Shown here one piece after another: positions 1 through 64,000 of a stretch of DNA of 64,000 nucleotides. The stretch lies in contig CP060228.1 in the NCBI GenBank assembly GCA_023898565.1, forward strand, positions 840,930 to 904,929, in the 5' to 3' direction. Numbering within the stretch: position 1 is the first letter of the stretch; each line of letters begins with the position of its first letter. The stretch is from Candidatus Nomurabacteria bacterium. GTDB taxonomy: Bacteria > Patescibacteriota > Minisyncoccia > Phycocordibacterales > UBA918. A program made the translations under genes and the position numbers. The notes under the pieces are model-generated. The model made no database searches. It had not been told where the DNA came from and saw nothing but the letters and a program-made list of their open reading frames with translations.

Positions 1-576
1 ATGATGGCATGCGCCAAAAAGGAAGAATTCGAGGCAGCCGGCAGTATCAAGAAACGCATTTTTGCGCTCACACACATTCAAGACATTGCGCTTATCAAGG
101 ATGATATGCGGATTTACCGTGACGACCGGAATATGCGCATTGAAGCCTACGATGTCGCACATCTCCAAAGCCAAGACATGGTTGGCGTCATGACGGTCGT
201 CGAAGGCGGGGAAGCCGTAAAAAGTGAGTACCGTAAGTTTAAAATTCAGTCACTCACAGTCGCCAATGACCCAGCAGCACTTAGAGAAGTACTCTTGCGC
301 CGCCTCGCACATCCTGAGTGGCCCTTCCCGCAACTCATCGTCGTCGACGGCTCTACTGCTCAGAAAAACGCACTGGAGGCGGCGCTCCGCACCAAACAAC
401 TTGTTATTCCGGTAGTAGGTGTCGTAAAAGACGACAAGCACAAACCAATTCGTCTCATTGGACAAAAGAGCATCATCGAAAAGCACCAGTATTCCATTTT
501 ACTGGCCAATGCAGAATCGCATCGCTTCGCCATTACGTACCACCAGGAAAAGCGTCGCAAACACCTCCGTAACTAA
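1..576 (+). CDS. uvrC: Excinuclease ABC subunit C (UvrC), 3' portion (5' end outside window). Contains the RNase H-like endonuclease region but ends before any (HhH)2 domain
   Basis: Motifs RIEAYDVAH, SEYRKFKI, LIVVDG and ESHRFAITYHQEKRRK match the UvrC endonuclease region. The ORF stops right after the HR(K/Q)K(R)xK block, where UvrC normally continues into an HhH2 domain. Confidence 0.7.
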   Translation: MMACAKKEEFEAAGSIKKRIFALTHIQDIALIKDDMRIYRDDRNMRIEAYDVAHLQSQDMVGVMTVVEGGEAVKSEYRKFKIQSLTVANDPAALREVLLRRLAHPEWPFPQLIVVDGSTAQKNALEAALRTKQLVIPVVGVVKDDKHKPIRLIGQKSIIEKHQYSILLANAESHRFAITYHQEKRRKHLRN

Positions 577-603
577 TTACTGACATACTTCGTTTCAAAC
601 AAC

Positions 604-1446
604 ATGAATAGCACACAAACCATTGGATTTATTGGTCAGGGCTGGATTGGTAAACACTACGCAGATGATTTTGAAGCACGTGAATACACCACTGTACGCT
701 ACGCACTTGAAGAGCCGTACGTACAGAACAAGAGAAAGATTGCTACGTGCGCTATCACGTTCATCGCGGTACCAACTCCCACTACTCCTGATGGTTTTGA
801 CGACAGTATGCTTCGTGACGCATTGAGCGTCGTTGGTAAAGGCAAGATTGCAGTAGTTAAATCAACTACCATACCAGGCCTCATCGCTACACTCCAGACT
901 GATTTTCCAGATATTATTTTGCTTCATAGTCCTGAGTTCTTGGTAGAGAAAACAGCTGCTCACGATGCTGCCAACCCGAACCGAAATATTATTGGTTTAC
1001 CAATAGAAACGCCAAAACACCGCATGGCGGCAGAAGCTGTGTTGGCGGTGCTGCCAAAGGCACCGTACCAAAAGATTATGACCGCCAAGGAATCGGAATT
1101 AGTAAAATACGCTGGAAACTGCTTTCTCTATACCAAAGTGCTCTTTATGAATGCGCTGTATGACTTGGTTGAGCAAAGTGGCGCAGATTACGAAACTATC
1201 CGTGAAGCCGTGGTACACGATCCACGCATTGGCGAGAGTCACACCAAGCCGGTGCATGATAGCGGGCGAGGAGCTGGTGGTCACTGTTTTATCAAAGATT
1301 TCGAAGCGTTTCTGCGAATCTACGCACAACGTATGGGAGAAGACACTGGATACAAAATGCTGACCAGCATGCGCTCATACAACAATCAGCTCTTACGAGA
1401 ATCAGAGAAGGACCTTGACCTCCTAGAAGGAGTATACGGCACGTAG
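604..1446 (+). CDS. UDP-glucose/GDP-mannose 6-dehydrogenase family protein, short form (NAD-binding plus central catalytic-Cys region; no C-terminal UDP-binding domain)
   Basis: Rossmann motif GFIGQGWIGK, FIAVPTP, SPEFLVEKTAAHD and catalytic-Cys motif GGHCFIKD are present. It is 280 aa against roughly 390–440 for canonical enzymes. Confidence 0.6.
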   Translation: MNSTQTIGFIGQGWIGKHYADDFEAREYTTVRYALEEPYVQNKRKIATCAITFIAVPTPTTPDGFDDSMLRDALSVVGKGKIAVVKSTTIPGLIATLQTDFPDIILLHSPEFLVEKTAAHDAANPNRNIIGLPIETPKHRMAAEAVLAVLPKAPYQKIMTAKESELVKYAGNCFLYTKVLFMNALYDLVEQSGADYETIREAVVHDPRIGESHTKPVHDSGRGAGGHCFIKDFEAFLRIYAQRMGEDTGYKMLTSMRSYNNQLLRESEKDLDLLEGVYGT

Positions 1447-1515
1447 TGTGTATAAAAATATTTAGATGAGCAGTGATAACTTATGATTAAGTAATTGCAA
1501 TCATAAGTTTTGAAT

Positions 1516-1680
1516 ATGGATAATGAACCAATGACCACAAACGAGAACGAATTACACGACCAGATGCCTGAAGCAGAAGATGATGAGTCAAACACATCTC
1601 GACTGTCATTAAAGGTAGTGCTTGCAGCTTTGGCGATCGTAGCCATGTTTGGTTTGGTGCTGAGCAAAATGCTTTCTTAA
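1516..1680 (+). CDS. Small (54 aa) protein with an acidic N-terminus and one C-terminal transmembrane helix
   Basis: ATG at 1516, stop at 1678–1680, hydrophobic tail LKVVLAALAIVAMFGLVLSKML. It falls below the ORF-track size cutoff and was found by eye. Confidence 0.3.
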   Translation: MDNEPMTTNENELHDQMPEAEDDESNTSRLSLKVVLAALAIVAMFGLVLSKMLS

Positions 1681-1734
1681 AGTGAATTCCCAGCCTCAGT
1701 CACAACAACAGCCGAAGCATGTTAAAATGACCAC

Positions 1735-2706
1735 ATGAACGACATTCGAGTCGCAGTTTTACGCGGTGGCCCAAGCGAAGAATACGCTGTTTCAATGCAA
1801 TCTGGCTCACGAGTCTTAGCTGCTTTAGACGCACTTGAATACCCTCGAAAAGACATCGTGATTACCAAGAAAGGCGAGTGGCTCGACAACGGCTTCGTAA
1901 AAGCGCCTGAACGTGCCTTAGAAGCCGTTGATGTGGTGTTTATTGCCTTACACGGCACCTATGGCGAAGACGGGCAAGTACAGCGTATTCTGGAACGTAA
2001 ATGTATCCCGTACACTGGCAGTGCTGCTCTCACCTCAGCCATCGCATTTAATAAAGAGCTTACCAAACAAACTCTTCTCCCACACCAAATTAAAATGCCA
2101 CGCCACCGGCGCGTAACACGAGCCGACCTAGATCAGCTGGACGAAGAGTTGCCTAACATTTTCAAGGAAATCGGTGCCGAACTATTCGTTAAACCGCTTG
2201 CTAGTGGATCATCATTTGGAGCCCAGTACGTTCCCACTGAGACTGTTCTCCGAACTGCCCTTGAAGAGCTTCTTCAACAATATGAAACTGTTTTGGTGGA
2301 ACAATTTATTCGCGGCAAAGAGGCGACAGTGGGCGTCCTCAGCAATTTCCGCAACGAATCAGCCTATGTTTTGCCGGTGATTGAAATCGTTCCGCCAAAC
2401 GGCCTGCCGCTTTTCTCTCATGAAGATAAGTATAATGGCAAGACCGATGAAATTGTACCTGGTCGTTTTTCATATCATGAGAAAGCTGAGCTTACCCGCG
2501 TAGCGGCCGAAGTGCATGAAATTGTTGGCTGTCGCCATTACTCACGTAGCGATTTTATCGTAAAGGACGGAGAGGTGTACTTCCTAGAAGTAAACACACT
2601 TCCCGGACTCACGGCAGAATCACTGTTTCCAAAAGCAGCAGCGGCAGTTGGGCTTGAATACCCCCAACTCATAGACCACTTAGTCAAAACAGCGCTTACA
2701 CACTAA
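1735..2706 (+). CDS. ddl: D-alanine--D-alanine ligase
   Basis: The N-terminal VAVLRGGPSEEYAVS, HGTYGEDGQVQ and the ATP-grasp C-terminal half fit Ddl. Length is 323 aa. Confidence 0.85.
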   Translation: MNDIRVAVLRGGPSEEYAVSMQSGSRVLAALDALEYPRKDIVITKKGEWLDNGFVKAPERALEAVDVVFIALHGTYGEDGQVQRILERKCIPYTGSAALTSAIAFNKELTKQTLLPHQIKMPRHRRVTRADLDQLDEELPNIFKEIGAELFVKPLASGSSFGAQYVPTETVLRTALEELLQQYETVLVEQFIRGKEATVGVLSNFRNESAYVLPVIEIVPPNGLPLFSHEDKYNGKTDEIVPGRFSYHEKAELTRVAAEVHEIVGCRHYSRSDFIVKDGEVYFLEVNTLPGLTAESLFPKAAAAVGLEYPQLIDHLVKTALTH

Positions 2707-2843
2707 GCACACTAACAACGAGTAAAAGTCCTTGACTTACACGCTGAAGACCATTAATATAGGCGGCACTTGGGAATAAACCAAGTCCGAGCGAGCAACC
2801 TCGTTTGGCCAGTAAACAAGTTTTCTGGCCCGTCGTTCGCAGC

Positions 2844-2869
2844 GTATATACAAGCAAGCTTGTATATAG
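2844..2869. promoter_or_regulatory. Near-perfect inverted repeat CGTATATACAAGC-aa-GCTTGTATATAG, 10 bp upstream of tRNA-Ala
   Basis: Read directly from the sequence. Arms are 11–12 bp with a 2-nt spacer and are AT-rich, which suggests an operator or promoter element for the tRNA. Confidence 0.3.
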
Positions 2870-2879
2870 CTACTCACTC

Positions 2880-2952
2880 GGGCCAGTAGCTCAATTGGTA
2901 GAGCGCCTCATTTGCACTGAGGAGGCAGCGGGTTCGAATCCTGTCTGGTCCA
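2880..2952 (+). tRNA. tRNA-Ala (anticodon TGC)
   Basis: Manual cloverleaf: acceptor GGGCCAG/CTGGTCC with the G3:U70 Ala identity pair, D-stem GCTC/GAGC, anticodon stem CCTCA/TGAGG, loop TTTGCAC, T-stem GCGGG/CCTGT with TTCGAAT loop, discriminator A73. CC is encoded but not the final A. Confidence 0.85.
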
Positions 2953-2962
2953 CCGTAAAAAT

Positions 2963-2992
2963 AAAACCAGCCTTGTGCTGGTTTTATTTTTG
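2963..2992 (+). terminator. Rho-independent terminator after tRNA-Ala
   Basis: AAAACCAGC-cttgt-GCTGGTTTTATTTTTG: GC stem plus U-tract. Confidence 0.7.
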
Positions 2993-3085
2993 CGGCTTTG
3001 GATCGCTGGGAGCGAATTCGAAAGCCGGACTGAGCTTGCGAAGGAGGCGGGGTCGCGAGCACGACTGAAAGGAGTGACTTGTGAC

Positions 3086-3104
3086 CGAATCCTGTCTGGT
3101 CCAC
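3086..3104 (+). repeat. 19-nt exact direct repeat of the tRNA-Ala(TGC) 3' end (T-loop to discriminator), 150 nt downstream of the intact copy; att-site-like scar
   Basis: CGAATCCTGTCTGGTCCAC at 2935–2953 is identical to 3086–3104. Confidence 0.6.
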
Positions 3105-3109
3105 TATTC

Positions 3110-3138
3110 AAAACACCTGCATTAGCGGGTGTTTTGTT
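3110..3138 (+). terminator. Second hairpin plus U-tract, immediately after the tRNA 3' fragment
   Basis: ACACCTGC-atta-GCGGGTGTTTTGTT. Confidence 0.5.
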
Positions 3139-3152
3139 ATATAGTACTGCCG

Positions 3153-4193
3153 ATGTCATTTCTTGAGGAATACAATTACTCAATACCGGAAGAGCTCGTG
3201 GCTCATGAGCCAGCCTCACCGCGTGACAGTGCGCGATTGTTTGTCTATGACACCAAGACTAACGCTGTATCATTTCACACCGTGCGCGACCTGTCCGTAT
3301 TGCTGCCTGGCGCTCAGTTTATCTACAACAACACACGAGTAGAGCCGGCCAGGCTCAAAGGGATTGGGAATGCCAATAAACCCGTAGAGCTCTTAGTTCT
3401 GGTAGACCAAGGATTTGGCGAGCATGGGGAAGTCCGCTCGCTCGTAAACCGATTTACACCCACTGGCGAAGCAATCCACGTCGACGGGTACATTTTTTCC
3501 ATACTTGAAAATAACGAAAAAAGCATGCTTATGCAGTTTAGCGGCAGCAGGACGGAGCTCTCGCAACTACTAGAAACGTCTGGGGAAACACCCTTACCAC
3601 CATACATTCACTCTACTGAGAGCGAGGAAGTTAAGCGCACCAGGTATCAAACCATCTTCGCTGAAGACGCAGCATCAATTGCTGCACCGACGGCCTCACT
3701 ACACTTCACACGTGAATTAATTGAGTCATTACACACCACCGGCGCACACCTTGCTCCGGTAACACTTCAGGTCGGACTTGGTACCTTTGCGCCAATTTTT
3801 CCAGAGCACTTTGAAAGCGGCAAACTCCACACAGAATTCTGCTCTGTGCCAGAAGGTACCGCAAAAGCAATCCTGCAGGCAAGAGATGCTGGCAAACCAG
3901 TTGTCGCTATTGGCACCACTGTCATGCGCACTCTAGAGAGCTTTAAAGATGAGATCAAAGCTGGTACCGGTGCCTTCGGCAGTACTGAAATTTTTATTCG
4001 GCCACCGTATTCTTTCACCCACGCAGACGCATTACTGACCAACTTTCACGTGCCAAAATCAAGCCTGATGTGCTTGGTTGAAGCGTTTCTTCAAAGCAAA
4101 GGAGCAAAGCACTCGTTAGTTGATCTGTACAACATTGCCATTGAGGAAAAATTCCGCTTTTATTCCTTTGGTGACGCTATGCTTATTTTGTAG
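3153..4193 (+). CDS. queA: S-adenosylmethionine:tRNA ribosyltransferase-isomerase
   Basis: MSFLEEYNYSIPEELVAHEPASPRDSARL is a typical QueA N-terminus. The ORF-track start at 3129 overlaps the terminator, so the ATG at 3153 is preferred. Confidence 0.85.
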   Translation: MSFLEEYNYSIPEELVAHEPASPRDSARLFVYDTKTNAVSFHTVRDLSVLLPGAQFIYNNTRVEPARLKGIGNANKPVELLVLVDQGFGEHGEVRSLVNRFTPTGEAIHVDGYIFSILENNEKSMLMQFSGSRTELSQLLETSGETPLPPYIHSTESEEVKRTRYQTIFAEDAASIAAPTASLHFTRELIESLHTTGAHLAPVTLQVGLGTFAPIFPEHFESGKLHTEFCSVPEGTAKAILQARDAGKPVVAIGTTVMRTLESFKDEIKAGTGAFGSTEIFIRPPYSFTHADALLTNFHVPKSSLMCLVEAFLQSKGAKHSLVDLYNIAIEEKFRFYSFGDAMLIL

Positions 4194-4210
4194 TACAGTA
4201 GTCAGAATTT

Positions 4211-4486
4211 ATGAAAAAAGAAGACCTCGCCAGCTTCGACCATGACAAGTTTCTGCTCGTTGATATCCGTGAAGATGACGAAGTACGAATGCTGCCATCA
4301 ATTGCACAAGCTGTTCATATTCCGATGAGTCAACTTCCAGCTGTCTTGGCTGCTGGTCAAATACCACACGACAAAACCATCGTAACAATCTGCATGAGTG
4401 GTGGTCGTTGTCACACGGCAAATGCTTGGCTCGAGCAAAACGGCTTTCACACCGACCTACTTGAAGGAGGAATGGTTGAATTGTAA
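4211..4486 (+). CDS. Single-domain rhodanese-like sulfurtransferase
   Basis: 91 aa with the active-site loop CMSGGRC. Confidence 0.7.
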   Translation: MKKEDLASFDHDKFLLVDIREDDEVRMLPSIAQAVHIPMSQLPAVLAAGQIPHDKTIVTICMSGGRCHTANAWLEQNGFHTDLLEGGMVEL

Positions 4487-4514
4487 GAGCCGCGTGCTGT
4501 CATGTACGCGGCTC
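4487..4514. terminator. Bidirectional hairpin between convergent genes
   Basis: GAGCCGCGT-(10 nt)-ACGCGGCTC. Confidence 0.5.
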
Positions 4515-4518
4515 ATTC

Positions 4519-5046
4519 TTAGGGAAGGATTTCAATACTGACACGAGCTTCTCCTGAATCAATATGCTCAACAAGCGAACTAATATCCTCATCCTTCATG
4601 CGCACACAACCGGAAGAAAACTTGCCAGTTAGATGCTGATCTTTTGCTCCTCCATGAATCCGTATCGGCACCCAAAAACTAGGATTTTCAGGGTTAATCC
4701 AATGTACACGAATGCGGTACAAACCAATCGGGTGCTTCGGGTGGCCATACGGAATTGCAGTAGGTAATGCAGGATTATGCCGGAGCATATTCTCGGTTGG
4801 CCACCATGTCGGCTTATAGTCAACCTGCGTGACTTCACCGTAGATAACTTTTGTCAGGCGCATTCTCGTCTGCACCGTAGCGCGTGGCAGCACCACCGGA
4901 TACGCAGCAATGATTTGGTGAGCTTTACTAAGGAAAAGCGTCGCTGTCTTGAAATTGACACTAATGAGAAAACTGTCAGACGATGCGTGCGTAGAGCATG
5001 GAAAAGCAAGTAGAAAGAACATGTAAAGAAAAGTGATTTTCTTCAT
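4519..5046 (-). CDS. Secreted L,D-transpeptidase (YkuD domain)
   Basis: N-terminal signal peptide and the catalytic motif HGG...SSGCVRM. Confidence 0.75.
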   Translation of the reverse strand: MKKITFLYMFFLLAFPCSTHASSDSFLISVNFKTATLFLSKAHQIIAAYPVVLPRATVQTRMRLTKVIYGEVTQVDYKPTWWPTENMLRHNPALPTAIPYGHPKHPIGLYRIRVHWINPENPSFWVPIRIHGGAKDQHLTGKFSSGCVRMKDEDISSLVEHIDSGEARVSIEILP

Positions 5047-5142
5047 GACAACCTCCTTGTTACCGATCTATGTTCAGTAAATCAAATTACGCTCAGATTG
5101 CAATTCGGCTCCTGCGTAACTTTATGCTACTATGCTGCCACC

Positions 5143-5215
5143 GGGCCATTAGCTCATCCGGTAGAGCGCATCCATGGCATGGATGAGGCGAGCGGTTCGA
5201 GTCCGCTATGGTCCA
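5143..5215 (+). tRNA. tRNA-Ala (anticodon GGC); CCA encoded at 5216–5218
   Basis: Manual fold: acceptor GGGCCAT/ATGGTCC with G3:U70, D-stem GCTC/GAGC, anticodon stem CATCC/GGATG, loop ATGGCAT, T-stem AGCGG/CCGCT with TTCGAGT loop, A73 then CCA. Confidence 0.85.
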
Positions 5216-6075
5216 CCAACTATCGACGTCCGCAAATCAGCGCTGTAAGTATCACTTTCTACATCTACCAGATTGTTGTCGATGAGGTGTCTAGCCTTGG
5301 TTTCCGCAAACGAGAAGCTGGTTTCAATCAATTCTAGCTCGTACAGAATTTCATCAAAGTATCCAGGTAAGATGGTCTTCCAGGTGAGCGGGAACGTAAC
5401 GTCAGACATCTTTTCAACAGGGCGCGTAAGTTCGTTGGTACAGTTGTGAGTGAGAGTGTTATACATACGCGGTGTCTCGTGGATATTGTTAATGTCAGCT
5501 GCAAGGAGATCAAATAATTGCCTAGCCTGTTGCGGAGTTGCTTTGGTTGGATACAAATACACTCGCTCGTTGCGGTGACCAGTACGCACACCAACCACGT
5601 CATCTTCAGAACCAACCACATAAATAATTTCAAACTGACGAAGTATGCCAAGAAGGGGAGAGAAGGTTTCGTCTGACTCACGACGCGTCTCAAGAGATAC
5701 CGCGATGTGTTCTCCGTCACTAAAGGTAAAGCTGAGGAATATGTGCGCCAGCCCTTCAAAATCAGCAAAGTGTGAAATAAACACATCGACCCCTGTCATT
5801 TCATCAAGATCAAAGGACCTGGTTGTGTACATCACATCGGCTGATGAAGCTGTTGTCCAAGAAAAGTCACGATAGTTCTCAACCGTGACACCACTACTTG
5901 TCGCTGAGTACACAATACGTGGAAGCTCCTCGTGACCCAATTCCCAATCCCGGTCATGCGATGGTTGGAATATGAGTAATAGAGACAGATAAAAAACGGT
6001 AATTACTGAAAGACATATCAGTACGTACCTAAATAATTTTTTCTTGCGTGACATGCTTTTAATTGTACACGACAC
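5206..6075 (-). CDS. Membrane-anchored protein, DUF4105-like (Lnb N-terminal periplasmic domain family)
   Basis: N-terminal TM helix. The motif YNTLTHNCTNEL resembles the YNxxxxNCT signature of DUF4105, recalled from memory. The stop codon overlaps the 3' end of tRNA-Ala(GGC) on the opposite strand. Confidence 0.4.
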   Translation of the reverse strand: MSCTIKSMSRKKKLFRYVLICLSVITVFYLSLLLIFQPSHDRDWELGHEELPRIVYSATSSGVTVENYRDFSWTTASSADVMYTTRSFDLDEMTGVDVFISHFADFEGLAHIFLSFTFSDGEHIAVSLETRRESDETFSPLLGILRQFEIIYVVGSEDDVVGVRTGHRNERVYLYPTKATPQQARQLFDLLAADINNIHETPRMYNTLTHNCTNELTRPVEKMSDVTFPLTWKTILPGYFDEILYELELIETSFSFAETKARHLIDNNLVDVESDTYSADLRTSIVGGP

Positions 6076-6177
6076 AAACGAACATTTTGCTTATTGTGAA
6101 CTCCAGCGATTAAAAGCTGACTTTAGTGCTATGATTAGCGATAGATTTGCACTAAGGTTACTAGTAAGAAATAATGT

Positions 6178-8415
6178 ATGGATAATGTTTATCAACGCTT
6201 GATTGTTTACATACGCGAGCAGCTAAACAGCGGGGTTTCAGTTCGGGACATCTACCAGATACTACTGGATAATCAGTGGTCCCCTGAGCAAGCAACGGCT
6301 GCATTTGCTGATTTAGGAATTGATATTCGCGATCATGTCGCACAAACTCGCATTCCTGCGCCAGTGGAACAGGAAACAGTAATAATTGAGGAAAAGCTGG
6401 TTGAGAAATCTTTCGTTCAGGAAGAACTCACTATGGATAAGATAATTGACAAATTTATCCCAATTGCGGGAGCGCTGTTTCTGATTATTGGTTTTGGATA
6501 CTTAATCTACGCCAACGCGTGGATACACCTTTCAATGGAGATTCGTCTAACGCTTGGATTCTTCTTTAGTGTTGTGATTATTGGGGGTTCGTTTTCTTTT
6601 TCAGAGCGAATGCGATATTTTACAGATATCGGCATTGGTTCAGGTATTTTGTTGTTGTACGGAACACTCATTTACGGTTCGCGCACTACCGATCTTGCCA
6701 CCGCCATGATTCCAGAAGTAGTAACGTTGGTTACCGCCTTATTATTCACCATTGCTATTGCGTATTTTGCATCCAAGCGCAGCTCAAAAGTAATTCTCAT
6801 GCTTGGCATGATTGGCGCCTACATCACGCCATTTGTGATTGGTCAGAATGATGTTTGGGTGGAGAATATTTCCTTCAATGCTTATCTCTTGTACTTCCTT
6901 GCAATTAACGCTGCTGTATTTTTGATGGGTAGAGAAATCTCCGTTAGAGAAGTTATTCCACTCAACATCGCAGGCCTCTTCATTGGTGTCACGACCCTGT
7001 GGGGACTTTCTGCTTCAGACGACATAAACCAAGTACACACAGGTGACTTCTTTACGAGTGAACTCTTCACGGCAGTATTATTTGCAGTGTTGGTAGGATT
7101 CTCAATTTTGAGCATTTTGCTATCAGCCAAACGATTTAAGGAACAAGACGATGGATACCTTTCACTTGGCTACATTGCGCCAGTGATTTGGTTTGCACTC
7201 AATGTCAGCAATCTAGAAACGGTGCCTGATGTGGCAATCGGTCTTTTGTATGCATTTATTGCGGGTTGCTGTTTTACGGGCTGGCATATTTTGCAAGACA
7301 CCGAAACAAAGTTCCAACACACCGCTGTCTACGCAGCTGGACTTTTGTCAGCTTTTCTAGCAGTCTTCGCGCTCTTTGATGAATTTAATGTGTACACGAG
7401 CATGCTTATGGCATACTCAAGTCTTATTTTCGGAGTTCTCTACATGACTGGAGCAGGGAAGCTGGAACGTTTCGTCAGTTACACTATCGTCTCTTTGACT
7501 GGTTCAGTGCTTTCAATGAAACATATTCTGGAGGCTAGTTTAGATTACGAAACACTACTTGTAGTCATTGCCTTGATTCCTGCCATGCTTGGCTTCTTCA
7601 TTGCTAGAAAGGTTGGTGATCAGAGAATTATACCGGCCGCTGCGGCTTACTCATTTGTCTGGACGATTGTTGCATCACTCTTTGTAATTGCAGAGTTTAT
7701 TGACTACATTGACGTTGATTTCTTACTCTTCTATCTTACGCCGCTATCTGTACTATTGTACTTAGTGTGGGTTGGCCCAGAAGCGCAAAGGCAGATGTCA
7801 CATGACGTACGGTCTCGTATTTTCCGTGTAATAATGGTGTGGTTCGGAATTGGCTTCATTGCCCCGTTCTTTATGCTGGTGACGAATGTGTATCCAGCTC
7901 CAACAAATGTATACTTGTTCACACACCCTGAAATGCCAATCGACTGGCTGATGATCAAGGGTACTACTGCGACCGCGATTATGTTCATCGGTCTATGGCT
8001 CAGCAGGCAACTTCAAAAAGAACAGGTCATTAAGCGTCCATCATTCATTCTGGTAATCTTTGGCTTCTCGACACTGCTACTTACTGGTAACTATCTCATT
8101 TCTGCGATTGCAAATGACTTAAACATCGCGCATATAGATGGCGGACCACGTGCGCTAGCTACTACATTATGGTGGGCGGCAATTGCCATCTTCATGCTCT
8201 ACAAAGGCATCAAGCTAGGTAGGAATTATCATTCTGAAAAGTTGCTCGGACTGCTCCTACTCGGCATCACACTTATCAAGGTTATCTTGTATGACATTGC
8301 AACCATGTCAATGCAAAGTAAGATTATCGTACTCATGATGGTAGGTGGTGCTATGCTGCTCTTCTCGTACTTTGTAAAATCAAAGAATCTGCTCAAGCCG
8401 GAAGAAACTGACTGA
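6178..8415 (+). CDS. Large polytopic membrane protein (745 aa) with a soluble N-terminal ~80 aa and about 20 predicted TM helices; possibly DUF2339-like
   Basis: Hydrophobicity pattern only; no catalytic motifs recognised. Confidence 0.4.
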   Translation: MDNVYQRLIVYIREQLNSGVSVRDIYQILLDNQWSPEQATAAFADLGIDIRDHVAQTRIPAPVEQETVIIEEKLVEKSFVQEELTMDKIIDKFIPIAGALFLIIGFGYLIYANAWIHLSMEIRLTLGFFFSVVIIGGSFSFSERMRYFTDIGIGSGILLLYGTLIYGSRTTDLATAMIPEVVTLVTALLFTIAIAYFASKRSSKVILMLGMIGAYITPFVIGQNDVWVENISFNAYLLYFLAINAAVFLMGREISVREVIPLNIAGLFIGVTTLWGLSASDDINQVHTGDFFTSELFTAVLFAVLVGFSILSILLSAKRFKEQDDGYLSLGYIAPVIWFALNVSNLETVPDVAIGLLYAFIAGCCFTGWHILQDTETKFQHTAVYAAGLLSAFLAVFALFDEFNVYTSMLMAYSSLIFGVLYMTGAGKLERFVSYTIVSLTGSVLSMKHILEASLDYETLLVVIALIPAMLGFFIARKVGDQRIIPAAAAYSFVWTIVASLFVIAEFIDYIDVDFLLFYLTPLSVLLYLVWVGPEAQRQMSHDVRSRIFRVIMVWFGIGFIAPFFMLVTNVYPAPTNVYLFTHPEMPIDWLMIKGTTATAIMFIGLWLSRQLQKEQVIKRPSFILVIFGFSTLLLTGNYLISAIANDLNIAHIDGGPRALATTLWWAAIAIFMLYKGIKLGRNYHSEKLLGLLLLGITLIKVILYDIATMSMQSKIIVLMMVGGAMLLFSYFVKSKNLLKPEETD

Positions 8416-8434
8416 CAGTAGCGCTTTGTAAAAA

Positions 8435-8464
8435 CGCCCTGACGCAAAGCGCTCAGGGCGTTTT
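8435..8464. terminator. Bidirectional intrinsic terminator
   Basis: AAAACGCCCTGA-cgcaaagcgc-TCAGGGCGTTTT. An alternative outer hairpin AGCGCTTTG/CAAAGCGCT overlaps it. Confidence 0.7.
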
Positions 8465-8546
8465 AAATACTATAGCTTCATGAACCCGATGTACACGAAA
8501 GGTGGCTAAACGGAAGAGTATTGAAAACTAGGCAAAACACGCTTCA

Positions 8547-9245
8547 CTAACCAAACAATGTCCGTAGTTTCCTATACGTGTCGTGATGATCTTCGACCAA
8601 GACTGTCTCAATCACGCCAATGACTGCTTCATCATTGCCGCCGGGGAAAAGTCCATCACCAAAGTAGATACACTCGTCCTTGCTCCAATTCATTAGATCA
8701 ATAAGCTTTTGGACATTGGTACCCTTGTGTCTATCTTTATGAATATAATCAAAGCTAGTAGAGCCACCGATTTTCACCACCAACTCTTCTGATTCAAACG
8801 GCACAGCCGCCATAAGTGCCTCGCGCTTTACACGATTTGGGTCGTACGACATCTTAAGCTCAGCTGGAGCAGTATTACCAATCGGACTAAACGTAATTTG
8901 CGCACCACGGTCTTCAACCGGCGACCAGTCTGGATTGGGAGCCTCACCCAGCTCACCAAGGAGCGCATCGATGTGCGCAAGAATCTCAGCACGATGCGTT
9001 TCATCAAGCGGAATATTCCACAATTCTTCATCAGCCACGTCAGTGGCATGATTTCCATTTTGGCCCAGTGTATACGCCGGCAAACCATTACTTTGCCAGC
9101 CGATCTTCGGCACCTCTTGTCCAGATACAATGATAATATCCTGCGGCAACTCATTCAGCAGCGTAAACATTTCTGGAAGAATAAGCTGACGAGCTGGCGC
9201 AATTGTCTGATCCATATCAAAGAAAAGGTGCTTGTAGGTTTTCAT
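8547..9245 (-). CDS. HAD-IIB hydrolase, eukaryotic-type phosphomannomutase-like
   Basis: DxDxT motif LFFDMDQTIAPARQ and ...IIIVSGQE align with the PMM N-terminus; KIGGSTSFD and IYFGDG blocks are also present. Confidence 0.55.
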   Translation of the reverse strand: MKTYKHLFFDMDQTIAPARQLILPEMFTLLNELPQDIIIVSGQEVPKIGWQSNGLPAYTLGQNGNHATDVADEELWNIPLDETHRAEILAHIDALLGELGEAPNPDWSPVEDRGAQITFSPIGNTAPAELKMSYDPNRVKREALMAAVPFESEELVVKIGGSTSFDYIHKDRHKGTNVQKLIDLMNWSKDECIYFGDGLFPGGNDEAVIGVIETVLVEDHHDTYRKLRTLFG

Positions 9246-9328
9246 GCCAGTAGCATAAAGGTATTTGAAGTCAGTGTAAATTCACAGACCAGGATAAGCT
9301 ATGCTCTAGTGTTTGATATCATAGAGTA

Positions 9329-9838
9329 ATGGAAACCTTTCTTTTGCTTACTACTATTCTCAAGACCTTTGCTATATCACTTGGTGTTGGCTCATCAACG
9401 CTCGCCATTACCAACTTCTTCGTCGCCATCGCTGACGGTGAAATAGACGAAACCGAGCGACGCATGATGGGCGTTGTGTATATTGTTCTACGCATTGCCA
9501 TGGTGCTTATTCTTACCACAGTGGCGCTCCTCGTCGGCACTGAATATAGTGCTGTAGGCATTGCCCATCTGTCGGCATATTCATTAGCCGAGCTCACCGT
9601 GCTTTTTGTGTTGTATCTAAACGCGCTCCTCATGAGCGCCCATTTAGTACCCACGACAGTTGGCCCAGCATTTCAAGCCGGAAGTTGGTACGCACTCGGC
9701 ACACTCACCGCACTCGCAGCGGCGTCACACGCTGGATTTACGTATGTTCAGTTTCTGGTGAGCTATGTTGCATGGGTTATTTTAGCTATCGGCATCGTGA
9801 ATTTCATCATGGCAATTTTGAAAGCAAAGCGGGGGTAG
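9329..9838 (+). CDS. Small integral membrane protein (4–5 TM), unknown function
   Basis: Hydrophobic segments only. Confidence 0.4.
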   Translation: METFLLLTTILKTFAISLGVGSSTLAITNFFVAIADGEIDETERRMMGVVYIVLRIAMVLILTTVALLVGTEYSAVGIAHLSAYSLAELTVLFVLYLNALLMSAHLVPTTVGPAFQAGSWYALGTLTALAAASHAGFTYVQFLVSYVAWVILAIGIVNFIMAILKAKRG

Positions 9839-9844
9839 TAAATA

Positions 9845-9882
9845 CAAAACGGGCGGCACCCTTTGGGTGCCGCCCATTTTGT
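9845..9882. terminator. Bidirectional terminator with a roughly 20-bp near-perfect palindrome
   Basis: TACAAAACGGGCGGCACCC-ttt-GGGTGCCGCCCATTTTGTA. Confidence 0.75.
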
Positions 9883-9887
9883 ATTTA

Positions 9888-12800
9888 CTATCGCTCAACC
9901 GTACCAGGCTTGCGCAAGTACAAGATTGGCACAAGGAGCAGAGTAATAATGACCGAGAAAATGAGTCCAAACATCACCGCGTACGCGAGTGGCGCCCACA
10001 TATCTCCCGCGTATGAAAGCGGGAAGATACCAATCACTGTCGTGATAGAAGTAAGGAGAATTGGCCGAATACGCTGACCAGCAGCATCCACTACCACTTC
10101 GGCAATATCACGTTCAGGCTGCTCAACTCGCAGTCGATTCATGATGTCGATGAGCAGAATTGAGTTGTTTACCACAATTCCTGAGAGCGCAATGAAGCCC
10201 ATAATTGAAGGGAAGGAAAGTGGATTTGCCGTGACCGCAAGACCAACCATAATACCGATGAGTGAGTACGGCAAAATCGAAAGTACGTAACGCATGTGTA
10301 GGTATGAATTGAACTGCAGCACCAAGATACCAACCATCAAAATCATTCCCACAATAAGCGCCATGAACATTTCTAAGAATGCCTTATTTGACTCTTCAGT
10401 CTCACCGCCACCAGTACTGATTTCTACTCCAGCAGGCACAGAAAGCTCAGTATTGATTTTCTCTAGAGCTGCCGCTTGTAGCTCGCGTGCATTTGCATCC
10501 TCAGCCACGTCAGCTTCTACACTTACCACACGCTTACTGTCTTCATGAGAGATAGCCGTGCTTGATTCACGAAGCGTCACATCTACCAAGCTCGAAAGCG
10601 GCACATTGCCATCACGAGTCGGAATGCTAATTTGCTCAAGCGCATTGATAGTTGTTATGTTGGCAGTATCTGCTGTCACCGCGTCGGAGTTATTTACATT
10701 AAGACGTACCGTCACATCAATATCCTCATCAAGTGTGGTGAGAGAGGTTGCGTCAGTGCCATACACGGCCGTACGAGCGATTTGCGATACCTCAAAGGCA
10801 CTCAGCCCTAGGGCAGCCGTCTTTGCACGGTCGAGATTTAGTACAAATTCAGTACTGTTGTTATTGGTACTTGTCTCTACATTTACCACACCATCAAGGC
10901 TTTTTAGGAGCTCGGCTGAGTCATTGGCGAGTGCAGTAATCTCATGCAAATCAGCACCAAGGTACTTAATCACAATCGCTGCACCAGTTGGCGGTCCGTC
11001 GCTAGGCTGCGCTACCGTAACATTAAGATCCTTGAGTACTGCAAATTTTGCACGAAGATCTTCAACCACTTCCGTACTGGTGCGCTCACGATCTTTACTC
11101 AAGTTCACAAAAATATTTGCAAACTTCTCACCAGTACCACCAGAACCAAACTCACTTCCACTACCGACAGTAACAGTAAATGAATCAATATCAGCTTCAC
11201 CATAGAGGAATTCCTCGATACGACGAATGCCGATATCAGTTACATCTTTCGTAGTGCCTTCAGGGTTTTCTAGTTCAACAATAATGTAATCAACATCACT
11301 CTGTTCAAAGAAAGTCACCTTAACTGGATTCCAAGCTGGAAGCACTGTACCAACAATCGTAAAGACAAGCACGATTGTCACGAGTGCGCTCGGGTACCAC
11401 ACAAGGCCGCGCTTCCAGTTTGCCCAGCCGCGCTTCAGCTGTACGTCACGAATCTTCATTGAGAGCACGTAGAGAAGTGGCGCCACCACTAGCCCTGCAA
11501 AGGCATTGATAGCCAGCGAAACAGCAAAGATAAGTGCCGCAAAAAGCGCCGCTAAGAACTGCTGCTGCTTATGCTCGCTATGGAGGTATGGACTCAAGTG
11601 AGCGCGGTACCAAGACTCAAGCTGGTGCGCAAACGCTACCTGCTTTTCTTCCAGCTTAGACGTATTCTTGCGGTGCAAGAATGAAGCAGCAAACAGTGGC
11701 AAAATGGCGAGTGACACAAAGAGAGAAGCAAAGAGCAAGAAAATGAGCGTAAATGGAATGCTTGAAATAAACTGCCCAATCACACCGCTCACGATAAAGA
11801 GTCCTGCGAACATCGCTACGGTTGTAAGGGTTCCAGAGATAAGCGGCGCCGCAAATTCATGAATCGCTTCAACCGCCGCCTGCTTTTTATCAATCGTCGG
11901 ATGATCCTTCATTTTGCGATTGATACCTTCAACCATCACAATTGCCGAGTCCACCAAAATACCAATACCGAGAATGAGTGAAAAGAGACTAAGGAAGTTG
12001 ATAGTATTGCCTGAGAAATACAACCCAATAAATCCGAAAAGGAACGAAAGTGGAATCGCTGCACCAGCCAAGAGTCCTTCACGCCAGCCGATTGCTAGTA
12101 CAAGCAAAAGCACTACCAGCACAATCGTCTGAAAGCCAGAAGAAGAGAGGCGCGTAAGGTCTTGCTTAATAAGGTCACCTGAGTCGAGCACCGTCGCTGC
12201 CTCGATACCATCAAGCAGTTCACCTGGCTGTTCTAGCTCGTGAATACGCTCAAGCACCGTTGCTGTAAGTGTCGTAATATCACCACCTGACTGTTTGTAC
12301 ACATTCATGGTGATGGCGCTTTCAGACGGCTTACCAGCCACACTCAGGCGTGAAAGTGATGAAGCTGGCGTCAAACCATCTTCTACAATCGCCACATCAC
12401 GCACATACACCGGCTGACCACCGCGCGCTGCGATGCTGATATCTTTAATATACGAGCTGTCTGGAATATCGCCCTCAAACGCAACGTTATACGAAATCCC
12501 ATCATTTACAATCTGCCCAATCGGGAAGGTGAGATTGGCATTTCGAATCCCAGCCACTACTTCATTCAAAGTGAGGTCGTAGCGAGCAAGCGCAGTTTGG
12601 TCGACAATTACCGATACTTCTCGATCACGAACGCCCGCAAACTCAACGCGAGACACACCCGAAATTGACTCGATTTGAATCTCAATATCCTTAGCAAGTT
12701 GTGTAAAGTCAAAATCAGTGAGCTCACCTGAAAGCGACACCGTAAGAATCGGTTGATCAACAAAGTTTACCTCCGACACGTTTGGATCATTAGCATCATC

Positions 12801-13154
12801 AGGCAGGTCGTTCTTAATCACATCAACCTTATCTTTTAGGTCTTGAATCGAAGCATCGAGGTCTGCATCAGCCTCAAATTCCACTACCACTGAAGAAAAG
12901 CTCTCACGTGAAGTAGACGTAATTTTCTTTACATTTTCTAGGCTGGTTAGGCCACGCTCGATCTCATTGGTTACAAGTGACTCTACATCAGCCGCTGGAG
13001 CACCGGGAAAGCCTACACTTACCACTCCAACCGGAATGACCACTTCTGGTGCAGATTCTTTTGGAATACTAACGATACTAAACGTACCTACTGCCATCAG
13101 TGCGACAAGAAAGAGATACGCAAATTTATCGTTTCTAATGAAAAAATCCCACAT
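9888..13154 (-). CDS. RND efflux transporter, permease subunit (AcrB/HAE1-like, 12 TM, two large periplasmic loops)
   Basis: 1088 aa. N-terminus MWDFFIRNDKFAYLFLVALMAVG... plus AcrB-like organisation throughout. Confidence 0.85.
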   Translation of the reverse strand: MWDFFIRNDKFAYLFLVALMAVGTFSIVSIPKESAPEVVIPVGVVSVGFPGAPAADVESLVTNEIERGLTSLENVKKITSTSRESFSSVVVEFEADADLDASIQDLKDKVDVIKNDLPDDANDPNVSEVNFVDQPILTVSLSGELTDFDFTQLAKDIEIQIESISGVSRVEFAGVRDREVSVIVDQTALARYDLTLNEVVAGIRNANLTFPIGQIVNDGISYNVAFEGDIPDSSYIKDISIAARGGQPVYVRDVAIVEDGLTPASSLSRLSVAGKPSESAITMNVYKQSGGDITTLTATVLERIHELEQPGELLDGIEAATVLDSGDLIKQDLTRLSSSGFQTIVLVVLLLVLAIGWREGLLAGAAIPLSFLFGFIGLYFSGNTINFLSLFSLILGIGILVDSAIVMVEGINRKMKDHPTIDKKQAAVEAIHEFAAPLISGTLTTVAMFAGLFIVSGVIGQFISSIPFTLIFLLFASLFVSLAILPLFAASFLHRKNTSKLEEKQVAFAHQLESWYRAHLSPYLHSEHKQQQFLAALFAALIFAVSLAINAFAGLVVAPLLYVLSMKIRDVQLKRGWANWKRGLVWYPSALVTIVLVFTIVGTVLPAWNPVKVTFFEQSDVDYIIVELENPEGTTKDVTDIGIRRIEEFLYGEADIDSFTVTVGSGSEFGSGGTGEKFANIFVNLSKDRERTSTEVVEDLRAKFAVLKDLNVTVAQPSDGPPTGAAIVIKYLGADLHEITALANDSAELLKSLDGVVNVETSTNNNSTEFVLNLDRAKTAALGLSAFEVSQIARTAVYGTDATSLTTLDEDIDVTVRLNVNNSDAVTADTANITTINALEQISIPTRDGNVPLSSLVDVTLRESSTAISHEDSKRVVSVEADVAEDANARELQAAALEKINTELSVPAGVEISTGGGETEESNKAFLEMFMALIVGMILMVGILVLQFNSYLHMRYVLSILPYSLIGIMVGLAVTANPLSFPSIMGFIALSGIVVNNSILLIDIMNRLRVEQPERDIAEVVVDAAGQRIRPILLTSITTVIGIFPLSYAGDMWAPLAYAVMFGLIFSVIITLLLVPILYLRKPGTVER

Positions 13155-13156
13155 AG

Positions 13157-14740
13157 CTAGTTTGTGATTTCTACTTCAATATCAGCCTTGAGTCCACGCG
13201 CATCCTTAACAAACGCGTCAGTAGCCGCCAGACCATTGGTAATCTCTACAGAACCTCCGCGAACAATACCAAGCATAACGGGACGTTCTACCAAGCGACC
13301 ATCCTCAACCACAAAAACAAATCCATCAGCGATATCAAACTTCACTGCTGAAAGTGGCACAATGATTGTTTTGGTAGCAGCTTGCGCTTTTGAAGCCTGC
13401 TTTGTCACGCGAACGGTATCACCGTTTACAATGTCAGTATTTTCAGTAGCAATACGCACTTCTGTTTTACCAGTGTTTGCGTTCACCGCTGGCGAGATAT
13501 GTGTCACCACGCCAGTGTAGGCACCTTCTACCAACACCTCGTCGCCTTCAGCGATCAGTGAACGTTCTGAGTCACTTACATAGGTCACAATTTCAAGCGC
13601 ATTATTATTAGCCACAATTGCCACTGGCACGAATGAATTGATAAAGTCACCCTGGCGGATTGAGAGAGAATTAACCGTACCGCTAATTGGTGTGCGGAAA
13701 ATAGTCTTTGAGAGGTTTGCTTGCGCGGCACGTAGCGCACCAAGCGCCTGCTTTACCTGCGCGTCTGCAGCAGAAGTAGTACCACCTTGCGCAGCTAGTT
13801 CAGCACGGCGCACACCATCCTTCGCAGATTGAAGAGAAGTTAGGGCAGCATTAATGTTTGACTCAACCCCAATGAGATTAGCGCGGAGCGCTGTAAATGA
13901 CGTTACGAAACCTTGTAGTTCAGCATCGCTATACCGACTTCCGTTATCCTGGTTCGCAAATAGCGTTAAGAATGAGTCTACAAAAGCTGTCGTACGCTGT
14001 ACTTGTGTCTTTGCGTATGCCAATTCAGCTTCGAGATTTGCAGTGATAGAAATAGTATTTGATTTTGCCTGCCATTCTGGCAAGAGAGTTTGGTACGCTA
14101 CACGCTCAGCATTGAGAGACGTAGTCATGCCTTTACCATCAATACGCAACCCTGGCACACGTGCATCTGGATCGCTGAAGAACGTATCAATATTGTTTCG
14201 CACGATGCCGTTGGTTGTGTTGTATGAAGACTGGAAGGTAGCTACAGCGTTATTTTGTGCACTCACCAGACCATTTTTCGCTTCATCAACTCCCACACCA
14301 CTTTGAGCCGCAGCAGCTACTGCAGCGTCATAGACACCTTCAGCTTGAAGGACAGATGCGCGCTCAGCGGCATTTTCTAAACTACCAATCACCTGACCAG
14401 CCGATACCCACTGACCAAGCGAAACGTTTACACCGACCACACGACCAGACTTTTCAGAAGTAATTTCAGCTTCAGAAAAAGCACGCACGGTTCCAATAAG
14501 TGAGAGCGACTGACCTCCAGAGTATTCAAGCGGAGTAGTGAGCGATACTTGTGGTTTAGAATTAGAAGTCACCGCTTCATCAGCTGATTTTCCTCCGAAT
14601 AACACTACAAGCAGTGCAATTACTACGACAGCAATGAGCACCTGACGTGCGCGCTTCAGCTTCAGTTTTACCTTCAAATCATTAATAACTTTCATATACA
14701 CTGTTAGTTTACTATTTATACTGCAAAATAATTGCGCCAC
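13157..14740 (-). CDS. RND efflux periplasmic adaptor (membrane-fusion protein, HlyD/AcrA-like); probable true start at Met 14695
   Basis: Single N-terminal TM, then coiled-coil, lipoyl and beta-barrel like MFPs. Immediately upstream of the RND permease on the same strand. Confidence 0.75.
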   Translation of the reverse strand: MAQLFCSINSKLTVYMKVINDLKVKLKLKRARQVLIAVVVIALLVVLFGGKSADEAVTSNSKPQVSLTTPLEYSGGQSLSLIGTVRAFSEAEITSEKSGRVVGVNVSLGQWVSAGQVIGSLENAAERASVLQAEGVYDAAVAAAAQSGVGVDEAKNGLVSAQNNAVATFQSSYNTTNGIVRNNIDTFFSDPDARVPGLRIDGKGMTTSLNAERVAYQTLLPEWQAKSNTISITANLEAELAYAKTQVQRTTAFVDSFLTLFANQDNGSRYSDAELQGFVTSFTALRANLIGVESNINAALTSLQSAKDGVRRAELAAQGGTTSAADAQVKQALGALRAAQANLSKTIFRTPISGTVNSLSIRQGDFINSFVPVAIVANNNALEIVTYVSDSERSLIAEGDEVLVEGAYTGVVTHISPAVNANTGKTEVRIATENTDIVNGDTVRVTKQASKAQAATKTIIVPLSAVKFDIADGFVFVVEDGRLVERPVMLGIVRGGSVEITNGLAATDAFVKDARGLKADIEVEITN

Positions 14741-14783
14741 AATACCATATTTCAGTCAATTTGTCCATAGTTTACCGAGGCTT

Positions 14784-14808
14784 TTGAGAGTGAAACGTAT
14801 GGTACAAT
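14784..14808 (+). promoter_or_regulatory. Putative sigma70-like promoter (TTGAGA, then extended -10 TGgTACAAT) giving a leaderless or near-leaderless transcript for the 14818 ORF
   Basis: TTGAGA at 14784–14789, TACAAT at 14803–14808, ATG at 14818. Spacer is short at 13 nt, but a TGn extended -10 is present. Confidence 0.35.
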
Positions 14809-14817
14809 CTGCCGCAT

Positions 14818-15132
14818 ATGTTTGGAAAAATGAAGCAATTCGCGATGAAGAAAGTTCTTCAGTCGCAAATGAAAAACGTCCCTGAGGATCAGCAGCAGAT
14901 GATTATGGAGATGCTTGAGAAAGACCCGGCTCTCTTTGAAAAAATTGCTAAAGAAATGCAGGAAGAGCTTAAAAATAATGGTAACAACCAGATGGCCGCC
15001 GCCGCCAAGGTGCTTCCTAAATACCAGCAGCAAATAATGGCCATCATGAGCCCAGAAATGAAAGAAAAGCTCATGAAAATGCACATGGGCGCGCAAGGGC
15101 AATTTAACGCTGACGGAAGCTTCCGGCAGTAA
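14818..15132 (+). CDS. Hypothetical Met/Gln/Lys-rich low-complexity protein (104 aa)
   Basis: This ORF is followed by a perfect 10-bp GC hairpin terminator. The overlapping minus-strand ORF 14752..15261 was judged less likely. Confidence 0.4.
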   Translation: MFGKMKQFAMKKVLQSQMKNVPEDQQQMIMEMLEKDPALFEKIAKEMQEELKNNGNNQMAAAAKVLPKYQQQIMAIMSPEMKEKLMKMHMGAQGQFNADGSFRQ

Positions 15133-15152
15133 CTTGAGGTGCATAATCAACA

Positions 15153-15180
15153 GGGCGCGAGCTTCGCTCGCGCCCTTTGG
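15153..15180 (+). terminator. Intrinsic terminator
   Basis: GGGCGCGAGC-ttcg-GCTCGCGCCCTTTGG. Confidence 0.6.
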
Positions 15181-15187
15181 CGTTACA

Positions 15188-15778
15188 ATGGAGCGTATGG
15201 AACCTAAAAAAATCGTTATTATTTGCGGGCACCCGGACGCAGACACTTTCACTGGCGCCATGCTCGAAAGCTACCAAGGGGGAGCTGAAGCGGTTGGTCA
15301 TCAAGTCCACCGTTTCAATCTCGGCGAGCTACAATTCGACCCCATTCTCCACAAGGGCTATAAGGAGATTCAGCATCTTGAGCCAGACTTGCTCATGCTG
15401 CAAGACGCTATTCGCGAATGCGACCATGTCGTAATTGGCTACCCAAACTGGTGGTGTACCATGCCAGCTCTTCTTAAAGGCTTGTTTGACCGTTTTTGGT
15501 TACCTGGTTTTGCGTTCAATTTTAATAAGGAAACAAAGAAAATTGAACAACATCTTAAAGGCAAAACAGCTCGTGTTTTCATTCTCTCTGGCTCACACAG
15601 CCCATTTAAGACTTGGTGGCAGTTTGGTGATTACACCAACGAAATTCAGTACGGCATCCTTGAGTTTGCCGGCATCAAGACTGAAGTTAGTGCCTTTGGG
15701 CCATGTGAAAAGGTAGACGATACCGTTCGTCAAAAATGGCAGAAAACTGCAGAAAACCTCGGCAGGAGAGCGGTGTAA
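15188..15778 (+). CDS. Flavodoxin-like fold NAD(P)H-dependent oxidoreductase (NQO/KefF/GSP14-like)
   Basis: KIVIICGHPDADTF...; the start is set at the ATG after the terminator rather than the ORF-track start. Confidence 0.65.
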   Translation: MERMEPKKIVIICGHPDADTFTGAMLESYQGGAEAVGHQVHRFNLGELQFDPILHKGYKEIQHLEPDLLMLQDAIRECDHVVIGYPNWWCTMPALLKGLFDRFWLPGFAFNFNKETKKIEQHLKGKTARVFILSGSHSPFKTWWQFGDYTNEIQYGILEFAGIKTEVSAFGPCEKVDDTVRQKWQKTAENLGRRAV

Positions 15779-15881
15779 ACCGTTGACAAATATACTTTTT
15801 CATGTATAATAGCAAACAGTATAGTAGTTTGCTCATTTTTGAGTGAGCACTCACAAATCATATTTTGAGGAGGCACGAATC

Positions 15882-16208
15882 ATGAATCCGATTCTGCGTA
15901 TTTTTCTTTTGCTCGTTGCAGGCACCCTGCTGACAGGCTGTCTGTCTCGCCAAGAATTGATTCGTCAAAACATTGACGAATCAAACCGTGTACACAAAAT
16001 GTCAGTCGATAGCGCAGTAAACACCATTACTTGCCCAGAGCTGACAACCAGAACAGTAAAAGAGCGGATTACCGTTGACGCTGAGGCTGAGTCAAACTAC
16101 GGCTTTGGTGATCGCCGAAATCGTCATGGAACATACGACGAGTATGATTACCATTCTGGCGCAAGAACAAGGATCAGACTGTCATGCGAACGTACACCCA
16201 AGCAATAG
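15882..16208 (+). CDS. Small lipoprotein (lipobox LLTGC)
   Basis: RBS GAGGAGG 8 nt upstream of ATG 15882; signal peptide plus Cys. Confidence 0.55.
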   Translation: MNPILRIFLLLVAGTLLTGCLSRQELIRQNIDESNRVHKMSVDSAVNTITCPELTTRTVKERITVDAEAESNYGFGDRRNRHGTYDEYDYHSGARTRIRLSCERTPKQ

Positions 16209-16462
16209 CAGCAGTGTGCGCATGCATGCTGCTCGCAGGATGCCTTCGACACACCAGCGGGTTCGTCAAAGTGACGAGCCCATACGCTGGCTTCAACGAA
16301 GCGGTCATTAATACACGGCTAAACACCATGCCAAAACTGAACTGTCCGCAGGTTGACGCAAAAGCATCGCTTAAAATCGATGGCACAGTTACATCAAAAG
16401 CCAGCATTGACCATCGCGGCATACTGGCTCAAGAGGTATCAGTTCAAACCTCCTGCAAATAA
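16184..16462 (+). CDS. Small lipoprotein (lipobox LLAGC), overlapping the previous ORF by 25 nt
   Basis: Signal peptide MRTYTQAIAAVCACMLLAGC. Confidence 0.5.
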   Translation: MRTYTQAIAAVCACMLLAGCLRHTSGFVKVTSPYAGFNEAVINTRLNTMPKLNCPQVDAKASLKIDGTVTSKASIDHRGILAQEVSVQTSCK

Positions 16463-16503
16463 AACAGCGCCTTTGTACCAGTGGTACAAAGGCGCTTTTA
16501 ATT
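16463..16503. terminator. Bidirectional terminator, 15-bp perfect palindrome
   Basis: AGCGCCTTTGTACCA-g-TGGTACAAAGGCGCTTTTAATT. Confidence 0.75.
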
Positions 16504-16513
16504 ATGGTCATGT

Positions 16514-17047
16514 TCATGCCGACAACCTTGGCGATTCCGCATCCCGCGTGAAGGATCGCAAGACGTCACGCATGTCTACCTCTGGCAATCTGAGCCATTT
16601 AAGACCAGCTCTGCGTGCATCTGCTGTCACTTCAGGCAGCCTAAGCAGGTGTCGATTAATCCGTTCGGTGACGAGCGGAAACGAAACGGCCGTAAACTCG
16701 TTGCCAAGCGCCCGAACAATATCTGCACCTTGACAGAAAAGCCGGTAACGCACGTCATTGCGCTCTGCGCCCTGAAACAGCCTCGAGATGTAATAGAAAT
16801 GTACTATCAGTCTAGGCTGATTAGGGAAGCGCGACATTGCCATCATGCCGACAATGTCTTTTTTTTGATTCCGCACAACCGCCAGTATTCCGCGATGTCC
16901 CACAGCGTGTGATAGTCCCGCAAGATACGCGTGAACATTCTCCTTGTCAGCAGCCACAAAAGGTGAGCGTTTGAAGAGCGAGTCAGCAGCCAAGAAGTCG
17001 CCGATACACGGCGTTAACAACAAAGAATAGAACTCATACTGATTCAT
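16514..17047 (-). CDS. Hypothetical protein (177 aa), Arg/Ala-rich, GC-rich relative to surroundings; possible acyl-CoA N-acyltransferase-like fold
   Basis: No diagnostic motif; called on ORF length and strand context only. Confidence 0.35.
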   Translation of the reverse strand: MNQYEFYSLLLTPCIGDFLAADSLFKRSPFVAADKENVHAYLAGLSHAVGHRGILAVVRNQKKDIVGMMAMSRFPNQPRLIVHFYYISRLFQGAERNDVRYRLFCQGADIVRALGNEFTAVSFPLVTERINRHLLRLPEVTADARRAGLKWLRLPEVDMRDVLRSFTRDAESPRLSA

Positions 17048-17133
17048 CGGATTCTCCCGAAATTAGCGCCAGTGACAAACTATAGGTATTATTGCACAAT
17101 TTGCAAGTGTCACATGCTACTATGTAGTGGTTT

Positions 17134-17976
17134 ATGCAAAAATCCTTTCTTAGAGAGACCGCAGACATGCTCATGAAAGCAGCCGTCGTGGTTTTCACCA
17201 TCATCGTTGTTATTGGTGCAATTTCTAGCCTATACGAAGCTGAAACAGGCGTTAGTGACGGCACCTGCAATGTCGCCGTTTTGCCAATTGAAGGCGCTAT
17301 TTTACCTTTTTACGGACTCGGTGAATTCGACATGGTTACCACGCCAGAAATGGTAGAGTCGTTTATGAGAGCAGTTGAAGAAGAAAGTGAGATAGAGGGG
17401 GTTTTGGTCGAGATTAACTCCCCTGGGGGTACTCCCGTTGCCTCAGAACGTATTGCCACCCGCTTCAGAGACACTTACCTGCCGGTTGTCGGCCTGATTG
17501 GTGATATCGGAGCATCTGGCGGATACATGATTGCCGCTGCCACTGACTACCTTATTGCATCACCAATGTCAGACGTCGGCAGTATCGGTGTAAACATGTC
17601 GTACGTCGAGGAATCAGAAAAAAATAAGGAGGAAGGGCTAACGTACGTACAGCTCACTACCGGAAAATTTAAAGACGTTGGCAGCCCCAACCGCCCAATC
17701 ACCGACGAAGAACGTAATCTTTTACTTTCAGATCTTCAGATTGTCCATGACAAGTTTGTAGATCTCGTTGCCGATTACCGCCAATTACCACGCGACCAGG
17801 TGGCGCTCATCGCTGATGGCGCATCAATGCCAGGCACACGCGCACTAGAAAATGGCCTTGTCGACGAGCTCGGAAGCCGCAAGGAGGCACGCGCAGCATT
17901 CACTAAAATACTCGAGAAAGAACGTGCTGAGGATATTGTTTTCTGTGAGTACGATAGTGGTTTCTTGCCGTTTTAG
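17134..17976 (+). CDS. sppA: Signal peptide peptidase SppA (peptidase family S49), 36K type
   Basis: N-terminal TM; GVLVEINSPGGTPVASERIA and the ...GASGGYMIA serine-nucleophile region. Confidence 0.75.
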   Translation: MQKSFLRETADMLMKAAVVVFTIIVVIGAISSLYEAETGVSDGTCNVAVLPIEGAILPFYGLGEFDMVTTPEMVESFMRAVEEESEIEGVLVEINSPGGTPVASERIATRFRDTYLPVVGLIGDIGASGGYMIAAATDYLIASPMSDVGSIGVNMSYVEESEKNKEEGLTYVQLTTGKFKDVGSPNRPITDEERNLLLSDLQIVHDKFVDLVADYRQLPRDQVALIADGASMPGTRALENGLVDELGSRKEARAAFTKILEKERAEDIVFCEYDSGFLPF

Positions 17977-18030
17977 GATGTACAGCAATAAAAATTCTGT
18001 TATAGTGCGCGCACTAAGATTGTAAATACT

Positions 18031-19128
18031 ATGTCATTATCTGTTGGAATCGTCGGCCTACCAAACGTAGGTAAATCAACTTTGTTTAATGCGCTCACCA
18101 AAAAGGAGGTGCTGATGGCAAATTACCCCTTTGCCACCATCGACCCATCTGTGGGTGTTGTTGCAGTGCCTGACGCTCGCTTAGAGACACTTTCAAAGAT
18201 TTCCGGCTCAACCGACATTATTCCCGCGGTAGTGGAATTCGTGGATATTGCTGGTCTGGTGAAGGGAGCATCGGCCGGTGAAGGACTCGGCAATAAATTC
18301 CTCGCCAACATCCGCGAGACCGACATGATTGCAGAAGTTGTACGCATTTTTGAAGATAGCGAAATTCATCACGTATCGGGAGGCGTTGATCCGATGGGAG
18401 ATATTGAAACCATCAACCTTGAACTCATCATGGCCGATGCTGAGACAGTTGCTAAACGCTTAGGTAACGTCGAACGCGATGCTAAGCGTGGCGACAAGGA
18501 AGCAGTCGCCGAGAAGGCTATTCTCGAGCGACTCTTGCCACACCTCGAAGCTGGGCACCTTGCCAACATGCTCGGCATGAACGATGATGAACTCAAGCTT
18601 GTAAAGGGCTTGCATCTTCTTACTATGAAGCAGTTTTTGTATGTCTGCAACAAAAAGCAAGGTTCGTTCAATCTGGACGAACATAACGACGAACGCTGGG
18701 AGGAGCTCCTTCGCTTCTTTGAAGACACAGGTTCTGAGTACGTAATCGTAGATGCGGGTATGGAGCACGAGCTCAAAGACCTTGGCGAGGATGAAAAAAC
18801 AGAGTTTCGTCGTGAATATGGTGCACAAGATAGTGGGGTAGAGGCACTCATTAGAGCCGCTTATCATCGCCTCGGTCTCATGAGCTATTTTACGACTGGC
18901 GAAAAAGAGACCCGGGCTTGGACGGTACCGATCGGGTCAACTGGTCCAGAAGCAGGGGCTGCGATCCATACTGATTTTAAAGACAAATACATTCGTGCAC
19001 AGGTAGTCGCTTTTAAAGACTTGGTTGAAACCGGCTCAAAAGCTGCCGCGAGAGAACAAGGCAAGCTCCGTACTGAAGGGAAGGAATATGTAGTACAAGA
19101 CGGAGACGTGATTGAATTCATGATTTAG
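18031..19128 (+). CDS. ychF: Ribosome-binding ATPase YchF (Obg-family GTPase/ATPase)
   Basis: GIVGLPNVGKSTLFNAL and the C-terminal TGS domain ending ...VVQDGDVIEF. Confidence 0.9.
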   Translation: MSLSVGIVGLPNVGKSTLFNALTKKEVLMANYPFATIDPSVGVVAVPDARLETLSKISGSTDIIPAVVEFVDIAGLVKGASAGEGLGNKFLANIRETDMIAEVVRIFEDSEIHHVSGGVDPMGDIETINLELIMADAETVAKRLGNVERDAKRGDKEAVAEKAILERLLPHLEAGHLANMLGMNDDELKLVKGLHLLTMKQFLYVCNKKQGSFNLDEHNDERWEELLRFFEDTGSEYVIVDAGMEHELKDLGEDEKTEFRREYGAQDSGVEALIRAAYHRLGLMSYFTTGEKETRAWTVPIGSTGPEAGAAIHTDFKDKYIRAQVVAFKDLVETGSKAAAREQGKLRTEGKEYVVQDGDVIEFMI

Positions 19129-19130
19129 GG

Positions 19131-19160
19131 AAAGACCTGCACAGCAGGTCTTTTTTGTTT
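19131..19160 (+). terminator. Intrinsic terminator after ychF
   Basis: AGACCTGC-aca-GCAGGTCTTTTTTGTTTG. Confidence 0.75.
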
Positions 19161-19174
19161 GTTGAGTCTGTACT

Positions 19175-19408
19175 ATGCTGCGTACTATGTATATTCGCAT
19201 TCGGGTAAAAGCTGGCTCTCGCAAAGAGCAGGTACAGAAAGTAAGTGATACTGAGTATTATATGGCTGTAAAAGAACCAGCGGAACGAAACTTGGCAAAT
19301 AAGCGAGTGAGAGAATTGCTGGCGGGCGCCGAAGGCGCCCGCCTTGAAGACGTTCGTATCATCACCGGCCACCATTCGCCAACTAAAGTATTTGACGTCA
19401 CAAAATAG
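19175..19408 (+). CDS. DUF167 (YggU/UPF0235) family small protein
   Basis: IRVKAGSRKE ... E ... P.ERNLAN..VRELLA pattern, typical of DUF167. Confidence 0.5.
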   Translation: MLRTMYIRIRVKAGSRKEQVQKVSDTEYYMAVKEPAERNLANKRVRELLAGAEGARLEDVRIITGHHSPTKVFDVTK

Positions 19409-19454
19409 TTGCCATATTTTTAATTTTATGTGAATCTCATAAAGGATTGACCTT

Positions 19455-19679
19455 TTGGAGAAAAACATGTTCAGGAGACGCGCGAGTTCAGTATTTGTTC
19501 TGATCTTTCAGCCACTGCACCAGACCACGTCACTTCTGCAGTATGCTCAGCACGGAAAAACACTTCCACTTGCTGCTCTCAATTCTCGACCAGCCAAGCA
19601 GAAGATGCTTCCTCCGGCAAAGTTTGCCAGGATCCACAATAAATGCGGATTCCGACGTCGTGGCACAAGAGGAAAGTAG
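19455..19679 (+). CDS. Questionable small, highly basic ORF (74 aa) in an otherwise non-coding 310-nt gap
   Basis: RBS GGAG 8 nt upstream of the ATG, but the composition is GC-rich and the product has low complexity. Confidence 0.2.
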   Translation: MEKNMFRRRASSVFVLIFQPLHQTTSLLQYAQHGKTLPLAALNSRPAKQKMLPPAKFARIHNKCGFRRRGTRGK

Positions 19680-19691
19680 GCCTACGTGCAA

Positions 19692-19719
19692 CAAAAACCG
19701 CCCTGTTGGGCGGTTTTTT
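19692..19719 (-). terminator. Intrinsic terminator abutting the stop codon of the minus-strand gene (also a hairpin plus U-tract on the plus strand)
   Basis: AACCGCCC-tgtt-GGGCGGTTTTTT. Confidence 0.7.
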
Positions 19720-20020
19720 AACTAAGCTCAGTAGGTGGATTCATGCGCTGTACCGGGCTCACAATACTAGGATCCCACTTAGCATCAATTTCTCCGTTTT
19801 TTTCCTCGTATTCTTTCACCTGATGCTCTAGGTATTGCTGTAAACGCTTAGCATGCTCTGGCGTAAAACTGTAAATAGACGCTTGGCTACCTGATGTAAG
19901 TGCCATCACAAAGTACTCCGGTGTAAATGCGACAGTTACGCTTTCACAAAATAATTTTGGAGCTTTTTTTAAATCTTCTTGTTTCATGGCATCAGTATAC
20001 TGCGCTTTACCCAAGAACAC
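19718..20020 (-). CDS. DUF3467 family protein
   Basis: C-terminal SFTPEHAKRLQQYLEHQVKEYEEKNGEI matches the (L)TPEHAKRL...YE..FG.I signature recalled for DUF3467. Confidence 0.55.
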   Translation of the reverse strand: MFLGKAQYTDAMKQEDLKKAPKLFCESVTVAFTPEYFVMALTSGSQASIYSFTPEHAKRLQQYLEHQVKEYEEKNGEIDAKWDPSIVSPVQRMNPPTELS

Positions 20021-20103
20021 GAATTAACAATTAGACCCTTGACGTTTTGTATAATAGTTGTATTCTTTTGAAAGTTTTTCGTTCATTTTGTGGGGAGAAC
20101 ACC

Positions 20104-20592
20104 ATGGAACACACTGAAGTACTCGCACGAAACCCAGCTTGGCTGCTGGAACAGTACTTGAAAGACACCGGAGTCGTTCTCAAATGTGCGGATGGCTTCG
20201 GGACATACTTTTATCTCAACGGCCGTTTTGCGCTGGTGACAGAAACCATCATCTACACCGGCCCGCAGGGTAGTGCTCGCCATTACGGCGCAATGGCCGC
20301 AGGTATAGACAATCTGAAGGCAGCGGCGGAATTCTTACGAGACCCGGCAACCTTGCCCCCAACCCTAGTCAACCTGATTGACCTGCTGTTGGCGAAAGTG
20401 TCGTGTAAAGGTGAAATTATTCAAACAGCACTCAACAATGGCGGACTGATGCGAATCACGGCAGAACAAACAGGACGAGCAATCGTTCTGGAAGCTGGGA
20501 ATAACGGTCTTGCTGTTGGTCATGAGCCGGGTCGACGACCGTTCAACATGCCGTTCGCCGACGCAGCAGACTGGCTCTCTGACACACCCTAA
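20104..20592 (+). CDS. Hypothetical protein (162 aa from Met 20104), GC-rich
   Basis: RBS GGGGAG before ATG 20104; no recognised domain. Confidence 0.4.
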   Translation: MEHTEVLARNPAWLLEQYLKDTGVVLKCADGFGTYFYLNGRFALVTETIIYTGPQGSARHYGAMAAGIDNLKAAAEFLRDPATLPPTLVNLIDLLLAKVSCKGEIIQTALNNGGLMRITAEQTGRAIVLEAGNNGLAVGHEPGRRPFNMPFADAADWLSDTP

Positions 20593-20661
20593 GGCTCAAC
20601 GGCTGATCACTTCTGGTCAGCCGTTTTCTTATGTCTACAACGGCGCTATACTGCACAGCAT

Positions 20662-21132
20662 ATGCAATCAGACGAAGCTTGGTTCCAAGCCGCCGTAGTA
20701 TGTGCACAATCTGCACAGTGCAGCCGCGCAAAATGTGGCGCTATCATAGTGAAAGACAGCAAAATTATTGGTCAAGGCTATAATGCACCTCCACAAGACC
20801 AATCCTGCAATGCCATGTGTCACAAAAACCAGCGCAACTCACCAAAACCAAAGTCAGATCGTACCTGCTGCATGCACGCTGAATGGCGTGCCATTCTAGA
20901 CGCTTTACAGCAAGGACATGATGTTACTGGAACCACACTATACTTTGCTCGTGCTACCGACGAAGGAGAACTACTCTTTTCTGGACAACCGTACTGCACG
21001 GTATGCAGCCGTCTAGCACTTGATGTTGGCATTGCTTATTTTGGACTTTGGCACGAGAGCGGTCCTAAGCTGTATGACACAAAAACATACAATAAATTAT
21101 CGTACAAGTACCACGATCAAAAGACTATGTAG
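20662..21132 (+). CDS. Cytidine/deoxycytidylate deaminase-family zinc enzyme (dCMP deaminase/ComEB-like)
   Basis: CMHAE (H-A-E zinc ligand plus catalytic Glu) and the PYCTVC (PCxxC) motif. Confidence 0.7.
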   Translation: MQSDEAWFQAAVVCAQSAQCSRAKCGAIIVKDSKIIGQGYNAPPQDQSCNAMCHKNQRNSPKPKSDRTCCMHAEWRAILDALQQGHDVTGTTLYFARATDEGELLFSGQPYCTVCSRLALDVGIAYFGLWHESGPKLYDTKTYNKLSYKYHDQKTM

Positions 21133-21146
21133 GGTATACTATTTTC

Positions 21147-21554
21147 ATGACAACCACACCCTTTCGCTCCAGACCACGTGGCTGGCGTACGCTGCATACT
21201 CACAACGCCTACGCCGAAGCAATTGAATCAGGCGAGTACAATAATCCTTCTTTTTGCCACATATGTGAGGCGCCATCGGTAATTGAATTTGAACACTGGA
21301 GAATTATTCAAAATAAATTTCCTTATGATGAAATTGCTCGACGTCACGACATGATTGTTCCAAAAGTACACAAGAAGGAAGAAGACCTCACAGCAATTGA
21401 GCTGCAGGAGTTGCGGGAACTTAAAATCGGACACATCAATGACACGTACCAAATGTTGATGGAATCAGTCCCGAAAAATAAGTCTCTTCCGCAACACTTC
21501 CATCTACACCTCTTACAAATAAAAACACCAAATCAACCTTTGCAACCTGAGTAA
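21147..21554 (+). CDS. HIT-family (histidine triad) nucleotide hydrolase/transferase
   Basis: C-terminal histidine triad HFHLHLL (HxHxHxx) and an upstream CxxC. Confidence 0.6.
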   Translation: MTTTPFRSRPRGWRTLHTHNAYAEAIESGEYNNPSFCHICEAPSVIEFEHWRIIQNKFPYDEIARRHDMIVPKVHKKEEDLTAIELQELRELKIGHINDTYQMLMESVPKNKSLPQHFHLHLLQIKTPNQPLQPE

Positions 21555-21576
21555 AACAGGCATAGTATTAGGATAT

Positions 21577-22494
21577 ATGGAAAATCATACCGCTAAACAA
21601 TTTGTGCTACAGCTTGGCTCGCTCGCAAGCCTATATCTGTCACTGAGCTTTTTATTGGTCTTAATTTTTGGTGTTATTAATCTTATATTCCCAGACGCCG
21701 TTGATAGTGTATGGCAGATAGAAAGCGCCAGCCAAATGGTACGTCTAGGTATTTCGATGACAATCGTCTTTTTCCCTACATACGTTATTTTGACGAGGAT
21801 CGTAAATACGGCGCGGCGCCGCGACCGTGAACACAGCTATCTCGGCCTTACTCGCTGGCTCATCTACCTTTCATTACTCATTGGCGGCGCCGCGCTCTTG
21901 ATTGACCTTGTTACGGTCATCAACACTTTCCTCAATGGTGAAATTACCGCACGCTTTATTTACAAGGCATTAGCTGTTCTAGTCGTGGTAGGAGCAGCCT
22001 TTTACTACTACACACTTGACGCGAAAGGACACTGGATGACTAACGAGAAGCAATCAATTACTTTTGGAACAATTGCTGCGGTTGCAGTAGCACTAGCAGT
22101 GATTCTTGGCTTTATTAACATCAAAACACCGACCGATGTTCGTGAGCAAAAGCTCGATCAAACGCAAATCACTGACTTGCAAAATACACAATCGAGAATT
22201 CAAGATCATCTCTATAAAACTGGTGCCTTGCCAGAAACCATTTCAGAGCTTTACAGTGGTGTAGAAGCGCCAAGCGCACCAGAAGGCCGACCCGCGTACA
22301 CATACGAACAAACTGATTATGGTTTTACTCTTTGCGCCACTTTTGCCAATCCATCAGAAAGAGATGACTACTATTATGCGACCCCATACGGAATAAACAC
22401 TGCTGGCGGACCAGTGATTGCAAATCCTGACAACTGGGAACACGGAGCAGGCGAGTGGTGCTTTGAACGAAAAGTGACTGGTGGTACACTGTAG
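21577..22494 (+). CDS. Membrane protein with 4 TM helices and a C-terminal extracytoplasmic domain, unknown function
   Basis: Hydrophobicity pattern; Tyr/Gly-rich C-terminal domain. Confidence 0.45.
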   Translation: MENHTAKQFVLQLGSLASLYLSLSFLLVLIFGVINLIFPDAVDSVWQIESASQMVRLGISMTIVFFPTYVILTRIVNTARRRDREHSYLGLTRWLIYLSLLIGGAALLIDLVTVINTFLNGEITARFIYKALAVLVVVGAAFYYYTLDAKGHWMTNEKQSITFGTIAAVAVALAVILGFINIKTPTDVREQKLDQTQITDLQNTQSRIQDHLYKTGALPETISELYSGVEAPSAPEGRPAYTYEQTDYGFTLCATFANPSERDDYYYATPYGINTAGGPVIANPDNWEHGAGEWCFERKVTGGTL

Positions 22495-22496
22495 GC

Positions 22497-22745
22497 ATGT
22501 CAGAAGAAAAAACGGAGAAAATCGAGGACATGAACGTCATGGCAGCACCCGAAAAATTAATTCCAAAACTCGTCACAAACATTAATTTTAGGAAAACCAA
22601 CGAAGGCGGGATTGTCATGAGCCTTTTTACGCAACCTCCTGAAGAGAAGGCGCCGGCTGTCTTGCTCGAAACTGTCTATCTTGAGAGAAGCCACGCGCGC
22701 AGAGTTATTGAAGTATTAACTAAAGTGGAAGCTGAAAATGAATAA
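22497..22745 (+). CDS. Small protein, divergent DUF3467-like
   Basis: C-terminal ...VYLERSHARRVIEVLTKVE parallels the DUF3467 C-terminal helix of the 19718–20020 protein. Confidence 0.35.
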   Translation: MSEEKTEKIEDMNVMAAPEKLIPKLVTNINFRKTNEGGIVMSLFTQPPEEKAPAVLLETVYLERSHARRVIEVLTKVEAENE

Positions 22746-22968
22746 TCTCCTCATTCCATTCAACAACCCAACCTCACACTCTACCTACCTCACCGCAGAG
22801 GTGGTAACTCACTGTACGGACACATATACTGAGTTTGATTTCACAACAAGAGCCATCATCGACAAACACCCCATCGACATTCTTAATGATTTCTACGCCG
22901 ACACTACCAACATCATTGAACGTAGTCTCATTGAATCAAAAAATAAGTATCCTGAGCTGGTAGCCTAA
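22738..22968 (+). CDS. Hypothetical small protein (76 aa); start overlaps the upstream stop (ATGAATAA coupling)
   Basis: ORF in an operon-like array; no recognised domain. Confidence 0.3.
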   Translation: MNNLLIPFNNPTSHSTYLTAEVVTHCTDTYTEFDFTTRAIIDKHPIDILNDFYADTTNIIERSLIESKNKYPELVA

Positions 22969-22980
22969 CAAACATTTGGT

Positions 22981-23331
22981 ATGGATCCTGAATTGAAGAA
23001 AATGGTAGAACGACTCATTTCCCAAACCGAACGCTGGAAAGACGAGATTGTTACGCTAACAACACAATACAACTCAGCTATTGAGAAGGTGCACGATATT
23101 CAAAAGGAACTCGCGGAAAAGCGAGACGAACTTAACAAAAAGAAAAACTCTTGGTGGTACCAGCTTCTTATTAACTACAAACCAATTATTAGCTTTGCAT
23201 TTGGTGTTTTTATTGTAGCGCTTGCAGTAATTGCTGTAGATAAATACACGAGCCGTAACATTTCACTATTTCATGGCGATTCAGGTGTTTCCATTTCAAA
23301 CACAGCCAGCAGCACCAAGCTTGAGTCCTAA
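22981..23331 (+). CDS. Hypothetical coiled-coil protein with one TM helix
   Basis: Heptad-like N-terminal half, then a hydrophobic segment ISFAFGVFIVALAVIAV. Confidence 0.35.
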   Translation: MDPELKKMVERLISQTERWKDEIVTLTTQYNSAIEKVHDIQKELAEKRDELNKKKNSWWYQLLINYKPIISFAFGVFIVALAVIAVDKYTSRNISLFHGDSGVSISNTASSTKLES

Positions 23332-23347
23332 CGCTTAAAAGGGAGCA

Positions 23348-23560
23348 GTGTTAAAGTTTTCCTTCAAGTTAGACTCGGATGATTCACTGCTCCTTGGGTA
23401 CAGCAAAAAGTCGCTGCCTCAACAGCGAGAAAAGCTTGCTGCAGAATTTCTCGCGGCGTGTGATATTGAGTTTTATCCTGATGAAGGGCGCGGCGAAGAG
23501 GACTACCACCTCGTTCTTCGAGATGGCGGAACAGTGGCCAAGCTCAAAGTCAAAGCCTGA
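23348..23560 (+). CDS. Hypothetical small protein (GTG start)
   Basis: RBS AAAAGGGAG 6 nt upstream of GTG 23348. Confidence 0.3.
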   Translation: MLKFSFKLDSDDSLLLGYSKKSLPQQREKLAAEFLAACDIEFYPDEGRGEEDYHLVLRDGGTVAKLKVKA

Positions 23561-23567
23561 TCAAGGT

Positions 23568-23600
23568 AACCTCTCAGCATAGCTGCGAGGTTTTTCATTC
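23568..23600 (+). terminator. Intrinsic terminator (nested hairpin) ending the small-ORF array
   Basis: AACCTC-t-CAGC-ata-GCTG-c-GAGGTTTTTTCATTCTTTG. Confidence 0.6.
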
Positions 23601-23663
23601 TTTGACTATTGCAAAAATAATGGCAAAATGACCATTATATTACTTGGGTAAATAGGGAACGTT

Positions 23664-26492
23664 ATGAATAAACGATTTAATCACAAAACTATCGAGAAAA
23701 AGTGGCAAGACACCTGGAAGGAGAGTGGTATCTATAAAACCACCGATAACAGCACAAAACCTAAAACGTACGTGCTGGATATGTTCCCGTACCCGTCAGG
23801 CGAAGGCTTGCATGTCGGACACCCTAAGGGCTATATCGCGACCGACATCTACTCACGCTTCAAGCGCATGACTGGCCACGAAGTACTCCACCCGATGGGT
23901 TGGGATGCCTTTGGCTTGCCGGCAGAAAACTTCGCTATCAAGCACAAAGTGCACCCAAGCGCTGCAGTAGCGAAAAATGTGGCACGCTTTAAAGAACAAC
24001 TTGAAGTGCTCGGCTTTGACTATGACTGGTCACGCGAAATCAACACCACCGACCCAAACTACTACAAGTGGACACAGTGGATTTTTATCCAACTTTACAA
24101 GAAAGGCTTGGCCTACGAGAGCAATGAACCTATCAACTGGTGCCCAGGCTGCCAGACTGGCTTAGCAAATGAAGACTTAAATGCCGACGGCACCTGTGAA
24201 CGCTGTGATAGCGTCGTCGAAAAGAAGCCAATGCGTCAATGGGTGCTTAAAATTCGTGAGTACGCCGACCGCATGCTCGCAGACCTCGACACCCTCAATT
24301 GGCCAGAACATATCAAAGAGGCACAGCGCAATTGGATTGGCAAAAGCGAAGGAGCCGAGATTGATTTTACACTTTCAACTGGAGACACAGTGACTGTTTT
24401 CACGACACGTCCTGATACACTTTTTGGCGCTACGTACATGGTACTTGCACCAGAACACGAGCTGGTTTTTAAGCATCACGAGACTATCAGCAACTGGAAT
24501 GAGGTAGCAGCGTATGTAAAAGAAGCTGCAAACAAAAAAGAAATGGACCGCCTCGACGACACTAAGGAGAAGACCGGAGTGAAGCTTGAAGGTATTACTG
24601 CAACCAATCCAGCAACCGGTGAGGAGATTCCAGTCTATATTGCAGATTACGTACTTGCTTCGTACGGCACCGGCGCCATTATGGCTGTACCAGCTCATGA
24701 TGAACGTGACTTCGCGTTTGCGAAGAAGTTTGGGATTGAAGTTAGGCCAGTAGTCGGAAAAATTTTCAATCAATTTAAGAACGTTGAAGTGCATCGTCGT
24801 GGCGTATATGGGCTTATCACAAATGAGAATGGCGAGTATTTACTTCAGTATTTTAGAAACAAAAACTTTTATTGGTTGCCTGGCGGAGGTGTTGAAGGTG
24901 ACGAGTCTGAAGAAGACTGCCTAAAGCGAGAAATGGCTGAAGAAAGCGGTTTTGCATCATTTTCTACAGCCAAGAAAGTTGCAACTGTATTCTACGATCA
25001 CAATTCACGCAAAGATGGTAAGAGCGCTCGAAATAAAACGACCGTCTATCGTGCAACTGTTTCTACATCAGAGCAGGGCCATGTCTCACTTACTGATGAT
25101 GAAATTGCGGACGGCTTAGAATTAGTTTGGGTCGCTCCAGAGAAGCTAAATAAAACACTTGATGCTGGAGAAGCTTCACGTTCAGAGTTACTGAAGTATC
25201 TCATTAAATTTGATAGTGCCACTGCAAAACCAGAATGTGGCGCACTTCTTAACTCCGGCGAATTTGACGGCATGACCTCAGAGGAAGCGAAAGTCGCTAT
25301 TACTGAAAAAGTTGGTGGGCGACTTACTTCAACCTATAAAATTAAAGATTGGGTCTTTAGTCGTCAGCGCTACTGGGGCGAGCCAATTCCAATTGTGCAC
25401 TGTGATACCTGTGGAGCGGTGCCAGTGCCAGAAGAGCAGCTACCGGTGACGTTGCCGGACGTGGAGCAGTATGAGCCGGCCGGCGACGGCCAGAGTCCGC
25501 TTGCGAATATTTCGGATTGGGTGAACACCACATGTCCAGCGTGTGGCGGAGCCGGCCGGCGCGAGACCAACACCATGCCACAATGGGCAGGTTCTTCATG
25601 GTACTACCTCCGCTACATGGATCCACAAAATAACGACGCATTAGTTTCGAAAGAAAACGAACAATACTGGGCACCAGTCGATGTCTACGTAGGCGGTGAT
25701 CACGCAGTGCGTCATCTTATTTATGCGCGCTTCTGGCACAAATTCCTCTACGACATCGATGTTGTTTCTACCATCGAACCATTCCAGCGACTTGAGTTTC
25801 TTGGCTTCATCTTGGCGGAAGACGGCCGCAAGATGAGTAAACGTTGGGGAAATGTAATCAACCCGGATGACGTAGTAGCTATTGTGGGTGCGGACACCCT
25901 CCGTATCTATGAAATGTTCATGGGACCTTTTGAAAACACCATCGCCTGGAGCCAGGACGGCCTCGCGGGCGCAAGACGCTTCCTAGAGCGCCTCAATGGC
26001 CTTAGCGAGCACATTGGTGATGAACCTAAGGAAACTACTTCATTACTTCACAAAACTATTAAAAAAGTGACTGAGGACATTGAAGGCTTTAAGTTCAACA
26101 CTGCTATCAGCGCCATGATGATTTTCCTCAATCAGGCTGAGAAAACAGGCATCAGCAAAGAAAGTTACGAGACGTTCCTCAAGCTCCTCGCGCCATTCGC
26201 ACCACACATTACCGAAGAACTGTGGCACGAAGCAGGGAAGAGTGACAGCGTACACACCGGCATATTCCCAGTATTTGACGCATCGCTTGCGAAAGACGAT
26301 GTGGTTGTAATCGGCGTACAGTTTAACGGCAAGTCGCGCGGACAAATCGAAATCGCTCCCGACGCCACCGAAGCCGATGCTCTCGAGACCCTCAAAAGAG
26401 ACGAATCACTCGCCAAGCGAATTGACGGAAAAGAGATAAAAAAAGTCATTTACGTACCAGGCAGAATCCTTAATATTATCGTTCAAGAATAG
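23664..26492 (+). CDS. leuS: Leucyl-tRNA synthetase carrying an inserted Nudix hydrolase module of about 160 aa (nt ~24762–25239)
   Basis: Class I HIGH-type catalytic core (PYPSGEGLHVGHPKGY), CP1 editing region (TTRPDT...AHDERDF) and KMSKR-region homology. A complete Nudix box GGVEGDESEEDCLKREMAEESGF sits between the editing domain and the Leu-specific/catalytic continuation (LNSGEFDG...). Confidence 0.9.
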   Translation: MNKRFNHKTIEKKWQDTWKESGIYKTTDNSTKPKTYVLDMFPYPSGEGLHVGHPKGYIATDIYSRFKRMTGHEVLHPMGWDAFGLPAENFAIKHKVHPSAAVAKNVARFKEQLEVLGFDYDWSREINTTDPNYYKWTQWIFIQLYKKGLAYESNEPINWCPGCQTGLANEDLNADGTCERCDSVVEKKPMRQWVLKIREYADRMLADLDTLNWPEHIKEAQRNWIGKSEGAEIDFTLSTGDTVTVFTTRPDTLFGATYMVLAPEHELVFKHHETISNWNEVAAYVKEAANKKEMDRLDDTKEKTGVKLEGITATNPATGEEIPVYIADYVLASYGTGAIMAVPAHDERDFAFAKKFGIEVRPVVGKIFNQFKNVEVHRRGVYGLITNENGEYLLQYFRNKNFYWLPGGGVEGDESEEDCLKREMAEESGFASFSTAKKVATVFYDHNSRKDGKSARNKTTVYRATVSTSEQGHVSLTDDEIADGLELVWVAPEKLNKTLDAGEASRSELLKYLIKFDSATAKPECGALLNSGEFDGMTSEEAKVAITEKVGGRLTSTYKIKDWVFSRQRYWGEPIPIVHCDTCGAVPVPEEQLPVTLPDVEQYEPAGDGQSPLANISDWVNTTCPACGGAGRRETNTMPQWAGSSWYYLRYMDPQNNDALVSKENEQYWAPVDVYVGGDHAVRHLIYARFWHKFLYDIDVVSTIEPFQRLEFLGFILAEDGRKMSKRWGNVINPDDVVAIVGADTLRIYEMFMGPFENTIAWSQDGLAGARRFLERLNGLSEHIGDEPKETTSLLHKTIKKVTEDIEGFKFNTAISAMMIFLNQAEKTGISKESYETFLKLLAPFAPHITEELWHEAGKSDSVHTGIFPVFDASLAKDDVVVIGVQFNGKSRGQIEIAPDATEADALETLKRDESLAKRIDGKEIKKVIYVPGRILNIIVQE

Positions 26493-26507
26493 TGTATACT
26501 GAAAGTG

Positions 26508-26536
26508 TTGACCAAAACTTCTGGTTATGTTATAAA
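26508..26536 (+). promoter_or_regulatory. Consensus-like sigma70 promoter TTGACC-17-TATAAA
   Basis: TTGACC at 26508–26513, TATAAA at 26531–26536, about 47 nt upstream of ATG 26584. Confidence 0.5.
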
Positions 26537-26583
26537 TTTGGCCACGCATTGAAGATTGAACAACAAACAACCTTCGAATTATT

Positions 26584-27609
26584 ATGATTTCATTTAAACC
26601 GAAACAAATTAGTAAGACCTTGCTAGAGGTTCTTCCTGAACGTGCCCGTGACGTGCTTGAAAAGCGCTACGGCCTTGGTAAAGACGGTGAAACTTTCACT
26701 CTTGAAGCCATTGGTCAGTCGTACGGGATTACTCGTGAGCGTGTACGCCAAATTGAGAACTACGGCATTCAGTCAATCCAGAAGTCCGATGCTTATAAGA
26801 AGCATTATGAGCTGTTTATTGAACTCCAAAAGCTCATCGATCAGCTCGGCGGCGGTCTCATTGCCGAACACGTGCTTCTTGATGAACTCTCAAGCGACCC
26901 AGCCACTCGCAATCATCTGTACTTCCTTTTGGTGGTAGGCGATCCATTCTACAAGAGTAAGGAAAATCCACAGTACGCCCATCGTTGGTTTACTGAGCGG
27001 AAAATTGCTGACAACGTAGAGAAGGCACTGCAAGCAGTCTATAAGAGCCTCAACCGTGACGAGCTCGTGAGCGAACACGAAATTGTTAACCGCTTTCGCA
27101 CAGAACTAGCAGAAATCGCTGCCGACCACAATGAAGAAGTGCTTAAACGCTGGCTCTCAATCTCAAAGCAGATTGGCCGCAATCCACTTGGCGACTGGGG
27201 TCCAGCGGATAGCCCAAATATTCGCGTAAAAGGAATCCGAGACTACGCGTACCTTGCGGTAAAGCGCCATGGCTCACCGATGCATTTCCGTGAAGTTGCA
27301 GAAGCAATTCAAGAACTCTTCGGCCACAAGGCCCATATTGCCACCACTCACAACGAACTCATCAAAGATGCGCGTTTCGTACTCGTAGGTCGCGGTCTTT
27401 ACGCACTTACTGAATGGGGGTACACAGCAGGCGTTGTTAAAGACGTACTCCGTGAGATTCTCGAGGCAGAAGGCCCTCTCTCGCGAGAAGAAATCATCGA
27501 CAAAGTGCGCAAGGAGCGATACGTGAAAGACAACACTATCCTCGTCAATCTTCAAGACACAAACCTCTTTAAGAAGCTCGCTAACGGCACATACACACTC
27601 GCTGAGTAG
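26584..27609 (+). CDS. DNA-binding protein: N-terminal sigma-70 region-4-like HTH plus C-terminal HARE-HTH (RpoE-delta N-terminal-like winged helix)
   Basis: ERARDVLEKRYGLGKDGETFTLEAIGQSYGITRERVRQIE resembles sigma region 4.2. C-terminal ...SPMHFREVAEAIQELFG...FVLVGRGLYALTEWGY is the HARE-HTH hallmark. Confidence 0.55.
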   Translation: MISFKPKQISKTLLEVLPERARDVLEKRYGLGKDGETFTLEAIGQSYGITRERVRQIENYGIQSIQKSDAYKKHYELFIELQKLIDQLGGGLIAEHVLLDELSSDPATRNHLYFLLVVGDPFYKSKENPQYAHRWFTERKIADNVEKALQAVYKSLNRDELVSEHEIVNRFRTELAEIAADHNEEVLKRWLSISKQIGRNPLGDWGPADSPNIRVKGIRDYAYLAVKRHGSPMHFREVAEAIQELFGHKAHIATTHNELIKDARFVLVGRGLYALTEWGYTAGVVKDVLREILEAEGPLSREEIIDKVRKERYVKDNTILVNLQDTNLFKKLANGTYTLAE

Positions 27610-27616
27610 CACACAA

Positions 27617-27660
27617 GAAAAGCAGCTGGCTGGGAAAATCCCAGCCAGCTGCTTTTCTTT
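27617..27660 (+). terminator. Strong intrinsic terminator (18-bp stem)
   Basis: AAAAGCAGCTGGCTGGGA-aaa-TCCCAGCCAGCTGCTTTTCTTT. Confidence 0.8.
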
Positions 27661-27681
27661 GGTGGTACAATATACACATCT

Positions 27682-29016
27682 ATGGGCTCAGCGTTCCGTA
27701 CAATCATTGGCGCCATCATGGTACCGCTATTTTTCTTCGTTGCACTTGGCTTTATGTTTTTCTTCATGTCGAAGATGAACATCAACATCCAACCAATGAT
27801 TTCTATGCTCATTGCGTTTTCACCAATCTGGCTTCCACTAGCTCTTTTCTACATCACCTTTGAAATGTGGATGTGGTCAGTCGGAGAAAAGTTTAAGTTT
27901 GAAAACGGCCGTACCACTTTGCGCATCAGACCGCCACAAGAAGTTTTAAAATCTCCAGAAGCTATGGAGAGTATTCTTAATCAGATTTTCTCACCAAACG
28001 GTCCTGACAACCTCATGCAAACCTACCTCGACGGAAAACGTCCACTCACCTCAAGTCTAGAGATTGTTTCAATCGGCGGTGAAGTGCGTTTTTACATGAA
28101 TGTACCCACTAAGAAGATCAAAAATGCACTGGAAACTCAACTATACGCCCAATATCCTGGCATTGAAGTAGTTGAAGAGCCGATTGATTACACTGCTGAG
28201 GTGGTCTGGAACCAAAAGCAGTGGGATATGATGGCCTTCCACATCTGCAAAAAAACTATGGCACGAGATGACGATGTTTTGCCGATTAAAACCTACATCG
28301 ATTACAAGCTGGACCTGCAGCCGAAAGAGGAGCTGAAGTTTGAGCCAATGTCACCGCTTATTGAACACCTTGGCAACGTCAAGCCACACGAACGGATTTG
28401 GATTCAAATTCTCATGACACCACACGTCAAAAAGAGTTTTAAAACTGGATCGTTAAGTAAGTCGGGCACCTGGGAAGCTGCTGCAAAGAAAAAAATTGAC
28501 AATATGCTTGGCAGAGATAAAGGAGCGATGGAAGAAACCGAAAATCGACCAGCTCTAACCTACGGTGAGCGAGAAACAATCTCTGCTATCGAACGCAATG
28601 TCAGTAAGTACGGGTACAACACTGCTATTAGAGCTCTCTACATTACCCAAGCAGGAAAATTTGACGGCGATATGATTGGCCCGATGCTTCGTAGCTTTGC
28701 ACAGTATGACATGATTGGTCGCGCCAGCGTTGGCCCAATGTGGCGCACTGATTTTGACTATAATTTCTTTCAGGACTTCACTGGTTCGCGCAAAATCGCT
28801 CTTAAACAACGCGAGCTTGAGCTCTATAAACACCGCTCGTACTATGACGGTGACCAAAAAAATCACATCGATCGAGAGCGTGTCATGTCAACTGAAGAAA
28901 TCGCAACCATGTACCATATTCCTGGCACATCCATCGTTACTCCAGGTCTTTCACGTGTAGAAAACGCACGTCGTGAAGCTCCTTCAAATTTGCCAATCGG
29001 CACGTACAGTCTGTAG
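27682..29016 (+). CDS. Hypothetical membrane-anchored protein (2 N-terminal TM, about 370-aa soluble domain), unknown family
   Basis: Hydrophobic N-terminus; no Walker or other recognisable motifs. Confidence 0.45.
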   Translation: MGSAFRTIIGAIMVPLFFFVALGFMFFFMSKMNINIQPMISMLIAFSPIWLPLALFYITFEMWMWSVGEKFKFENGRTTLRIRPPQEVLKSPEAMESILNQIFSPNGPDNLMQTYLDGKRPLTSSLEIVSIGGEVRFYMNVPTKKIKNALETQLYAQYPGIEVVEEPIDYTAEVVWNQKQWDMMAFHICKKTMARDDDVLPIKTYIDYKLDLQPKEELKFEPMSPLIEHLGNVKPHERIWIQILMTPHVKKSFKTGSLSKSGTWEAAAKKKIDNMLGRDKGAMEETENRPALTYGERETISAIERNVSKYGYNTAIRALYITQAGKFDGDMIGPMLRSFAQYDMIGRASVGPMWRTDFDYNFFQDFTGSRKIALKQRELELYKHRSYYDGDQKNHIDRERVMSTEEIATMYHIPGTSIVTPGLSRVENARREAPSNLPIGTYSL

Positions 29017-29022
29017 AATTCT

Positions 29023-30057
29023 ATGAACAACATTCCTGAAGCAGAGCAATTTACGCCACACAGCATAACCAAAGAGACACTACCTAGACGAAATACTATC
29101 AGGAAACTGATGCGACTTGGTATGTATTTCGTGTTTTTTGCTTTTCTTTTGGCACTTTTTGCCGCACATGAAGCAGCAACTCTCAACCAGCCAGACGAGT
29201 TATTCCCGCTCAATCAACCAATTACCATTTCGGAAGGAATGTCAGTGAAAGATATTGCAACGATTCTTGAGAGCGAAAATATTATTCGTTCAAGCTCACT
29301 ACTGTATTACGTTATCGTTTTTTTTCATGACCCAACCGCCATCAAAGCCAGTACCTATATCTTCGAAGAACCTCTCAAGACAACAGAAATTGCGAAGCGC
29401 TTGACTGAAGGGGATTTTGACACTGACCTTATTCGCTTCACACATTTCGAAGGAGAGCGTGCAACAAAAATAGCAAAGAATGCAGCGAAGCTCCTGCCTG
29501 ACTTTAACGAGGCGAGCTTTATTGAAATTGCTGAACCCTACGAAGGCAGACTCTATCCAGACACGTACCTAATTCCCGCAACGTACACTGATACTGACTT
29601 ATTTGCCTTACTACAAAACACCTTCGACGAACGAGTTTTACCGATCATCACAGAAGCCAGCAGCACGTTCTCCACTGACGACATTCTAACTCTCGCGTCG
29701 ATCATTGAACGCGAAGCCAATACTCCCGAGTCTATGCGCTTAGTTTCTAGCGTGCTGCAAAACCGTCTGGAGATTGGCATGGCCCTACAGGCTGATGCTT
29801 CAATTGAATACATTCTAGACAAACCACTCGCGGAGCTGACTCCGGAAGACCTAGACATAGATAGTCCGTACAATACGTATCTATACCCGGGACTACCTCC
29901 GACTCCGATAGGCAACCCCGGACTTGATGCAATCATGGCAGTGCTTGAACCAGCAAAGAGCGACTACTTTTATTACATCACTGACGAAGAAGGTGAGTTC
30001 CATTACGCGAGAACCTACCAAGAACACCTGCAAAATATTGAGGCGTACTTACGCTAA
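29023..30057 (+). CDS. mltG: Endolytic murein transglycosylase MltG (YceG family)
   Basis: N-terminal TM and the conserved YNTYLYPGLPPTPIGNPG block. Confidence 0.85.
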   Translation: MNNIPEAEQFTPHSITKETLPRRNTIRKLMRLGMYFVFFAFLLALFAAHEAATLNQPDELFPLNQPITISEGMSVKDIATILESENIIRSSSLLYYVIVFFHDPTAIKASTYIFEEPLKTTEIAKRLTEGDFDTDLIRFTHFEGERATKIAKNAAKLLPDFNEASFIEIAEPYEGRLYPDTYLIPATYTDTDLFALLQNTFDERVLPIITEASSTFSTDDILTLASIIEREANTPESMRLVSSVLQNRLEIGMALQADASIEYILDKPLAELTPEDLDIDSPYNTYLYPGLPPTPIGNPGLDAIMAVLEPAKSDYFYYITDEEGEFHYARTYQEHLQNIEAYLR

Positions 30058-30084
30058 GCTGTTTGATGTGATAGCGTACAGAAT

Positions 30085-31146
30085 ATGAAGAAAATGAAGA
30101 CAGTGTTTGTTGGACTTTCGGGCGGCGTGGACTCATCCGTGGCTGCTTTGCGATTGCAACGAGCTGGATACAATGTGGTCGGGGTGTTTATCAAGGTTTG
30201 GCATCCCGACTTTATGGTTTGCAACTGGGAGCAAGAACGGCTCGACGCCATGCGAGTGGCGGCACACCTGAATATTCCGTTTCTCACCTGCGATGCTGAA
30301 GCGGCCTATCGCGATGAAGTAGCTCAGTACTTCATCGAATCATACAAAGCTGGGCGGACGCCAAATCCCGATGTAATGTGTAATCAGCACGTGAAGTTCG
30401 GCGCCTTTTTGCGCTTTGCGCAGCAAAAAGGCGCCGACTTCATCGCCACCGGACACTACGCCAGACGCACAGATGGTGCGAAGGGACCAGAGATGCATCG
30501 TGGGGTTGACACAAATAAGGACCAAACGTATTTTCTCTGGACTCTTACACAAGAACAGCTTGAAATGACATTGTTTCCAGTCGGCGACACACCCAAGAAA
30601 CAAATTCGCCAGGAGGCGACAATAGCAGGCCTTCCGGTTGCCGAAAAAAAAGACAGTCAGGGTATCTGCTTCCTTGGACATGTAGATATTCCTGAGTTCC
30701 TCTCACACTATGTCAACTTAGTGCCTGGAGATGTTTTGAACGAAAACGGAGAGATGATTGGCACCCATCAAGGCGCGCTTGTATATACACTCGGACAGCG
30801 CCACGGCTTTACCATCACCACCCATAACACTGAGCGTCAGGCGATGTTCGTAACCGCAAAAGATATAGATGCAAATACCGTCACGGTGAGTAGTACTCAA
30901 CCAGAAACCACAGCAGACACCGCCATGACACTCGAAAACCCAATACTACGCACAACCGTGAGTGTAGGCGATACCGTTGAAGCACAGTTTAGATATCGTC
31001 AGACACCATGTACCGTCACTGTCGTAGAAGTTTCAGTCAATAAAATCATCATTGTTCCAGTGTCGCCAACCGCCAAACCAGCAGTTGGGCAATCCTGTGT
31101 ACTGTACCTAGGGTCACACTGCATCGGAGGTGGTATGATTGCGTAA
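30085..31146 (+). CDS. mnmA: tRNA-specific 2-thiouridylase MnmA
   Basis: PP-loop VFVGLSGGVDSSVAA, catalytic Cys region and overall MnmA length. Confidence 0.85.
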   Translation: MKKMKTVFVGLSGGVDSSVAALRLQRAGYNVVGVFIKVWHPDFMVCNWEQERLDAMRVAAHLNIPFLTCDAEAAYRDEVAQYFIESYKAGRTPNPDVMCNQHVKFGAFLRFAQQKGADFIATGHYARRTDGAKGPEMHRGVDTNKDQTYFLWTLTQEQLEMTLFPVGDTPKKQIRQEATIAGLPVAEKKDSQGICFLGHVDIPEFLSHYVNLVPGDVLNENGEMIGTHQGALVYTLGQRHGFTITTHNTERQAMFVTAKDIDANTVTVSSTQPETTADTAMTLENPILRTTVSVGDTVEAQFRYRQTPCTVTVVEVSVNKIIIVPVSPTAKPAVGQSCVLYLGSHCIGGGMIA

Positions 31147-31197
31147 ACAGCGTACAAGCGCACCGCGCTATACGCGGATGTTTATTTTTGTTTTTTC

Positions 31198-32031
31198 ATG
31201 CCAACCCTTATCACAAAAGCTGACGGCACTTCTGAATATTTTAAAGTTGAGAAACTGCGACGATCCCTGAGACGGGCTGGCGCTGACCCTAAAGAGATAC
31301 ACGAAATCATCAGTGAAGTAGACAAAACCATCTACGAAGGCATTCGAACACAGGAAATCTACCGCTTTGCCTTTGACCTACTCCGCACAAGCAGACCACC
31401 TGCAGCAGCCCGTTATTCACTACGTCGCGCATTATTTAACCTTGGGCCAACTGGCTTTCCGTTTGAGCGTTTTTTGGCTCGTCTGTTTGCGCAGCAGGGT
31501 TACAAAACTGAAACAGGTATTACTATACGAGGCAAGTGTGCACCACACGAAATTGATGTAGCAGCGTACAAAAGTAACCACAGCTTTGTAGCAGAAGCTA
31601 AATTTCATTCTCGGCCTGGGGTAAAATCTGATTTGCAAGTTGCAATGTACTCATACGCACGCTTGCTGGACCTGCGCGGACAACAAGTCTGCACCGAAGA
31701 CATTTGCAGCATTCAAGAGTTTTGGCTCATTACTAACACAAAATTTACCACAACGGCTCAAGAGTACGGCGAATGTGTTGGACTCAACATGCTAAGTTGG
31801 GACTATCCAAAGCACGACAACCTGCACGATCGAATTCAACGCGCAGGTCTTTATCCAATCACTGTTCTGCAAGGCCTATCAGCCTCACAGGCCGAAACTC
31901 TTATAGCGAAAGACATTATTGTTTGTCGAGACTTGCTTGACAATGAACAAATGCTACGTCACCTCCGTATCTCAAAACGTAAACATGAGTCATTAATACA
32001 TGAAGCTCGCTTGCTTTGTGGTGAAAAATAA
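31198..32031 (+). CDS. ATP-cone domain fused to a restriction-endonuclease-like (Mrr_cat / PD-(D/E)xK) nuclease domain
   Basis: N-terminal LITKADGTSEYFKVEKLRRSL... fits the ATP-cone. The core FERFLARLFAQQGYK...EIDVAAYK...FVAEAKF fits the Mrr catalytic fold (D...E.K). Confidence 0.55.
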   Translation: MPTLITKADGTSEYFKVEKLRRSLRRAGADPKEIHEIISEVDKTIYEGIRTQEIYRFAFDLLRTSRPPAAARYSLRRALFNLGPTGFPFERFLARLFAQQGYKTETGITIRGKCAPHEIDVAAYKSNHSFVAEAKFHSRPGVKSDLQVAMYSYARLLDLRGQQVCTEDICSIQEFWLITNTKFTTTAQEYGECVGLNMLSWDYPKHDNLHDRIQRAGLYPITVLQGLSASQAETLIAKDIIVCRDLLDNEQMLRHLRISKRKHESLIHEARLLCGEK

Positions 32032-32122
32032 CGATAAAACTGCACGAATCTGTCAATGTTTTGCCACATCATGCCTGTGCTATACTCACGGCATTACTTA
32101 GTCAGCAAATCATTTTTTCTAT

Positions 32123-32656
32123 ATGGCAGCAGAAGAACAGCAAGACGGACAGAAGACCCTCGTGGCCTTTATTGTCGGACTTCTTATCGGCGGAATGTTA
32201 GTGTGGGCATTTTCTGGCCCAAGCGCGGCAGCTCCAACCACTGATAACGAGATCGTAACAACGGAGGAAGCGAGCGACGCTAGTGATGAAACAGCGCACT
32301 CAACCGAAACCGAAGCAGAAATAGCCATACCAACACTCGTGGTTGGAGAAGGTTCTGTTGAAGTGAAGGATCAAGCAGCAAGCGCAACCATAGCGCTTGA
32401 AAGTGCCGTGTATCCAGTAAGTGAAGGCTGGATCGGTGTACGTGAGTACAACGGTGATCAGCTTGGCTATATTCTTGGTGTTGTGCGCTTCAGCGAATCA
32501 CAAGGACTCGTGCCAGACGAAATTGTATTACAACGTGCAACCACTGCTGGCAACCGCTACGCAATTGTGATCTTTACGGAAGACGGAGATTTTGACTTCA
32601 ATCTCTCAGGTGACGTGCAAATCGACCAAATTTTCGACACCTTTGTTGCTCAATAA
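32123..32656 (+). CDS. Membrane-anchored extracytoplasmic protein, acidic, unknown function
   Basis: One N-terminal TM (LVAFIVGLLIGGMLVWAF), then an acidic Thr/Glu-rich linker and a beta-rich domain. Confidence 0.4.
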   Translation: MAAEEQQDGQKTLVAFIVGLLIGGMLVWAFSGPSAAAPTTDNEIVTTEEASDASDETAHSTETEAEIAIPTLVVGEGSVEVKDQAASATIALESAVYPVSEGWIGVREYNGDQLGYILGVVRFSESQGLVPDEIVLQRATTAGNRYAIVIFTEDGDFDFNLSGDVQIDQIFDTFVAQ

Positions 32657-32668
32657 GCTTGCATAGCA

Positions 32669-32712
32669 GGCACGAAAAAACTGGCCCTTAAAGGGCCAGT
32701 TTTTTCGTGCCT
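32669..32712. terminator. Bidirectional terminator, ~19-bp palindrome
   Basis: GGCACGAAAAAACTGGCCC-ttaaa-GGGCCAGTTTTTTCGTGCC. Confidence 0.75.
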
Positions 32713-32735
32713 CCCCTAAATGGTATACTGCATCC

Positions 32736-33521
32736 ATGGCTGAATACGTAAAAAAATACAACCCAAACCGACATGCCGACTGGAACTACGGCGGAGCAAA
32801 ATGGAAGCTCTCTCGCTCCAAAATTGACTTTTTCTTTGAGTGTCCGCGTTGCTTTTATCTTGATAATGTTCTTGGCACAAAGCGTCCAGGCTTTCCATCT
32901 TTTAACCTTAACATCGCCGTAGACGAACTCTTTAAAAAAGAATTCGATGTACACCGTGCCGCCAAAACCAAGCATCCTATTTTTGAGAAATACAATCTCG
33001 ACGCACTACCATTTGAGCACAAGAGCATGGACGAGTGGCGCGATCCGTTTGTTGGCATCATGCACACACACGAGCCAACTGGCCTCATAGTAAGTGGAGG
33101 AGTCGACGATATTTGGGTTACGTCAGAAGGCAAGCTTATTATTGCTGACTACAAATCAACCTCCAAAGAAGGAAAGATTGAAAAACTGGGCGACTCACCT
33201 TGGGAACAGCAGTACACTCGCCAGCTTGGCGTCTACCGTTGGCTCCTAGAGCAGAATGGTTTTGAGGTAGAGAAAACTGGCTACCTGGTGTACGCCAACG
33301 CCAGCAAAGACGAACCTGGCTTTGACGACAAACTTGTATTTGATACCACGCTCGTACCAGTGACAACTGACATCTCATGGATTGAGCCAGCCCTAATGGA
33401 TATCAAGGCCTGCTTGGACCGTAAGGACTTACCGCCAACCGGCCCGAGCTGCGAATTCTGCCCCTACCGTGAAGCTTCTGGGAAGAAACTCCAAGCGATT
33501 CATTTCGCAAATAAAAAGTAA
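32736..33521 (+). CDS. Cas4/RecB-like PD-(D/E)xK nuclease with a four-Cys (Fe-S type) arrangement; standalone, no CRISPR
   Basis: N-terminal CPRC, core GGVDDIW...EGKLIIADYKST (D, E, K), the QhxxY motif QQYTRQLGVYRW, and C-terminal C...CEFCPY. Confidence 0.6.
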   Translation: MAEYVKKYNPNRHADWNYGGAKWKLSRSKIDFFFECPRCFYLDNVLGTKRPGFPSFNLNIAVDELFKKEFDVHRAAKTKHPIFEKYNLDALPFEHKSMDEWRDPFVGIMHTHEPTGLIVSGGVDDIWVTSEGKLIIADYKSTSKEGKIEKLGDSPWEQQYTRQLGVYRWLLEQNGFEVEKTGYLVYANASKDEPGFDDKLVFDTTLVPVTTDISWIEPALMDIKACLDRKDLPPTGPSCEFCPYREASGKKLQAIHFANKK

Positions 33522-33574
33522 TTGACACCAGATATTTATGTTGTAGAATACACAAAAGTTCTTAGGAGAGTCAG

Positions 33575-33910
33575 ATGGAAGCAACCGAAATTGAAACGGT
33601 TAAGTTTGCCTATATTGGCCTACTCTGGTTAAGTCTTTGGATACTCTATGCGCCCAACTGGGGAATGTACATTCTTGCAGTACCGCTTGGAGTTTGGGCT
33701 GGCGCAGGATATCCGGACATACTTACACTTAATGAGATAAGGCCTTCTTTCACGCAAATTTTAAGCATTGAGACATGGCCTCTTATTGTGATTATAGCAA
33801 AGCTGTTTGCATGCATCACTGCCAGCTTCATAATCCTACTGGCAACTCTCATATTTCTAATCAAATTATGGAAGCTGCTCTCAAAAGCAGTACTTAAAAG
33901 CACCGGTTGA
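33575..33910 (+). CDS. Small membrane protein (3 TM), unknown
   Basis: RBS GGAGAG before the ATG; preferred over the overlapping minus-strand ORF. Confidence 0.4.
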   Translation: MEATEIETVKFAYIGLLWLSLWILYAPNWGMYILAVPLGVWAGAGYPDILTLNEIRPSFTQILSIETWPLIVIIAKLFACITASFIILLATLIFLIKLWKLLSKAVLKSTG

Positions 33911-33930
33911 AACACCGGTGTTTTCGTTTA
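33896..33930 (+). terminator. Intrinsic terminator
   Basis: CACCGGT-tgaaac-ACCGGTGTTTTCGTTT. Confidence 0.6.
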
Positions 33931-33940
33931 TCATATACAC

Positions 33941-34198
33941 ATGAAATCCTTCACCGAATCAGTACGCGAAGTGGTAAAAAGCATCCCGACCGGAAAGACT
34001 ATGACCTACGCTGAGGTTGCCAAGGCAGCAGGGAATGAGAAAGCCGCCCGGGCAGTGGCCAACATCATGGCGGCCAATTATGACCCCGAGATACCATGCC
34101 ACCGCGTCATTCGCTCTGACGGTGCACTGGGTGGATACAACAGAGGTGGAGAAGAGGCAAAGCGCCGCTTGTTAGCAAGCGAAGGTGTTGTATTATAG
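33941..34198 (+). CDS. Standalone MGMT-family DNA-binding domain protein (Ogt C-terminal-like, active-site PCHRV)
   Basis: MTYAEVAKAAGNEKAARAVANIMAANYDPEIPCHRVIRSDGALGGY. Confidence 0.75.
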   Translation: MKSFTESVREVVKSIPTGKTMTYAEVAKAAGNEKAARAVANIMAANYDPEIPCHRVIRSDGALGGYNRGGEEAKRRLLASEGVVL

Positions 34199-34505
34199 CT
34201 ATATGGATCAAGGCTACGAACGTGACCGCATCAAAGCACAAATGGAGCAACTGCAGCGTGAGCACGAACAGTTGAATTTTACTATCTCACGAGAAAAAAA
34301 TAGCGAGCTTTACGAAGTGGAGAAGTTAAAGCGTGAGTTTAAAAGAAAAATTGAAACAGCCGAAAATAGGCAACGGGAAATACAGCTTGAAATTGCGAAC
34401 AAGAAGATAGAACTAACCAGAATTGAAAACAGACTGCGAGAAGCTGCGGCTCCAAATCAAATCTCCAAAGTCGCAGAAGATCGAGCCCGCAGACGAAGAT
34501 TTTAG
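34185..34505 (+). CDS. Hypothetical coiled-coil protein (106 aa)
   Basis: Charged heptad-rich sequence with an Arg-rich C-terminus. Confidence 0.35.
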   Translation: MLYYSYMDQGYERDRIKAQMEQLQREHEQLNFTISREKNSELYEVEKLKREFKRKIETAENRQREIQLEIANKKIELTRIENRLREAAAPNQISKVAEDRARRRRF

Positions 34506-34516
34506 CAACCACTTGT

Positions 34517-35104
34517 ATGTACACCTACAAAGTCGAACAAGCCATCAAAGCTGCCGCAATCTTACACCAAGACCAACTTCGAAAGGGGCCCGCACAGCTA
34601 CCTTATGTTACTCATCTCGTAGCAACCATGCTTATCCTGCGTGACTACACCAGCGACGAAACCACTCTAGTCGCCGCCCTTCTTCACGACACACTCGAAG
34701 ACACCGACTACACATATGACGAGCTTGTTGATGATTTCGGAGAAGAGGTGGCAAAAATTGTAAAAGTGGTAACTGAGCCAAGAGGGCCAGAGTATAAGCA
34801 CCTCTCTTGGATAGAGATTAAAAAACAATATGCAAATCAACTCAAGCAAGGTCCTCTTGAAGCAGTCATGATTGCCGCTGCTGACAAATCACACAACTTC
34901 CGTACTATGGTCGAAGACTACTATGAAAATCACGATTTATTCCTTCGTGAGTTTGGCACTGATCTAGACGGTCGTCTTGAAGCATATCAGACTATCGCAA
35001 ACGCCATCAACAGCCGACTGTCTGATGGTATAGTACACGAGTTCAATCACACGTTTAAAGAGTTTAAAGAATTCATTTTCAATGTCAAAGAAAGCATCGA
35101 GTAA
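34517..35104 (+). CDS. HD-domain phosphohydrolase, RelA/SpoT-hydrolase-like (small alarmone hydrolase candidate)
   Basis: YVTHLVATMLIL...ALLHDTLEDT matches the SpoT HD motif. Confidence 0.65.
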   Translation: MYTYKVEQAIKAAAILHQDQLRKGPAQLPYVTHLVATMLILRDYTSDETTLVAALLHDTLEDTDYTYDELVDDFGEEVAKIVKVVTEPRGPEYKHLSWIEIKKQYANQLKQGPLEAVMIAAADKSHNFRTMVEDYYENHDLFLREFGTDLDGRLEAYQTIANAINSRLSDGIVHEFNHTFKEFKEFIFNVKESIE

Positions 35105-36903
35105 GAAATTTACCTATACACCAACCAATGAACTTCCACCCCTTAGTACCATCAAGACCGAGTGGGATTTGGCTAGTCATTACTACCAAAGCGAAGATGA
35201 CCCACAAATTGAAAAAGACGCAAAAGCGTACGAAAAAGCCGTAAGGGCCTTTGTTAAAAAGTACCAAACCAGCGACTTTACGAGCAATGAAGAAAAACTC
35301 TTCGCTGCACTCAAAGACAGCGACAAGCTCGAAGAACTAGCAACTGGCAGCAAAATTGTGCGCTACTTCTCATTTAGAGGAGTATTAGACGTGAACGACA
35401 ATGCTGCGAACCGAAAACTTGCCCAGTTTGGTGAACGATTCAGAAAACTTGGTAACGAAATGCTGTTCTTTCCACTGCAAATTGGAAAAATTGACATTGC
35501 GACGCAAAAGAAATACTTACAAAGCGAACTTTTAAGTCCATATCGCTACCTCTTAAAGCAAAACTTTGAGGATGCAAAGCATCATCTTAGCGAAGCCGAG
35601 GAGCGAATTTTGAGCTTACGATCAAACACGTCGAGCGGAATGTGGGCGGATGCGGTTGAAAAAATTATCAGCAACCGCTCGGTAACTTTCAAAAAGGAAA
35701 CTATTCCTGTGCCAGAAGCACTTGAACGCATGGACGCACTTTCTTGGAATGATAAGAACACGCTTTGGAATCTCATTCTGCTAGAAATGAAGCAAATCAG
35801 TGAAGTTGCAGAACATGAACTAACTGCCATTGTTACGCACAGCAAAGTCAGCGATGAACTACGAAAGTACAAAAAACCATATTCTGCTACGGTGCAAGGA
35901 TATGAAAACAATGAAAAAGCGGTTGAGGCACTCGTTGATGCTATTTCTACTAAAGGCTTTGCCCTCAGTAAGAAATTTTACAAACTAAAGGCCAAGCTTC
36001 ATAAGCTTTCTTCTATTCCTTACGCCAATAAGTACGATCCTATTGGTGATTTGAGTCATCCAGATTTTGAAACTGCGGTACGCGCATGTCGCGACACATT
36101 TTACGGACTAGATGAAGAATTCGGAAAAATTTTCGATCGCATGCTCGAGAATGGTCACATTGACGCGTTTCCTAAGAAGGGGAAGCGGGGCGGTGCCTTT
36201 ATGTCGGCAACAATCGGCTTACCAACCTACGTCATGCTCAATCACACCACAGACTTCAAGTCTTTGGAGACTATGGCGCATGAAGTCGGCCATGCTATTC
36301 ATGCAGAATTTAGCAAAGTGCAGCCTGCTATATACGAAGAATTTTCAACTACAACTGCCGAAACTGCCAGCACACTCTTTGAGCAATTGACCATGCGTAA
36401 ATTGCTTGACGTGTTACCCGACGAACAAAAAGTGATCTTCTTGCACAACAAAATCTCTCGTGACATTGCTACCGTGCAGCGACAAATTGCATTTTTCAAT
36501 TTTGAACTTGAGATGCATGAACACATTCGAGCACATGGCCTAGCCACAAAAGAAGAGCTGGCAGCAATGATGAAAAAGCATCTAGAATCGTATCTCGGAG
36601 AGGGTGTAACCGTCACCGAAGATGATGGGTACTCTTACGTGTACATTCCACATATTCGTTACGGCTTTTACGTGTACACCTACTCATACGGACACCTTGT
36701 TAGTAACCTAATGATTAAAAAAGTGACAGCTGATCCAGCCTATCTCGGCAAAATTAAAAAATTCCTGCACGCCGGTGGAAGCGACACCGTCGAAAACATC
36801 TTTAAGTCAATTGGTATCAACACTAATAAAGTTGAAACATTTCTAGAGAGTCTTAAAACCCAAGAAGAGGAAATTAAGGAGCTAGAGAAGCTTACTAAAA
36901 AAC

Positions 36904-36911
<8 letters not shown>
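35082..36911 (+). CDS. pepF: Oligoendopeptidase F (M3B family zinc metallopeptidase)
   Basis: HEXXH motif MAHEVGHAIH; 609-aa length and architecture typical of PepF. Confidence 0.75.
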
Positions 36912-39351
<2,440 letters not shown>

Positions 39352-39355
<4 letters not shown>

Positions 39356-40866
39356 ACTACTGCTTCGTTAGTTATAAAATCATGTTTAAAATCCTCGATG
39401 ATTTCTTTCACCCGAACTTTTGTCTTCTCGTCAAAAGTGCCAGTGGCAATTTTCTTAAGCAGAGCACGATGGCGACTTCTAAAGAGTTCGAGTAGATAAT
39501 TCATAAAGTGACTCCAAGTATTTTCACTAAAGTCATCAAAGAAACCATGTTCGACCGCATAGAAAAGCACAGCCTGCTCAGCAAATGTAACGCAAGTGTG
39601 TTTATCTTGCTTCAGTAAATCTAACAGGAGATTACCGCGGTGAATTTCATTTTTAACCGACTCACTTACCGTAGTTTCAAGCTGCGAAAGTTTCTGCAGC
39701 TCCTTGTGTTGCGCGAGTGCTAACCGAATACCGCTAAGCACTTCTTTAAGGACCGGCGGCTGCACCTGCGAACCAACACGCGACACTGACAAGCCGACAT
39801 TAACCGCTGGCAAAAAATTCTTCTGAAACAGACCACGCTCAAGGTACACCTGACCGTCAGTAATCGAAATAATATTTGTCGGGATATAGGCAGTCACATC
39901 GCCTTCAAGGGTCTCGATAATCGGCAGGGCAGTGAGTGAGCCGCCACTTTGATCATCAGATAATTGTGCGGCGCGCTCCAAGAGCGTGGCATGAAGCGCA
40001 AAAACATCACCCGGATAGGCTTCACGTCCCGGCACACGACCAAGAATAAGTGAGATATCGCGGTACACTTTGGCATGACGAGACAAATCATCGTACACCA
40101 CAAGTGCATCGCGCCCAGAATTACGAAAATGCTCAGCGACCGTACAGCCCACAAACGGCACAATGTACTGTGCGAAGTACGAATCATTAGTCGTAGCCGC
40201 CACCACAGTGGAGTAGAGGAGAGCATTGTTTTCCTCGAGGTCGTTCACGAGCTCATCAAGCTTCTGTGTACGCTGACCACACGATACATAAATACAATAC
40301 ACCGGCTCAGCCTCATGTTTTTGATTAAGCACAATATCGGTAGCAATGGTGCTTTTCCCAAGCTTACGATCACCGATGATTAGCTCACGCTGACCTCTCC
40401 CGAGCGGTAAAGTAGCATCAATTACCTTAATACCAGTCATGAGCGGGCGCGTAATTGGCTTACGATGAATAATTGGCGGCGCCTCCAAAAAGACAGAGGT
40501 CTCGACGCCATCGGGGACCGGCGCAAAGCCATCAAGCGGCTCTGAAAGCGCGTTTACCACGCGGCCAATATACGCATCTGATACCGACACTGAAAATTGC
40601 TTACCCGTGCGATAGACCGGCTGGGTGGTGTCAAAATGAGCGTCGATAAATAACGCTTCTACATACTCGTCCGTAAAACCAATTACTAATGCTGCCGGCT
40701 GATGATTTGTGTCTTCTAACAACTCATGAATAAACACTTCTGCCAGACCAGAGAGTTTCGCTACACCAGCATAAAACGTGACAATCTGCCCCGTATTCTT
40801 TTTTGTGTGCCTAACGTGACTCATGATGCGCATGCACTTCAGCAAGTCGCTGGTTAATTTGAGCAA
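39352..40866 (-). CDS. atpA: F-type ATP synthase alpha subunit
   Basis: GDRKLGKSTIATDIVLNQK (Walker A region); 504 aa. Confidence 0.9.
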
Positions 40867-41191
40867 TTACCGCTTCCTTTTCGGCGGCTGATTCCTGCTG
40901 CGCCTGCATACGAATATCTTCTGCAACTGCTTCAGCCTCAGCAATAATTTCTTTCGCTTGGTTGCGACTTTTAGTCATGTACTGCTTTTCTTTCTCAGCA
41001 AGTTTGGCAGCTTTGTCTGCAAGCTCAGCTTCGACAACCGCAGCCTTTTCTAGCGATGCTTCATCTGCTTCAATCCGCTTGATGAGCGGGCGATAGACAA
41101 ACTTGGTAAGCACAAATAGCAACAATACAAAATTAATCAGCTGTGCAATCAGCAATCCAATATCAATACCTAAATTCCCGAGAAAGTGCAT
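40811..41191 (-). CDS. atpF: F-type ATP synthase subunit b (short, 126 aa)
   Basis: One N-terminal TM plus a charged Ala/Glu/Lys-rich helix. It overlaps the annotated atpA start by 56 nt. Confidence 0.65.
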   Translation of the reverse strand: MHFLGNLGIDIGLLIAQLINFVLLLFVLTKFVYRPLIKRIEADEASLEKAAVVEAELADKAAKLAEKEKQYMTKSRNQAKEIIAEAEAVAEDIRMQAQQESAAEKEAVIAQINQRLAEVHAHHESR

Positions 41192-41236
41192 ACAAAACTA
41201 ATCGGACACGTTGTCCGTCAACCAAGAGGGCGTTTG

Positions 41237-41452
41237 TTATCCAACAAACTTAAGAATGAGCGCTACCACCAGTACGTAAATAGCAATCGCTTCGGCAAAA
41301 GCAATCGCGATAATCATTGCCAGCTGAATCTTGTCGGAATTGTCTGGATTGCGCCCCATAGCGATAAGCGCGGCCGCACCAATCATGCCGATGGCAATCG
41401 CAGGGCCAATGGAGCCAATCGCAATCGCAAATGCTGAAGGATCTTGAATCAT
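41237..41452 (-). CDS. atpE: F-type ATP synthase subunit c
   Basis: Two-helix hairpin with the Gly-rich GSIGPAIAIGMIGAA and a conserved carboxylate helix. Confidence 0.8.
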   Translation of the reverse strand: MIQDPSAFAIAIGSIGPAIAIGMIGAAALIAMGRNPDNSDKIQLAMIIAIAFAEAIAIYVLVVALILKFVG

Positions 41453-41512
41453 AAAAATTTCTTACTACCTCTTTACTAAAAGTATACCAAGGACAAATCG
41501 TGATACGCGCGA

Positions 41513-42262
41513 TTATCCTCTTTCTGTTGGCAAATGCTCAGTACTGAGCCGCACAAAGGTAAGTGCGAGCACGCAGAAGATATAGGCTTGAATCAGGCTA
41601 ATAAAAAACTCCAGCACCATAAACGGCACCGGGAGAATGTACGGCACAAGAAACGCAATCACGATGAGCAGCACCTCGCCAGCAAACACATTGCCGAAGA
41701 GACGAAATGAAAACGAAAGGATACGCATGCTTTCTGACATTGCTTCAAACAAGCCGAGGATAAACGGAATAATGCCTGAGAAATTGAAAAAGTGTTTGAG
41801 ATAGCCCTGCCAACCACTTGCTTTCACTGCAAACCATTGAATCGAGAAGACGGTCACAATAGCGAGCGCAAGCGTGGTGGTAAGGTCGCTATTTGGCGAG
41901 CGAAAGAGTGACACCTCGCCAGCATCGGTCGCAACGTAAAAAGAACCCAAAAAACCCGGCAACAAAGCAATGAGATTAGTGGTAAAGATAAATAGAAAGA
42001 GTGTCGCAATGAGCGGCAACACGCGCTTTGAAAGTGCGCGACTTTGCGTGACCGTATCAGCGAGTCGGAGCAGCTCCATCACAATGATATGCCAACCTTT
42101 CAGCAGCACATTACTATTCTCAGACTCTCGCCGATGCACATGGTAGTACCAAGCCAAACCCATCAAGAGCAGTGAGGCAACCAAAGTCGTAAAAAACGTA
42201 TTGGTAATTAAAAACCCAAACACGGAGAGCACATATTCAGACTGAATACTAATGCCGGGCAT
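41513..42262 (-). CDS. atpB: F-type ATP synthase subunit a
   Basis: LSFSFRLFGNVFAGE contains the conserved Arg. Confidence 0.85.
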   Translation of the reverse strand: MPGISIQSEYVLSVFGFLITNTFFTTLVASLLLMGLAWYYHVHRRESENSNVLLKGWHIIVMELLRLADTVTQSRALSKRVLPLIATLFLFIFTTNLIALLPGFLGSFYVATDAGEVSLFRSPNSDLTTTLALAIVTVFSIQWFAVKASGWQGYLKHFFNFSGIIPFILGLFEAMSESMRILSFSFRLFGNVFAGEVLLIVIAFLVPYILPVPFMVLEFFISLIQAYIFCVLALTFVRLSTEHLPTERG

Positions 42263-42263
42263 A

Positions 42264-42497
42264 TTATTTTTGCACTGACTTAGTAATAAGCGGCTTCATC
42301 ATGTGGTACGCCTCATAGATAGTGAGCACGATACCGATGAGCGCGCCGCCAATAATAAAAATCGGACTCGTACCGAGTTTGCCATCGAGCCAATAGCCAA
42401 GCAACACAAAGCCCGCAACCGACGATGCCATCAAAAAACCGAGCTGAGTCGCCAGCGAAAGAGCGTATGAAAATTTGAAGCCATCTTCTTTATTCAT
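42264..42497 (-). CDS. AtpZ/AtpI-like small membrane protein preceding the atp operon
   Basis: 77 aa, two TM helices, positioned directly upstream of atpB. Confidence 0.45.
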   Translation of the reverse strand: MNKEDGFKFSYALSLATQLGFLMASSVAGFVLLGYWLDGKLGTSPIFIIGGALIGIVLTIYEAYHMMKPLITKSVQK

Positions 42498-42636
42498 GTA
42501 CGTGGAACGTTCACGTATCAGTGTAGCACGTGCACGTATTCATTCTTTCGGAAAATCACCGATTACCAGCCCTGACTGATTGGACGAGACGCATTAATTT
42601 GGTATATTCAAAGCCTTATAACCTAAGCAAATTACT

Positions 42637-44580
42637 ATGATGACGGGAAACGACATTCGTAAAAAATATCTAGATTTTATGGCCGCCAAAGGCCACGCTG
42701 TTGTGCCGTCTTCAGCCTTGGTGCCAGACAACGACCCAACCACACTCTTCACCGGAAGTGGTATGCAGCCAATGGTGCCGTATTTGCTTGGCGAAACGCA
42801 CCCAAAGGGCGTTCGCATTGCCGACTCACAGAAGTGTTTCCGCGCTGAAGATATCGAAGAAGTGGGTGACAATCGTCACACTACGTTCTTTGAGATGCTC
42901 GGCAACTGGTCATTTGGTGATTACTTTAAAGAAGAACAAATCGACTGGATGTTTACGTTCTTAGTAGACGAACTCGGTCTCGACCCAAATAAGCTCTACA
43001 TCACAGCCTTTGGCGGCGATGAAGCCAGTGGCGTACCAATCGACGACGAAGCACCAAAGCACTGGCAGCGTCTGTTTGGCGAAAAAGGAATTGATGCACG
43101 GGTAGCACACATGGGTAGCGAAGAAGATGGCTATAAGCGCGGCATGAAAGAAGGGGAGCGGATTTTCTACTACAACGCCAAGAAAAACTGGTGGAGCCGA
43201 GCTGGCGTGCCGCAAAATATGCCCGTTGGTGAACCAGGGGGTCCTGACTCTGAGATGTTTTATGATTTCGGTACCGAACACGACCCGAAGTGGGGCGAAC
43301 ACTGCCACCCAAACTGTGACTGTGGTCGCTTCATGGAAATCGGCAACAACGTCTTCATGCAGTACATCAAGAAGGGTGAAGGGGAGTTTGAAGAACTCAA
43401 GAACCGCAACATCGACTTTGGTGGTGGACTTGAACGTATTGCTGCCGCCGTAAACAACGAACCTGACGTCTTTAAGATCGATCTCCTCTGGAACGTCATT
43501 ACCCAAATTCAGAAACTTTCCGGAAAGTTCTACATCGATAATGAGGAGGCGTTTCGGGTGATTGCCGACCATATCCGTGGCGCAGTGTTTATGATTGGTG
43601 ACGGTGTGTTCCCAAGCAACAGTGAGCAGGGGTACTTTGTACGCCGCCTCTTGCGTCGTGCGGTACGATACGCTGACCAGCTCGGTATTCCAGCTGGCGA
43701 ATTTAAGAACCTAGCTGAAAGTGTCATTACTACCTACGAAGCTCACTACACCAATCTCGGCGAGAAGCGTGACGTTATTAAGGAAGCAATTGAGAAAGAA
43801 GAAGCGCAATTCCGTAAGACACTGGAAAACGGCCTGAAGCAATTCAATAAAATTGAACTCCAAGTACACCTCAGCAAAGAAGAACTACAGCAAGCCAAAG
43901 CAACCGGCAAGATTGAAGGGGCAAAGACCAGAAAGGCCATTGGCGCAAAAAATGCCTTTGATCTCTTTACTACGTTCGGATTCCCGATTGAGCTCACTGA
44001 AGAAATCGCGTCTGAAAAAGGCCTCGTGGTAGATCGCCTTGGCTTTGAAAAGCTCATGACTGAACATCGCGAAAAGTCTCGCGCTGGCGCAGAGCAGAAA
44101 TTTAAGGGTGGGCTAGCCGACAACTCAGAAAAGGTAGTACAGTATCACACAGCAACACACCTGATGCTCGCAGCGCTTCGCGAGATTCTCGGCACGCACG
44201 TCCATCAGGCCGGTTCAAACATTACTGGCGAACGACTCCGCTACGACTTCACGCACGGAGAAAAAGTAGCGCGAGAAACGCTAGATAAGGTAGAAGCTTG
44301 GGTCAACCACGCCATTAAGACCGGGGGAGTGGTGACGATTGAAACCATGAGCAAAGACGCTGCCGAGCAAGACCCAGCCATCGAAGGCAGCTTCTGGGAT
44401 CGGTATCCAGACGAAGTAAAGGTCTACGTCATGACCGGCAATGACGGCACCATCTTCTCAAAAGAGCTTTGTGGAGGACCGCACGTCGAGAAGCTTGAAG
44501 ATATTGAAGGCACTTTCAAAATCACTAAGGAAGAATCGTCTTCTGCTGGTGTACGCCGCATTAAGGCCGTTCTTCAGTAG
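42637..44580 (+). CDS. alaS: Alanyl-tRNA synthetase, short form (catalytic, tRNA-recognition and editing domains; no C-Ala/DHHA1 domain)
   Basis: N-terminal KKYLDFMAAKGHAVVPSSALVP..DPT.LFT..GM, HTTFFEMLGNWSFGDYFK, and editing-domain HTATHLM...CGGPHV motifs. It is 647 aa against about 870. Confidence 0.85.
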   Translation: MMTGNDIRKKYLDFMAAKGHAVVPSSALVPDNDPTTLFTGSGMQPMVPYLLGETHPKGVRIADSQKCFRAEDIEEVGDNRHTTFFEMLGNWSFGDYFKEEQIDWMFTFLVDELGLDPNKLYITAFGGDEASGVPIDDEAPKHWQRLFGEKGIDARVAHMGSEEDGYKRGMKEGERIFYYNAKKNWWSRAGVPQNMPVGEPGGPDSEMFYDFGTEHDPKWGEHCHPNCDCGRFMEIGNNVFMQYIKKGEGEFEELKNRNIDFGGGLERIAAAVNNEPDVFKIDLLWNVITQIQKLSGKFYIDNEEAFRVIADHIRGAVFMIGDGVFPSNSEQGYFVRRLLRRAVRYADQLGIPAGEFKNLAESVITTYEAHYTNLGEKRDVIKEAIEKEEAQFRKTLENGLKQFNKIELQVHLSKEELQQAKATGKIEGAKTRKAIGAKNAFDLFTTFGFPIELTEEIASEKGLVVDRLGFEKLMTEHREKSRAGAEQKFKGGLADNSEKVVQYHTATHLMLAALREILGTHVHQAGSNITGERLRYDFTHGEKVARETLDKVEAWVNHAIKTGGVVTIETMSKDAAEQDPAIEGSFWDRYPDEVKVYVMTGNDGTIFSKELCGGPHVEKLEDIEGTFKITKEESSSAGVRRIKAVLQ

Positions 44581-44589
44581 AGGTTGTGT

Positions 44590-44640
44590 GTTGTGAAAAC
44601 GACGGCCGGGCCCAAAGGGCCCGGCCGTCGTTTTCACAAC
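44590..44640. repeat. 51-nt perfect GC-rich palindrome (24-bp arms, 3-nt loop) immediately after alaS
   Basis: GTTGTGAAAACGACGGCCGGGCCC-aaa-GGGCCCGGCCGTCGTTTTCACAAC, read directly from the sequence. Confidence 0.8.
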
Positions 44641-44690
44641 TATCACATCGGACTGATAAATGCGCTCACGTATGCTGTTATACTATCTGC

Positions 44691-45923
44691 ATGTCACTCT
44701 TTGGACTCAAGAAAAGCACCGACAGGTACGGCGTGCTCATTGACATTGGCTCAGGCAGCGTACTCACCGCCATCATATATTCCAATCCTAAAAATAAATA
44801 TCCTTTCATTATCTGGTCGCATCGAGAGCACGCCCCTTTGCGCAATATTGACTCACTCGAACAGAGTGCTAAAGCAGTCATGACTGCCTTAATGAATTCA
44901 TCAATGCGTCTTGACGCAGAAGGAAGAAAAGCTTTGTTTGACTACGACCAAGCCGCTGTCCTTAGTGAACTTCAGTGCAGCATTGCTGCACCTTGGGCAT
45001 ACACCGTCACCAAAACCATTAATTACAAGCAAGGAGCACCTTTCATCATCACTGAAGAACTGCTCGAAGAACTCACAAGCACAATCAACAAAAAGGTAGA
45101 AAACGACTTAGCTTCTAGTGCTGCTCTAAAAGACCTCGGCTTGCAGGCAATCACGCGAAACACCATGGATATGCTGTCAAACGGTTATCGCGTTCAGGAT
45201 CCTGAGGGTGAACAAGCAACCGAACTCACCCTATCAAAAACAACGGTTGTCACTCAAGAGTATTTGATAGACGCGATAACCGAAATGCAAAACAAGCTCT
45301 TCCCAAATACAGCAGCGCGTAAGTTGTCTTTTATACTTATGCTCTACGCAGTAACCCGCAGACTCCTTAATCAAAGCTATGACGTATGCCTCATAGATAT
45401 CACATACGAAGCGACTGAAATTGGCATTGTGCGTGATGGCGTACTCTCATACTGCACACACGCTCCATTTGGCTCTTTCTCACTCGCGCGAGAAATCTCA
45501 GCTGTCACAGGAGTTCCTCTGCACGAAGCGTTTGGATACCTACATACCGAGTCACCATATAGCTTTATCAAATCACTCCCGGACAATCAACAGGGGCAAA
45601 TTGAGTCTGTTTTTGATGCGTATATACAACAAATTAGCAAACTCTTCCACGAAACTGGTGACTCACTTTCAATTCCTAAGCAAATTTCGCTTCACGCTGA
45701 CTTAAACAGTGAAACACTCTTTTCTGACTTAATTGAAAAAGCAGTTAAACGATCAATCAAAAGCGAACCACGCATTATGCCTATTTCACAAGAAATCCTA
45801 CAACAGACATATGAGACGATTGACCCCGCCACAAAAAAGCAACTCCCCAAAGATACTGCGCTGCTTTTGTCAGCACAATTCTTCCATGACCAACTCAGTG
45901 CACACAGCTTTGAGTACCTTTAA
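44691..45923 (+). CDS. Actin-like ATPase (ASKHA fold), FtsA/PilM-like
   Basis: VLIDIGSGSVLTAII and a second phosphate motif CLIDITYEATEIGIVRDG...PFGSFSL. The start is set at Met 44691 after the palindrome. Confidence 0.5.
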   Translation: MSLFGLKKSTDRYGVLIDIGSGSVLTAIIYSNPKNKYPFIIWSHREHAPLRNIDSLEQSAKAVMTALMNSSMRLDAEGRKALFDYDQAAVLSELQCSIAAPWAYTVTKTINYKQGAPFIITEELLEELTSTINKKVENDLASSAALKDLGLQAITRNTMDMLSNGYRVQDPEGEQATELTLSKTTVVTQEYLIDAITEMQNKLFPNTAARKLSFILMLYAVTRRLLNQSYDVCLIDITYEATEIGIVRDGVLSYCTHAPFGSFSLAREISAVTGVPLHEAFGYLHTESPYSFIKSLPDNQQGQIESVFDAYIQQISKLFHETGDSLSIPKQISLHADLNSETLFSDLIEKAVKRSIKSEPRIMPISQEILQQTYETIDPATKKQLPKDTALLLSAQFFHDQLSAHSFEYL

Positions 45924-45948
45924 TCTGTTTATGTTATAAAATATACGT

Positions 45949-47295
45949 ATGGCACAAAAATGGAACCTGCAGGATATTCGACCAGCTGAGCCGAGAAAGC
46001 GTCGACTTCCACCAGAAATGCGCACCGTAGACACGAGTGCTGAAATGGAGACCTCACAACAACGACCAATAACACCTCCAAGCGACCGAGAGCATATCCC
46101 AAGCATCGTCATTGAAGACGGCAATAAAAACAATCGGAAACGACTACTGGTATCAATTGCACTGTTTGTTGTGATTGTTGGTGGCGCAGTAACACTCAGC
46201 GCTGTAATGGGGAAAACAGAACTTACTATATACCCAGTCAATCGTGAGCCGAATGTTAGCGCAGAAATTACCGCATATCCTGACAAGCGAGAAGGTGAAC
46301 TAACGTACGAAATCATGACGCTAGAGGCGACAGGTGAAAAGCAAGTTAAGGCTAGTGGGCAAGTGCAAGTGGAGGAGCTAGCTACGGGCATCATCGAAAT
46401 TAAGAAAACCACTCCTGGAGCCGAAAGACTTATTAAAAATACGCGATTCCGCACTTCTAGCGGACTCATTTTCCGTATCCAAGAATCAGTAGTGGTGCCT
46501 GGAGCAGTAAAGAATGAAAGCGGGCAATTAGTAGCAGGCACTATCCAAGCTGAAGTATTCGCAGATGACGTTGGTGAAGAGTACAACGCACCTGCCGGCA
46601 CCACATTTGATGTCCCAGGCTTTAAAGAGGGTGGTTACACTGCACTATATGAAGCAATTAGTGCCAGCGCACCGCAAGCCTTCACCGGTGGGTTCAGCGG
46701 ACCACAATTTCAGATTGATGAAGCAGAACTCCAGACAGCTCGTCAGGCTCTTCAAACTGAATTGCGCGATAATCTCCTGTTACGCATAGATAATGAAAAG
46801 CCGGCTGACTTTATCGCTTTTCCAAGTGCAGTTGCAGTTACCTACAATCAACTTCCTGCTGTGGAGTACGCAGGTGATTTGGTAACCATACGTGAACAAG
46901 CCATTCTTCAGATTCCGTTATTTAAGCAAACTGAATTTGGTTCGTACCTGGCAAAGGAAACAGTAGCCACATATAACGGCAATCCTGTGCGGGTAGAAGA
47001 TCCAACCGTTCTTAGTTTTAGTTATCTTTCTAGCACCACCAGTGCAAGCATTATCGCCAACGAACCTTCCCTCAGCTTCCGTTTAACCGGAAAGCCTCTT
47101 CTTGTCTGGGAATATGACGCAGAAAAGCTTAAAACGGATTTAGCAGGACTTCCTAAAACCGCTCTAACAAACGCTGTTCCAGCCTATCCAGGAATTCAAC
47201 GTGCCGAACTCAATATGACGCCATTCTGGCAGCGTACGTTCCCAGATGATCCAGAAGAAATCACTGTCATTGAACAAATTTCTAGTGAAGAGTAG
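45949..47295 (+). CDS. Bitopic membrane protein with a large extracytoplasmic domain (448 aa), unknown; probable partner of the upstream actin-like ATPase
   Basis: Basic cytoplasmic N-terminus, one TM (LLVSIALFVVIVGGAVTL), and a beta-rich exodomain. Confidence 0.45.
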   Translation: MAQKWNLQDIRPAEPRKRRLPPEMRTVDTSAEMETSQQRPITPPSDREHIPSIVIEDGNKNNRKRLLVSIALFVVIVGGAVTLSAVMGKTELTIYPVNREPNVSAEITAYPDKREGELTYEIMTLEATGEKQVKASGQVQVEELATGIIEIKKTTPGAERLIKNTRFRTSSGLIFRIQESVVVPGAVKNESGQLVAGTIQAEVFADDVGEEYNAPAGTTFDVPGFKEGGYTALYEAISASAPQAFTGGFSGPQFQIDEAELQTARQALQTELRDNLLLRIDNEKPADFIAFPSAVAVTYNQLPAVEYAGDLVTIREQAILQIPLFKQTEFGSYLAKETVATYNGNPVRVEDPTVLSFSYLSSTTSASIIANEPSLSFRLTGKPLLVWEYDAEKLKTDLAGLPKTALTNAVPAYPGIQRAELNMTPFWQRTFPDDPEEITVIEQISSEE

Positions 47296-47332
47296 GCGGT
47301 CTGATTACTTATATTGACGTTGCTTTGTTTAT

Positions 47333-47581
47333 TTGTTAGACTCTTCGGGTTTAATGGATCAAGAGACATCAACGGTTAAGGACGATTTGGTGTACGGCAT
47401 TGTGGAAGAAGCACTGCCGAACGCCCTTTTTCGTGTCACCGTAGAAGGGGAAGAAGAGCCCGTTCTCGCATACCTCTCGGGGAAAATGCGACGATTCCGG
47501 ATTCGCGTACTCGTTGGCGACAAAGTCGGCATGGTGACCGATCCATATGGAGGTAAAGCGCGTATTACGAAGCGCCTCTAA
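47333..47581 (+). CDS. infA: Translation initiation factor IF-1
   Basis: S1-like OB fold [44 protein letters not shown]. Confidence 0.85.
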
Positions 47582-47603
47582 GTAAACAAAAGCAAATATT
47601 ATT

Positions 47604-47720
47604 ATGAAAGTTCGATCATCAGTAAAAAAAATGAGTCCTGATGACATCATCGTTAAGCGAAAAGGTGTCGTCTACGTGATCAATAAGAAGAAGCCTCGCC
47701 ACAAGCAGCGTCAAGGCTAA
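47604..47720 (+). CDS. rpmJ: Ribosomal protein L36, zinc-independent (C- form; Cys ligands absent)
   Basis: [38 protein letters not shown]: 38 aa with the L36 frame but no CxxC...C...H. Confidence 0.75.
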
Positions 47721-47727
47721 GTAAGAT

Positions 47728-48105
47728 ATGAGAATTTCAGGTATTACTATTCCAGACGAGAAGCACCTGTCATACGCCCTTACAGCGGTATATGGTATTG
47801 GACTCTCTCGCTCTGCACAGATTCTCGACGAATTGTCTATTCCTCACACTAAGAAGGCTACTGAGCTTTCTACAGAAGAAGAAAATGCGATTCGTGAAAA
47901 GGTAGAATCTTTCACCATCGAAGGTGAGCTCAAGCGCACGGTGTCAGCGAACATCAAGCGTCTTAAGGATATTGGTTCTTACCGTGGCTCACGTCACGCT
48001 AAGCGCCTTCCTGCTCGAGGTCAGCGCACGAAGACCAACTCACGCACACTTAAGGGTGCGAAGAAGACTATGGGTAGCGGTCGCCGTAAGCTCGAAAAGA
48101 CCTAG
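47728..48105 (+). CDS. rpsM: Ribosomal protein S13
   Basis: MRISGITIPDEKHLSYALTAVYGIGLSRS... Confidence 0.9.
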   Translation: MRISGITIPDEKHLSYALTAVYGIGLSRSAQILDELSIPHTKKATELSTEEENAIREKVESFTIEGELKRTVSANIKRLKDIGSYRGSRHAKRLPARGQRTKTNSRTLKGAKKTMGSGRRKLEKT

Positions 48106-48139
48106 AATTATTAGTATTCATTCATAATCTATCCGACAT

Positions 48140-48571
48140 ATGGGTAAGAAACGAATTATGAAGAAGAGCGGGGGATCAGATGTGGCTGGTACTTCACGTG
48201 CCTTAAACCGCATCCCAAAGCGTAAGCTTGCTACTGGTAAGCTTAATATCCTCGCTACCTTCAACAACACACTCGTTACACTTTGCGATAGCAAGGGTAA
48301 TGCTGTTATGTCTGCCTCATCAGGCGCACTCGGCTTCAAGGGATCTCGCAAGAGCACACCATTTGCCGCAGCCAAGGTAGGTGAAATTATCGGAGAAAAA
48401 GCTCAGCAGATGGGAATGAAGGACGCAGAGGTCGTCGTCCGTGGTGTAGGCGCTGGTCGTGAATCAGCTCTCCGCGCATTCGCTGGAAAAGGAATCGGTA
48501 TCCTCAAGATTACTGACAAGACTCCAGTGCCATTCAATGGACCACGAGCACCTAAGCCACGAAATATCTAG
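48140..48571 (+). CDS. rpsK: Ribosomal protein S11
   Basis: ...NILATFNNTLVTLCDSKGNAV...FKGSRKSTPFAA. Confidence 0.9.
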   Translation: MGKKRIMKKSGGSDVAGTSRALNRIPKRKLATGKLNILATFNNTLVTLCDSKGNAVMSASSGALGFKGSRKSTPFAAAKVGEIIGEKAQQMGMKDAEVVVRGVGAGRESALRAFAGKGIGILKITDKTPVPFNGPRAPKPRNI

Positions 48572-48577
48572 TAGCTT

Positions 48578-49192
48578 ATGAAAATTGGACCTAAGTTTAA
48601 GATTGCCAAGCGTCTTGGAGCACCAATCTTTGAAAAGACACAGTCTGCAAAGTTTGAACTCTCACTCGCTCGCGGTGGCAACCAGCGCCGTGGACGTCGT
48701 CCAGGCCAAATGAGTGACTACAAGCGTCAGCTCATCGAAAAGCAGAAAATGCGATTCACGTACGGAATTACTGAAAAGCAGCTCCGTCGCTACGTAGACG
48801 ATTCAATTGCTAAAGAAGGTCATCAGCCAGTAGCAATTCTTATGGATCGACTTGAATCGCGTCTTGATAACGTCATTTACCGAATGGGTCTTGCTAAGAC
48901 TCGCCGTCTTGCTCGTCAAATCGTCTCACACGGACACATCTGTGTGAACGGCAAGAAGATGACCATTCCATCTCATAAAGTCCGTCCAAACGATGTGATT
49001 TCTATCCGCGAGGGTAGTCGTCAGTCAGGACTCTTTGTTAACCTAAGCGAAACACACGAAGCAGCCGGTGTGCCAGCTTGGGTAACCTTCGACGTAAAGA
49101 AGATGGAGGGAATCATGAAGTCAGCACCCGTTTATAATCCAGCCGAATCTCTGTTTGACCCTGAACAAGTGATGGAATACTACAGTCGATAA
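48578..49192 (+). CDS. rpsD: Ribosomal protein S4
   Basis: S4 domain ...RLDNVIYRMGLAKTRRLARQIVSHGHICVNGKK. Confidence 0.9.
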   Translation: MKIGPKFKIAKRLGAPIFEKTQSAKFELSLARGGNQRRGRRPGQMSDYKRQLIEKQKMRFTYGITEKQLRRYVDDSIAKEGHQPVAILMDRLESRLDNVIYRMGLAKTRRLARQIVSHGHICVNGKKMTIPSHKVRPNDVISIREGSRQSGLFVNLSETHEAAGVPAWVTFDVKKMEGIMKSAPVYNPAESLFDPEQVMEYYSR

Positions 49193-49232
49193 GGATTAGA
49201 GGTTTACTAAAATAAGCAAGTAAAAACACATT

Positions 49233-50189
49233 ATGTTGGAAACAAATGTAACTCTACCGTCAAAGCCACGCGTTGTATCTGAGGAAGATAACCGCGGCGT
49301 CTTTGAGATCGACGGCCTCTATCCTGGCTACGGACACACACTCGGAAACTCACTTCGTCGCATTATTCTTTCTTCACTCCCGGGAGCTGCTATTACCCAG
49401 GTGAAGATTGATGGCGCTGAACACGAATTCTCTGCGCTCGACGGAGTAAAAGAAGATGTTATTACCATCCTCCTCAACCTTCGACGCGTTCGCCTTAACA
49501 TGCACGCAGAAGAGCCGCTTACCATCACTCTTAAGAAGAAGGGTGTTGGTCCAGTAACTGCCGCTGATATCGACGCTCCGTCTCAAATTGAGATTTTGAG
49601 CCCGGAACAGCACATTGCTGAAATCACCAATGCTAAAACTGAGCTCAACATTGAACTTACAATTGAGCGCGGTCTTGGCTACGTACCACGTGAGGTGCAC
49701 CAGAAAGACAAGGTAGAAATCGGCACCATTGCTATGGACGCTGTCTTTACCCCAATCCGTCGCGCAAACTACGAAGTAGAGAACATGCGTGTTGGTGACC
49801 GAACAGATTACAACCGACTTCGACTCATCATCGAGACAGACGGCTCATACTCAGCCCGTGAGGCGCTGGAGAAGTCTATCGAGATCATGATTCATCAGCT
49901 CAAAGCTGTGATTGGTTTCCAGGATCAGCATTCAGCCCCTGCAGCTCCAGCTGTAGCAGAAGAAGTTAAGTCAGAAGAACCTGATCCAGAGGTTCTCAAG
50001 ACTCGCATTGAAACACTTGACCTTACTAGCCGTACGCTCCAAGCACTCGAAGAGGCGTCAATCCGCACTATCGGTGGTTTGGTTCGTAAGAAAACAGATG
50101 ACATTCTTGCTCTAGACGGCATCGGTCCAAAGGGACTTGAAGAAATTCAAGACCTCCTCGGAAAGATGGGTCTGAAGCTTGAAGAATAA
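49233..50189 (+). CDS. rpoA: DNA-directed RNA polymerase alpha subunit
   Basis: N-terminal dimerisation domain LYPGYGHTLGNSLRRIILSSLPGAA and the C-terminal alpha-CTD. Confidence 0.9.
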   Translation: MLETNVTLPSKPRVVSEEDNRGVFEIDGLYPGYGHTLGNSLRRIILSSLPGAAITQVKIDGAEHEFSALDGVKEDVITILLNLRRVRLNMHAEEPLTITLKKKGVGPVTAADIDAPSQIEILSPEQHIAEITNAKTELNIELTIERGLGYVPREVHQKDKVEIGTIAMDAVFTPIRRANYEVENMRVGDRTDYNRLRLIIETDGSYSAREALEKSIEIMIHQLKAVIGFQDQHSAPAAPAVAEEVKSEEPDPEVLKTRIETLDLTSRTLQALEEASIRTIGGLVRKKTDDILALDGIGPKGLEEIQDLLGKMGLKLEE

Positions 50190-50194
50190 CGCCT

Positions 50195-50551
50195 ATGCGA
50201 CACGCAAGTAAAACACGTACACTCAGCCGCACCCGCAGCCAGCGCACTGCTCTGGTCCGTGGTTTGGCAGTGTCACTCATCCGCGATGGTCAAATCAAGA
50301 CCACACTCGCGAAGGCTAAGGAACTCCAGCCAAACATCGAACGTCTCGTGACTCATGCGAAGAAAGGAACTATTCCAGCTCGCCGTCATGTAGCGTCAGC
50401 GCTTGGTGAACCTAGCGAAACTATTATGAAGAAACTGTTCAGCGAGATCGCGCCAAAGTTTGCAGAACGCAACGGAGGGTACACTCGCATTGTGAAGCTT
50501 GGTCGGACTTCACCAGGACGCGATGAAGCAATTATTGCTTTCGTTGAATAA
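50195..50551 (+). CDS. rplQ: Ribosomal protein L17
   Basis: MRHASKTRTLSRTRSQRTALVRGL... Confidence 0.9.
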   Translation: MRHASKTRTLSRTRSQRTALVRGLAVSLIRDGQIKTTLAKAKELQPNIERLVTHAKKGTIPARRHVASALGEPSETIMKKLFSEIAPKFAERNGGYTRIVKLGRTSPGRDEAIIAFVE

Positions 50552-50922
50552 TGCCTATGTCTACTACAGAAAACACAACTCGTGTACACACGATTGATGC
50601 TACAGGAAAGCGTCTTGGCAAAGTAGCAACAGAAGCTGCTACTGTTCTGCAAGGAAAAGATCAGGTTACATTTGCTCGCCACACAGTGGAAGCTGTAACG
50701 GTTGAAATCCAGAATGTAAGCAAGATGGATATTCCTGAAGGAAAGAAGGGCGAAATTTACCAGAGCTACTCAGGATACCCAGGCGGTCGCCGCACTGAAA
50801 CCCTCGAGCACCTCGGTGAACGTCTCGGCTACAGCGAAGTAGTGCGCCGCACAATTGCTGGCATGCTTCCTGACAACAAGCTCAAGAAGCGTCTTATGAA
50901 GCAACTAATCGTAACTGAATAA
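50551..50922 (+). CDS. rplM: Ribosomal protein L13
   Basis: ...HTIDATGKRLGKVATEAATVLQGK... Confidence 0.85.
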   Translation: MPMSTTENTTRVHTIDATGKRLGKVATEAATVLQGKDQVTFARHTVEAVTVEIQNVSKMDIPEGKKGEIYQSYSGYPGGRRTETLEHLGERLGYSEVVRRTIAGMLPDNKLKKRLMKQLIVTE

Positions 50923-50926
50923 TCGT

Positions 50927-51331
50927 ATGGCAACTAACACAGTATACGTGGAAGGACTCGGACGCCGCAAAACAGCGACGGCTCGTGTACGCCTTACACC
51001 AGCTTCAGAAACGAAGGTTACCGTAAACGGTAAGGAACTTACAGCATACTTCGGCAACCTCGGTCACCAGAAGGATGTGATGTCAGTTCTTGAAACAAAG
51101 GACGCCGGTATCGAAAATTACACTATTACCGCTAAGGTAGTAGGTGGTGGTATCTCAGCTCAGGCTGAAGCTATCCGTCTCGGTATCGCTCGCGCTCTTG
51201 TGAAAGAAAAGGCATCACGTCGTGGTGCACTCAAGGCTGAAGGCTACCTCAAGCGTGACCCACGTTCAGTGGAACGCAAGAAGTTCGGTCTTCGCAAAGC
51301 TCGCAAGCGACCAGCGTGGTCAAAGCGATAG
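50927..51331 (+). CDS. rpsI: Ribosomal protein S9
   Basis: GRRKTATARVRL... and the C-terminal ...KARKRPAWSKR. Confidence 0.9.
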   Translation: MATNTVYVEGLGRRKTATARVRLTPASETKVTVNGKELTAYFGNLGHQKDVMSVLETKDAGIENYTITAKVVGGGISAQAEAIRLGIARALVKEKASRRGALKAEGYLKRDPRSVERKKFGLRKARKRPAWSKR

Positions 51332-51346
51332 TCCTACAGACTACAC

Positions 51347-51375
51347 AAAAACTCCCCAGTGGGGAGTTTTTGTAT
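51347..51375 (+). terminator. Intrinsic terminator after the ribosomal operon
   Basis: AAAAACTCCCCA-gt-GGGGAGTTTTTG. Confidence 0.75.
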
Positions 51376-51414
51376 GTTATAAATACTTTAGAGCCATACT
51401 AGGGAGACACGACC

Positions 51415-51504
51415 ATGAAGACACAGCGCGGTATTACCATTATTCAACTCCTTTTGCTGATAGCAATCCTCGGATTGGTACTAGCCTCGCTCATACCAAC
51501 ATAA
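51415..51504 (+). CDS. 29-aa mini-protein resembling a type IV prepilin leader plus N-terminal helix only
   Basis: RBS GGGAGA 7 nt upstream. MKTQRG|ITIIQLLLLIAILGLVLASLIPT parallels MK..KGFTLIELLVVIAIIGILA. A dedicated terminator follows. Confidence 0.4.
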   Translation: MKTQRGITIIQLLLLIAILGLVLASLIPT

Positions 51505-51515
51505 GCACCGACACG

Positions 51516-51543
51516 CAGCGCCTCCGGGCGCTGTTTTCTATTT
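51516..51543 (+). terminator. Intrinsic terminator after the mini-ORF
   Basis: CAGCGCC-tccg-GGCGCTGTTTTCTATTT. Confidence 0.6.
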
Positions 51544-51596
51544 ACTTTTTATGAAAATGTTGTATTGTATTAAAAGATAAACCACAGGAGTTCATC

Positions 51597-51947
51597 ATGC
51601 GAATTGCTGTTATTGAACCGAACCAAGACGACCTTTTTCTCATCGAGCACCTGCTTCGTCAATGCAACCACAAAGTCATCTGTATCTCTCACAGCAAAGG
51701 AGCAATGGCTCTCGGCCCTAACGAAGCAGATGCGATTATCATGGAGTACGATCAAGGCCCCGACAACCCCTCTGCAGCAGACATCTGCTGGACAGCAGTG
51801 ACCTGGAAACGCTGGGTGCCCTGCCTGGTCCACACCGACCACCCAGACCGCATCCGGGCAGAACTTTTCCCTCCCAACACAGCATACAGAGAAAAAGGAA
51901 AGGATTTCAAGTACATCATCGACTTCCTGAAGCTCGTGCAGCAGTAA
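51597..51947 (+). CDS. Standalone receiver (REC/CheY-like) domain protein, probably degenerate (Glu at the phospho-acceptor position)
   Basis: RBS AGGAG before the ATG. MRIAVIEPNQDDLFLIEHLL... resembles a REC N-terminus, but the acidic pocket is non-canonical. Preferred over the overlapping minus-strand ORF. Confidence 0.4.
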   Translation: MRIAVIEPNQDDLFLIEHLLRQCNHKVICISHSKGAMALGPNEADAIIMEYDQGPDNPSAADICWTAVTWKRWVPCLVHTDHPDRIRAELFPPNTAYREKGKDFKYIIDFLKLVQQ

Positions 51948-52001
51948 CACAATTTTGGCCCGCGCAAAGCGCGGGCCACTTCATGACACCCTGGAGACCA
52001 T

Positions 52002-52151
52002 ATGAACCATTTTGTACTCAGTCTCGTCTTCGCACTTGTGTTCTCACTGAGCATCAGCACTTTCACTACCAGCAGCCACAAGGCACAGAGTGTTCTAGCG
52101 AAACTCGCTACCACCATTGCACTTGTGTACTTGTTGTACACACTTACATAA
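52002..52151 (+). CDS. 49-aa hydrophobic mini-protein (2 predicted TM segments)
   Basis: RBS GGAGA 7 nt upstream of ATG 52002. MNHFVLSLVFALVFSLSISTFTTSSHKAQSVLAKLATTIALVYLLYTLT; a strong terminator follows. Confidence 0.4.
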   Translation: MNHFVLSLVFALVFSLSISTFTTSSHKAQSVLAKLATTIALVYLLYTLT

Positions 52152-52180
52152 ACGACTCCTTCCTGGAGTCGTTTTTTTGA
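52152..52180 (+). terminator. Intrinsic terminator
   Basis: ACGACTCC-ttcct-GGAGTCGTTTTTTTG. Confidence 0.75.
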
Positions 52181-52206
52181 CAGCAGACATTTTTCTATTT
52201 ATAATG
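52177..52206 (+). promoter_or_regulatory. Consensus sigma70 promoter TTGACA-18-TATAAT for grpE-dnaK-dnaJ
   Basis: TTGACA at 52177–52182, TATAAT at 52201–52206, ATG at 52215. Confidence 0.55.
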
Positions 52207-52214
52207 CGCCCCGT

Positions 52215-52814
52215 ATGGTGTATATGAACAATGAAAACGACGAAGTAGAGGTAGAAACCACCAACGATGATATTGACTTAGAAGAAACTGAATTAGTAGA
52301 CGTAGAAGAGAAGAGCGGCGACAAGATTAAAAAACTGCAAGAGAAGCTGCGCCGTGCAGAAGAAGAAAAGAAAGAAGCTCAAGACGAGCTCCAGCGCGCA
52401 CGCGCAGATTTCCTCAATGCCCGAAAACGACTCGACGAGGAACGCATCCGTGACCGCGCCCGGGCAAAAATAGCACACGTAGAAGAGTTACTGCCACTTT
52501 GCGACAGCTTCTATATGGCGATGAGCAATAAGGAAGCCTGGGAAAAAGCTGATGAAGCTTGGCGCAAAGGTGTCGAAGGTATTAACGGCCAACTCAATCG
52601 CATTCTTGATTCATACGGAGTGAAGGCGATTGACCCCCAAGGCGAAGTGTTTGACCCACACCGCGACGAAGCAATTGGTACCGAAAAGGTAACCGATGAA
52701 AAGCTCGTCGATACAGTAGTAACCGTCGTACAGCGAGGATTTGAAATGGAAGTAGACGGGAAAATGACAGTCATACGACATGCTCGGGTAACCACTGGAA
52801 TTATGAATGAGTAA
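52215..52814 (+). CDS. grpE: Nucleotide exchange factor GrpE
   Basis: Acidic N-terminus, long coiled-coil, C-terminal beta domain; sits upstream of dnaK. Confidence 0.85.
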   Translation: MVYMNNENDEVEVETTNDDIDLEETELVDVEEKSGDKIKKLQEKLRRAEEEKKEAQDELQRARADFLNARKRLDEERIRDRARAKIAHVEELLPLCDSFYMAMSNKEAWEKADEAWRKGVEGINGQLNRILDSYGVKAIDPQGEVFDPHRDEAIGTEKVTDEKLVDTVVTVVQRGFEMEVDGKMTVIRHARVTTGIMNE

Positions 52815-52848
52815 ACGAGCGTAGCGACTATTACGAATTTATGTCTTG

Positions 52849-52878
52849 ATTTGCACCATTCCTAGTGCAAATCACTAG
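52849..52878 (+). promoter_or_regulatory. Overlapping inverted repeats between grpE and dnaK (ATTTGCAC-N8-GTGCAAAT and CTAGTG-N5-CACTAG); candidate heat-shock operator, not canonical CIRCE
   Basis: Read directly from the sequence. Located about 55 nt upstream of the dnaK ATG, with a TATACT -10-like hexamer at 52913. Confidence 0.4.
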
Positions 52879-52931
52879 ACAAAGGAAATCTGTTAATTAC
52901 TAGAAAATATTGTATACTCACGAAAAAATAT

Positions 52932-54827
52932 ATGGCAAAGATACTTGGAATTGACCTTGGAACCACCAACTCAGCAATGGCCATCATTGAAGCTGGTGAA
53001 CCAACTATTGTAGAAAACAGCGAAGGCAATCGCACTACACCGTCGATTGTGGCAATCTCAAAGACAAACGAACGACTCGTTGGTCAGATTGCGAAGCGAC
53101 AGGCGGTAACTAACCCGACAAATACCATTTACGGCATCAAGCGCTTCATGGGGCACAACTTTAGTGACTCTGTTGTCCAGAAGGATAAGGATATTGTCCC
53201 ATACGAAATCAAGCAGGGAGCTGACGGTGGTGCAGTCGTAGTGATGGATGGTAAGGAATACCGTCCAGAGGAAGTGTCTGCGATGATTCTTACCAAGCTA
53301 AAGACTGACGCTGAAGCGAAGCTTGGCGAGAAAATCACTGAAGCAGTGATTACCGTACCAGCGTACTTCAATGACTCACAGCGCAAGGCTACTCAGGATG
53401 CTGGCAAGATTGCAGGACTTGAAGTAAAGCGCATCATCAACGAACCAACCGCCGCAGCACTCGCGTATGGCTTTAATAAGAAGAAGGACGAGAAGATTGT
53501 AGTATACGACTTCGGTGGTGGTACCTTTGACGTAACCGTACTTGAAGTAGGAGACGACGTCGTAGAAGTACAGTCTACCGACGGCGACGCACACATGGGT
53601 GGACGCGACATCGACCAAGGAATTGTTCGCTTCTTGATTGAAGAATTTAAGAAGACAAATGGAGTAGATCTCGGAAAGGATAAGCTTGCGCTCCAGCGAC
53701 TCGATGAGGCTGCTGAGAAGGCGAAGCATGAACTTTCTTCAACCAACGAAACAGACATCAACATTCCATTTATCTCACAGGGTTCTGATGGACCACTCCA
53801 CATGGACGTGAAGCTCACTCGTGCCAAGCTAGAAGAACTTGCTCATGAGTACGTCGACAAGTCTATCGAAATCACCAAGCGTGCTCTTGAAGCGTCAGGT
53901 CTCAAGAAGGAAGAAATCGACGAAATCATTCTTGTTGGTGGCCAGACTCGCATGCCGATTATTCAGACACGCGTGAAGGAACTCTTTGGTAAGGAACCAA
54001 ACCGTACTATCAACCCAGACGAAGTAGTAGCACTAGGCGCGGCGATTCAGGCAGGTATTTTCCAGGGTGACGTACAGGACATTACACTTGTAGATGTGAT
54101 CCCGCTTTCTCTTGGCATCGAAACCATGGGTGGTGTAAACACCAAGCTCATTGAGAAGAATACCCACATTCCAACCAAGAAGCAGCAAGTCTTCTCAACC
54201 GCCGCGGACAATCAAACCTCAACTGAGATCCATGTCGTACAAGGTGAGCGCCCAATGGCAAATGATAACAAGTCACTTGGACGTTTTGTGCTCGACGGCA
54301 TTCCGCCAGCACCACGTGGCGTACCACAGGTAGAAGTGACCTTCGATGTCGACAGCAACGGCGTACTCAATGTAACCGCCAAAGACAAGTCGACTGGCAA
54401 AGAACAATCTATCCGCATCGAAGCCAACTCAGGTCTTACCGAAGAAGACATCGAACGCATGAAGAAGGAAGCAGAAGATCACGCTTCAGAAGATGAGAAG
54501 AAGAAGGAACTCATCGAAGTTCGCAATCAGGCAGAACAGATGGTGTACACCGCAGAAAAGGCACTCAAGGATCATGAGAAAGAAGTACCAGAAGATGTAA
54601 AGACTGAAATCAACGACAAGATTAAGCTGGCAAACGAAGCGAAAGGAAAGGATGACAAAGCAGCGATTGAAAGCGCCGTAAACGAACTCTCAACTTCACT
54701 TCAGAAGATTGGCGAGATTATGCAGAAAGCGGCTGAGGCAGCACAGAAGGGAGCAGAAGGCACTCCAACCGAAGGAAAGAAGGATGATGACGAACCAACC
54801 GTTCGTGACGCTGAAGAAGCTAAATAA
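52932..54827 (+). CDS. dnaK: Chaperone DnaK (Hsp70)
   Basis: [24 protein letters not shown] and the full-length Hsp70 architecture. Confidence 0.95.
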
Positions 54828-55073
54828 CTCTAGTTAGCTTTTAGCGGCAAAAACCCAACCTAGTTTTTAAGGAGCGACAGCGACTATAAAAACGGAAATG
54901 CCCTTGTGGTATAAGGGTTTTTGCCGCCCTAAAGCTCAGTAGAGCTTCAACAAACTACTTTGGTACAAACTCGACTCGCACACTCCTTGTGCGCCCCAGC
55001 CAAACCCGCCCGCACATAGTCGCTACTCGCTGAGTTTGCACACAAAGCAGTTATTAAGATTTACTTTGAAGAC

Positions 55074-56135
55074 ATGAAAGATTACTACCAAATATTAGGC
55101 CTTGAAAAAGGAGCGTCAAAGGACGAGGTGAAAAAAGCGTTCCGCAAAATGGCCGCCAAGTATCACCCTGATAAAAAGACCGGCGACGAAGAAAAGTACA
55201 AAGAAGTCACTGAAGCGTACGCTGTTTTAGGTGACGAAAAGAAAAAGGCTGAATACGATACCTACGGTCAATCATTCAACGGTGCTGGCGGCGGCGGTTT
55301 TGGCGGATTCGATTTCTCTGGTTTCCAGCAAGGGTTTGGCGGACAAGGTTTTGAATTCGACATCAACGACATCTTCTCAAACTTTGGTTTTGGCGGCGGC
55401 GGGCAGCAGCGCAAGCGTGGCCGCGATGTCTCTATAGATATCAACCTCACCTTTGAAGAATCTATCTTTGGTGTAACCCGCAAACTCCTCATTACTAAGA
55501 ACAACACTTGTAGTGATTGTGATGGCTCAGGCGGCAAAAAGGGAGCTGGTACGACTGAATGTAGCACTTGTGCTGGGCAAGGTAAGATTCGTGAACAGCG
55601 TCAGAGCATCATGGGCGCGTTTACAACGGTGCGCGAATGTTCTACCTGTCACGGTACTGGCCAGGTGCCGAAGGAGCGTTGTGGCAAATGTGCTGGTGCT
55701 GGTATCACCCGTACTGAAGAGGAGATTTCCATCAAAGTGCCTACCGGTATCCAAAACGGGGAAGTCATTCGCATGACTGGTCGCGGCGAGGCGATGCCGC
55801 ACGGCGAGCCTGGCGACCTCTACATCAAAGTTCATGTCGAGCAGCACGCCACCATCAAGCGCGACGGCTCTACCCTCATGACCAAGCTGCCGATTAAGCT
55901 CACTGACGCGCTACTTGGTGCTACGTATGCAGTCACCACACTCGACGGTGCTGTAGATATCAAAATCCCAGCCGGCATTACACACGGCGAACTCCTCCGC
56001 ATCAAGGAGAAAGGCGTACCAACCGACCGCGGCGGTCGCGGCGACTTCATGGTGAAGATTTCGGTCGAAACCCCCAAGAAACTTTCAAAAAGAGCCGAGA
56101 AACTCGTACAGGAGCTGCGAGAAGAAGGGATATAA
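55074..56135 (+). CDS. dnaJ: Chaperone DnaJ (type I: J domain, G/F region, CxxCxGxG zinc fingers)
   Basis: DYYQILGLEKGASKDEVKKAFRKMAAKYHPDK and four CxxCxGxG repeats. Confidence 0.95.
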   Translation: MKDYYQILGLEKGASKDEVKKAFRKMAAKYHPDKKTGDEEKYKEVTEAYAVLGDEKKKAEYDTYGQSFNGAGGGGFGGFDFSGFQQGFGGQGFEFDINDIFSNFGFGGGGQQRKRGRDVSIDINLTFEESIFGVTRKLLITKNNTCSDCDGSGGKKGAGTTECSTCAGQGKIREQRQSIMGAFTTVRECSTCHGTGQVPKERCGKCAGAGITRTEEEISIKVPTGIQNGEVIRMTGRGEAMPHGEPGDLYIKVHVEQHATIKRDGSTLMTKLPIKLTDALLGATYAVTTLDGAVDIKIPAGITHGELLRIKEKGVPTDRGGRGDFMVKISVETPKKLSKRAEKLVQELREEGI

Positions 56136-56171
56136 AAAGTGCGCATGGACAAAGTCCATGCGCACTTTTTA
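56135..56171 (+). terminator. Strong intrinsic terminator after dnaJ
   Basis: AAAAGTGCGCATGGAC-aaa-GTCCATGCGCACTTTTT. Confidence 0.8.
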
Positions 56172-56188
56172 TGATACGCTTAACCTCC

Positions 56189-56611
56189 ATGCCCACCCAA
56201 TCCACCCGCTTTGACTTCGGCGACAACAAAACACCTTCCAGCACCTTCACGCTCCATGAACGCATCATTGAGGATCGCGGGAGTAAATACTCAGTGAGTA
56301 TCGGGCATGTGACTGGTCGGGAGGACATCAAGCAATTTTTGAAGACACTTAAAAGCAAAAAGAAATACGCCAGCGCCACCCACAATAGCTGGGCAGCGCG
56401 CATCTCGCACGAAGGCACTATCTACGAGACCAAATCAGACGATGGCGAGACTGGCGCTGGCATGGTGATTTTGCGTGCCATGCAAAAGGAGGATGTGGTG
56501 GACGCGGTCATTTGTGTCACCAGGTGGTTCGGGGGCGTCATGCTCATGAATGACCGCTTCAAACACCTCCAAGAGGCCACTGGATATGCCATTCAAAACA
56601 TATCGCCATAA
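56189..56611 (+). CDS. IMPACT/YigZ family (UPF0029) protein
   Basis: DRGSKYSV...ATHNSWAA...SDDGETGAGMVIL...VTRWFGG fits the YigZ N-terminal domain. The start is moved to Met 56189 to clear the terminator. Confidence 0.7.
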   Translation: MPTQSTRFDFGDNKTPSSTFTLHERIIEDRGSKYSVSIGHVTGREDIKQFLKTLKSKKKYASATHNSWAARISHEGTIYETKSDDGETGAGMVILRAMQKEDVVDAVICVTRWFGGVMLMNDRFKHLQEATGYAIQNISP

Positions 56612-56612
56612 T

Positions 56613-56645
56613 AAAAAACACCAGCTGTACCAGCTGGTGTTTTAC
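56613..56645. terminator. Bidirectional intrinsic terminator
   Basis: AAAAACACCAGCTG-tac-CAGCTGGTGTTTT. Confidence 0.75.
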
Positions 56646-57244
56646 TACTCACTGAGCGTTTTAAATTGCCTTCGAAACCACCACACGACCAACGGCAATG
56701 AAAGCAGGCCAAGTGCTATCAGTATCGTTTGTGTCTTACCGTCTGTTTCGGTGATTGCTGTTGTCAGGTAGTACCCGTGCAATACAACACCAACAGCCCA
56801 AATCGTAGAAGCAGCCACAATCACCAACAAAAAGACTTGTTGCTTCATGTTACACACCGCAGCTGCGACAGGAACGAACACTTTTACCACTGGAACAAAT
56901 TTGCCCATGAAGGATATTTTTACATTGCTCCGATCAAACACTCGCCTAAAATGATCAAACGCAACCCGGCGTTTTTTCAGAAAGACAACCTGATCAAACA
57001 ACTGTTCGAGCCCACACCTGCGCACTATGTAATACACCACCATGTTACCGATTGTGTTTCCAGCAGTTCCCGACAAAACAACATACGAGAAGTCGAGGGG
57101 GCCAACTGCTACAAAGTAGCCAGCCGGTAGATACACAAGTGGTGAAGACGGAGCGGAGGTCATGCCGTTAAGAATCATCAAGCAAAAAATGGCGAAATAG
57201 CCATACTGCTGAACCAAATCGTTCATCATTGCTTCCATGAGCAA
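56645..57244 (-). CDS. DedA/VTT-family membrane protein
   Basis: YGYFAIFCLMILNG...LPAGYFVAVGPL...GNTIGNMVVYYIVRRCG matches DedA conserved blocks. Confidence 0.6.
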   Translation of the reverse strand: MLMEAMMNDLVQQYGYFAIFCLMILNGMTSAPSSPLVYLPAGYFVAVGPLDFSYVVLSGTAGNTIGNMVVYYIVRRCGLEQLFDQVVFLKKRRVAFDHFRRVFDRSNVKISFMGKFVPVVKVFVPVAAAVCNMKQQVFLLVIVAASTIWAVGVVLHGYYLTTAITETDGKTQTILIALGLLSLPLVVWWFRRQFKTLSE

Positions 57245-57330
57245 CTCCTAAAAAGAACTACAGCTAGTAAAACACAGACTGCGTAATTTTAAAATAGCTT
57301 AGAAAATCAAACACACGCCTATACAATCAA

Positions 57331-57358
57331 AAGAAAACCCACGAGTTTCGTGGGTTTA
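57331..57358 (-). terminator. Intrinsic terminator for the minus-strand hydrolase gene
   Basis: AAACCCACGA-gttt-CGTGGGTTT followed by a T-run on the minus strand. Confidence 0.6.
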
Positions 57359-57373
57359 AATCGTTGCAAATGG

Positions 57374-58200
57374 TCACACATGGTCAATGTGACCACCGAT
57401 TAAGTATGCACGCGTTTTTTCCATCACGGCAATGCTAAAGCAGATAAGCACATGACCACGCGACATCGGAACAAGTTTGACGTTTTGCGACGAAACTGTA
57501 GGCAGAGCCAATCTACCTATGATGAGATCTCTCGTGCCATAGAGGGCCAACTGCGGCACAGAGAAGGATCGTTCAATAGTCTTGTATTGATTAACACTCA
57601 CCTGTGAAGCACCCTTCTTGGCCAAAAACCGGTGCATCATCGCTGGAACACTATAGTTGGGAGCTTCCTGTTCCTTGAGTGGACTAAAAACCGTCACCAA
57701 CTTCGAGACAATTTCTTTCCCTCCAAGAGCTTCAACGTAATACCGAGCGACCACACCACCCTGGCTGATACCAATCAAATGAATCTGCGTTGCGCCACAC
57801 TCATCGATATTGCATCGATTTGTGCTTTTACCTCAAGCGCCGCGCTCTCAAGATCATTTCGGTAATCAAAACCAATTGAAATGACATCGATGCCCGAACG
57901 CTTAAACCACTGAACAAACGGAAATACCGTAGTATAGTAGTTTGCCAGAATACCGTGCAAAACAATCGTAAGTTGACCTCCGCTGGCCTTCACAGCATTC
58001 ACGCACGCAGCGTTATGGCTATCCATTTTTTTCTTACTTGCGCGCAATACTCCAAGCGGACACACCATTGATTTGATTCTATGCTCAATTTGAGCGGTCC
58101 AATGCTTTTCCATAATCCACGCTCCAAAAGAAAATGGCCAATACACACCGATACACTTTGCCGTAAAAAACCCAGCTTCCTCGCTGACTATACCAAACAA
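57374..58200 (-). pseudogene. Alpha/beta-hydrolase (lipase class-2 / esterase-like) split by a frameshift near 57775–57790
   Basis: The upstream ORF carries the oxyanion HG (QLTIVLHGILANYY). The downstream ORF, in another frame, carries the nucleophile elbow IGISQGG, Asp (GTRDLII) and His (MSRGHV). The two ORFs abut at 57775/57778. Confidence 0.55.
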
Positions 58201-58227
58201 TCAGACTGCTGAATCAAAAAAACACGC

Positions 58228-58869
58228 TTACCGACCACTGTCAACAGAAGCAAGCCTGAGAGCAACATACTGTGCTAGGCGTGAAATAACATGCCCAACA
58301 ACAAATACAGCGGCCACACTTATGAGTAAGTCAGTTGCGCCGCGCTCAATATCGAGCAACTCTGTCATTCCTTGACTAAAAATCAAAACGAAACCAAACA
58401 AAGTGCCAATAAATAAAACATTAGCCAACACGTTGAAAAATAAGTATTTAGCAAAAGGTATTTGATGCTTCGCAACCACGTAGATGGTTAACACCAGCCG
58501 CATACCCACCATGAACTTAATGAACAACAGTAACACGTATGGATACTTGTCTGCCAGCGCAAAAAATGACTGTTTGGCTGGCTTTGTCTTCGTCAGCTCT
58601 CTCTTTTGAAACCAGTCCTTAAGCCATGACCAAGCCGTGAAGCGAGTAACGCCGTACCAAAATACATCTGCAGAAAGCGATCCCAGGAAAGTGAAAAAGA
58701 GCGCAACTGCAATATGTAGATGCCCCTGCAACGCCATCGTGATTGAGAGCAGACCACCAATTTCACCCATCGAAATAGTAGCCGCCCACACCATAAAAGC
58801 AGTCAGTATAGAGGCGTCAGTGAGGAAGAATGTTTCAAAATATATAAACAGATTCTCAAACATATTCAT
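58228..58869 (-). CDS. Polytopic membrane protein, DedA/VTT-like
   Basis: Six hydrophobic segments; LGSLSADVFWYGVTRF resembles the DedA G..lGD..wY.lGR block. Confidence 0.45.
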   Translation of the reverse strand: MNMFENLFIYFETFFLTDASILTAFMVWAATISMGEIGGLLSITMALQGHLHIAVALFFTFLGSLSADVFWYGVTRFTAWSWLKDWFQKRELTKTKPAKQSFFALADKYPYVLLLFIKFMVGMRLVLTIYVVAKHQIPFAKYLFFNVLANVLFIGTLFGFVLIFSQGMTELLDIERGATDLLISVAAVFVVGHVISRLAQYVALRLASVDSGR

Positions 58870-58938
58870 TGGATTCTAACATGAGAACACTATTCTGCTG
58901 ACGTAGCTAGACAGACACGCGGCCCAAAATATGCCGCT

Positions 58939-59499
58939 CTAGCTTTCTCGATACTCGATGGAAGTATACGGCCGCACTGCAAATCGAGGCCAAAGTATCG
59001 CTAGAAAATTTAGCAAAAAACCAACAATAAAAGGCAACTTGCCCCAAATATGAATCAGCTCCGAATATGGATACCGAGTGAGTCCTTGTTCATCTTGAGT
59101 TGAGAAAAATGACGTATCAAAACAGTAAAACGAATCTTCGTCATACCCCCACACGACTAACCAATGACCAAGGCCGCTTCTCGTGAAAATAATAGAACAC
59201 AAACCCTGATCAATTCTATCCTTCAGATAGGACACTTGCGAACTATTTTGGTGTGTTATCGACGCAGTCACACCAAGATCTTCGAGCGACTTCACCATAT
59301 CGTATGGCAACATGGCGCCAATTTCAAAGACGGTCATACTCACAGAAAATGGCTCGTGGTGAATGCGCGGAATTCGACCAAGCCGACACAGCAGCAACTC
59401 AATAGAGACAGGACCGCATGCTTGTCTTGATTTCACACTACTATCCCAGCCATCCGGAAGTGGTAATAATGTTCGATGTAGAGTATTTCTCATAAGCAA
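58939..59499 (-). CDS. Papain-like cysteine peptidase, C39-like domain, with a C-terminal TM helix
   Basis: Q...ACGPVSIELLL (Gln/Cys region), GHWLVVWGYDED (His/Asp region), and the C-terminal hydrophobic IVGFLLNFLAILW. Confidence 0.45.
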   Translation of the reverse strand: MLMRNTLHRTLLPLPDGWDSSVKSRQACGPVSIELLLCRLGRIPRIHHEPFSVSMTVFEIGAMLPYDMVKSLEDLGVTASITHQNSSQVSYLKDRIDQGLCSIIFTRSGLGHWLVVWGYDEDSFYCFDTSFFSTQDEQGLTRYPYSELIHIWGKLPFIVGFLLNFLAILWPRFAVRPYTSIEYRES

Positions 59500-59559
59500 C
59501 TCAGTTTACCAGAATTCAACAAGCCGCTCAAAATGGCAAAGCATCAGAACTTTTGACTC

Positions 59560-60756
59560 ATGGTACGATATACACATACCCACATCACCTTTGCACACAT
59601 GAGCGAAACTACAACTGCAATCAAAGAGCGTCAACGTTTAGAATTTCTCATAAAGCGCGTCTGGCCGACGTACCGACTTTTTGTAAAGCATCATCTAACT
59701 AAGCGCTGCACCAAATGTGCAATTTCAGAACGAGCTTCGGGCACTTTTAGTCCGGACGGTATCTGTCCGATTTGTCTACAAAAATCTTCTAAAACCACCA
59801 GTAATACCGTAGCAATTTCTGAGGAACAAGAGGCTGCTATGCACGCACAGATTGCAAATGCTTTATCTGGAGCACAGGGAACAGGAGGTTTTCTCTATGA
59901 TGCGCTTGTATTCTACAGTGGCGGCAAAGACAGTACCTACTTGCTGCATCGACTCAAGATTGACTATCCCAATCTGCGACTCTTGGCAATTACTGTCGAC
60001 AATGGATTTATGAGCCCCGTTGCAATGAGCAACATCAAACAAACCATTGCTCGCCTTGATGTAGAGTACATGATTCTTAAACCGCCAAGTACGTTGTACA
60101 AAAAACTTTTTGCTTACGCATTTACACACCCAAGTAAAATGGGTTCTGCAGAGTCAATTGATGTTTTAGATGGCGAATTACGATTTGATATTGGACGGCA
60201 CCTTGCGGCAAAACTGCATATCCCGCTCATTCTGATCGGCTTATCGCGTGACCAAATGTCCGTATATAACGGCAAACCACAATGCGAAAGCGACCGAGCA
60301 TTTGAAGAATCAAAACGAACAACAGTAAGTAACTACACGCTCACTGAATTGCCACTTTCGTCAGAGGAATCAAAATACTGGTGGGACGCGACCCGCTATG
60401 ACAATGGCGCCATTGCACGCGTACTCTTCCCACTAGCAGCTTGGAATAAAGACGAACAGTTTCTTTCCAACGAAGTGGTTGCACTCGGACTTATTTCCGA
60501 AGGGAAGCAAAGTCCATTGCTGACCAATCATTTACTCATCCCCCTCATGGCCCTGACTGATGTTGCACAACTTGGCTACGCGAGTTGGGAGCCTGAATTT
60601 GCACAAATGATTCGAGAAGGTAAAGCTGACCGAAAGTACTGGCAACATCTTTTTGAAATGGTTGAATACGCAGCGAAAACAGGCAGATTCATTGGCGCTT
60701 CTATCGACGACCTTCTCACTCAACTAAACCTACGTCGCGCTGACGTAGGCCTATAA
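59560..60756 (+). CDS. PP-loop ATP pyrophosphatase with an N-terminal C4 zinc ribbon (TtuA/NcsA-like or N-acetyl-sugar amidotransferase-like)
   Basis: CTKC...(16 aa)...CPIC, then LVFYSGGKDSTYLL (the SGGxDS P-loop); no Fe-S cluster Cys triad. Confidence 0.55.
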   Translation: MVRYTHTHITFAHMSETTTAIKERQRLEFLIKRVWPTYRLFVKHHLTKRCTKCAISERASGTFSPDGICPICLQKSSKTTSNTVAISEEQEAAMHAQIANALSGAQGTGGFLYDALVFYSGGKDSTYLLHRLKIDYPNLRLLAITVDNGFMSPVAMSNIKQTIARLDVEYMILKPPSTLYKKLFAYAFTHPSKMGSAESIDVLDGELRFDIGRHLAAKLHIPLILIGLSRDQMSVYNGKPQCESDRAFEESKRTTVSNYTLTELPLSSEESKYWWDATRYDNGAIARVLFPLAAWNKDEQFLSNEVVALGLISEGKQSPLLTNHLLIPLMALTDVAQLGYASWEPEFAQMIREGKADRKYWQHLFEMVEYAAKTGRFIGASIDDLLTQLNLRRADVGL

Positions 60757-60831
60757 AGACGGTGAGTTACACGCAGTTGTTCGGCCGTTCACATAGCCTT
60801 CGCCGCCAAAAATATTCTATAATGGAATCAT

Positions 60832-61305
60832 ATGGACCTTGGATACTTCTTGGACCTCACGTATGAATTTGCCTTCTTCTTGGGCGTCTTTACTTTTTTT
60901 ATAGCGTTTGCTGTTTTAAAAGGCAGGCAGGCAGTGATGAATGTAACCGCTGGACTTTACCTCGCGATTGTTGTCACGACATACTTCCCGAATTACAGCA
61001 CTATTTTCCCAGACGCCTCTAAGGCACTGCCAGAGATTGGCTTCTTTGCTTTCATTGCACTCTTAGCTACACTGCTTTTCTTCCGCATCATGCCGGAAGA
61101 GTTTCAAGAAAAACGTTTTGAAAGCATGGGGAAGAAACTACTCCTGTCGTTTGGTGCAACGGTGCTCACCATCGCCATTTGTTTCCAATTATTATCAGTA
61201 GGGGAGCTACTTAACGCCGACACACCACTTCAGTCACTCTTTGCCCCAAAAGAATTCTTCTTCTGGTGGCTCTTGGCGCCACTCGCAATCTTGTACGTCG
61301 TATAG
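60832..61305 (+). CDS. Integral membrane protein (5 TM), unknown
   Basis: Hydrophobicity pattern. Confidence 0.4.
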   Translation: MDLGYFLDLTYEFAFFLGVFTFFIAFAVLKGRQAVMNVTAGLYLAIVVTTYFPNYSTIFPDASKALPEIGFFAFIALLATLLFFRIMPEEFQEKRFESMGKKLLLSFGATVLTIAICFQLLSVGELLNADTPLQSLFAPKEFFFWWLLAPLAILYVV

Positions 61306-61349
61306 AAAAACGCAGCCGAAGCTGCGTTTAAGAAAGAGGAGGGACGAAT

Positions 61350-61742
61350 TCAGTCGCGATCCATCATGTCAATGATGGTGCCGTCATAGTCCTGCCAGTT
61401 CTCGCCAACCTCATGAATGAACTGACGTTCAATGAGAGAAGCAAACTGATGTTGCTTGTAGTACGGACAGAACGGATGGTCGCCGGGCTCTTCCGGCCAA
61501 TCGTCCTCGCGATTTTCATCAAACCATTGGTCAAACTTGTCGATGACCTCATCGGAAATACCTGCCAGCTTGCACAGATGACTCTCGATGAGCTCGTGCA
61601 AGCCGATGGCAAGCGACCAAGAGTCGTTGCCCATATCGGAGACGAGAATGGTCGTCTTACCACCCTCATCAGTCTGATAGTCACCAACAGTGTTGTATCG
61701 TTGATGTTCATGCGGAATGGTTTTGATTTTGATGTCCAGCAT
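61350..61742 (-). CDS. Hypothetical acidic protein (130 aa), His/Cys-containing; start at Met 61742 with a strong SD
   Basis: AAGGAGA 6 nt upstream of ATG 61742. Motifs HEHQRY, HELIESH and HPFCPYY are present but unassigned. Confidence 0.4.
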   Translation of the reverse strand: MLDIKIKTIPHEHQRYNTVGDYQTDEGGKTTILVSDMGNDSWSLAIGLHELIESHLCKLAGISDEVIDKFDQWFDENREDDWPEEPGDHPFCPYYKQHQFASLIERQFIHEVGENWQDYDGTIIDMMDRD

Positions 61743-61880
61743 CTGAATCTCCTTTAGGTATGGGGTCAAAAAACTGCTTACTTTATAACATAAATAAGCA
61801 GCAAAGTCAATTAACACGTATTTGTACACAGCTTGAACATTGACAAATCAATTGTTTGTTTTAAAATATACGCACCAAAA

Positions 61881-62288
61881 ATGACAACAGAAGATTCAAT
61901 ACAATTCGGGCTGCACTTCATGTTTGATGGATACGGAGCAGACCCAGACACACTCAAAGACAGTACCAAACTCACTGATATCTTGCGAACAATCCCTGCT
62001 AGCATGGGAATGCACGCCATATCAGAACCACTTGTTGTGGAAGTTGGCCCCAAAAACCGCAAGGACCCAGGGGGTGTCAGCGGTTTTGTGATGATTGCAG
62101 AAAGCCACATCAGTTTCCATACTTTTCCAAATCGTGGTTTTATTACCGCCGACGTCTACACGTGTCAAAACGAAATGGACACCGATAAGCTCACTAAGCT
62201 TTTCGTGGACAGTTTCAAGATTACTGATTTTGAAACCCATGTCTTGCCACGCGGTACCAGATACCCAGCTGAAGACATTTCTAAATAA
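61881..62288 (+). CDS. Pyruvoyl-dependent decarboxylase of the S-adenosylmethionine decarboxylase (SpeH/SpeD class 1) family
   Basis: GVSGFVMIAESHISFHTFP matches the proenzyme self-cleavage/pyruvoyl site (E|S) of AdoMetDC; DVYTC is conserved. Confidence 0.65.
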   Translation: MTTEDSIQFGLHFMFDGYGADPDTLKDSTKLTDILRTIPASMGMHAISEPLVVEVGPKNRKDPGGVSGFVMIAESHISFHTFPNRGFITADVYTCQNEMDTDKLTKLFVDSFKITDFETHVLPRGTRYPAEDISK

Positions 62289-62296
62289 TCCTCCCT

Positions 62297-63607
62297 ATGC
62301 GTGTACTCTTTATCTCAGGAGAACTTATCGGCTCAGCAGTCGTTCATCAACTCATTAAAGAGGGACACGAGGTTAAATTGTTTGTCGCACACAAAGACCG
62401 CCACGACTGTTTGCGGGGTTTTGCTGTGCGCACTGATAATTGGCACGACGAACTACCTTGGGTAGGAAAGGACGGTCTGATTGTGTTTGATGATGTTACC
62501 TTTGGTGACACTCCCGATAATCTGCGCGCCGAGGGATATAGTGTGTTTGGTGGCAGTAAAGCCAGTAGTGATATTGAGCTCGACCGTGAGCTGTTTCAAC
62601 GCATCATGGCAGATGCTGGTATTGCGACACTGCCATCTTTCGATTTCGACACCCCCGACGAAGCGATGACTTTCGTAAAAGAAAATCCAGGCGAATGGGT
62701 AATTAAACAAAACTCGCACATCAGCGCCCTCAACTATGTAGGACTCCGACAAGACGGGCAAGATATTCTCGATATGTTGCAATACTACAAAGACATGGGT
62801 ATTGCACCACTCCACCTCCAGAAGAAAGCGACCGGTATCGAAATCGGTGTAGCGCGGTATTTTAACGGCACCGACTGGGTTGGTCCGATTGAAATTAACA
62901 TGGAGCACAAGCCGCTGATGAATGAAAGCATCGGGCCGCTCACAGCTGAAATGGGTACGCTCATGTGGTATGAGACAGACGAGTCCCAGCCAATCTTCCA
63001 AGCGACACTCGCCAAACTAAAACCATACCTCACCGAGATAGGCTACAAGGGCGATATCGATGTCGGCTGTATTGTAAACGAGGACGGCGTCTGGCCACTT
63101 GAGACCACTACGCGCTTTGGCACCCCATCCACCGAACTCCAGTGTGAACTGCAGATTTCACCATGGGGCGACATGCTAAAAAGCATTGCTGACGGCGAAG
63201 CATACAACCTGCAGTATCACGATGAGTACGGGATTGTAGTATCAGTAACCGTACCACCGTTTCCATTTGCTCCAGACAACGCTTCAGGTGCAGGCATCCT
63301 TACTTCAAAAGGCATGTCCGTTTTCTTTGCTGATGATTTTACTGACGAAGACATGCAACACGTACACTTTGAAGAAGTATCAAAAACCACACTCAGTGAT
63401 GGTTCCACTCGCCATTTCCTTGGCGGACACCACGGCTACGCACTGTACGTAACCGGAAAGGGGAAGACGGTCGAAGAAGCGCGCACGAAAGCGTACGATA
63501 TTGTACGAAAAATCTTTATTCCGAAAATGATGTACCGCACTGATATCGGCTCCGCTTTTCTAACCCATGAGCAAACCACACTTCGTGAGTGGGGATGGAT
63601 TGCATAA
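62297..63607 (+). CDS. ATP-grasp ligase of the phosphoribosylamine--glycine ligase (PurD/GARS) family
   Basis: N-terminal MRVLFISGELIGSAVV, central RFGTPSTE (compare PurD CRFGDPE), and C-terminal KAYDIVRKIFIPKMMYRTDIG (compare PurD ...RKDIG). Confidence 0.6.
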   Translation: MRVLFISGELIGSAVVHQLIKEGHEVKLFVAHKDRHDCLRGFAVRTDNWHDELPWVGKDGLIVFDDVTFGDTPDNLRAEGYSVFGGSKASSDIELDRELFQRIMADAGIATLPSFDFDTPDEAMTFVKENPGEWVIKQNSHISALNYVGLRQDGQDILDMLQYYKDMGIAPLHLQKKATGIEIGVARYFNGTDWVGPIEINMEHKPLMNESIGPLTAEMGTLMWYETDESQPIFQATLAKLKPYLTEIGYKGDIDVGCIVNEDGVWPLETTTRFGTPSTELQCELQISPWGDMLKSIADGEAYNLQYHDEYGIVVSVTVPPFPFAPDNASGAGILTSKGMSVFFADDFTDEDMQHVHFEEVSKTTLSDGSTRHFLGGHHGYALYVTGKGKTVEEARTKAYDIVRKIFIPKMMYRTDIGSAFLTHEQTTLREWGWIA

Positions 63608-63636
63608 TTACTACCTAACACTGATACACTACACAC

Positions 63637-64000
63637 ATGACCTGGTTTCTCGTCGCCTTGATTGGCCCGATCTTGTACGCCATTACAAATCACATTGATA
63701 AGCACCTCCTCGAAAAGTATTTTAGCGTTAGTGGAGTAGGGACACTTCTCATCTTTTCATCACTTGCGTCGATTCTCGCGCTGCCGATTATCTTCTTTGC
63801 CGACCCGACTGTCCTCGATGTTGATCCGTTCAATATTTTCATTCTGTGTATTGTCGGCCTCCTCAACACAGCTCTGCTATGGTTTTACCTGATGGCGCTC
63901 GAAGAAGAGGAGGCATCAGTCACGATTGTGTTCTATCAGCTTGTGCCAGTCTTTGGCGCTGTCCTAGGCTATTTCTTGCTTGATGAGGTGCCAACCTTAA
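63637..64000 (+). CDS. DMT-superfamily (EamA-like) transporter, 5' portion (runs off the window)
   Basis: ATG 63637; TM-rich sequence ...YAITNHIDKHLLEKY...LLNTALLWFYLMALEE.. typical of the EamA repeat. Confidence 0.5.
   Translation, partial: MTWFLVALIGPILYAITNHIDKHLLEKYFSVSGVGTLLIFSSLASILALPIIFFADPTVLDVDPFNIFILCIVGLLNTALLWFYLMALEEEEASVTIVFYQLVPVFGAVLGYFLLDEVPTL

Follow-up and report, generated by a model that had tools for sequence, protein, structure and literature searches.

A Nudix domain nested within the CP1 editing domain of leucyl-tRNA synthetase in Paceibacteria

The leucyl-tRNA synthetase (LeuRS) encoded in the 64-kb stretch of DNA analysed here, which we call the window, contains a Nudix domain nested within its CP1 editing domain. 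In the reading that we favour, at roughly even odds (about 0.5), the protein is bifunctional: a competent LeuRS would serve as the scaffold for a putative, independent accessory Nudix enzyme that comes in exchangeable cassettes. The coordinates of the gene and its parts are listed in Table 1.

Table 1. Parts of the leuS gene in the window, with positions, strand and residues
Feature	Position (nt)	Strand	Residues (aa)	Remarks
leuS, bacterial-type leucyl-tRNA synthetase, nested Nudix	23664..26492	+		942 aa; without leucine-specific domain
Synthetic (Rossmann) body, N-terminal half	23664..24278	+	1-205	PF00133 and PF09334 matches
HIGH motif = HVGH	23811-23822	+	50-53	
CP1 editing domain, first part	24327..24758	+	222-365	
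T-rich editing motif TTRPDT	24402-24419	+	247-252	CP1 first part
GTG and HDERD aspartate			335-337; D346	Both in CP1 first part
Nudix cassette, nested	24759..25226	+	366-521	Cassette type 'T3'
Nudix box GGVEGDESEEDCLKREMAEESGF	24885..24953	+	408-430	Box read directly from sequence
CP1 editing domain, last part, and beta-linker to body	25227..25358	+	522-565	…LLNSGEFDGM…KDWVFSRQRYWGEPIP
Synthetic body C-terminal half, anticodon-binding domain and C-terminal domain	25359..26489	+		PF00133 and PF08264; 1h3n alignment
KMSKS motif = KMSKR	25830-25844	+	723-727	

The host enzyme is of the same type as the known bacterial LeuRS (T. thermophilus 1h3n, E. coli and M. mobile). Its length is that given in the first-pass annotation, and it matches TIGR00396, the equivalog model of bacterial LeuRS, with 1000 bits against a cut-off of 548.4, in two stretches with the insert between them. 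In an 86-sequence alignment, the residues of the HIGH motif (H50, V51, G52 and H53), those of the KMSKS motif (K723, M724, S725, K726 and R727) and, within the editing domain (PF13603 match, E = 1.3e-60), TTRPDT, GTG and D346 are all invariant; both the synthetic and the editing motifs are intact. Most, but not all, bacterial LeuRS have a leucine-specific domain before KMSKS. In the alignment with T. thermophilus LeuRS, query residues 718-724 cover residues 579-638, and the leucine-specific domain is absent from the window LeuRS, as it is from M. mobile LeuRS and from the insert-less relatives, which are about 790-826 aa long. Since that domain sits elsewhere and is absent, the extra residues are not an expansion of it, an alternative that had been raised in advance.

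The extra residues form a complete canonical Nudix domain, as had been proposed. Residues 377-504 match Pfam NUDIX (PF00293) with 47.8 bits (gathering cut-off, 21.1; E = 1.9e-12 for the whole protein), the excised insert alone matches it with 52.1 bits (E = 9e-14), and the box, GGVEGDESEEDCLKREMAEESGF, satisfies the pattern Gx5Ex7REUxEExGU. A six-frame translation of the window contains this single Nudix box, and the leuS ORF is the sole match there to an HMM made from Nudix inserts. In structure models, the insert folds with confidence as an autonomous alpha/beta/alpha sandwich, with the box on a loop-helix-loop (helix 416-428), and it stands out as a lobe of its own from the tip of a CP1 beta-hairpin; these models bear out an independent lobe, which had been named as a point to check. 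The predicted catalytic and metal-ligand glutamates are E423, E426 and E427. Together with the box glycine, they are conserved at 90% or more in the 86-sequence alignment and are the only columns that are invariant across all cassette types. Judged from the canonical box and these residues, the cassette is predicted to be catalytically competent.

Among free-standing Nudix proteins, the closest structure to the insert is 2azw, an uncharacterised MutT/Nudix protein of E. faecalis; other known Nudix systems near it are Ndx1 Ap6A hydrolase, NudI, NudF and Ap4A hydrolases. Its identity to any solved Nudix structure is 18-24% and, unlike the free-standing hydrolases, it is nested within another domain. 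A search of 1.84 billion representative sequences with the insert gave almost only free-standing Nudix proteins, and the best homologues of the window's type are 30-39% identical to it; no close free-standing counterpart was found among these representatives. Few LeuRS appeared in this search because the sequences that stand for LeuRS clusters at 50% identity carry other cassettes.

The location of the insert was described only in part correctly by the first-pass annotation. Its limits, given as 24762-25239, are essentially the same as those in Table 1, and an extra domain is indeed present in LeuRS. It is, however, nested within CP1 and not placed between this domain and the synthetase body, and the PF13603 editing-domain profile is interrupted at position 146 of 185. 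In the T. thermophilus alignment, query residue 365 corresponds to residue 363 and query residue 522 to residue 377, so that a domain of about 156 aa takes the place of the 13-aa hairpin loop of T. thermophilus LeuRS. When CP1 of the AF2 model is superposed on the editing domain of S. pneumoniae (4k47), 175 of 183 residues fit at 1.2 A. The junctions read VVGK/IFNQ and PECG/ALLNSGEF. Composition changes along the gene: GC3 is 0.54-0.69 over the N-terminal half of the synthetic body, breaks at the CP1 borders, and is 0.32 in the insert versus 0.53 in the rest of leuS. The block of low GC3 extends to about aa 560, and the unit consisting of CP1 and Nudix that is swapped between genes (see below) ends near aa 565.

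This architecture is lineage-wide in Paceibacteria/Parcubacteria. A chimeric assembly had been named as a possible source of error; an independent ENA contig (P0002) encodes a 942-aa protein that is 99% identical to the window LeuRS, and an insert of 137-166 aa occupies the same CP1 loop in 79 of the 80 best species-representative genomes, which excludes such a chimera. A survey of relatives, as had been suggested, thus finds the insertion again, and it is not a peculiarity of one genome. About one third of the related LeuRS are without the domain; among 49 related loci sampled via the neighbouring gene, 16 have a loop of only 6-41 aa and no Nudix. Some relatives contain tandem Nudix domains, and in some a second CP1 loop, located 2-3 residues before TTRPDT, holds a Ham1/ITPase domain or an alpha/beta serine hydrolase. 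In a few species, the T-rich editing motif is lost or degenerate and the canonical Nudix box is kept. A search of 8 million full-text papers found no description of the architecture, in agreement with the statement of the annotation that it was aware of none, and LeuRS with a nested Nudix domain is apparently undescribed. NCBIfam contains no model for such a protein, and databases call these proteins simply 'leucine--tRNA ligase'.

Could the insert be a functionless passenger, selfish or neutral in the manner of an intein, or an assembly artefact? Its low GC3 and the differing presence and absence of the domain among close relatives would suit this explanation, which we nevertheless consider hardly credible. 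In pairs that share a cassette type, are vertically inherited and have unsaturated dS, dN/dS of the insert versus the core is 0.038 versus 0.063, 0.063 versus 0.082, 0.098 versus 0.081, 0.096 versus 0.103 and 0.057 versus 0.071. The cassettes are under purifying selection (dN/dS 0.04-0.10), with a constraint like that of the essential LeuRS core. In addition, the catalytic residues are invariant, the domain is confidently predicted to fold by itself, the reading frame is uninterrupted, and the architecture is common to independent assemblies and many genomes. The LeuRS protein has no Pfam matches to Hint or endonuclease domains, the two junctions carry no intein signature, and short flanking repeats occur only at chance level; a site-specific mobile element or intein was rejected on these grounds. 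The passenger or artefact explanation is largely refuted by purifying selection together with the distribution.

In contrast to known bacterial LeuRS, the window leuS is a mosaic in which CP1 and Nudix modules are exchangeable. There are at least seven major cassette types, which are 12-27% identical to that of the window. Pairs of genes with 84-93% core identity differ in the presence of the Nudix domain by a clean indel on DNA, and near-identical LeuRS carry Nudix types that are only 21-31% identical to each other. For example, in the pair P0004/P0012 the DNA flanks are about 98% identical, whereas identity falls to noise level over gene nucleotides 1077-1590 (aa ~360-530); the pair P0066/P0107 shows the same pattern. 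The DNA breakpoints between nearly identical leuS genes with different cassettes, or with none, are located at the borders of the Nudix domain. Larger units also move: blocks of CP1 plus Nudix that are 73-100% identical are found across bodies with 40-60% identity, and the opposite combination is also seen. Two units are swapped between leuS alleles and bodies: the Nudix cassette by itself and the complete block of CP1 and Nudix. Note that the loop state is stable in all six pairs with at least 96% backbone identity in an unbiased sample, and the turnover is therefore not rapid.

Several other sources of this diversity were tried and rejected. Fast divergence in place does not fit, since the insert and the core have about the same dN in vertical pairs, and the short loops are not Nudix remnants, as they would be if they were decayed domains. 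Displacement of the whole leuS gene was suggested by two classes of bodies beside a neighbouring gene that is 80-90% identical; it was rejected because that gene is ultra-conserved, and the real signal is mosaicism at the level of domains. Assembly chimeras are unlikely to be behind the swapped pairs, given that independent pairs, obtained with different assemblers and from species-representative genomes, have the same borders. A similar pattern is known from the target-recognition domains of HsdS in type I restriction systems, which are likewise old, internally conserved and mutually divergent middle modules that are swapped by recombination between conserved flanks. The analogy is one of evolutionary pattern only: protein and function are unrelated, and leuS is an essential housekeeping host. 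The HsdS loci are under diversifying or frequency-dependent selection.

In the favoured reading, the Nudix domain would be a pyrophosphohydrolase that caps a surface beta-hairpin of CP1 as a lobe of its own and leaves the LeuRS sites intact. As an accessory enzyme in its own right, it would most likely have a small nucleotide of the NTP, NDP-X or NpnN type as its substrate, probably in 'house-cleaning' of the nucleotide pool, a role that would suit tiny-genome organisms dependent on salvaged nucleotides. LeuRS, expressed constitutively, would be its scaffold and not a partner in its mechanism, and the CP1 loop a docking site across Paceibacteria that is either occupied by a Nudix domain of one of the old types, at least seven in number and each conserved in itself, or left as a short loop, with occasional replacement of alleles by recombination of the cassette or the whole block. 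We take the domain to be accessory and not required for LeuRS because of the 16 short-looped loci among 49, the presence/absence pairs and the finding that the loops are not remnants. Its independence of the editing pocket is suggested by the few species that have lost the T-rich motif and kept the box, and the house-cleaning theme by the Ham1/ITPase domain at the second CP1 loop and the tandem Nudix domains of relatives. Obligate coupling of Nudix to LeuRS appears unlikely because about one third of the relatives are without the domain, near-identical LeuRS carry types of 21-31% identity, and the weak best matches of the types point to differing Nudix sub-lineages.

Some observations do not sit easily with this reading. 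Against a mere scaffold role, the loop is occupied almost only by Nudix domains across so many species, and the window's type is without a close free-standing counterpart; both points could instead mean that the position in CP1 matters functionally. The alpha/beta serine hydrolase at the second site does not belong to a theme of nucleotide house-cleaning.

The first-pass annotation had suggested that the fusion clears a side-product of aminoacylation. In this explanation, the Nudix domain is a hydrolase of Ap4A or other ApnA, or of an adenylylated by-product, that disposes of these LeuRS products and would link aminoacylation either to clearance of its own side-product or to an alarmone signal. 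Ap4A is a possible substrate, and we consider the explanation as a whole rather unlikely. No Ap4A-hydrolase model or other substrate-specific model reaches its cut-off with the insert, its closest free-standing relatives or the other cassette types; the top match of the insert is NudI (25.9 bits against a cut-off of 95), and RppH-type models give about 17-22 bits at best (cut-offs, 116-241). Weak best matches of different cassette types point to different Nudix sub-lineages, and neither sequence models nor fold ranking separate substrate classes for the insert. The Ap4A/ApnA subfamily is marked by an aromatic residue (Tyr) about 16-18 residues after the box. In the window insert, Y444 lies at +14 and a His at +16, and in relatives of the same type Y/F is at +14 and H/Y at +16, a spacing that is not an exact fit to this rule.

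A further point offered in the annotation, a HIT-family gene at 21147, is not upheld. The ORF concerned (21147-21554) has no Pfam match even at E <= 1, and its best PDB match, 3imi ('HIT family protein'), is weak (E = 0.92). The sequence HFHLHLL near its C-terminus fits HxHxHxx, although a seven-residue motif alone is weak evidence.

Two known proteins resemble the fusion. NadM-Nudix (NMN adenylyltransferase/ADP-ribose pyrophosphatase) also joins a nucleotidyl-transferase-type Rossmann enzyme covalently to a Nudix domain, but there the two enzymes are joined end to end and have a defined metabolic logic, whereas the Nudix domain of LeuRS is nested in a loop; the PRK05379 NCBIfam models for it match relatives of the insert weakly, far below the cut-off. 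The family 'isoleucine--tRNA ligase, N-acetyltransferase domain-containing' (NF040702) is also a class Ia synthetase with an extra catalytic domain. It differs, as far as the model name indicates, in having a GNAT domain and another host enzyme, and it matches the window protein partially through the shared IleRS-like core.

The position of the cassette, in the domain that binds the 3' end of tRNA, suggests another explanation: the Nudix domain might act on RNA ends at CP1, for example on a blocking or damaging group at the 3' CCA of tRNA(Leu) or on another RNA-linked nucleotide adduct (pyrophosphate, ADP-ribose or a cap-like group). CP1 and Nudix would then form an extended repair/editing module, and an arms race with toxins or phages would account for the diversity of cassettes. 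The second nested-hydrolase site close to TTRPDT would be in keeping with this, as would old conserved cassettes swapped together with CP1, in the manner of HsdS-type diversifying loci (an analogy from general knowledge). Several cassette types have RNA pyrophosphohydrolases, RppH and YtkD, as their best matches, although these matches are weak and far below the cut-offs. In addition, the cassette had no viral relatives in a single-domain scan of IMG/VR, some Nudix carriers have a degenerate T-rich motif, and the stable loop state at high backbone identity also speaks against an arms race. We consider this explanation improbable. In a broader version, which is by analogy and to which we likewise assign a low probability, CP1+Nudix would be a diversifying, exchangeable protection module that either detoxifies a nucleotide-type inhibitor or signal or repairs a blocked tRNA 3' end, under conflict-driven, frequency-dependent selection that would both preserve and reshuffle the set of old cassette types, as in restriction-specificity domains. 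This version also takes in the nested Ham1 or alpha/beta hydrolase beside the editing motif in some relatives.

The Nudix domain might instead be a ligand sensor or structural element, with hydrolysis secondary or absent, that binds a nucleotide (such as ADP-ribose, Ap4A or ppGpp) and so adjusts LeuRS, or binds tRNA in lieu of the leucine-specific domain. The boxes of sensor Nudix domains are usually degenerate, whereas here no type, T2 included, departs from the three metal-ligand glutamates. Domain-less LeuRS alleles are common, and the Nudix domain is therefore not needed for tRNA binding; in particular, the insert-less relatives manage without the leucine-specific domain as well. Such a role is highly improbable in our view.

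The finding places a complete second enzyme inside the proofreading domain of LeuRS, a textbook-conserved housekeeping synthetase, across one of the major branches of the candidate phyla radiation. It offers a concrete, testable tie between translation and nucleotide metabolism in organisms unable to make their own nucleotides, and the protection module, if it were true, would give an aminoacyl-tRNA synthetase a built-in defence or repair function of a new kind. The leuS gene can be regarded as a natural experiment in domain insertion and swapping, in which cassettes, CP1 blocks and empty loops occur on near-identical backbones; natural alleles with and without Nudix are ready biochemical controls, and the CP1 loop is a permissive site for LeuRS engineering. 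Why an essential gene should be so mosaic is a question that follows from it.

leuS encodes a LeuRS of the bacterial type (TIGR00396, 1000 bits, cut-off 548; E 5.6e-226 to T. thermophilus LeuRS, structure 1h3n) in which Pfam identifies a NUDIX domain (PF00293, 47.8 bits, gathering score 21.1; 52.1 bits when the segment is cut out alone). The Nudix box agrees with Gx5Ex7REUxEExGU in all defined positions, and the complete, embedded Nudix domain described in the first-pass annotation is thus borne out. Six-frame translation of the window yields no second box, and a search of the 64 kb with an HMM trained on Nudix sequences, 163 of them embedded and 115 free-standing, gives no further match. The HIGH, KMSKS, T-rich and GTG motifs and D346 are all present, and do not vary across an alignment of 86 sequences from relatives. 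The protein has a bifunctional architecture.

Features of the window around and within leuS
Feature	Position (nt)	Strand	Residues (aa)	Remark
tRNA-Ala genes (TGC, GGC)	2880-2954, 5143-5218	+		near window start
Cytidine/deoxycytidylate deaminase	20662-21132	+		PF00383, E 7e-13; ~2.5 kb upstream of leuS
HIT-like candidate ORF	21147-21554	+		HFHLHLL close to C-terminus
Hypervariable region	22497-23663			directly upstream of leuS
Small ORFs in that region	22497-22745, 22981-23331			followed by spacer
leuS	23664-26492	+	1-942	single, uninterrupted ORF
HIGH motif			50-53	HVGH
Low-GC3 stretch	24288-25345		~209-560	ends fall on CP1 borders
Equivalent of second insertion site	~24375-24392		~238-243	within CP1
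Editing T-rich motif			247-252	TTRPDT
GTG motif			335-337
Conserved Asp			346	D346
Nudix cassette	24759-25226		366-521
NUDIX domain (Pfam)			377-504
Nudix box			408-430	GGVEGDESEEDCLKREMAEESGF
Site of missing leucine-specific domain	~25815-25835		718-724
KMSKS motif			723-727	KMSKR
Sigma-70 region 4/HARE-HTH protein	26584-27609	+		downstream of leuS
Alanyl-tRNA synthetase	42637-44580	+	1-647	short

In the alignment to 1h3n, residues 4-365 correspond to T. thermophilus 3-363 and the alignment restarts with residue 522 at 377, so that about 156 residues stand in place of a 13-residue loop. The first-pass annotation had placed them between the editing domain, CP1, and the synthetase body; however, the editing-domain profile PF13603 is split at position 146 of 185, and the insertion is therefore inside CP1, not behind it. 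Nor are the extra residues an expansion of the leucine-specific domain, which has a different position in this alignment and is absent from the protein, where seven residues cover T. thermophilus 579-638. The Mycoplasma mobile LeuRS is likewise reported to lack this domain; T. thermophilus has about 60 residues there, whereas the window's protein has few.

The insert certainly belongs to the Nudix fold. In an AF2 model of the full-length protein (pLDDT 85, pTM 0.75), residues 361-520 have pLDDT values of 82-94, the order of strands and helices is that of the Nudix sandwich, and the box lies on helix 416-428. The excised domain (residues 362-526) is predicted to fold alone (pLDDT 93.9, pTM 0.87), as expected of an independent lobe. 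According to these models, CP1 is intact and the Nudix domain is an additional lobe.

Of the 120 best protein clusters (Candidatus Paceibacteria and Kaiserbacteria are among the source names), about 80 have lengths of 920-970 aa, are 63-79% identical and contain PF00293, and about 40 are roughly 790-826 aa long and lack it. One relative, on an independent ENA contig, is 99% identical (P0002). In species-representative genomes, relatives are encoded at 403 loci (taxa including Nomura-, Adler-, Yonath-, Taylor-, Vogel-, Lloyd- and Moraniibacteria, Parcubacteria), and 79 of the best 80 have an insert of 137-166 aa at the same loop, a ranking biased toward carriers; a sample of 49 loci drawn without this bias, via the conserved gene downstream of leuS, comprises 33 carriers and 16 non-carriers. 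The LeuRS-Nudix architecture is thus genuine and old, and is a common feature of this class. A full-text literature search found no published description of it, in line with the novelty suggested at first pass. The window's alanyl-tRNA synthetase contains tRNA-synt_2c and tRNA_SAD only; nested enzymes are therefore not general to its aminoacyl-tRNA synthetases.

Purifying selection on the cassette is strong. For pairs of loci that share a type and have unsaturated dS, dN/dS of insert and core, respectively, is 0.038 and 0.063 (L032/L040), 0.063 and 0.082 (L057/L080), 0.098 and 0.081 (L065/L069), 0.096 and 0.103 (L051/L055), and 0.057 and 0.071 (L067/L072), with insert dN approximately equal to core dN. 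Being so constrained, the Nudix domain is functional, and its sequence indicates a catalytically intact module.

The 163 inserts fall into 27 clusters, seven of which have 6-40 members. The window's type has 17 (including P0002-P0008, P0010, P0011, P0013 and P0018), the closest being 60-63% identical to the window insert; other types show 12-27% identity. Over all types, no column is invariant except the glycine of the box and the three RExxEE glutamates; these glutamates are retained even in one type that has lost box Arg, first Glu and second Gly. A search of 1.84 billion representative proteins gave no close free-standing counterpart of the window's type; its best matches were Nudix proteins of about 170 aa with 30-39% identity. 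Curated NCBIfam cut-offs are reached neither by any cassette type nor by those of the nearest free-standing relatives that were tested (the tandem-Nudix protein P0129 passes via a separate RppH-like domain), and the weak top matches vary with type (RppH-like, MutT/NudG-like, YtkD-like).

These types are exchanged between nearly identical synthetases.

Closely related LeuRS proteins with different states of the insert
Pair	Core identity, N half/C half (%)	Inserts
P0004/P0012	97.3/97.1	31% identical
P0066/P0107	95.3/91.0	25% identical
P0048/P0050	89/95	21% identical
P0016/P0030	93/84	160 aa vs 35 aa
P0008/P0035	89/87	162 aa vs 19 aa

The DNA of the P0004 and P0012 contigs is about 98% identical over leuS and the next gene, and identity drops to noise level solely in gene nt 1077-1590 (residues ~360-530). 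The breakpoints in P0066/P0107 are at nt 1090-1554, and P0016/P0030 differ by a clean indel. No repeats flank the cassette. The short loops do not represent remnants of Nudix domains. In-place divergence could not have produced the type diversity while cores diverged by 15-25%, since insert and core dN are similar. At core identities of at least 87%, two carrier pairs share a type, seven differ, and four further pairs join a carrier and a non-carrier; at 84-87%, 39% share a type (chance expectation, 14%), and all six pairs of the unbiased sample with at least 96% identity have a common state. Thus inheritance is mostly vertical, with episodic replacement.

Larger blocks also move. In some pairs (L123/P0118-like) the CP1 and Nudix block (residues ~206-565) is 73-100% identical and the bodies 40-60%; in others (L078/L081-like) the bodies are 83-100% identical and the block 10-63%. 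Region-wise identities across 243 sequences are non-monotonic. In the window's leuS, GC3 is 0.54-0.69 over residues 1-208, 0.31-0.48 over 209-560 and 0.44-0.67 beyond (0.32 in the insert, 0.53 in the rest), and the low stretch corresponds to the block exchanged in relatives. In this clade, then, leuS is a mosaic whose modules are the body, CP1 and Nudix. A role in RNA-end repair or conflict, although quite improbable, would best account for the position within CP1 and for the shuffling of alleles.

In a few relatives, CP1 has a second site for nested domains, a loop 2-3 residues ahead of TTRPDT. Besides Nudix, P0104 and P0177 have a Ham1/ITPase (PF01725) there, with free-standing homologues 54-56% identical (one labelled Pacearchaeota), and P0063 an alpha/beta serine hydrolase (PF06821). 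Pfam detects tandem Nudix domains at the CP1 loop of P0009 (1107 aa; canonical boxes at aa 415 and 580) and P0219 (1141 aa; strict pattern matched once, at aa 413). Editing motifs are intact in 173 of 178 carriers. The T-rich motif is lost in three species (L054, L074 and L081), with replacements such as FSAHFE and FNSVPQ, and altered in L052; a canonical Nudix box is retained in all four. Such species may have lost editing activity.

Upstream of leuS, the ORF at 21147, proposed at first pass to be a HIT-family gene, matches no Pfam family at a threshold as loose as E <= 1, and the PDB sequence closest to it, a HIT protein, has E 0.92. It has a histidine-triad-like motif, and could be a highly divergent relative of HIT proteins or a protein of another kind. 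The neighbouring deaminase is a nucleotide-salvage enzyme. For the two small ORFs, no counterpart is detectable in any of 49 syntenic metagenome loci, and L001 and L002, a pair with 98% identity, have unrelated sequence between -300 and about -93 before leuS. The sigma-70 region 4/HARE-HTH gene is always 3' of leuS and unusually conserved, being 79-90% identical across loci where other neighbours (DUF8128, YceG, DUF5671) show 34-76%.

Because natural alleles without Nudix exist, the domain is dispensable for LeuRS as such. The first-pass proposal that it clears Ap4A in a coupling to LeuRS is possible but less likely: nothing specific favours it, and cassette diversity and dispensability disfavour an obligate link. 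The original observation stands, and its interpretation is supported in part. The Nudix domain would instead be a pyrophosphohydrolase that works as an accessory enzyme independent of LeuRS, probably in house-cleaning; this is consistent with the Ham1 inserts that occur alongside it and with the reliance of these bacteria on nucleotide salvage. LeuRS and Nudix are both known families; their modular exchange within leuS is unusual evolutionary behaviour that merits experimental follow-up.

Follow-up and report, generated by a model that had tools for sequence, protein, structure and literature searches.

A putative nucleotide-gated nuclease and neighboring DNA-repair genes on a Candidatus Kaiserbacteria chromosome

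Introduction

Standalone Cas4-like genes have already been documented in CPR bacteria, and a role in 'defense or repair' has been proposed for the solo-Cas4 proteins of small genomes (PMC5704561). NrdR, the best-understood standalone ATP-cone protein, is a repressor whose ATP/dATP-dependent oligomerization sets its DNA binding. Here we describe a run of genes (g1 to g7) within 64,000 nucleotides of a Candidatus Kaiserbacteria chromosome (the window), in which an earlier note had recognized an ATP-cone nuclease close to a Cas4-like enzyme and proposed either a defense or DNA-processing module or, equally, a repair cluster. The most interesting gene here is g1, a widespread, unstudied nuclease joined to an ATP/dATP-sensing domain; a literature search found no biochemistry of any member of its family. 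We think it probable, though well short of certain, that this run is a set of nuclease, DNA-repair and nucleotide-metabolism genes, transcribed separately and inherited vertically, and not an anti-phage system.

Organization of the locus

The six genes of the original description are all present where reported and transcribed in the same direction (Table 1), although its list omitted the 111-aa g4, which comes after g3 and ahead of the second terminator. The region appears to belong to an array of housekeeping genes, inherited vertically, with the order LeuRS, a sigma-r4/HARE-HTH protein, a membrane protein, MltG, MnmA, g1, a variable slot, PepF and AlaRS; the slot is closed by pepF, with which g7 overlaps by 23 nt. 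A composition scan shows uniform GC of 0.43-0.50 over the whole window, with no island signature in base composition. No CRISPR-like repeats were found in the window, in agreement with the earlier reading, and its genes include no methyltransferase or cas genes. For comparison we used 80 related g1 loci, 42 from Patescibacteria and 38 from Bacteroidota.

Table 1. Features of the g1-g7 region and its flanking genes, in window coordinates.
Feature	Position	Strand	Evidence
mnmA, tRNA 2-thiouridylase (context gene)	30085..31146	+	Pfam tRNA_Me_trans E 4.7e-73
g1, ATP-cone + AF1548-type PD-(D/E)xK nuclease + AF1548-like C-terminal helical domain, 277 aa	31198..32031	+	Pfam, PDB and Foldseek matches
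g1 ATP-cone domain, residues 5-77	31210..31428	+	PF03477 E 1.6e-8, 35.4 bits (cut-off 25.8)
g1 PD-(D/E)xK nuclease core, residues ~86-205	31453..31812	+	PDB 1Y88, Foldseek, invariant residues
g1 AF1548-like C-terminal helical domain, residues 219-271	31852..32010	+	PF22357 (AF1548-like_C) E 1.2e-8
g2, membrane-anchored acidic protein, 177 aa	32123..32656	+	One N-terminal hydrophobic helix, then acidic stretch
Intrinsic-terminator hairpin between g2 and g3, 21-bp stem, A6/T6 flanks	32668..32712	+	-41.5 kcal/mol, z -7.6
g3, standalone RecB-family (PDDEXK_1) nuclease, Cas4/EXO5/AddB-like, 261 aa	32736..33521	+	PDDEXK_1 E 2.6e-11
Promoter-like site 5' of g4, TTGACA-16-TAGAAT	33522..33549	+	11/12 matches, consensus match only
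g4, orphan hydrophobic ORF, 111 aa	33575..33910	+	No tblastn match in 80 related loci
Terminator hairpin after g4, directly 5' of g5, 11-bp stem + T-run	33897..33924	+	-15.3 kcal/mol, z -4.0
g5, single-domain O6-alkylguanine-DNA alkyltransferase (MGMT C-terminal domain), 85 aa	33941..34198	+	PF01035 (DNA_binding_1) E 1.3e-29
g6, small coiled-coil protein	34185..34505	+	Weak SMC/leucine-zipper, coiled-coil-type matches only
g7, HD_4 SpoT-type hydrolase domain protein, 195 aa, small-alarmone-hydrolase-like	34517..35104	+	PF13328 E 6e-16
pepF-type M3 oligoendopeptidase (context gene)	35082..36911	+	Peptidase_M3 E 1.5e-30

The g1 nuclease

The g1 product matches, with 100% identity, a Candidatus Kaiserbacteria protein that NCBI names 'ATPase', and belongs to a family of 1198 clusters at 50% identity, nearly all of them ~280 aa and full length. 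It had been described as an ATP-cone–Mrr fusion, and the ATP-cone is borne out: the domain exceeds its Pfam cut-off, its model superposes on the NrdR and RNR cones with an rmsd of 2.5-2.9 Å over 81 residues, and in the alignment K7 and G10 are invariant and F15, K19 and T51 at least 90% conserved. Where the RNR ATP-cone carries R10, g1 has an Ala, so it is uncertain whether the ligand is ATP, dATP or another nucleotide. The second half of the fusion fits less well, since Mrr_cat scores 20.8 bits, under the Pfam cut-off of 21, whereas the AF1548-like C-terminal domain is recognized and residues 91-275 match AF1548 (PDB 1Y88) at E 1.4e-32, so that 'AF1548-type PD-(D/E)xK nuclease' is the better name. 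The g1 model likewise matches 1y88 in Foldseek (E 1.7e-14, TM 0.76).

Candidate catalytic residues are E118, D120, E133 and K135, which do not vary among 39 sequences of 33-69% identity and with which the predicted D38, E51 and K53 of AF1548 align (PMC1821046); Y151, R155, D158 and N180 are further invariant residues around this E-x-D...E-x-K signature. The predicted model has helices at 229-274, and the C-terminal helical domain is presumed to bind nucleic acid.

The most likely reading of g1 is that of a nuclease gated by nucleotides. We infer the gating from the analogous NrdR and RNR: the ATP-cone would bind ATP/dATP and alter the protein's oligomeric state, and this change would switch on or off a PD-(D/E)xK site that adjoins the putative helical nucleic-acid-binding domain. 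Alternatively, g1 could be an NrdR-like nucleotide-sensing regulator and not an enzyme, using its nuclease fold and C-terminal helical domain for DNA binding only. NrdR offers a precedent and the helical domain would suit such a function, but the E-x-D...E-x-K residues remain invariant down to 33% identity, as expected of an active enzyme, and outside CPR g1 appears to be translationally coupled to another nuclease, whose gene it overlaps by 4 nt in Criblamydia; we regard a purely regulatory g1 as very improbable.

The RecB/Cas4-like nuclease g3

The g3 product, 100% identical to a Candidatus Kaiserbacteria protein, is predicted to be a solo Cas4/EXO5-like end-processing nuclease. Its earlier description as Cas4-like holds for the D/E/K and QxxxY motifs and the four cysteines (D124/D125, D138-Y-K140, Q163...Y167 and the Cys residues are all conserved), but the cysteines are laid out as C36-x2-C39 ... 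C239-x2-C242, a 2+2 pattern that differs from the 1+3 arrangement of Cas4. The Cas_Cas4 and TIGR00372 scores both lie under their cut-offs, and PADLOC Cas4 models are matched weakly (best E 9.6e-11). Its structural neighbors are DNA-end-processing nucleases, namely Cas4, AdnAB, EXO5, Dna2 and AddB.

The small genes

Profile and family searches gave no family match for g2, which follows g1 in 23 of the 42 Patescibacteria loci with 27-71% identity. The membrane gene g4 is a lineage-specific insertion, with no tblastn match in the 80 related loci; the closest relative, L083, lacks it and has 46 nt between g3 and g5. The standalone MGMT-like domain of g5, with its PCHRV motif, is confirmed (TIGR00589 78.1 bits, cut-off 46.4), and g5 would be a minimal suicide alkyltransferase. 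The poorly conserved g6 has an alternative ATG start at 34205 and a detectable homologue in only one related locus (L001, 42% identity). The product of g7 matches TIGR00691 over positions 1-122 (E 8e-23), has HD, ED and DKxHN motifs, and is predicted to be a small SpoT-type hydrolase. The domain calls for g3, g5 and g7 all stand as first made (Table 1), and these three would be ordinary enzymes of familiar types.

Terminators and transcription units

Both hairpins that had been proposed to bracket the Cas4-like gene are real, but the second follows g4 and not g3. The g2|g3 hairpin is kept by position in relatives even where its sequence has changed: L083 has one of -40.8 kcal/mol, and L001 one of different sequence with a 28-bp stem and -62.4 kcal/mol. 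L083 also has a hairpin at the position equivalent to that after g4. The 91-nt spacer between g1 and g2 has no significant structure (z 0.0), and g2 is probably co-transcribed with g1. The hairpins and their conserved positions support the proposal of separate transcription units, of which there would be at least four (g1-g2; g3; g4; and g5-g6-g7-pepF), and the genes of the region would act independently. A joint function is nonetheless compatible with separate transcription units, which counts against this reading.

Conservation in Patescibacteria

The best 120 homologues of g1 and of g3 show 69-94% identity and do not vary in length. Mean identities over L001-L017 are 64% for g1, 70% for g3, 63% for MnmA and 55% for MltG, and the identities of g1 and g3 correlate with those of MnmA or the sigma-r4 protein with Pearson coefficients of 0.90-0.98. 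The two nucleases are thus conserved like MnmA and diverge along with their housekeeping neighbors, a pattern of vertical inheritance. The most persistent neighbor of g1 is mnmA, directly 5' of its homologue in 39 of the 42 loci, and 33-39 of them retain the upstream block of housekeeping genes, against only 18-23 for g2, g3, g5 and g7. Linkage of g1 to g3 is found in 22 of 42 loci and only in one Patescibacteria clade; the genes are scattered beyond this immediate clade, as the earlier note had envisaged should they form no module, and remain linked within it.

Each of the slot genes 3' of g1 is kept or lost on its own, the slot reading g1-g3-UDG (uracil-DNA glycosylase) in L032, g1-g5 in L052 and g1-UDG-PepF in L042 and L063, with PepF directly after g1 in L021, L060 and L061. 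UDG occupies the slot in nine more distant relatives, and at least one of g3, g5 and UDG lies within 5 kb 3' of g1 in 28 of the 42 Patescibacteria loci, including L026, L036, L050 and L053, where g1 is only 43-46% identical. A loose, ancestral repair-flavored cluster is thus supported, of which g3 and g5, with UDG in relatives, are probably the remains.

A true DNA-repair module would go further, with g1 as an ATP/dATP-gated structure- or damage-specific endonuclease working with the g3 exonuclease, g5 and UDG, and with proximity reflecting co-regulation or co-use. This recurrence in 28 loci, the end-processing relatives of g3 and the membership of the AF1548 fold in the restriction-endonuclease-like superfamily all speak for it. 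The unrelated MnmA, MltG, PepF and AlaRS, however, are no less well kept in the same loci, losses from the slot strike one gene at a time, a very strong terminator insulates g1-g2 from g3, and in the 38 Bacteroidota loci g1 is never beside g3, g5 or UDG but stands by an RNase-type beta-CASP enzyme. We consider such a module unlikely.

Mobile elements and defense systems

If the region were an anti-phage module, g1 would serve as its restriction-type nuclease, gated by ATP/dATP: it would sense infection-perturbed nucleotide pools and cut DNA, with g3 processing the ends. The architecture of g1 does resemble ligand-gated defense nucleases (Foldseek matches after 1y88 include Can2, Cdn1 and VC1899), and both the weak PADLOC match of g3 and the published solo-Cas4 proposal point the same way. 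PADLOC defense models give no significant match for g1, however, and its relatives are absent from 50,697 phage records and from IMG/VR and present on only 2 of 72,556 plasmids. Also against it are the high conservation, constant lengths and vertical inheritance of g1 and g3, their setting in a housekeeping array of uniform GC lacking methyltransferase, cas genes and CRISPR repeats, the confinement of their linkage to one clade, and the neighbors of g1 in Bacteroidota, which are stress and catabolism genes and not defense genes. A defense module coupling the two nucleases is very improbable.

Partners of g1 outside CPR

None of g2-g7 occurs in the 38 Bacteroidota g1 loci (g1-g3 linkage 0/38). 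A beta-CASP nuclease gene instead lies directly 3' of g1 in 30-31 of them, and Usp genes flank in 28; in some Bacteroidota, and on one Chlamydiota plasmid, AMP-phosphorylase-like and Prs-like genes come after the beta-CASP gene as well. Beta-CASP and AMP-phosphorylase genes are found neither in the window nor in the 42 Patescibacteria loci, and transferring a role linked to them to the CPR orthologue of g1 is an extrapolation. Because the partners outside CPR comprise beta-CASP RNase, AMP-phosphorylase-like, Prs-like and universal stress proteins, we infer that g1 most likely serves in nucleic-acid turnover tied to nucleotide or energy status, and not in restriction of foreign DNA. In L054, L079 and L080, as on plasmids of Criblamydia and Pontibacter, g1 forms a tight four-gene operon with an MBL/beta-CASP, a TP-family and a Prs-like gene, and its partners match RNase TTHA0252 (E 1e-71) and PDB 4GA5 (E 3e-103).

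Gene Content and Chromosomal Setting

The forward strand between positions 31198 and 35104 of the window carries seven open reading frames rather than six, and the genes described there in the earlier note are confirmed with two corrections: a small hydrophobic gene (g4) had been missed, and the cysteine pattern of the Cas4-like nuclease (g3) is not the canonical one. Proteins from a Candidatus Kaiserbacteria genome (CPR/Patescibacteria) match the products of g1 and g3 with 100% identity. The genes lie in a housekeeping stretch with the order LeuRS, a sigma-70 region 4/HARE-HTH protein (hereafter sigma-r4/HARE-HTH), a membrane protein, MltG/YceG, MnmA, g1 to g7 and PepF, beyond which are an ATP synthase operon on the opposite strand and then AlaRS. 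GC content is flat across the window (0.43-0.50), the only tRNA genes of the window are ~26 kb away, and neither these features nor the housekeeping surroundings give any signature of an island within the window.

Positions of genes, hairpins and neighboring features in the window
Feature	Position	Strand	Description
LeuRS	23664-26492		942 aa
NUDIX domain of LeuRS	~24792-25175		residues 377-504, E 1.9e-12
sigma-r4/HARE-HTH protein	26584-27609		341 aa
g1	31198-32031	+	277 aa; ATP-cone, residues 5-77; AF1548-like_C, residues 219-271
g2	32123-32656	+	single hydrophobic helix at the N-terminus; acidic stretch
Hairpin between g2 and g3	32668-32712	+	21-bp stem, -41.5 kcal/mol, z -7.6
g3	32736-33521	+	261 aa; PDDEXK_1 (PF12705), 44.4 bits, cut-off 22
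g4	33575-33910	+	111 aa; hydrophobic orphan ORF
Hairpin after g4	33897-33924	+	-15.3 kcal/mol, z -4.0
g5	33941-34198	+	85 aa; complete MGMT C-terminal domain with PCHRV
g6	34185-34505	+	weak coiled-coil matches
g7	34517-35104	+	HD_4 SpoT-type hydrolase domain; single domain of 195 aa
ATP synthase operon	36904-42262	-	between PepF and AlaRS
ORF downstream of AlaRS	44586-45923		~445 aa; no Pfam match
ORF downstream of AlaRS	45949-47295		~445 aa; no Pfam match

An ATP-Cone Fused to an AF1548-Type Nuclease

The g1 product had been described as an ATP-cone fused to a Mrr_cat endonuclease, and the first half of this description stands, the ATP-cone (PF03477) scoring 35.4 bits against the Pfam cut-off of 25.8 and being precomputed on all 120 of the best homologues. 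The nuclease half is instead of the AF1548 type, with AF1548-like_C (PF22357) at 35.3 bits (cut-off 23.9) and Mrr_cat (PF04471) marginal at 20.8 bits (cut-off 21; E 4.3e-4). There is no Mrr N-terminal domain in g1, and membership of the Mrr family was rejected because the score is just below the cut-off and Archaeoglobus fulgidus AF1548 (PDB 1Y88) is a far better match. Residues 91-275 align with AF1548 with E 1.4e-32 (phmmer), and 1Y88 is the best Foldseek match of the AlphaFold (AF2) model of g1 (pLDDT 84; E 1.7e-14, TM 0.76), the next in rank being the nuclease parts of the ligand-gated effectors Cdn1, Can2 and VC1899. AF1548 shares with g1 the nuclease core, the helical domain at the C-terminus and the predicted catalytic D/E/K residues, but its aligned part (199 aa) begins past the end of the g1 ATP-cone, and it therefore lacks the sensor domain.

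Alignment of 39 representatives sharing 33-69% identity shows that the PD-(D/E)xK site (E118, D120, E133 and K135) is invariant, as are K7 and G10 in the ATP-cone, the LGPxGFPFE motif of the linker, and residues Y151, R155, D158, N180, W201, P204 and P220. The site residues correspond to D38/E51/K53 of AF1548, which were predicted to be catalytic, within a predicted restriction-endonuclease fold, in the GOS paper (PMC1821046), the sole useful match in a literature search for 'AF1548'. At the other end of the protein, the modeled N-terminus superposes on the ATP-cones of NrdR (9fxk, 9a6n) with an rmsd of 2.5-2.9 Å over 81 residues, and the model of the cone, a four-helix plus beta-hairpin fold, also matches RNR cones (E. 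coli NrdA). The likeness to the NrdR and class I RNR cones extends to the K...E.F...KL signature and a Thr equivalent to NrdA T55, although the output domain in g1 is a PD-(D/E)xK nuclease and not a Zn-ribbon or a reductase. We take K9, R10, E15, K21 and T55 of NrdA to be the nucleotide-contacting residues of the RNR cone; in the g1 family conservation is at least 90% for both K19 and T51, and E13 is the consensus residue, whereas the R10 equivalent, directly after the invariant Lys, is Ala in g1 as in most members. The invariant site residues and the fold matches to AF1548, NrdR and RNR argue for g1 being a sensor-nuclease fusion with a predicted intact active site, and by analogy it probably acts as the NrdR and RNR cones do, by nucleotide-dependent oligomerization.

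The g1 family is large, with 3636 matches in a 90%-clustered database, the best 120 of which are 69-90% identical and 275-291 aa in length. An exhaustive HMMER search returns at least 1198 clusters at 50% identity (438 with E < 1e-30), nearly all of them ~280 aa long and matched end to end, and, with one genome scanned for each species, at least 597 genomes have a relative. NCBI names these proteins 'ATPase' or 'ATP cone domain-containing protein'; our literature search found no experimental paper on the family, and none in which the ATP-cone is linked with nucleases, restriction enzymes or the CPR.

A RecB/Cas4-Like Nuclease with Two Pairs of Cysteines

The motifs and the four cysteines attributed to g3 in its description as a Cas4/RecB-like nuclease with D/E/K and QxxxY residues are borne out, but its assignment to Cas4 proper is not. 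The RecB motifs D124/D125, D138-Y-K140 and Q163...Y167 hold across two sets of homologues, 23 of them diverse and 52 close, and the conserved cysteines are C36, C39, C239 and C242, C226 not being conserved. Canonical Cas4 proteins have one N-terminal and three C-terminal cysteines (CxxCxxxxxC); the 2+2 layout of g3 (CxxC...CxxC) differs from this 1+3 pattern, which is that of Cas4, AddB and EXO5. Both Cas4 profiles score below their cut-offs on g3 (PF01930, 20.4 against 22.7 bits; TIGR00372, 34.6 against 65). The homologues number 7596, with the best 120 at 74-94% identity and 259-290 aa.

Neither single-sequence nor profile searches against solved structures found anything real, and g3 is placed by fold comparison alone. 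The closest folds to its model (pLDDT 86.7) are Cas4 (7mi4, 8d3l, 4ic1), AdnAB, human EXO5, Dna2 and AddB, at modest similarity (Foldseek E ~1e-5 to 1e-3, TM 0.42-0.47). EXO5, Dna2 and the nuclease domains of AdnAB/AddB are, as g3 would be, RecB-fold nucleases processing DNA ends, but identity to them is only 10-18% and g3 has no helicase partner domain. An Fe-S cluster bridges the N- and C-terminal parts of Cas4, EXO5, AdnAB/AddB and Dna2.

Solo-Cas4 genes are common in CPR genomes without CRISPR (Hudaiberdiev et al. 2017, PMC5704561), in which they are mostly inherited vertically and show no arms-race signature. Like these solo-Cas4/PDDEXK_1 proteins, g3 stands alone as a RecB-family nuclease, has four cysteines, belongs to a CRISPR-less CPR genome and is vertically inherited under purifying selection; unlike them it scores above the cut-off for PF12705 only and has CxxC...CxxC in place of C...CxxCxxxxxC. 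The published solo-Cas4 description fits g3, and by curated thresholds it is a PF12705 protein rather than Cas4 proper.

Other Genes and Transcription Units

The g2 product has no family match in Pfam, NCBIfam, PADLOC or PHROGs. The hydrophobic ORF g4, in the stretch 33522-33934, is preceded by a promoter-like site (a consensus match only, 11/12) and followed by a terminator. None of the 80 related loci has it, nor does the closest, 90%-identical relative (L083), and its place in relatives is taken by only a 30-46-nt spacer with a terminator, the gap between g3 and g5 in L083 being 46 nt. By this comparison g4 is a lineage-specific insertion; it could have been inserted recently or have arisen de novo.

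The standalone MGMT-like domain proposed for g5 is borne out (PF01035, E 1.3e-29, 102.2 bits, residues 4-83; TIGR00589, 78.1 bits against 46.4). As in Ogt/MGMT, the C-terminal DNA-binding/active-site domain is complete and includes PCHRV, but the N-terminal domain of canonical Ogt/Ada-C is missing; the acceptor Cys is kept, unlike in ATL proteins. The proposed SpoT-like HD hydrolase, g7, is likewise supported (PF13328, E 6e-16, 59 bits against 27.2; TIGR00691, positions 1-122, E 8e-23), and the motifs HD, ED and DKxHN are visible in its sequence. The HD_4 profile and these motifs liken the predicted enzyme to the hydrolase of SpoT/RelA and to small alarmone hydrolases, although it is without the synthetase or regulatory domains of SpoT/RelA.

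Strong terminators had been said to bracket the Cas4-like gene; both hairpins are present, but the second follows g4 and not g3. The closest relative (L083, ~2255-2300; -40.8 kcal/mol) also has the g2-g3 hairpin, at the equivalent position, and a second relative (L001, ~11476-11535) has one of other sequence there, with a 28-bp stem and -62.4 kcal/mol. This recurrence indicates that the g1-g2 unit is insulated from g3 in several lineages. A single g1-g7 operon was rejected because both hairpins, the one after g2 and the one before g5, are present and positionally conserved in relatives, and the earlier note's view that these are separate transcription units holds.

The g2-g3 hairpin is conserved in position and not in sequence. 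Its perfect stems of 21-28 bp, flanked by A6/T6 and with energies of -41 to -62 kcal/mol, are far stronger than an ordinary intrinsic terminator requires.

Gene Neighborhoods in Patescibacteria

Neighborhoods were compared in the best 80 loci from the at least 597 genomes, comprising 42 from Patescibacteria and 38 from Bacteroidota. In the Patescibacteria the persistent linkage of g1 is with the genes upstream of it, and the stretch from g1 to PepF/AlaRS is a mosaic in which g2, an MgtC-family protein, g3, g5, uracil-DNA glycosylase (UDG; 9/42 loci) and g7 occur in varying combinations, closed either by PepF or by two M16 peptidases. Among the variants of this slot are g1-g3-UDG (L032), g1-g5 (L052) and g1-UDG-PepF (L042 and L063), and in three loci (L021, L060 and L061) the slot is empty, with g1 followed directly by PepF.

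Occurrence of genes in 42 Patescibacteria loci, and mean identity to the window protein in loci L001-L017
Gene	Loci (of 42)	Mean identity
MnmA	39	63%
MltG	37	55%
Membrane protein	35-36	
sigma-r4/HARE-HTH protein	33	
g1		64%
g2	21-23	
g3	22	70%
g5	21	67%
g7	18	

Of the 42 loci, 28 have one or more of g3, g5 and UDG downstream of g1, and a repair-flavored cluster is thus an ancestral feature of the region; it is real and loose, with genes gained and lost singly. The suggestion that the genes could equally be a repair cluster is right as to this loose g3/g5/UDG flavor. There is no module joining g1 to g3: the two are linked in 22/42 Patescibacteria loci against 0/38 Bacteroidota loci. A true repair module that includes g1 is the main rival to the interpretation given below; it has the repair flavor of the Patescibacteria loci on its side and this difference in linkage against it, and we regard it as unlikely.

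Across loci L001-L017 the identities of g1 and g3 track those of MnmA or of the sigma-r4/HARE-HTH protein (r 0.90-0.98), which reflects vertical descent of g1 and g3 under strong purifying selection.

Evidence Bearing on a Role in Defense

The CARF/SAVED effectors (Can2, Card1/VC1899 and Cdn1) share the design of g1, in which a PD-(D/E)xK nuclease is joined to a sensor of small molecules, and the earlier note raised an uncharacterized defense module as one explanation of the region. The ATP-cone sensor is unrelated to CARF, however, g1 has neither a CRISPR/CBASS context nor a match to a defense model, and the resemblance is mechanistic only and not one of family membership. PADLOC finds nothing significant for g1 (best match E 0.033), no match for g2, g4, g5 or g7, and only weak Cas4-model matches for g3, while PHROGs gives no meaningful match for g1 and only generic phage exonuclease families for g3. 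There are no relatives of g1 in the 50,697 phage records of INPHARED or in IMG/VR, and g1 is on only 2 of 72,556 plasmids, both times in a catabolic operon and not in a defense island. TRF and a direct-repeat search find no tandem or CRISPR-like repeats in the whole 64 kb, in agreement with the reported lack of a CRISPR locus; no cas domains are present in the scanned neighboring or large ORFs of the window, and no methyltransferase is seen in the window near the g1-g7 genes. The distribution of g1 is not patchy or mobile, and instead shows vertical divergence and uniform GC.

These negative searches, together with the conservation and synteny of the genes, leave the defense reading unsupported. 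Counting against a defense system are the lack of a PADLOC signature and of phage or IMG/VR relatives, the limited linkage of g1 to g3, the piecemeal loss of genes and the terminator between g2 and g3, and we consider an anti-phage role very improbable. The candidate defense island can be set aside as a conserved housekeeping/repair stretch.

The Company of g1 Outside the CPR

None of g2-g7 is found in the 38 Bacteroidota loci, of which 28 have tandem universal stress protein (Usp) genes near g1; a P-type ATPase is often present too. The Usp genes, one to five in tandem and each encoding ~280 aa with a double Usp domain, are upstream of a pair formed by g1 and a beta-CASP gene, and a PAS histidine kinase and a receiver-cNMP-Crp regulator are often further upstream of them. 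This context of Usp, kinase and Crp-type regulator suggests a stress or hypoxia regulon.

The two plasmid matches are from Criblamydia (Chlamydiota; L081, 5995-10602) and Pontibacter (L082, 1972-6597), and in both g1 heads a tight four-gene operon with genes for an MBL/beta-CASP protein, a thymidine-phosphorylase-family protein and a ribose-phosphate-pyrophosphokinase-like (Prs-like) protein. The Criblamydia genes overlap by 1-4 nt and have phosphoketolase, glycogen phosphorylase, acetate kinase and glucoamylase as neighbors. Locus L054 (10001-16086) has the same four genes with PPK2, PFK and a 2-hydroxyacid dehydrogenase, and two further loci (L079 and L080) likewise carry the four-gene set. 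A P-type ATPase is also among the neighbors of this operon outside the CPR. The best match of the beta-CASP partner is Ribonuclease TTHA0252 (E 1e-71), and that of the phosphorylase partner is PDB 4GA5/4GA4 (E 3e-103, compared with 1e-40 for ordinary pyrimidine nucleoside phosphorylases). The PDB label of 4GA4-4GA6 is 'putative thymidine phosphorylase', and we take these structures to be the AMP phosphorylase of Thermococcus kodakarensis. No description of this apparent module of nucleic-acid catabolism and energy reserve, formed by g1, beta-CASP, AMP-phosphorylase-like and Prs-like proteins, was found in the literature. Outside the CPR, the context of g1 points to RNA-to-NMP-to-ribose catabolism under stress, and not to defense or DNA repair.

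An archaeal-type AMP-phosphorylase/RuBisCO nucleoside pathway is present in CPR bacteria (PMC5113843, PMC6389311). The window contains no beta-CASP, Usp, AMP-phosphorylase-like, Prs-like, PPK2 or UDG genes, and among these partners the 42 Patescibacteria loci show UDG alone, in the nine loci that have it. Because the partner genes are absent near g1 in Patescibacteria, it is by analogy that we infer that the proposed catabolic role of g1 in Bacteroidota and Chlamydiota may carry over to the CPR orthologue.

Interpretation

We favor, with some reserve, the interpretation that the region is an array of independent housekeeping genes passed on by vertical descent, in which g1 is a predicted nucleotide-gated nuclease that probably acts in nucleic-acid turnover or salvage, and g3, g5 and g7 are ordinary enzymes. 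All of the parts belong to known families and solo Cas4-like genes in the CPR have already been described, and the finding as first posed is therefore of low novelty. It is g1 that is worth attention. The ATP-cone is the classic ATP/dATP allosteric sensor, here fused to a predicted intact PD-(D/E)xK nuclease in a large family of constant architecture, for the nuclease part of which a crystal structure is available.

We propose, as a tentative idea about which we have some doubt, that the g1 family is an unrecognized class of energy- or nucleotide-charge-gated nucleases that gates RNA breakdown and serves as a salvage gatekeeper in the CPR. A fall in ATP or a shift in dATP/ATP would cause g1 to open nucleic acid, probably RNA, for breakdown. 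The Bacteroidota and Chlamydiota proteins would pass the substrates to the co-translated beta-CASP RNase, and in a subset of these loci an AMP-phosphorylase-like enzyme would act next, such that stored RNA would serve stressed cells as a reserve of ribose, phosphate and energy. In the CPR, which rely on scavenging for nucleotides and have an archaeal-type nucleoside/AMP pathway (PMC5113843, PMC6389311), g1 would stand at the core of nucleotide salvage as its gatekeeper. The operon of g1 and beta-CASP, sometimes with AMP-phosphorylase-like and Prs-like genes and with Usp genes nearby, makes energy- or nucleotide-gated self-digestion of nucleic acid a testable hypothesis, and one that bears on the balance of nucleotide salvage in the ultra-small CPR bacteria.

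Other Features of the Surrounding Chromosome

The sigma-r4/HARE-HTH protein is the most conserved in the block, its mean identity of 79% (maximum 90%) in L001-L017 exceeding that of MnmA, MltG, g1 and g3. LeuRS contains a NUDIX hydrolase domain inserted directly after the editing domain, and this insert can be aligned in three loci only (L001, L009 and L011; 35-45% identity). Residues ~365-525 fall out of the LeuRS alignment in most of the other Patescibacteria loci, and this is thus a variable insertion site. In most relatives AlaRS is within ~1 kb of PepF or the M16 peptidases, and ATP synthase genes are comparably placed only in L004; set against the conserved backbone, the position of the operon in the window is a local rearrangement. 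The pair of ORFs downstream of AlaRS appears, by position and length, to correspond to the unannotated ORF clusters c13 and c30, which are found after AlaRS in 16 and 9 Patescibacteria loci respectively.

Follow-up and report, generated by a model that had tools for sequence, protein, structure and literature searches.

Three small genes between rpsI and grpE of a Candidatus Nomurabacteria bacterium: a pilin-anchor-like micropeptide, a predicted aspartate-less receiver and a putative two-helix membrane peptide

The 64,000-nucleotide stretch of Candidatus Nomurabacteria DNA analyzed here, referred to below as the window, contains a 0.88-kb spacer between rpsI and grpE in which three short ORFs can be read directly from the sequence. 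A preliminary description had located these ORFs and credited each of them with a good Shine-Dalgarno sequence; both the sequence and the ORF translations bear out its coordinates and products, and the Shine-Dalgarno sites are GGGAGA at 51402-51407, AGGAG at 51586-51590 and GGAGA at 51993-51997. The NCBI annotation lacks ORF1 and ORF3 altogether and calls ORF2 only as an 80-aa protein, and no Rfam family is found in the region. The features of the locus are the following.

51345..51373, + strand: rpsI intrinsic terminator, core CTCCCC-AGT-GGGGAG plus T run
51375..51383, + strand: candidate extended -10 promoter of ORF1, TGtTATAAA
51402..51407, + strand: ORF1 Shine-Dalgarno GGGAGA, with a 7-nt spacer to the ATG
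51415..51504, + strand: ORF1, putative 29-aa pilin-alpha1N-like membrane micropeptide, MKTQRG followed by ITIIQLLLLIAILGLVLASLIPT
51515..51544, + strand: ORF1 intrinsic terminator, GCAGCGCC-tccg-GGCGCTGT plus TTTTCTATTT
51541..51568, + strand: candidate promoter of the ORF2-ORF3 unit, TTTACT-16-TATTGT
51597..51947, + strand: ORF2, predicted 116-aa stand-alone receiver-fold protein, aspartate-less pseudo-receiver (E7, P8, E50 with codon 51744-51746, T80, K100)
51618..51951, + strand: swapped ORF2 segment (recombination cassette) between conserved flanks
51956..51978, + strand: G+C hairpin between ORF2 and ORF3, TGGCCCGCGC-AAA-GCGCGGGCCA, with no U-tract
51993..51997, + strand: ORF3 Shine-Dalgarno GGAGA, 4 nt before the ATG
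52002..52151, + strand: ORF3, putative 49-aa two-helix membrane micropeptide with a polar, positively charged loop, TTSSHKAQ
52150..52179, + strand: ORF3/operon intrinsic terminator, ACGACTCC-ttcct-GGAGTCGT plus T7
52177..52205, + strand: grpE promoter TTGACA-17-TATAAT, matching the consensus at 12/12 positions; end of the locus

The spacers of L001-L010 are identical to that of the window and thus add no polymorphism. In L011, the closest relative, ORF1 keeps its 29 codons and encodes an identical protein, with all six substitutions synonymous (binomial p 5e-4), and in L032, which again has 29 codons and retains 24 of the 29 residues, about 17 of the 27 nucleotide differences are synonymous (p about 1e-4 to 6e-4). 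The length of the gene is thereby fixed in all three alleles, and the corresponding dN/dS values (0, 0.09 and 0.07) compare with 0.03-0.065 for grpE and at least 0.37 for the shifted frames. For ORF3, dN/dS lies between 0.11 and 0.22, below the shifted frames; the window-L011 pair taken alone gives 0.62, from 12 changes, and 14 of the 21 changes with respect to L048 are synonymous (p 4e-5). The ORF2 receiver, when compared with its L048 counterpart, which is of the same Glu type (MEYD), yields a dN/dS of 0.14. ORF1, ORF2 and ORF3 are genuine protein-coding genes under purifying selection. The conservation of the micro-ORFs in relatives, which the preliminary description had proposed as a check on its own reading, thus takes the form of maintained frames with an excess of synonymous changes, and the selection acting on ORF1 and ORF3 speaks against the suggestion that they are remnants of pilin-like competence or adhesion genes.

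Regarding transcription, the hairpin of the rpsI terminator (-19.4 kcal/mol, z -4.4) is conserved in L011 and L032 and is followed by the candidate promoter of ORF1, which has no -35 match and was not reported by a generic promoter scan, but lies in a block, TGTTATAAAT, that is identical in the window, L011 and L032. The Shine-Dalgarno sequence of ORF1 is likewise conserved in both relatives. Its terminator combines a hairpin at 51515-51534 (-16.6 kcal/mol, z -3.5) with TTTTCTATTT; in L032 the hairpin is retained through paired changes (GCACC/GGTGC), and the element aligns with the rpsI terminator of L040. The candidate promoter of the downstream unit matches the consensus at 8 of 12 positions, under the cut-off of the scan, and the block in which it lies, TGTTGTATT, is invariant in the window, L011, L032 and L040. 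The ORF2 Shine-Dalgarno sequence (51586-51590) stands at a 6-nt spacing from its start codon.

The three genes had been described as autonomous units, each with an intrinsic terminator of its own. Such a terminator is present for ORF1 and ORF3, both of which end in a hairpin and a T run, but not for ORF2. After the ORF2 hairpin comes CTTCATGAC when the + strand is read and AAATTGTG when the - strand is read, so that a U-tract is present on neither. The 60-nt stretch that holds it (51945-52004) is strongly structured (-24.7 kcal/mol, z -5.0); the hairpin is present in L011, replaced in L040 by a longer one of different sequence (-32.4 kcal/mol, z -7.2) and degraded in L032 (z -1.2). It is not a canonical terminator, and probably acts instead as an intra-operon element for mRNA stability or processing. 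Only 14 nt separate this hairpin from the Shine-Dalgarno sequence of ORF3, a gap that leaves no room for a promoter, and hence ORF3 does not appear autonomous. Given the lack of a U-tract after ORF2, ORF2 and ORF3 are probably a single operon, and the locus as a whole probably comprises two transcription units, of which the first is monocistronic (ORF1) and the second bicistronic. The operon ends in the ORF3 terminator (a hairpin at 52150-52174 with -15.2 kcal/mol and z -5.6, followed by T7), which is conserved in L011, L032, L040 and L048. Downstream of this terminator lies a perfect promoter of grpE itself, which is conserved in L040, L046 and L048 and retained in L044 as the -10 block TATAATGCGCnCGTATGGTG, and the region is for this reason not a single non-coding leader of grpE.

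The ORF3 product was proposed to be a two-helix hydrophobic peptide, in agreement with its hydropathy and with an AF2 model (pLDDT 78) that places helices at residues 2-22 and 26-48. Homologs of 49-54 aa are found directly after the receiver in L011, L032, L040-L043 and L048; the arrangement is seen in four lineages besides that of the window, with GrpE identity down to 62%. A database search (1.84 billion representatives) returned only ORF3 itself.

The AF2 model of ORF2 (pLDDT 81) is a (βα)5 fold, with elements E2-6, H10-22, E26-30, H33-36, E46-50, H60-68, E76-80, H83-87, E95-99 and H105-115. With Foldseek, 309 matches in PDB reach E<=0.001; every one of the 50 listed is a receiver domain or a receiver-containing fusion (TM 0.73-0.82), the second-ranked of them being the constitutively active PhoB mutant D10A/D53E (PDB 2jb9, TM 0.74-0.81). 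The sequence itself does not match PF00072 in Pfam even at E<=10, and a search of 5.8 billion clusters found nothing but the 80-aa NCBI version of ORF2. Among the syntenic proteins, those of L011 (44.2 bits), L044 (39.3) and L040 (35.9) do pass the PF00072 cut-off of 30.2, that of L032 has a precomputed hit to this family, and the L011 protein, for which a database search gave only 3 proteins, is 34% identical to ORF2 (BLASTP E 4e-17).

In the resulting alignment, Glu50 of ORF2 (IIMEYD) pairs with the Asp in the VITDYQMPG motif of L011, L032, L034 and L040, with Asp52 two residues further on, in the loop. The acidic pair reads E7-P8, as against E7-D8 in L011 and L032, which preserves only the first of the two positions; T80 and K100 occupy columns without variation and sit where the predicted beta4 and beta5 end. 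None of the five catalytic residues is missing from the Asp-type alleles of L011, L032 and L040. A receiver fold in which one or more of these five residues are missing has been defined as a pseudo-receiver, and one without D, most commonly replaced by Glu, as an aspartate-less receiver (ALR; PMC12632262). With D and DD2 missing and the fold predicted to be retained, the modeled ORF2 falls within both definitions, in line with its initial description as a REC-like protein lacking a canonical phospho-acceptor. Being aspartate-less, its acceptor position taken by Glu50 and its second metal-binding position by Pro8, it presumably works without phosphorylation, and Glu50 may lock it in an active-like state.

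ORF2 thus shares with ALRs and phosphomimetic D-to-E receivers (PMC12632262; PDB 2jb9) the receiver fold, a Glu at the D position and the retained T and K, but it stands alone, with no output domain, in an operon with a predicted two-TM micropeptide, and it is an allelic alternative to the canonical Asp-type receiver of sister strains. Its receiver-only architecture of about 120 aa is that of single-domain, CheY-like response regulators, from which it differs in that a chemotaxis or kinase context is absent here and in that the window allele has lost D and DD2.

L011 has a canonical Asp-type receiver at the position of ORF2. The segment 51618..51951 has no blastn match in L011, its flanks are 90-94% identical, and the pS of ORF2 (0.77, saturated) contrasts with the 0.11-0.26 of ORF3 and grpE. 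Given this saturation of synonymous sites between well-conserved flanks, the sequence comparison shows that the ORF2 body has been exchanged by recombination; fast evolution in situ was rejected on the same difference in pS with respect to the neighboring genes.

ORF1 opens with a six-residue leader, MKTQRG, that includes two basic residues and ends in Gly6, invariant in the three alleles; the leader of P. aeruginosa PilA is MKAQKG. After Gly6 come 23 hydrophobic residues (ITIIQLLLLIAILGLVLASLIPT), with Thr at +2 and with Gly20 and Pro28 of the precursor, at +14 and +22, invariant as well. In pilins (class III signal peptide, IPR012902), a hydrophilic leader with Gly at -1 is a recognized feature (PMC6916266), the cleavage site is followed by some 21 residues, most of them hydrophobic, with Thr or Ser at +2, and Gly14 and Pro22 mark the type IVa class and the pseudopilins. 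Searched against PDB, ORF1 matches five sequences at E<=10, all of them type IV pilins, including those of Geobacter, Myxococcus and MshA, and all aligned in register from G-1 to P22; the best match (E 0.007) is Geobacter PilA-N, and reversed and shuffled controls gave 0 matches. In NCBIfam only five models are hit, all full-length pilins or pseudopilins and all sub-threshold (11-15 bits vs cut-offs of 80-400), no Pfam family is matched at E<=10, and no curated prepilin-motif model of either collection is reached at threshold. These in-register matches, with blank controls, bear out the earlier reading of the peptide as resembling a pilin signal plus N-terminal helix.

The likeness to type IV pilins and T2SS pseudopilins (short basic leader with a final Gly, Thr+2, unbroken hydrophobic tract, Gly14 and Pro22) does not extend to every feature. 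At +5, where pilins have an invariant Glu (PMC5059446), all three alleles encode Gln, and Gln5 itself is maintained, since the codon changes from CAA in the window and L011 to CAG in L032 with the residue kept. Position +1 is Ile instead of Phe1, and the stop codon follows +23, with neither alpha1-C nor a globular head. ORF1 also lies outside any pilus gene cluster. A natural pilin without a globular head does exist in Geobacter sulfurreducens PilA-N, described as unique in this regard (PMC5059446), but the latter has 61 residues, Phe1 and Glu5, whereas mature ORF1 would have 23 residues and no Glu5.

ORF1 was found in three close genomes only, amounting to two distinct peptides, and it is absent from L040, where the receiver operon is present. 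A scan of metagenome contigs with the ORF1 alignment retrieved only proteobacterial DUF4845 proteins, encoded between lepB and rnc, which have the MKTQRGIT start in common with ORF1 and were nevertheless rejected as kin, and a scan of genome contigs with GrpE gave only distant GrpE of unrelated phyla. A six-frame motif search of the window revealed no second pilin-like N-terminus, a Pfam scan of about 60 ORFs of the window was negative for type IV pilus genes, histidine kinases and C39 peptidases, and no prepilin peptidase was found within this 64-kb portion of the 952-kb genome. The C39-like peptidase reported to lie 7 kb away is thus not substantiated, as Peptidase_C39 is unmatched in every window ORF scanned, including 44586-45923 and 45949-47295. 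The bacteriocin or leader-type reading was discarded with it, the ORF1 and ORF3 peptides having no double-glycine motif.

A central part in the host-attached lifestyle of CPR bacteria, to which the present genome belongs, is ascribed to type IV pili. Together with PilD, they are widespread in this group (PMC6744442). In Caulobacter, 17 residues of mature PilA suffice for signaling via the transmembrane helix of a kinase (PMC7196804), where a direct intramembrane contact between PilA and PilS in Pseudomonas is also cited. The ORF1 product would be a single-pass membrane micropeptide derived from, or mimicking, a class III signal peptide plus the type IVa alpha1-N helix. With Glu5 and the head domain missing, it cannot serve as a pilus building block; it would reside in the membrane, probably after cleavage by prepilin peptidase, and may establish helix-helix contacts with a protein that normally recognizes pilin anchors (the pilus platform, the peptidase or a membrane sensor), acting as its decoy or regulator. 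The resemblance to the Caulobacter PilA CIP and to PilA-PilS lies in the use of a pilin N-terminal TM segment of some 17-25 residues as a membrane-embedded signal (PMC7196804). The CIP, however, belongs to a complete pilin, from which it was isolated by experiment, whereas ORF1 is a free-standing gene adjoining a two-component-type receiver; no sensor kinase is known for its locus, the adjoining receiver could not be phosphorylated at the canonical site, and the functional link we draw is purely inferential.

The spacer is probably a small, lineage-restricted accessory locus of three genes. The best overall reading, which we regard as moderately probable, is that it encodes lineage-restricted small membrane regulators, with ORF1 as a pilin-anchor mimic; "small membrane regulators" was among the possibilities first put forward, and it stands as the best of them. 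The function of the three products, as well as their processing, their topology in the membrane, their partners and any part in regulation, is deduced rather than observed. The ORF3 peptide would be a likely partner or anchor of the co-transcribed receiver, although the roles given to ORF3 and to the Glu-type receiver are guesses, because neither has annotated homologs. In its most complete form, the proposal would hold that ORF1 evolved as a free-standing pilin-anchor signal or decoy, a genomic counterpart of the CIP that reports to, or interferes with, sensors of the membrane pilin pool, and that with a kinase-independent receiver and a two-TM partner it makes up a minimal membrane signaling module, whose receiver has interchangeable alleles, phosphorylatable in the Asp type and locked in the Glu type. 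This fuller proposal is unlikely.

ORF1 might instead be a generic single-pass small membrane protein whose likeness to pilins is convergent and whose function is unrelated to type IV pili, which we deem somewhat unlikely. Short basic-then-hydrophobic peptides can resemble pilins partly by convergence, and the lack of Glu5 and Phe1, the sub-threshold motif scores, the MKTQRGIT start of the unrelated DUF4845 proteins and the absence of type IV pilus genes from the surrounding 64 kb would all fit. What it leaves unaccounted for is a match that depends on the order of residues (Thr2, Gly14, Pro22 and a leader of 6), that vanishes upon reversal or shuffling of the hydrophobic part, and that in PDB and NCBIfam retrieves only pilins or pseudopilins. 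It is very improbable that ORF1 (with ORF3 perhaps another case) encodes a hydrophobic peptide of the type I toxin kind, restrained by antisense RNA. Both peptides resemble type I toxins and other small hydrophobic membrane proteins in being short (29 and 49 aa), hydrophobic, intergenic and missed by annotation pipelines, ORF1 is a stand-alone promoter-ORF-terminator unit in an intergenic spacer, the rpsI terminator upstream is palindromic with A/T runs on either side, and ORF1 contains a promoter-like site in antisense orientation, TTGCTA-16-AATAAT. The -35 hexamer of that site, however, is not conserved in L032, ORF1 has neither a long structured 5' UTR nor a charged C-terminal tail, its order-specific, in-register similarity to pilins would go unexplained, and ORF3 appears to be co-transcribed with the receiver instead of forming an independent cassette.

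A cis-acting leader peptide, the translation of which would modulate read-through of the ORF1 terminator and thereby tune ORF2-ORF3 expression, is very improbable, in spite of a suggestive geometry. The stop codon (51502-51504) precedes the hairpin, which begins at 51515, by 10 nt, so that a terminating ribosome would abut it, and in each of the three genomes with ORF1 the receiver operon follows immediately downstream. Still, the amino acids of ORF1 are under purifying selection over its full length, beyond what mere translation would demand, no alternative antiterminator structure was seen, and the receiver operon has its own conserved promoter-like block, which is also present in L040. Finally, the notion that the mini-ORFs are non-coding (a decayed pilin-gene remnant or chance ORFs in UTRs) and ORF2 a decaying pseudogene, which would agree with the gaps in the NCBI annotation and with the failure to find database homologs of ORF2 and ORF3, is extremely improbable and is effectively refuted by the substitution patterns, with a strong in-frame synonymous excess in ORF1, ORF3 and the Glu-type receiver, conserved lengths, Shine-Dalgarno sites and terminators, and a confidently predicted receiver fold.

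The importance of the locus is potential, not established, because its distribution is so far narrow and the roles proposed here are derived from sequence and models. In a genome of 0.95 Mb, nonetheless, every retained gene is likely to matter, and ORF1 and ORF3 would be membrane micropeptides that selection maintains and standard annotation does not see. The occurrence of Asp- and Glu-type receivers at one locus of close strains, swapped by recombination, offers a clean natural contrast for the function of pseudo-receivers, the workings of which a 2025 review terms a "mystery". Read as a pilin-anchor mimic, ORF1, which is limited to alpha1-N and has Gln at the assembly-critical Glu5 site, would be a natural experiment on the pilin anchor, bearing on its roles outside the filament, be they in sensing, as a decoy or through occupancy of the peptidase or the platform.

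The spacer between rpsI, encoding ribosomal protein S9, and grpE carries three short ORFs, the translations and Shine-Dalgarno sites of which, as given in the preliminary description, were borne out exactly on re-reading the sequence:

ORF1: 51415-51504, + strand, 29 aa, peptide resembling a pilin N-terminus
ORF2: 51597-51947, + strand, 116 aa, predicted receiver-fold protein
ORF3: 52002-52151, + strand, 49 aa, predicted two-helix hydrophobic peptide

The intrinsic terminator attributed to each unit is found after ORF1 (-16.6 kcal/mol, z -3.5, followed by TTTTCTATTT) and ORF3 (-15.2 kcal/mol, z -5.6, followed by T7), but not after ORF2, where a strong G+C hairpin (51956-51978) has a U-tract on neither strand. 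Because this hairpin lacks a U-tract and the ORF3 Shine-Dalgarno begins 14 nt further on, we read ORF2 and ORF3 as probably forming a single operon, in which the hairpin would serve stabilisation or processing, leaving two transcription units instead of the three proposed earlier. The T-run of the ORF3 terminator is overlapped by a perfect grpE promoter (TTGACA-17-TATAAT, 52177-52205); grpE is thus served by a promoter of its own, and the region is not a grpE leader, the contrary reading named at the outset. Within 52177-52224, the annotated grpE ATG lies just 10 nt past the -10 and has no Shine-Dalgarno, and the block TATAATGCGCnCGTATGGTG is conserved in four related loci (L040, L044, L046 and L048); hence, the grpE transcript probably has little or no leader. 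An inverted repeat between grpE and dnaK (ATTTGCAC-N8-GTGCAAAT, 52849-52872) occurs once in the window against 0.03 expected by chance and is retained in the close relative L011, with no exact copy in remoter relatives; it may be an operator acting in the dnaK promoter region. The CIRCE consensus is TTAGCACTC-N9-GAGTGCTAA, from which the repeat differs, and its identification as CIRCE was rejected.

The NCBI accessions for S9, an 80-aa hypothetical protein and GrpE are consecutive (USN88730, USN88731 and USN88732, in a Candidatus Kaiserbacteria record, CPR/Patescibacteria), and neither ORF1 nor ORF3 is therefore annotated. ORF2 is represented there only from internal Met37 (80 aa); the 116-aa form is the correct one, since its Shine-Dalgarno and ATG are conserved and the predicted fold has an N-terminal β1-α1-β2. 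A collection of 15 billion proteins holds no entry for ORF1 and a single one for ORF3, from a Logan contig. About 7 kb upstream, roughly where a C39-like peptidase had been suggested, a neighbouring pair of ORFs (44586-45923 and 45949-47295), each encoding about 445 aa, shows no C39 match and no Pfam family at threshold, the first of the pair giving only a weak FtsA-like match. Elsewhere in the window, a NUDIX domain is inserted at residues 377-504 of the leucyl-tRNA synthetase (23664-26492), adjoining its editing domain.

Ten contigs with the same ORF2 have a spacer of identical sequence; informative relatives were gathered by way of GrpE and receiver homologues.

Spacer content in related loci (GrpE relative to the window; ORF1; receiver, with Asp or Glu at the phospho-acceptor position; ORF3)
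L011: GrpE with 4 non-synonymous differences; ORF1 present; Asp type; ORF3 present
L048: GrpE dS 0.58; contig begins inside the receiver, ORF1 region outside it; Glu type; ORF3 present
L032: GrpE 88%; ORF1 present; Asp type; ORF3 present (54 aa)
L040-L043: GrpE 62%; ORF1 absent; Asp type; ORF3 present
L044: GrpE 73%; ORF1 absent; third receiver type; ORF3 absent
L034: GrpE 74%; ORF1 absent; third receiver type; ORF3 absent
L046: GrpE 71%; ORF1, receiver and ORF3 absent; rpsI terminator, then grpE promoter directly
L033, L035, L045, L047: GrpE 73-76%; ORF1 and ORF3 absent; other genes upstream of grpE

This distribution is nested: many members of the clade have a receiver upstream of grpE, some of these also have ORF3, and only the tightest group has ORF1 as well. 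In L040, which has the receiver operon without ORF1, it is the rpsI terminator that aligns with the terminator of ORF1, and the downstream block (TTTAC...TGTTGTATT) is kept in the window, L011, L032 and L040; hence, as judged from these alignments, the ORF1 unit is an insertion upstream of the ancestral terminator. The space upstream of grpE is itself a hot spot of gene turnover in the clade (L033, L034, L035, L044, L045, L046 and L047), holding, according to the genome, an IS30-like transposase, a UDP-glucose dehydrogenase, an acetyltransferase with the third receiver type, ORFs of unknown kind, or no gene. In L011 (3875-4045) and L044 (1736-1900), the rpsI stop codon is followed immediately by an element of some 170 nt that is structured, with a 10-bp hairpin supported by five compensatory pairs and a terminator-like hairpin of its own. 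It has zero Rfam matches and is absent from the window, where just 16 nt (51332-51347) are found; a candidate for an unnamed small RNA or 3'-UTR element, it was lost by deletion in the lineage of the window.

Conservation of the mini-ORF frames in relatives, proposed earlier as a check, is observed for ORF1 in L011 and L032 and for ORF3 in L011, L048, L032 and L040-L043. All six substitutions between the window and L011 in the 87 nt of ORF1 are synonymous (p 5e-4), and 24 of 29 residues are retained in L032 despite 27 substitutions. In the L032 comparisons dN/dS comes to 0.09 and 0.07, close to the grpE values (0.03-0.065), against 0.37 to above 6 in shifted frames. Also conserved are the length, the Shine-Dalgarno, a TGtTATAAA block and the terminator, the hairpin of which is kept in L032 through paired changes. 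By its substitution pattern, ORF1 is a real gene. A phmmer search of 177,635 PDB sequences returned five matches at E<=10, all type IV pilins (Geobacter PilA-N, Myxococcus PilA, MshA) and all in register (KTQRG|ITIIQLLLLIAILGLVLASLIP vs KG|FTLIELLIVVAIIGILAAIAIP; best E 0.007), and controls with the hydrophobic part reversed or shuffled gave zero PDB matches; in NCBIfam, ORF1 matches only five pilin/pseudopilin models, each far under cut-off. Against the published definition of pilins (PMC6916266, PMC5059446), ORF1 has the leader with terminal Gly, Thr2, the hydrophobic tract, Gly14 and Pro22; it lacks the invariant Glu5 (Gln instead, kept across a CAA/CAG change), Phe1 (Ile instead) and alpha1-C with the head domain, its last residue being 23. 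The likeness noted earlier to a class-III signal and N-terminal pilin helix with nothing after it is thus upheld, and we infer that ORF1 derives from, or works like, a pilin anchor; on its residues, it is not itself a pilin.

In decreasing weight, the alternatives are a convergent generic membrane peptide, to be weighed with the missing Glu5 and against the in-register matches, which is unlikely; a type I toxin, which is improbable; a cis-acting leader peptide, marginally more improbable; and non-coding remnants, which the conserved frames make very improbable. Between lepB and rnc, some Proteobacteria encode DUF4845 proteins (loci L037 1138-1491, L038 432-812 and L039 737-1090) that begin, as ORF1 does, with MKTQRGIT and a hydrophobic helix; this shared start suggests that their N-termini may be prepilin-like too, or that the motif arises convergently.

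Homologues of ORF3 (49-54 aa) lie directly after the receiver, with identities to the window of 86% in L011 and L048, 55% in L032 and 46% in L040-L043. Its dN/dS in informative pairs is 0.11-0.22 (synonymous excess p 4e-5 to 3e-3), against 0.86-1.9 in shifted frames of the L032 comparisons, and on this evidence ORF3 is a real gene. Hydropathy and the AF2 model (pLDDT 78) agree with the two-helix hydrophobic peptide first described, with helices at 2-22 and 26-48 and a polar loop containing a conserved Lys/Arg27; searches of Pfam, the PDB and 1.84 billion representative proteins gave zero homologues.

Pfam does not recognise ORF2, while the syntenic L011 protein (34% identity, E 4e-17) passes PF00072 at 44 bits. 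The AF2 model is a (βα)5 fold (pLDDT 81), and among the 50 Foldseek PDB matches listed all are receiver domains or receiver-containing fusions (TM 0.73-0.82), including the constitutively active PhoB D10A/D53E mutant; ORF2 is, on its predicted structure, a receiver-fold protein. At its catalytic positions DD1 is E7, DD2 (P8) and D (E50) are lost, and T80 and K100 are kept, in line with the REC-like domain without canonical phospho-acceptor reported initially. By published definitions (PMC12632262), these residues make ORF2 an aspartate-less pseudo-receiver, a class in which Glu is the commonest Asp replacement and at times a phosphomimetic. Between the window and L011 the flanks are 90-94% identical, while 51618-51951 has no nucleotide match and is saturated at synonymous sites (pS 0.77 vs 0.11-0.26 in ORF3 and grpE), a contrast which indicates replacement of the ORF2 body by recombination rather than fast in-place evolution. 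L048 falls outside the window-L011 pair by grpE dS, yet its receiver is of the Glu type (..IMEYD..RWVPCLVHTDHP..REKG..; 56% identity to the window, dN/dS 0.14). Hence, as far as these comparisons go, Asp-type and Glu-type receivers are two maintained allele classes moving between close lineages.

Receivers, pseudo-receivers and pilin N-termini are known kinds. To our knowledge, however, there is no described precedent for a selection-maintained gene encoding a pilin anchor alone, with Gln5, for an Asp/Glu receiver dimorphism swapped at one locus, or for the ORF3 family.

Under the pilin-anchor reading, ORF1 would most likely insert N-in and would probably be cleaved after Gly6 by prepilin peptidase, an enzyme found widely among CPR bacteria (PMC6744442). 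The resulting 23-residue anchor would be unable to polymerise, since it has neither Glu5 nor head, and could still occupy pilin-anchor binding sites. A direct precedent is Caulobacter PilA, 17 mature residues of which suffice for signalling by way of PleC's first transmembrane helix (PMC7196804, which also cites a PilA-PilS intramembrane contact in Pseudomonas). The ORF2 receiver would be unable to use the canonical phosphorylation switch in the window genome and, with the co-transcribed 2-TM peptide ORF3, would probably form a phosphorylation-independent membrane adaptor.
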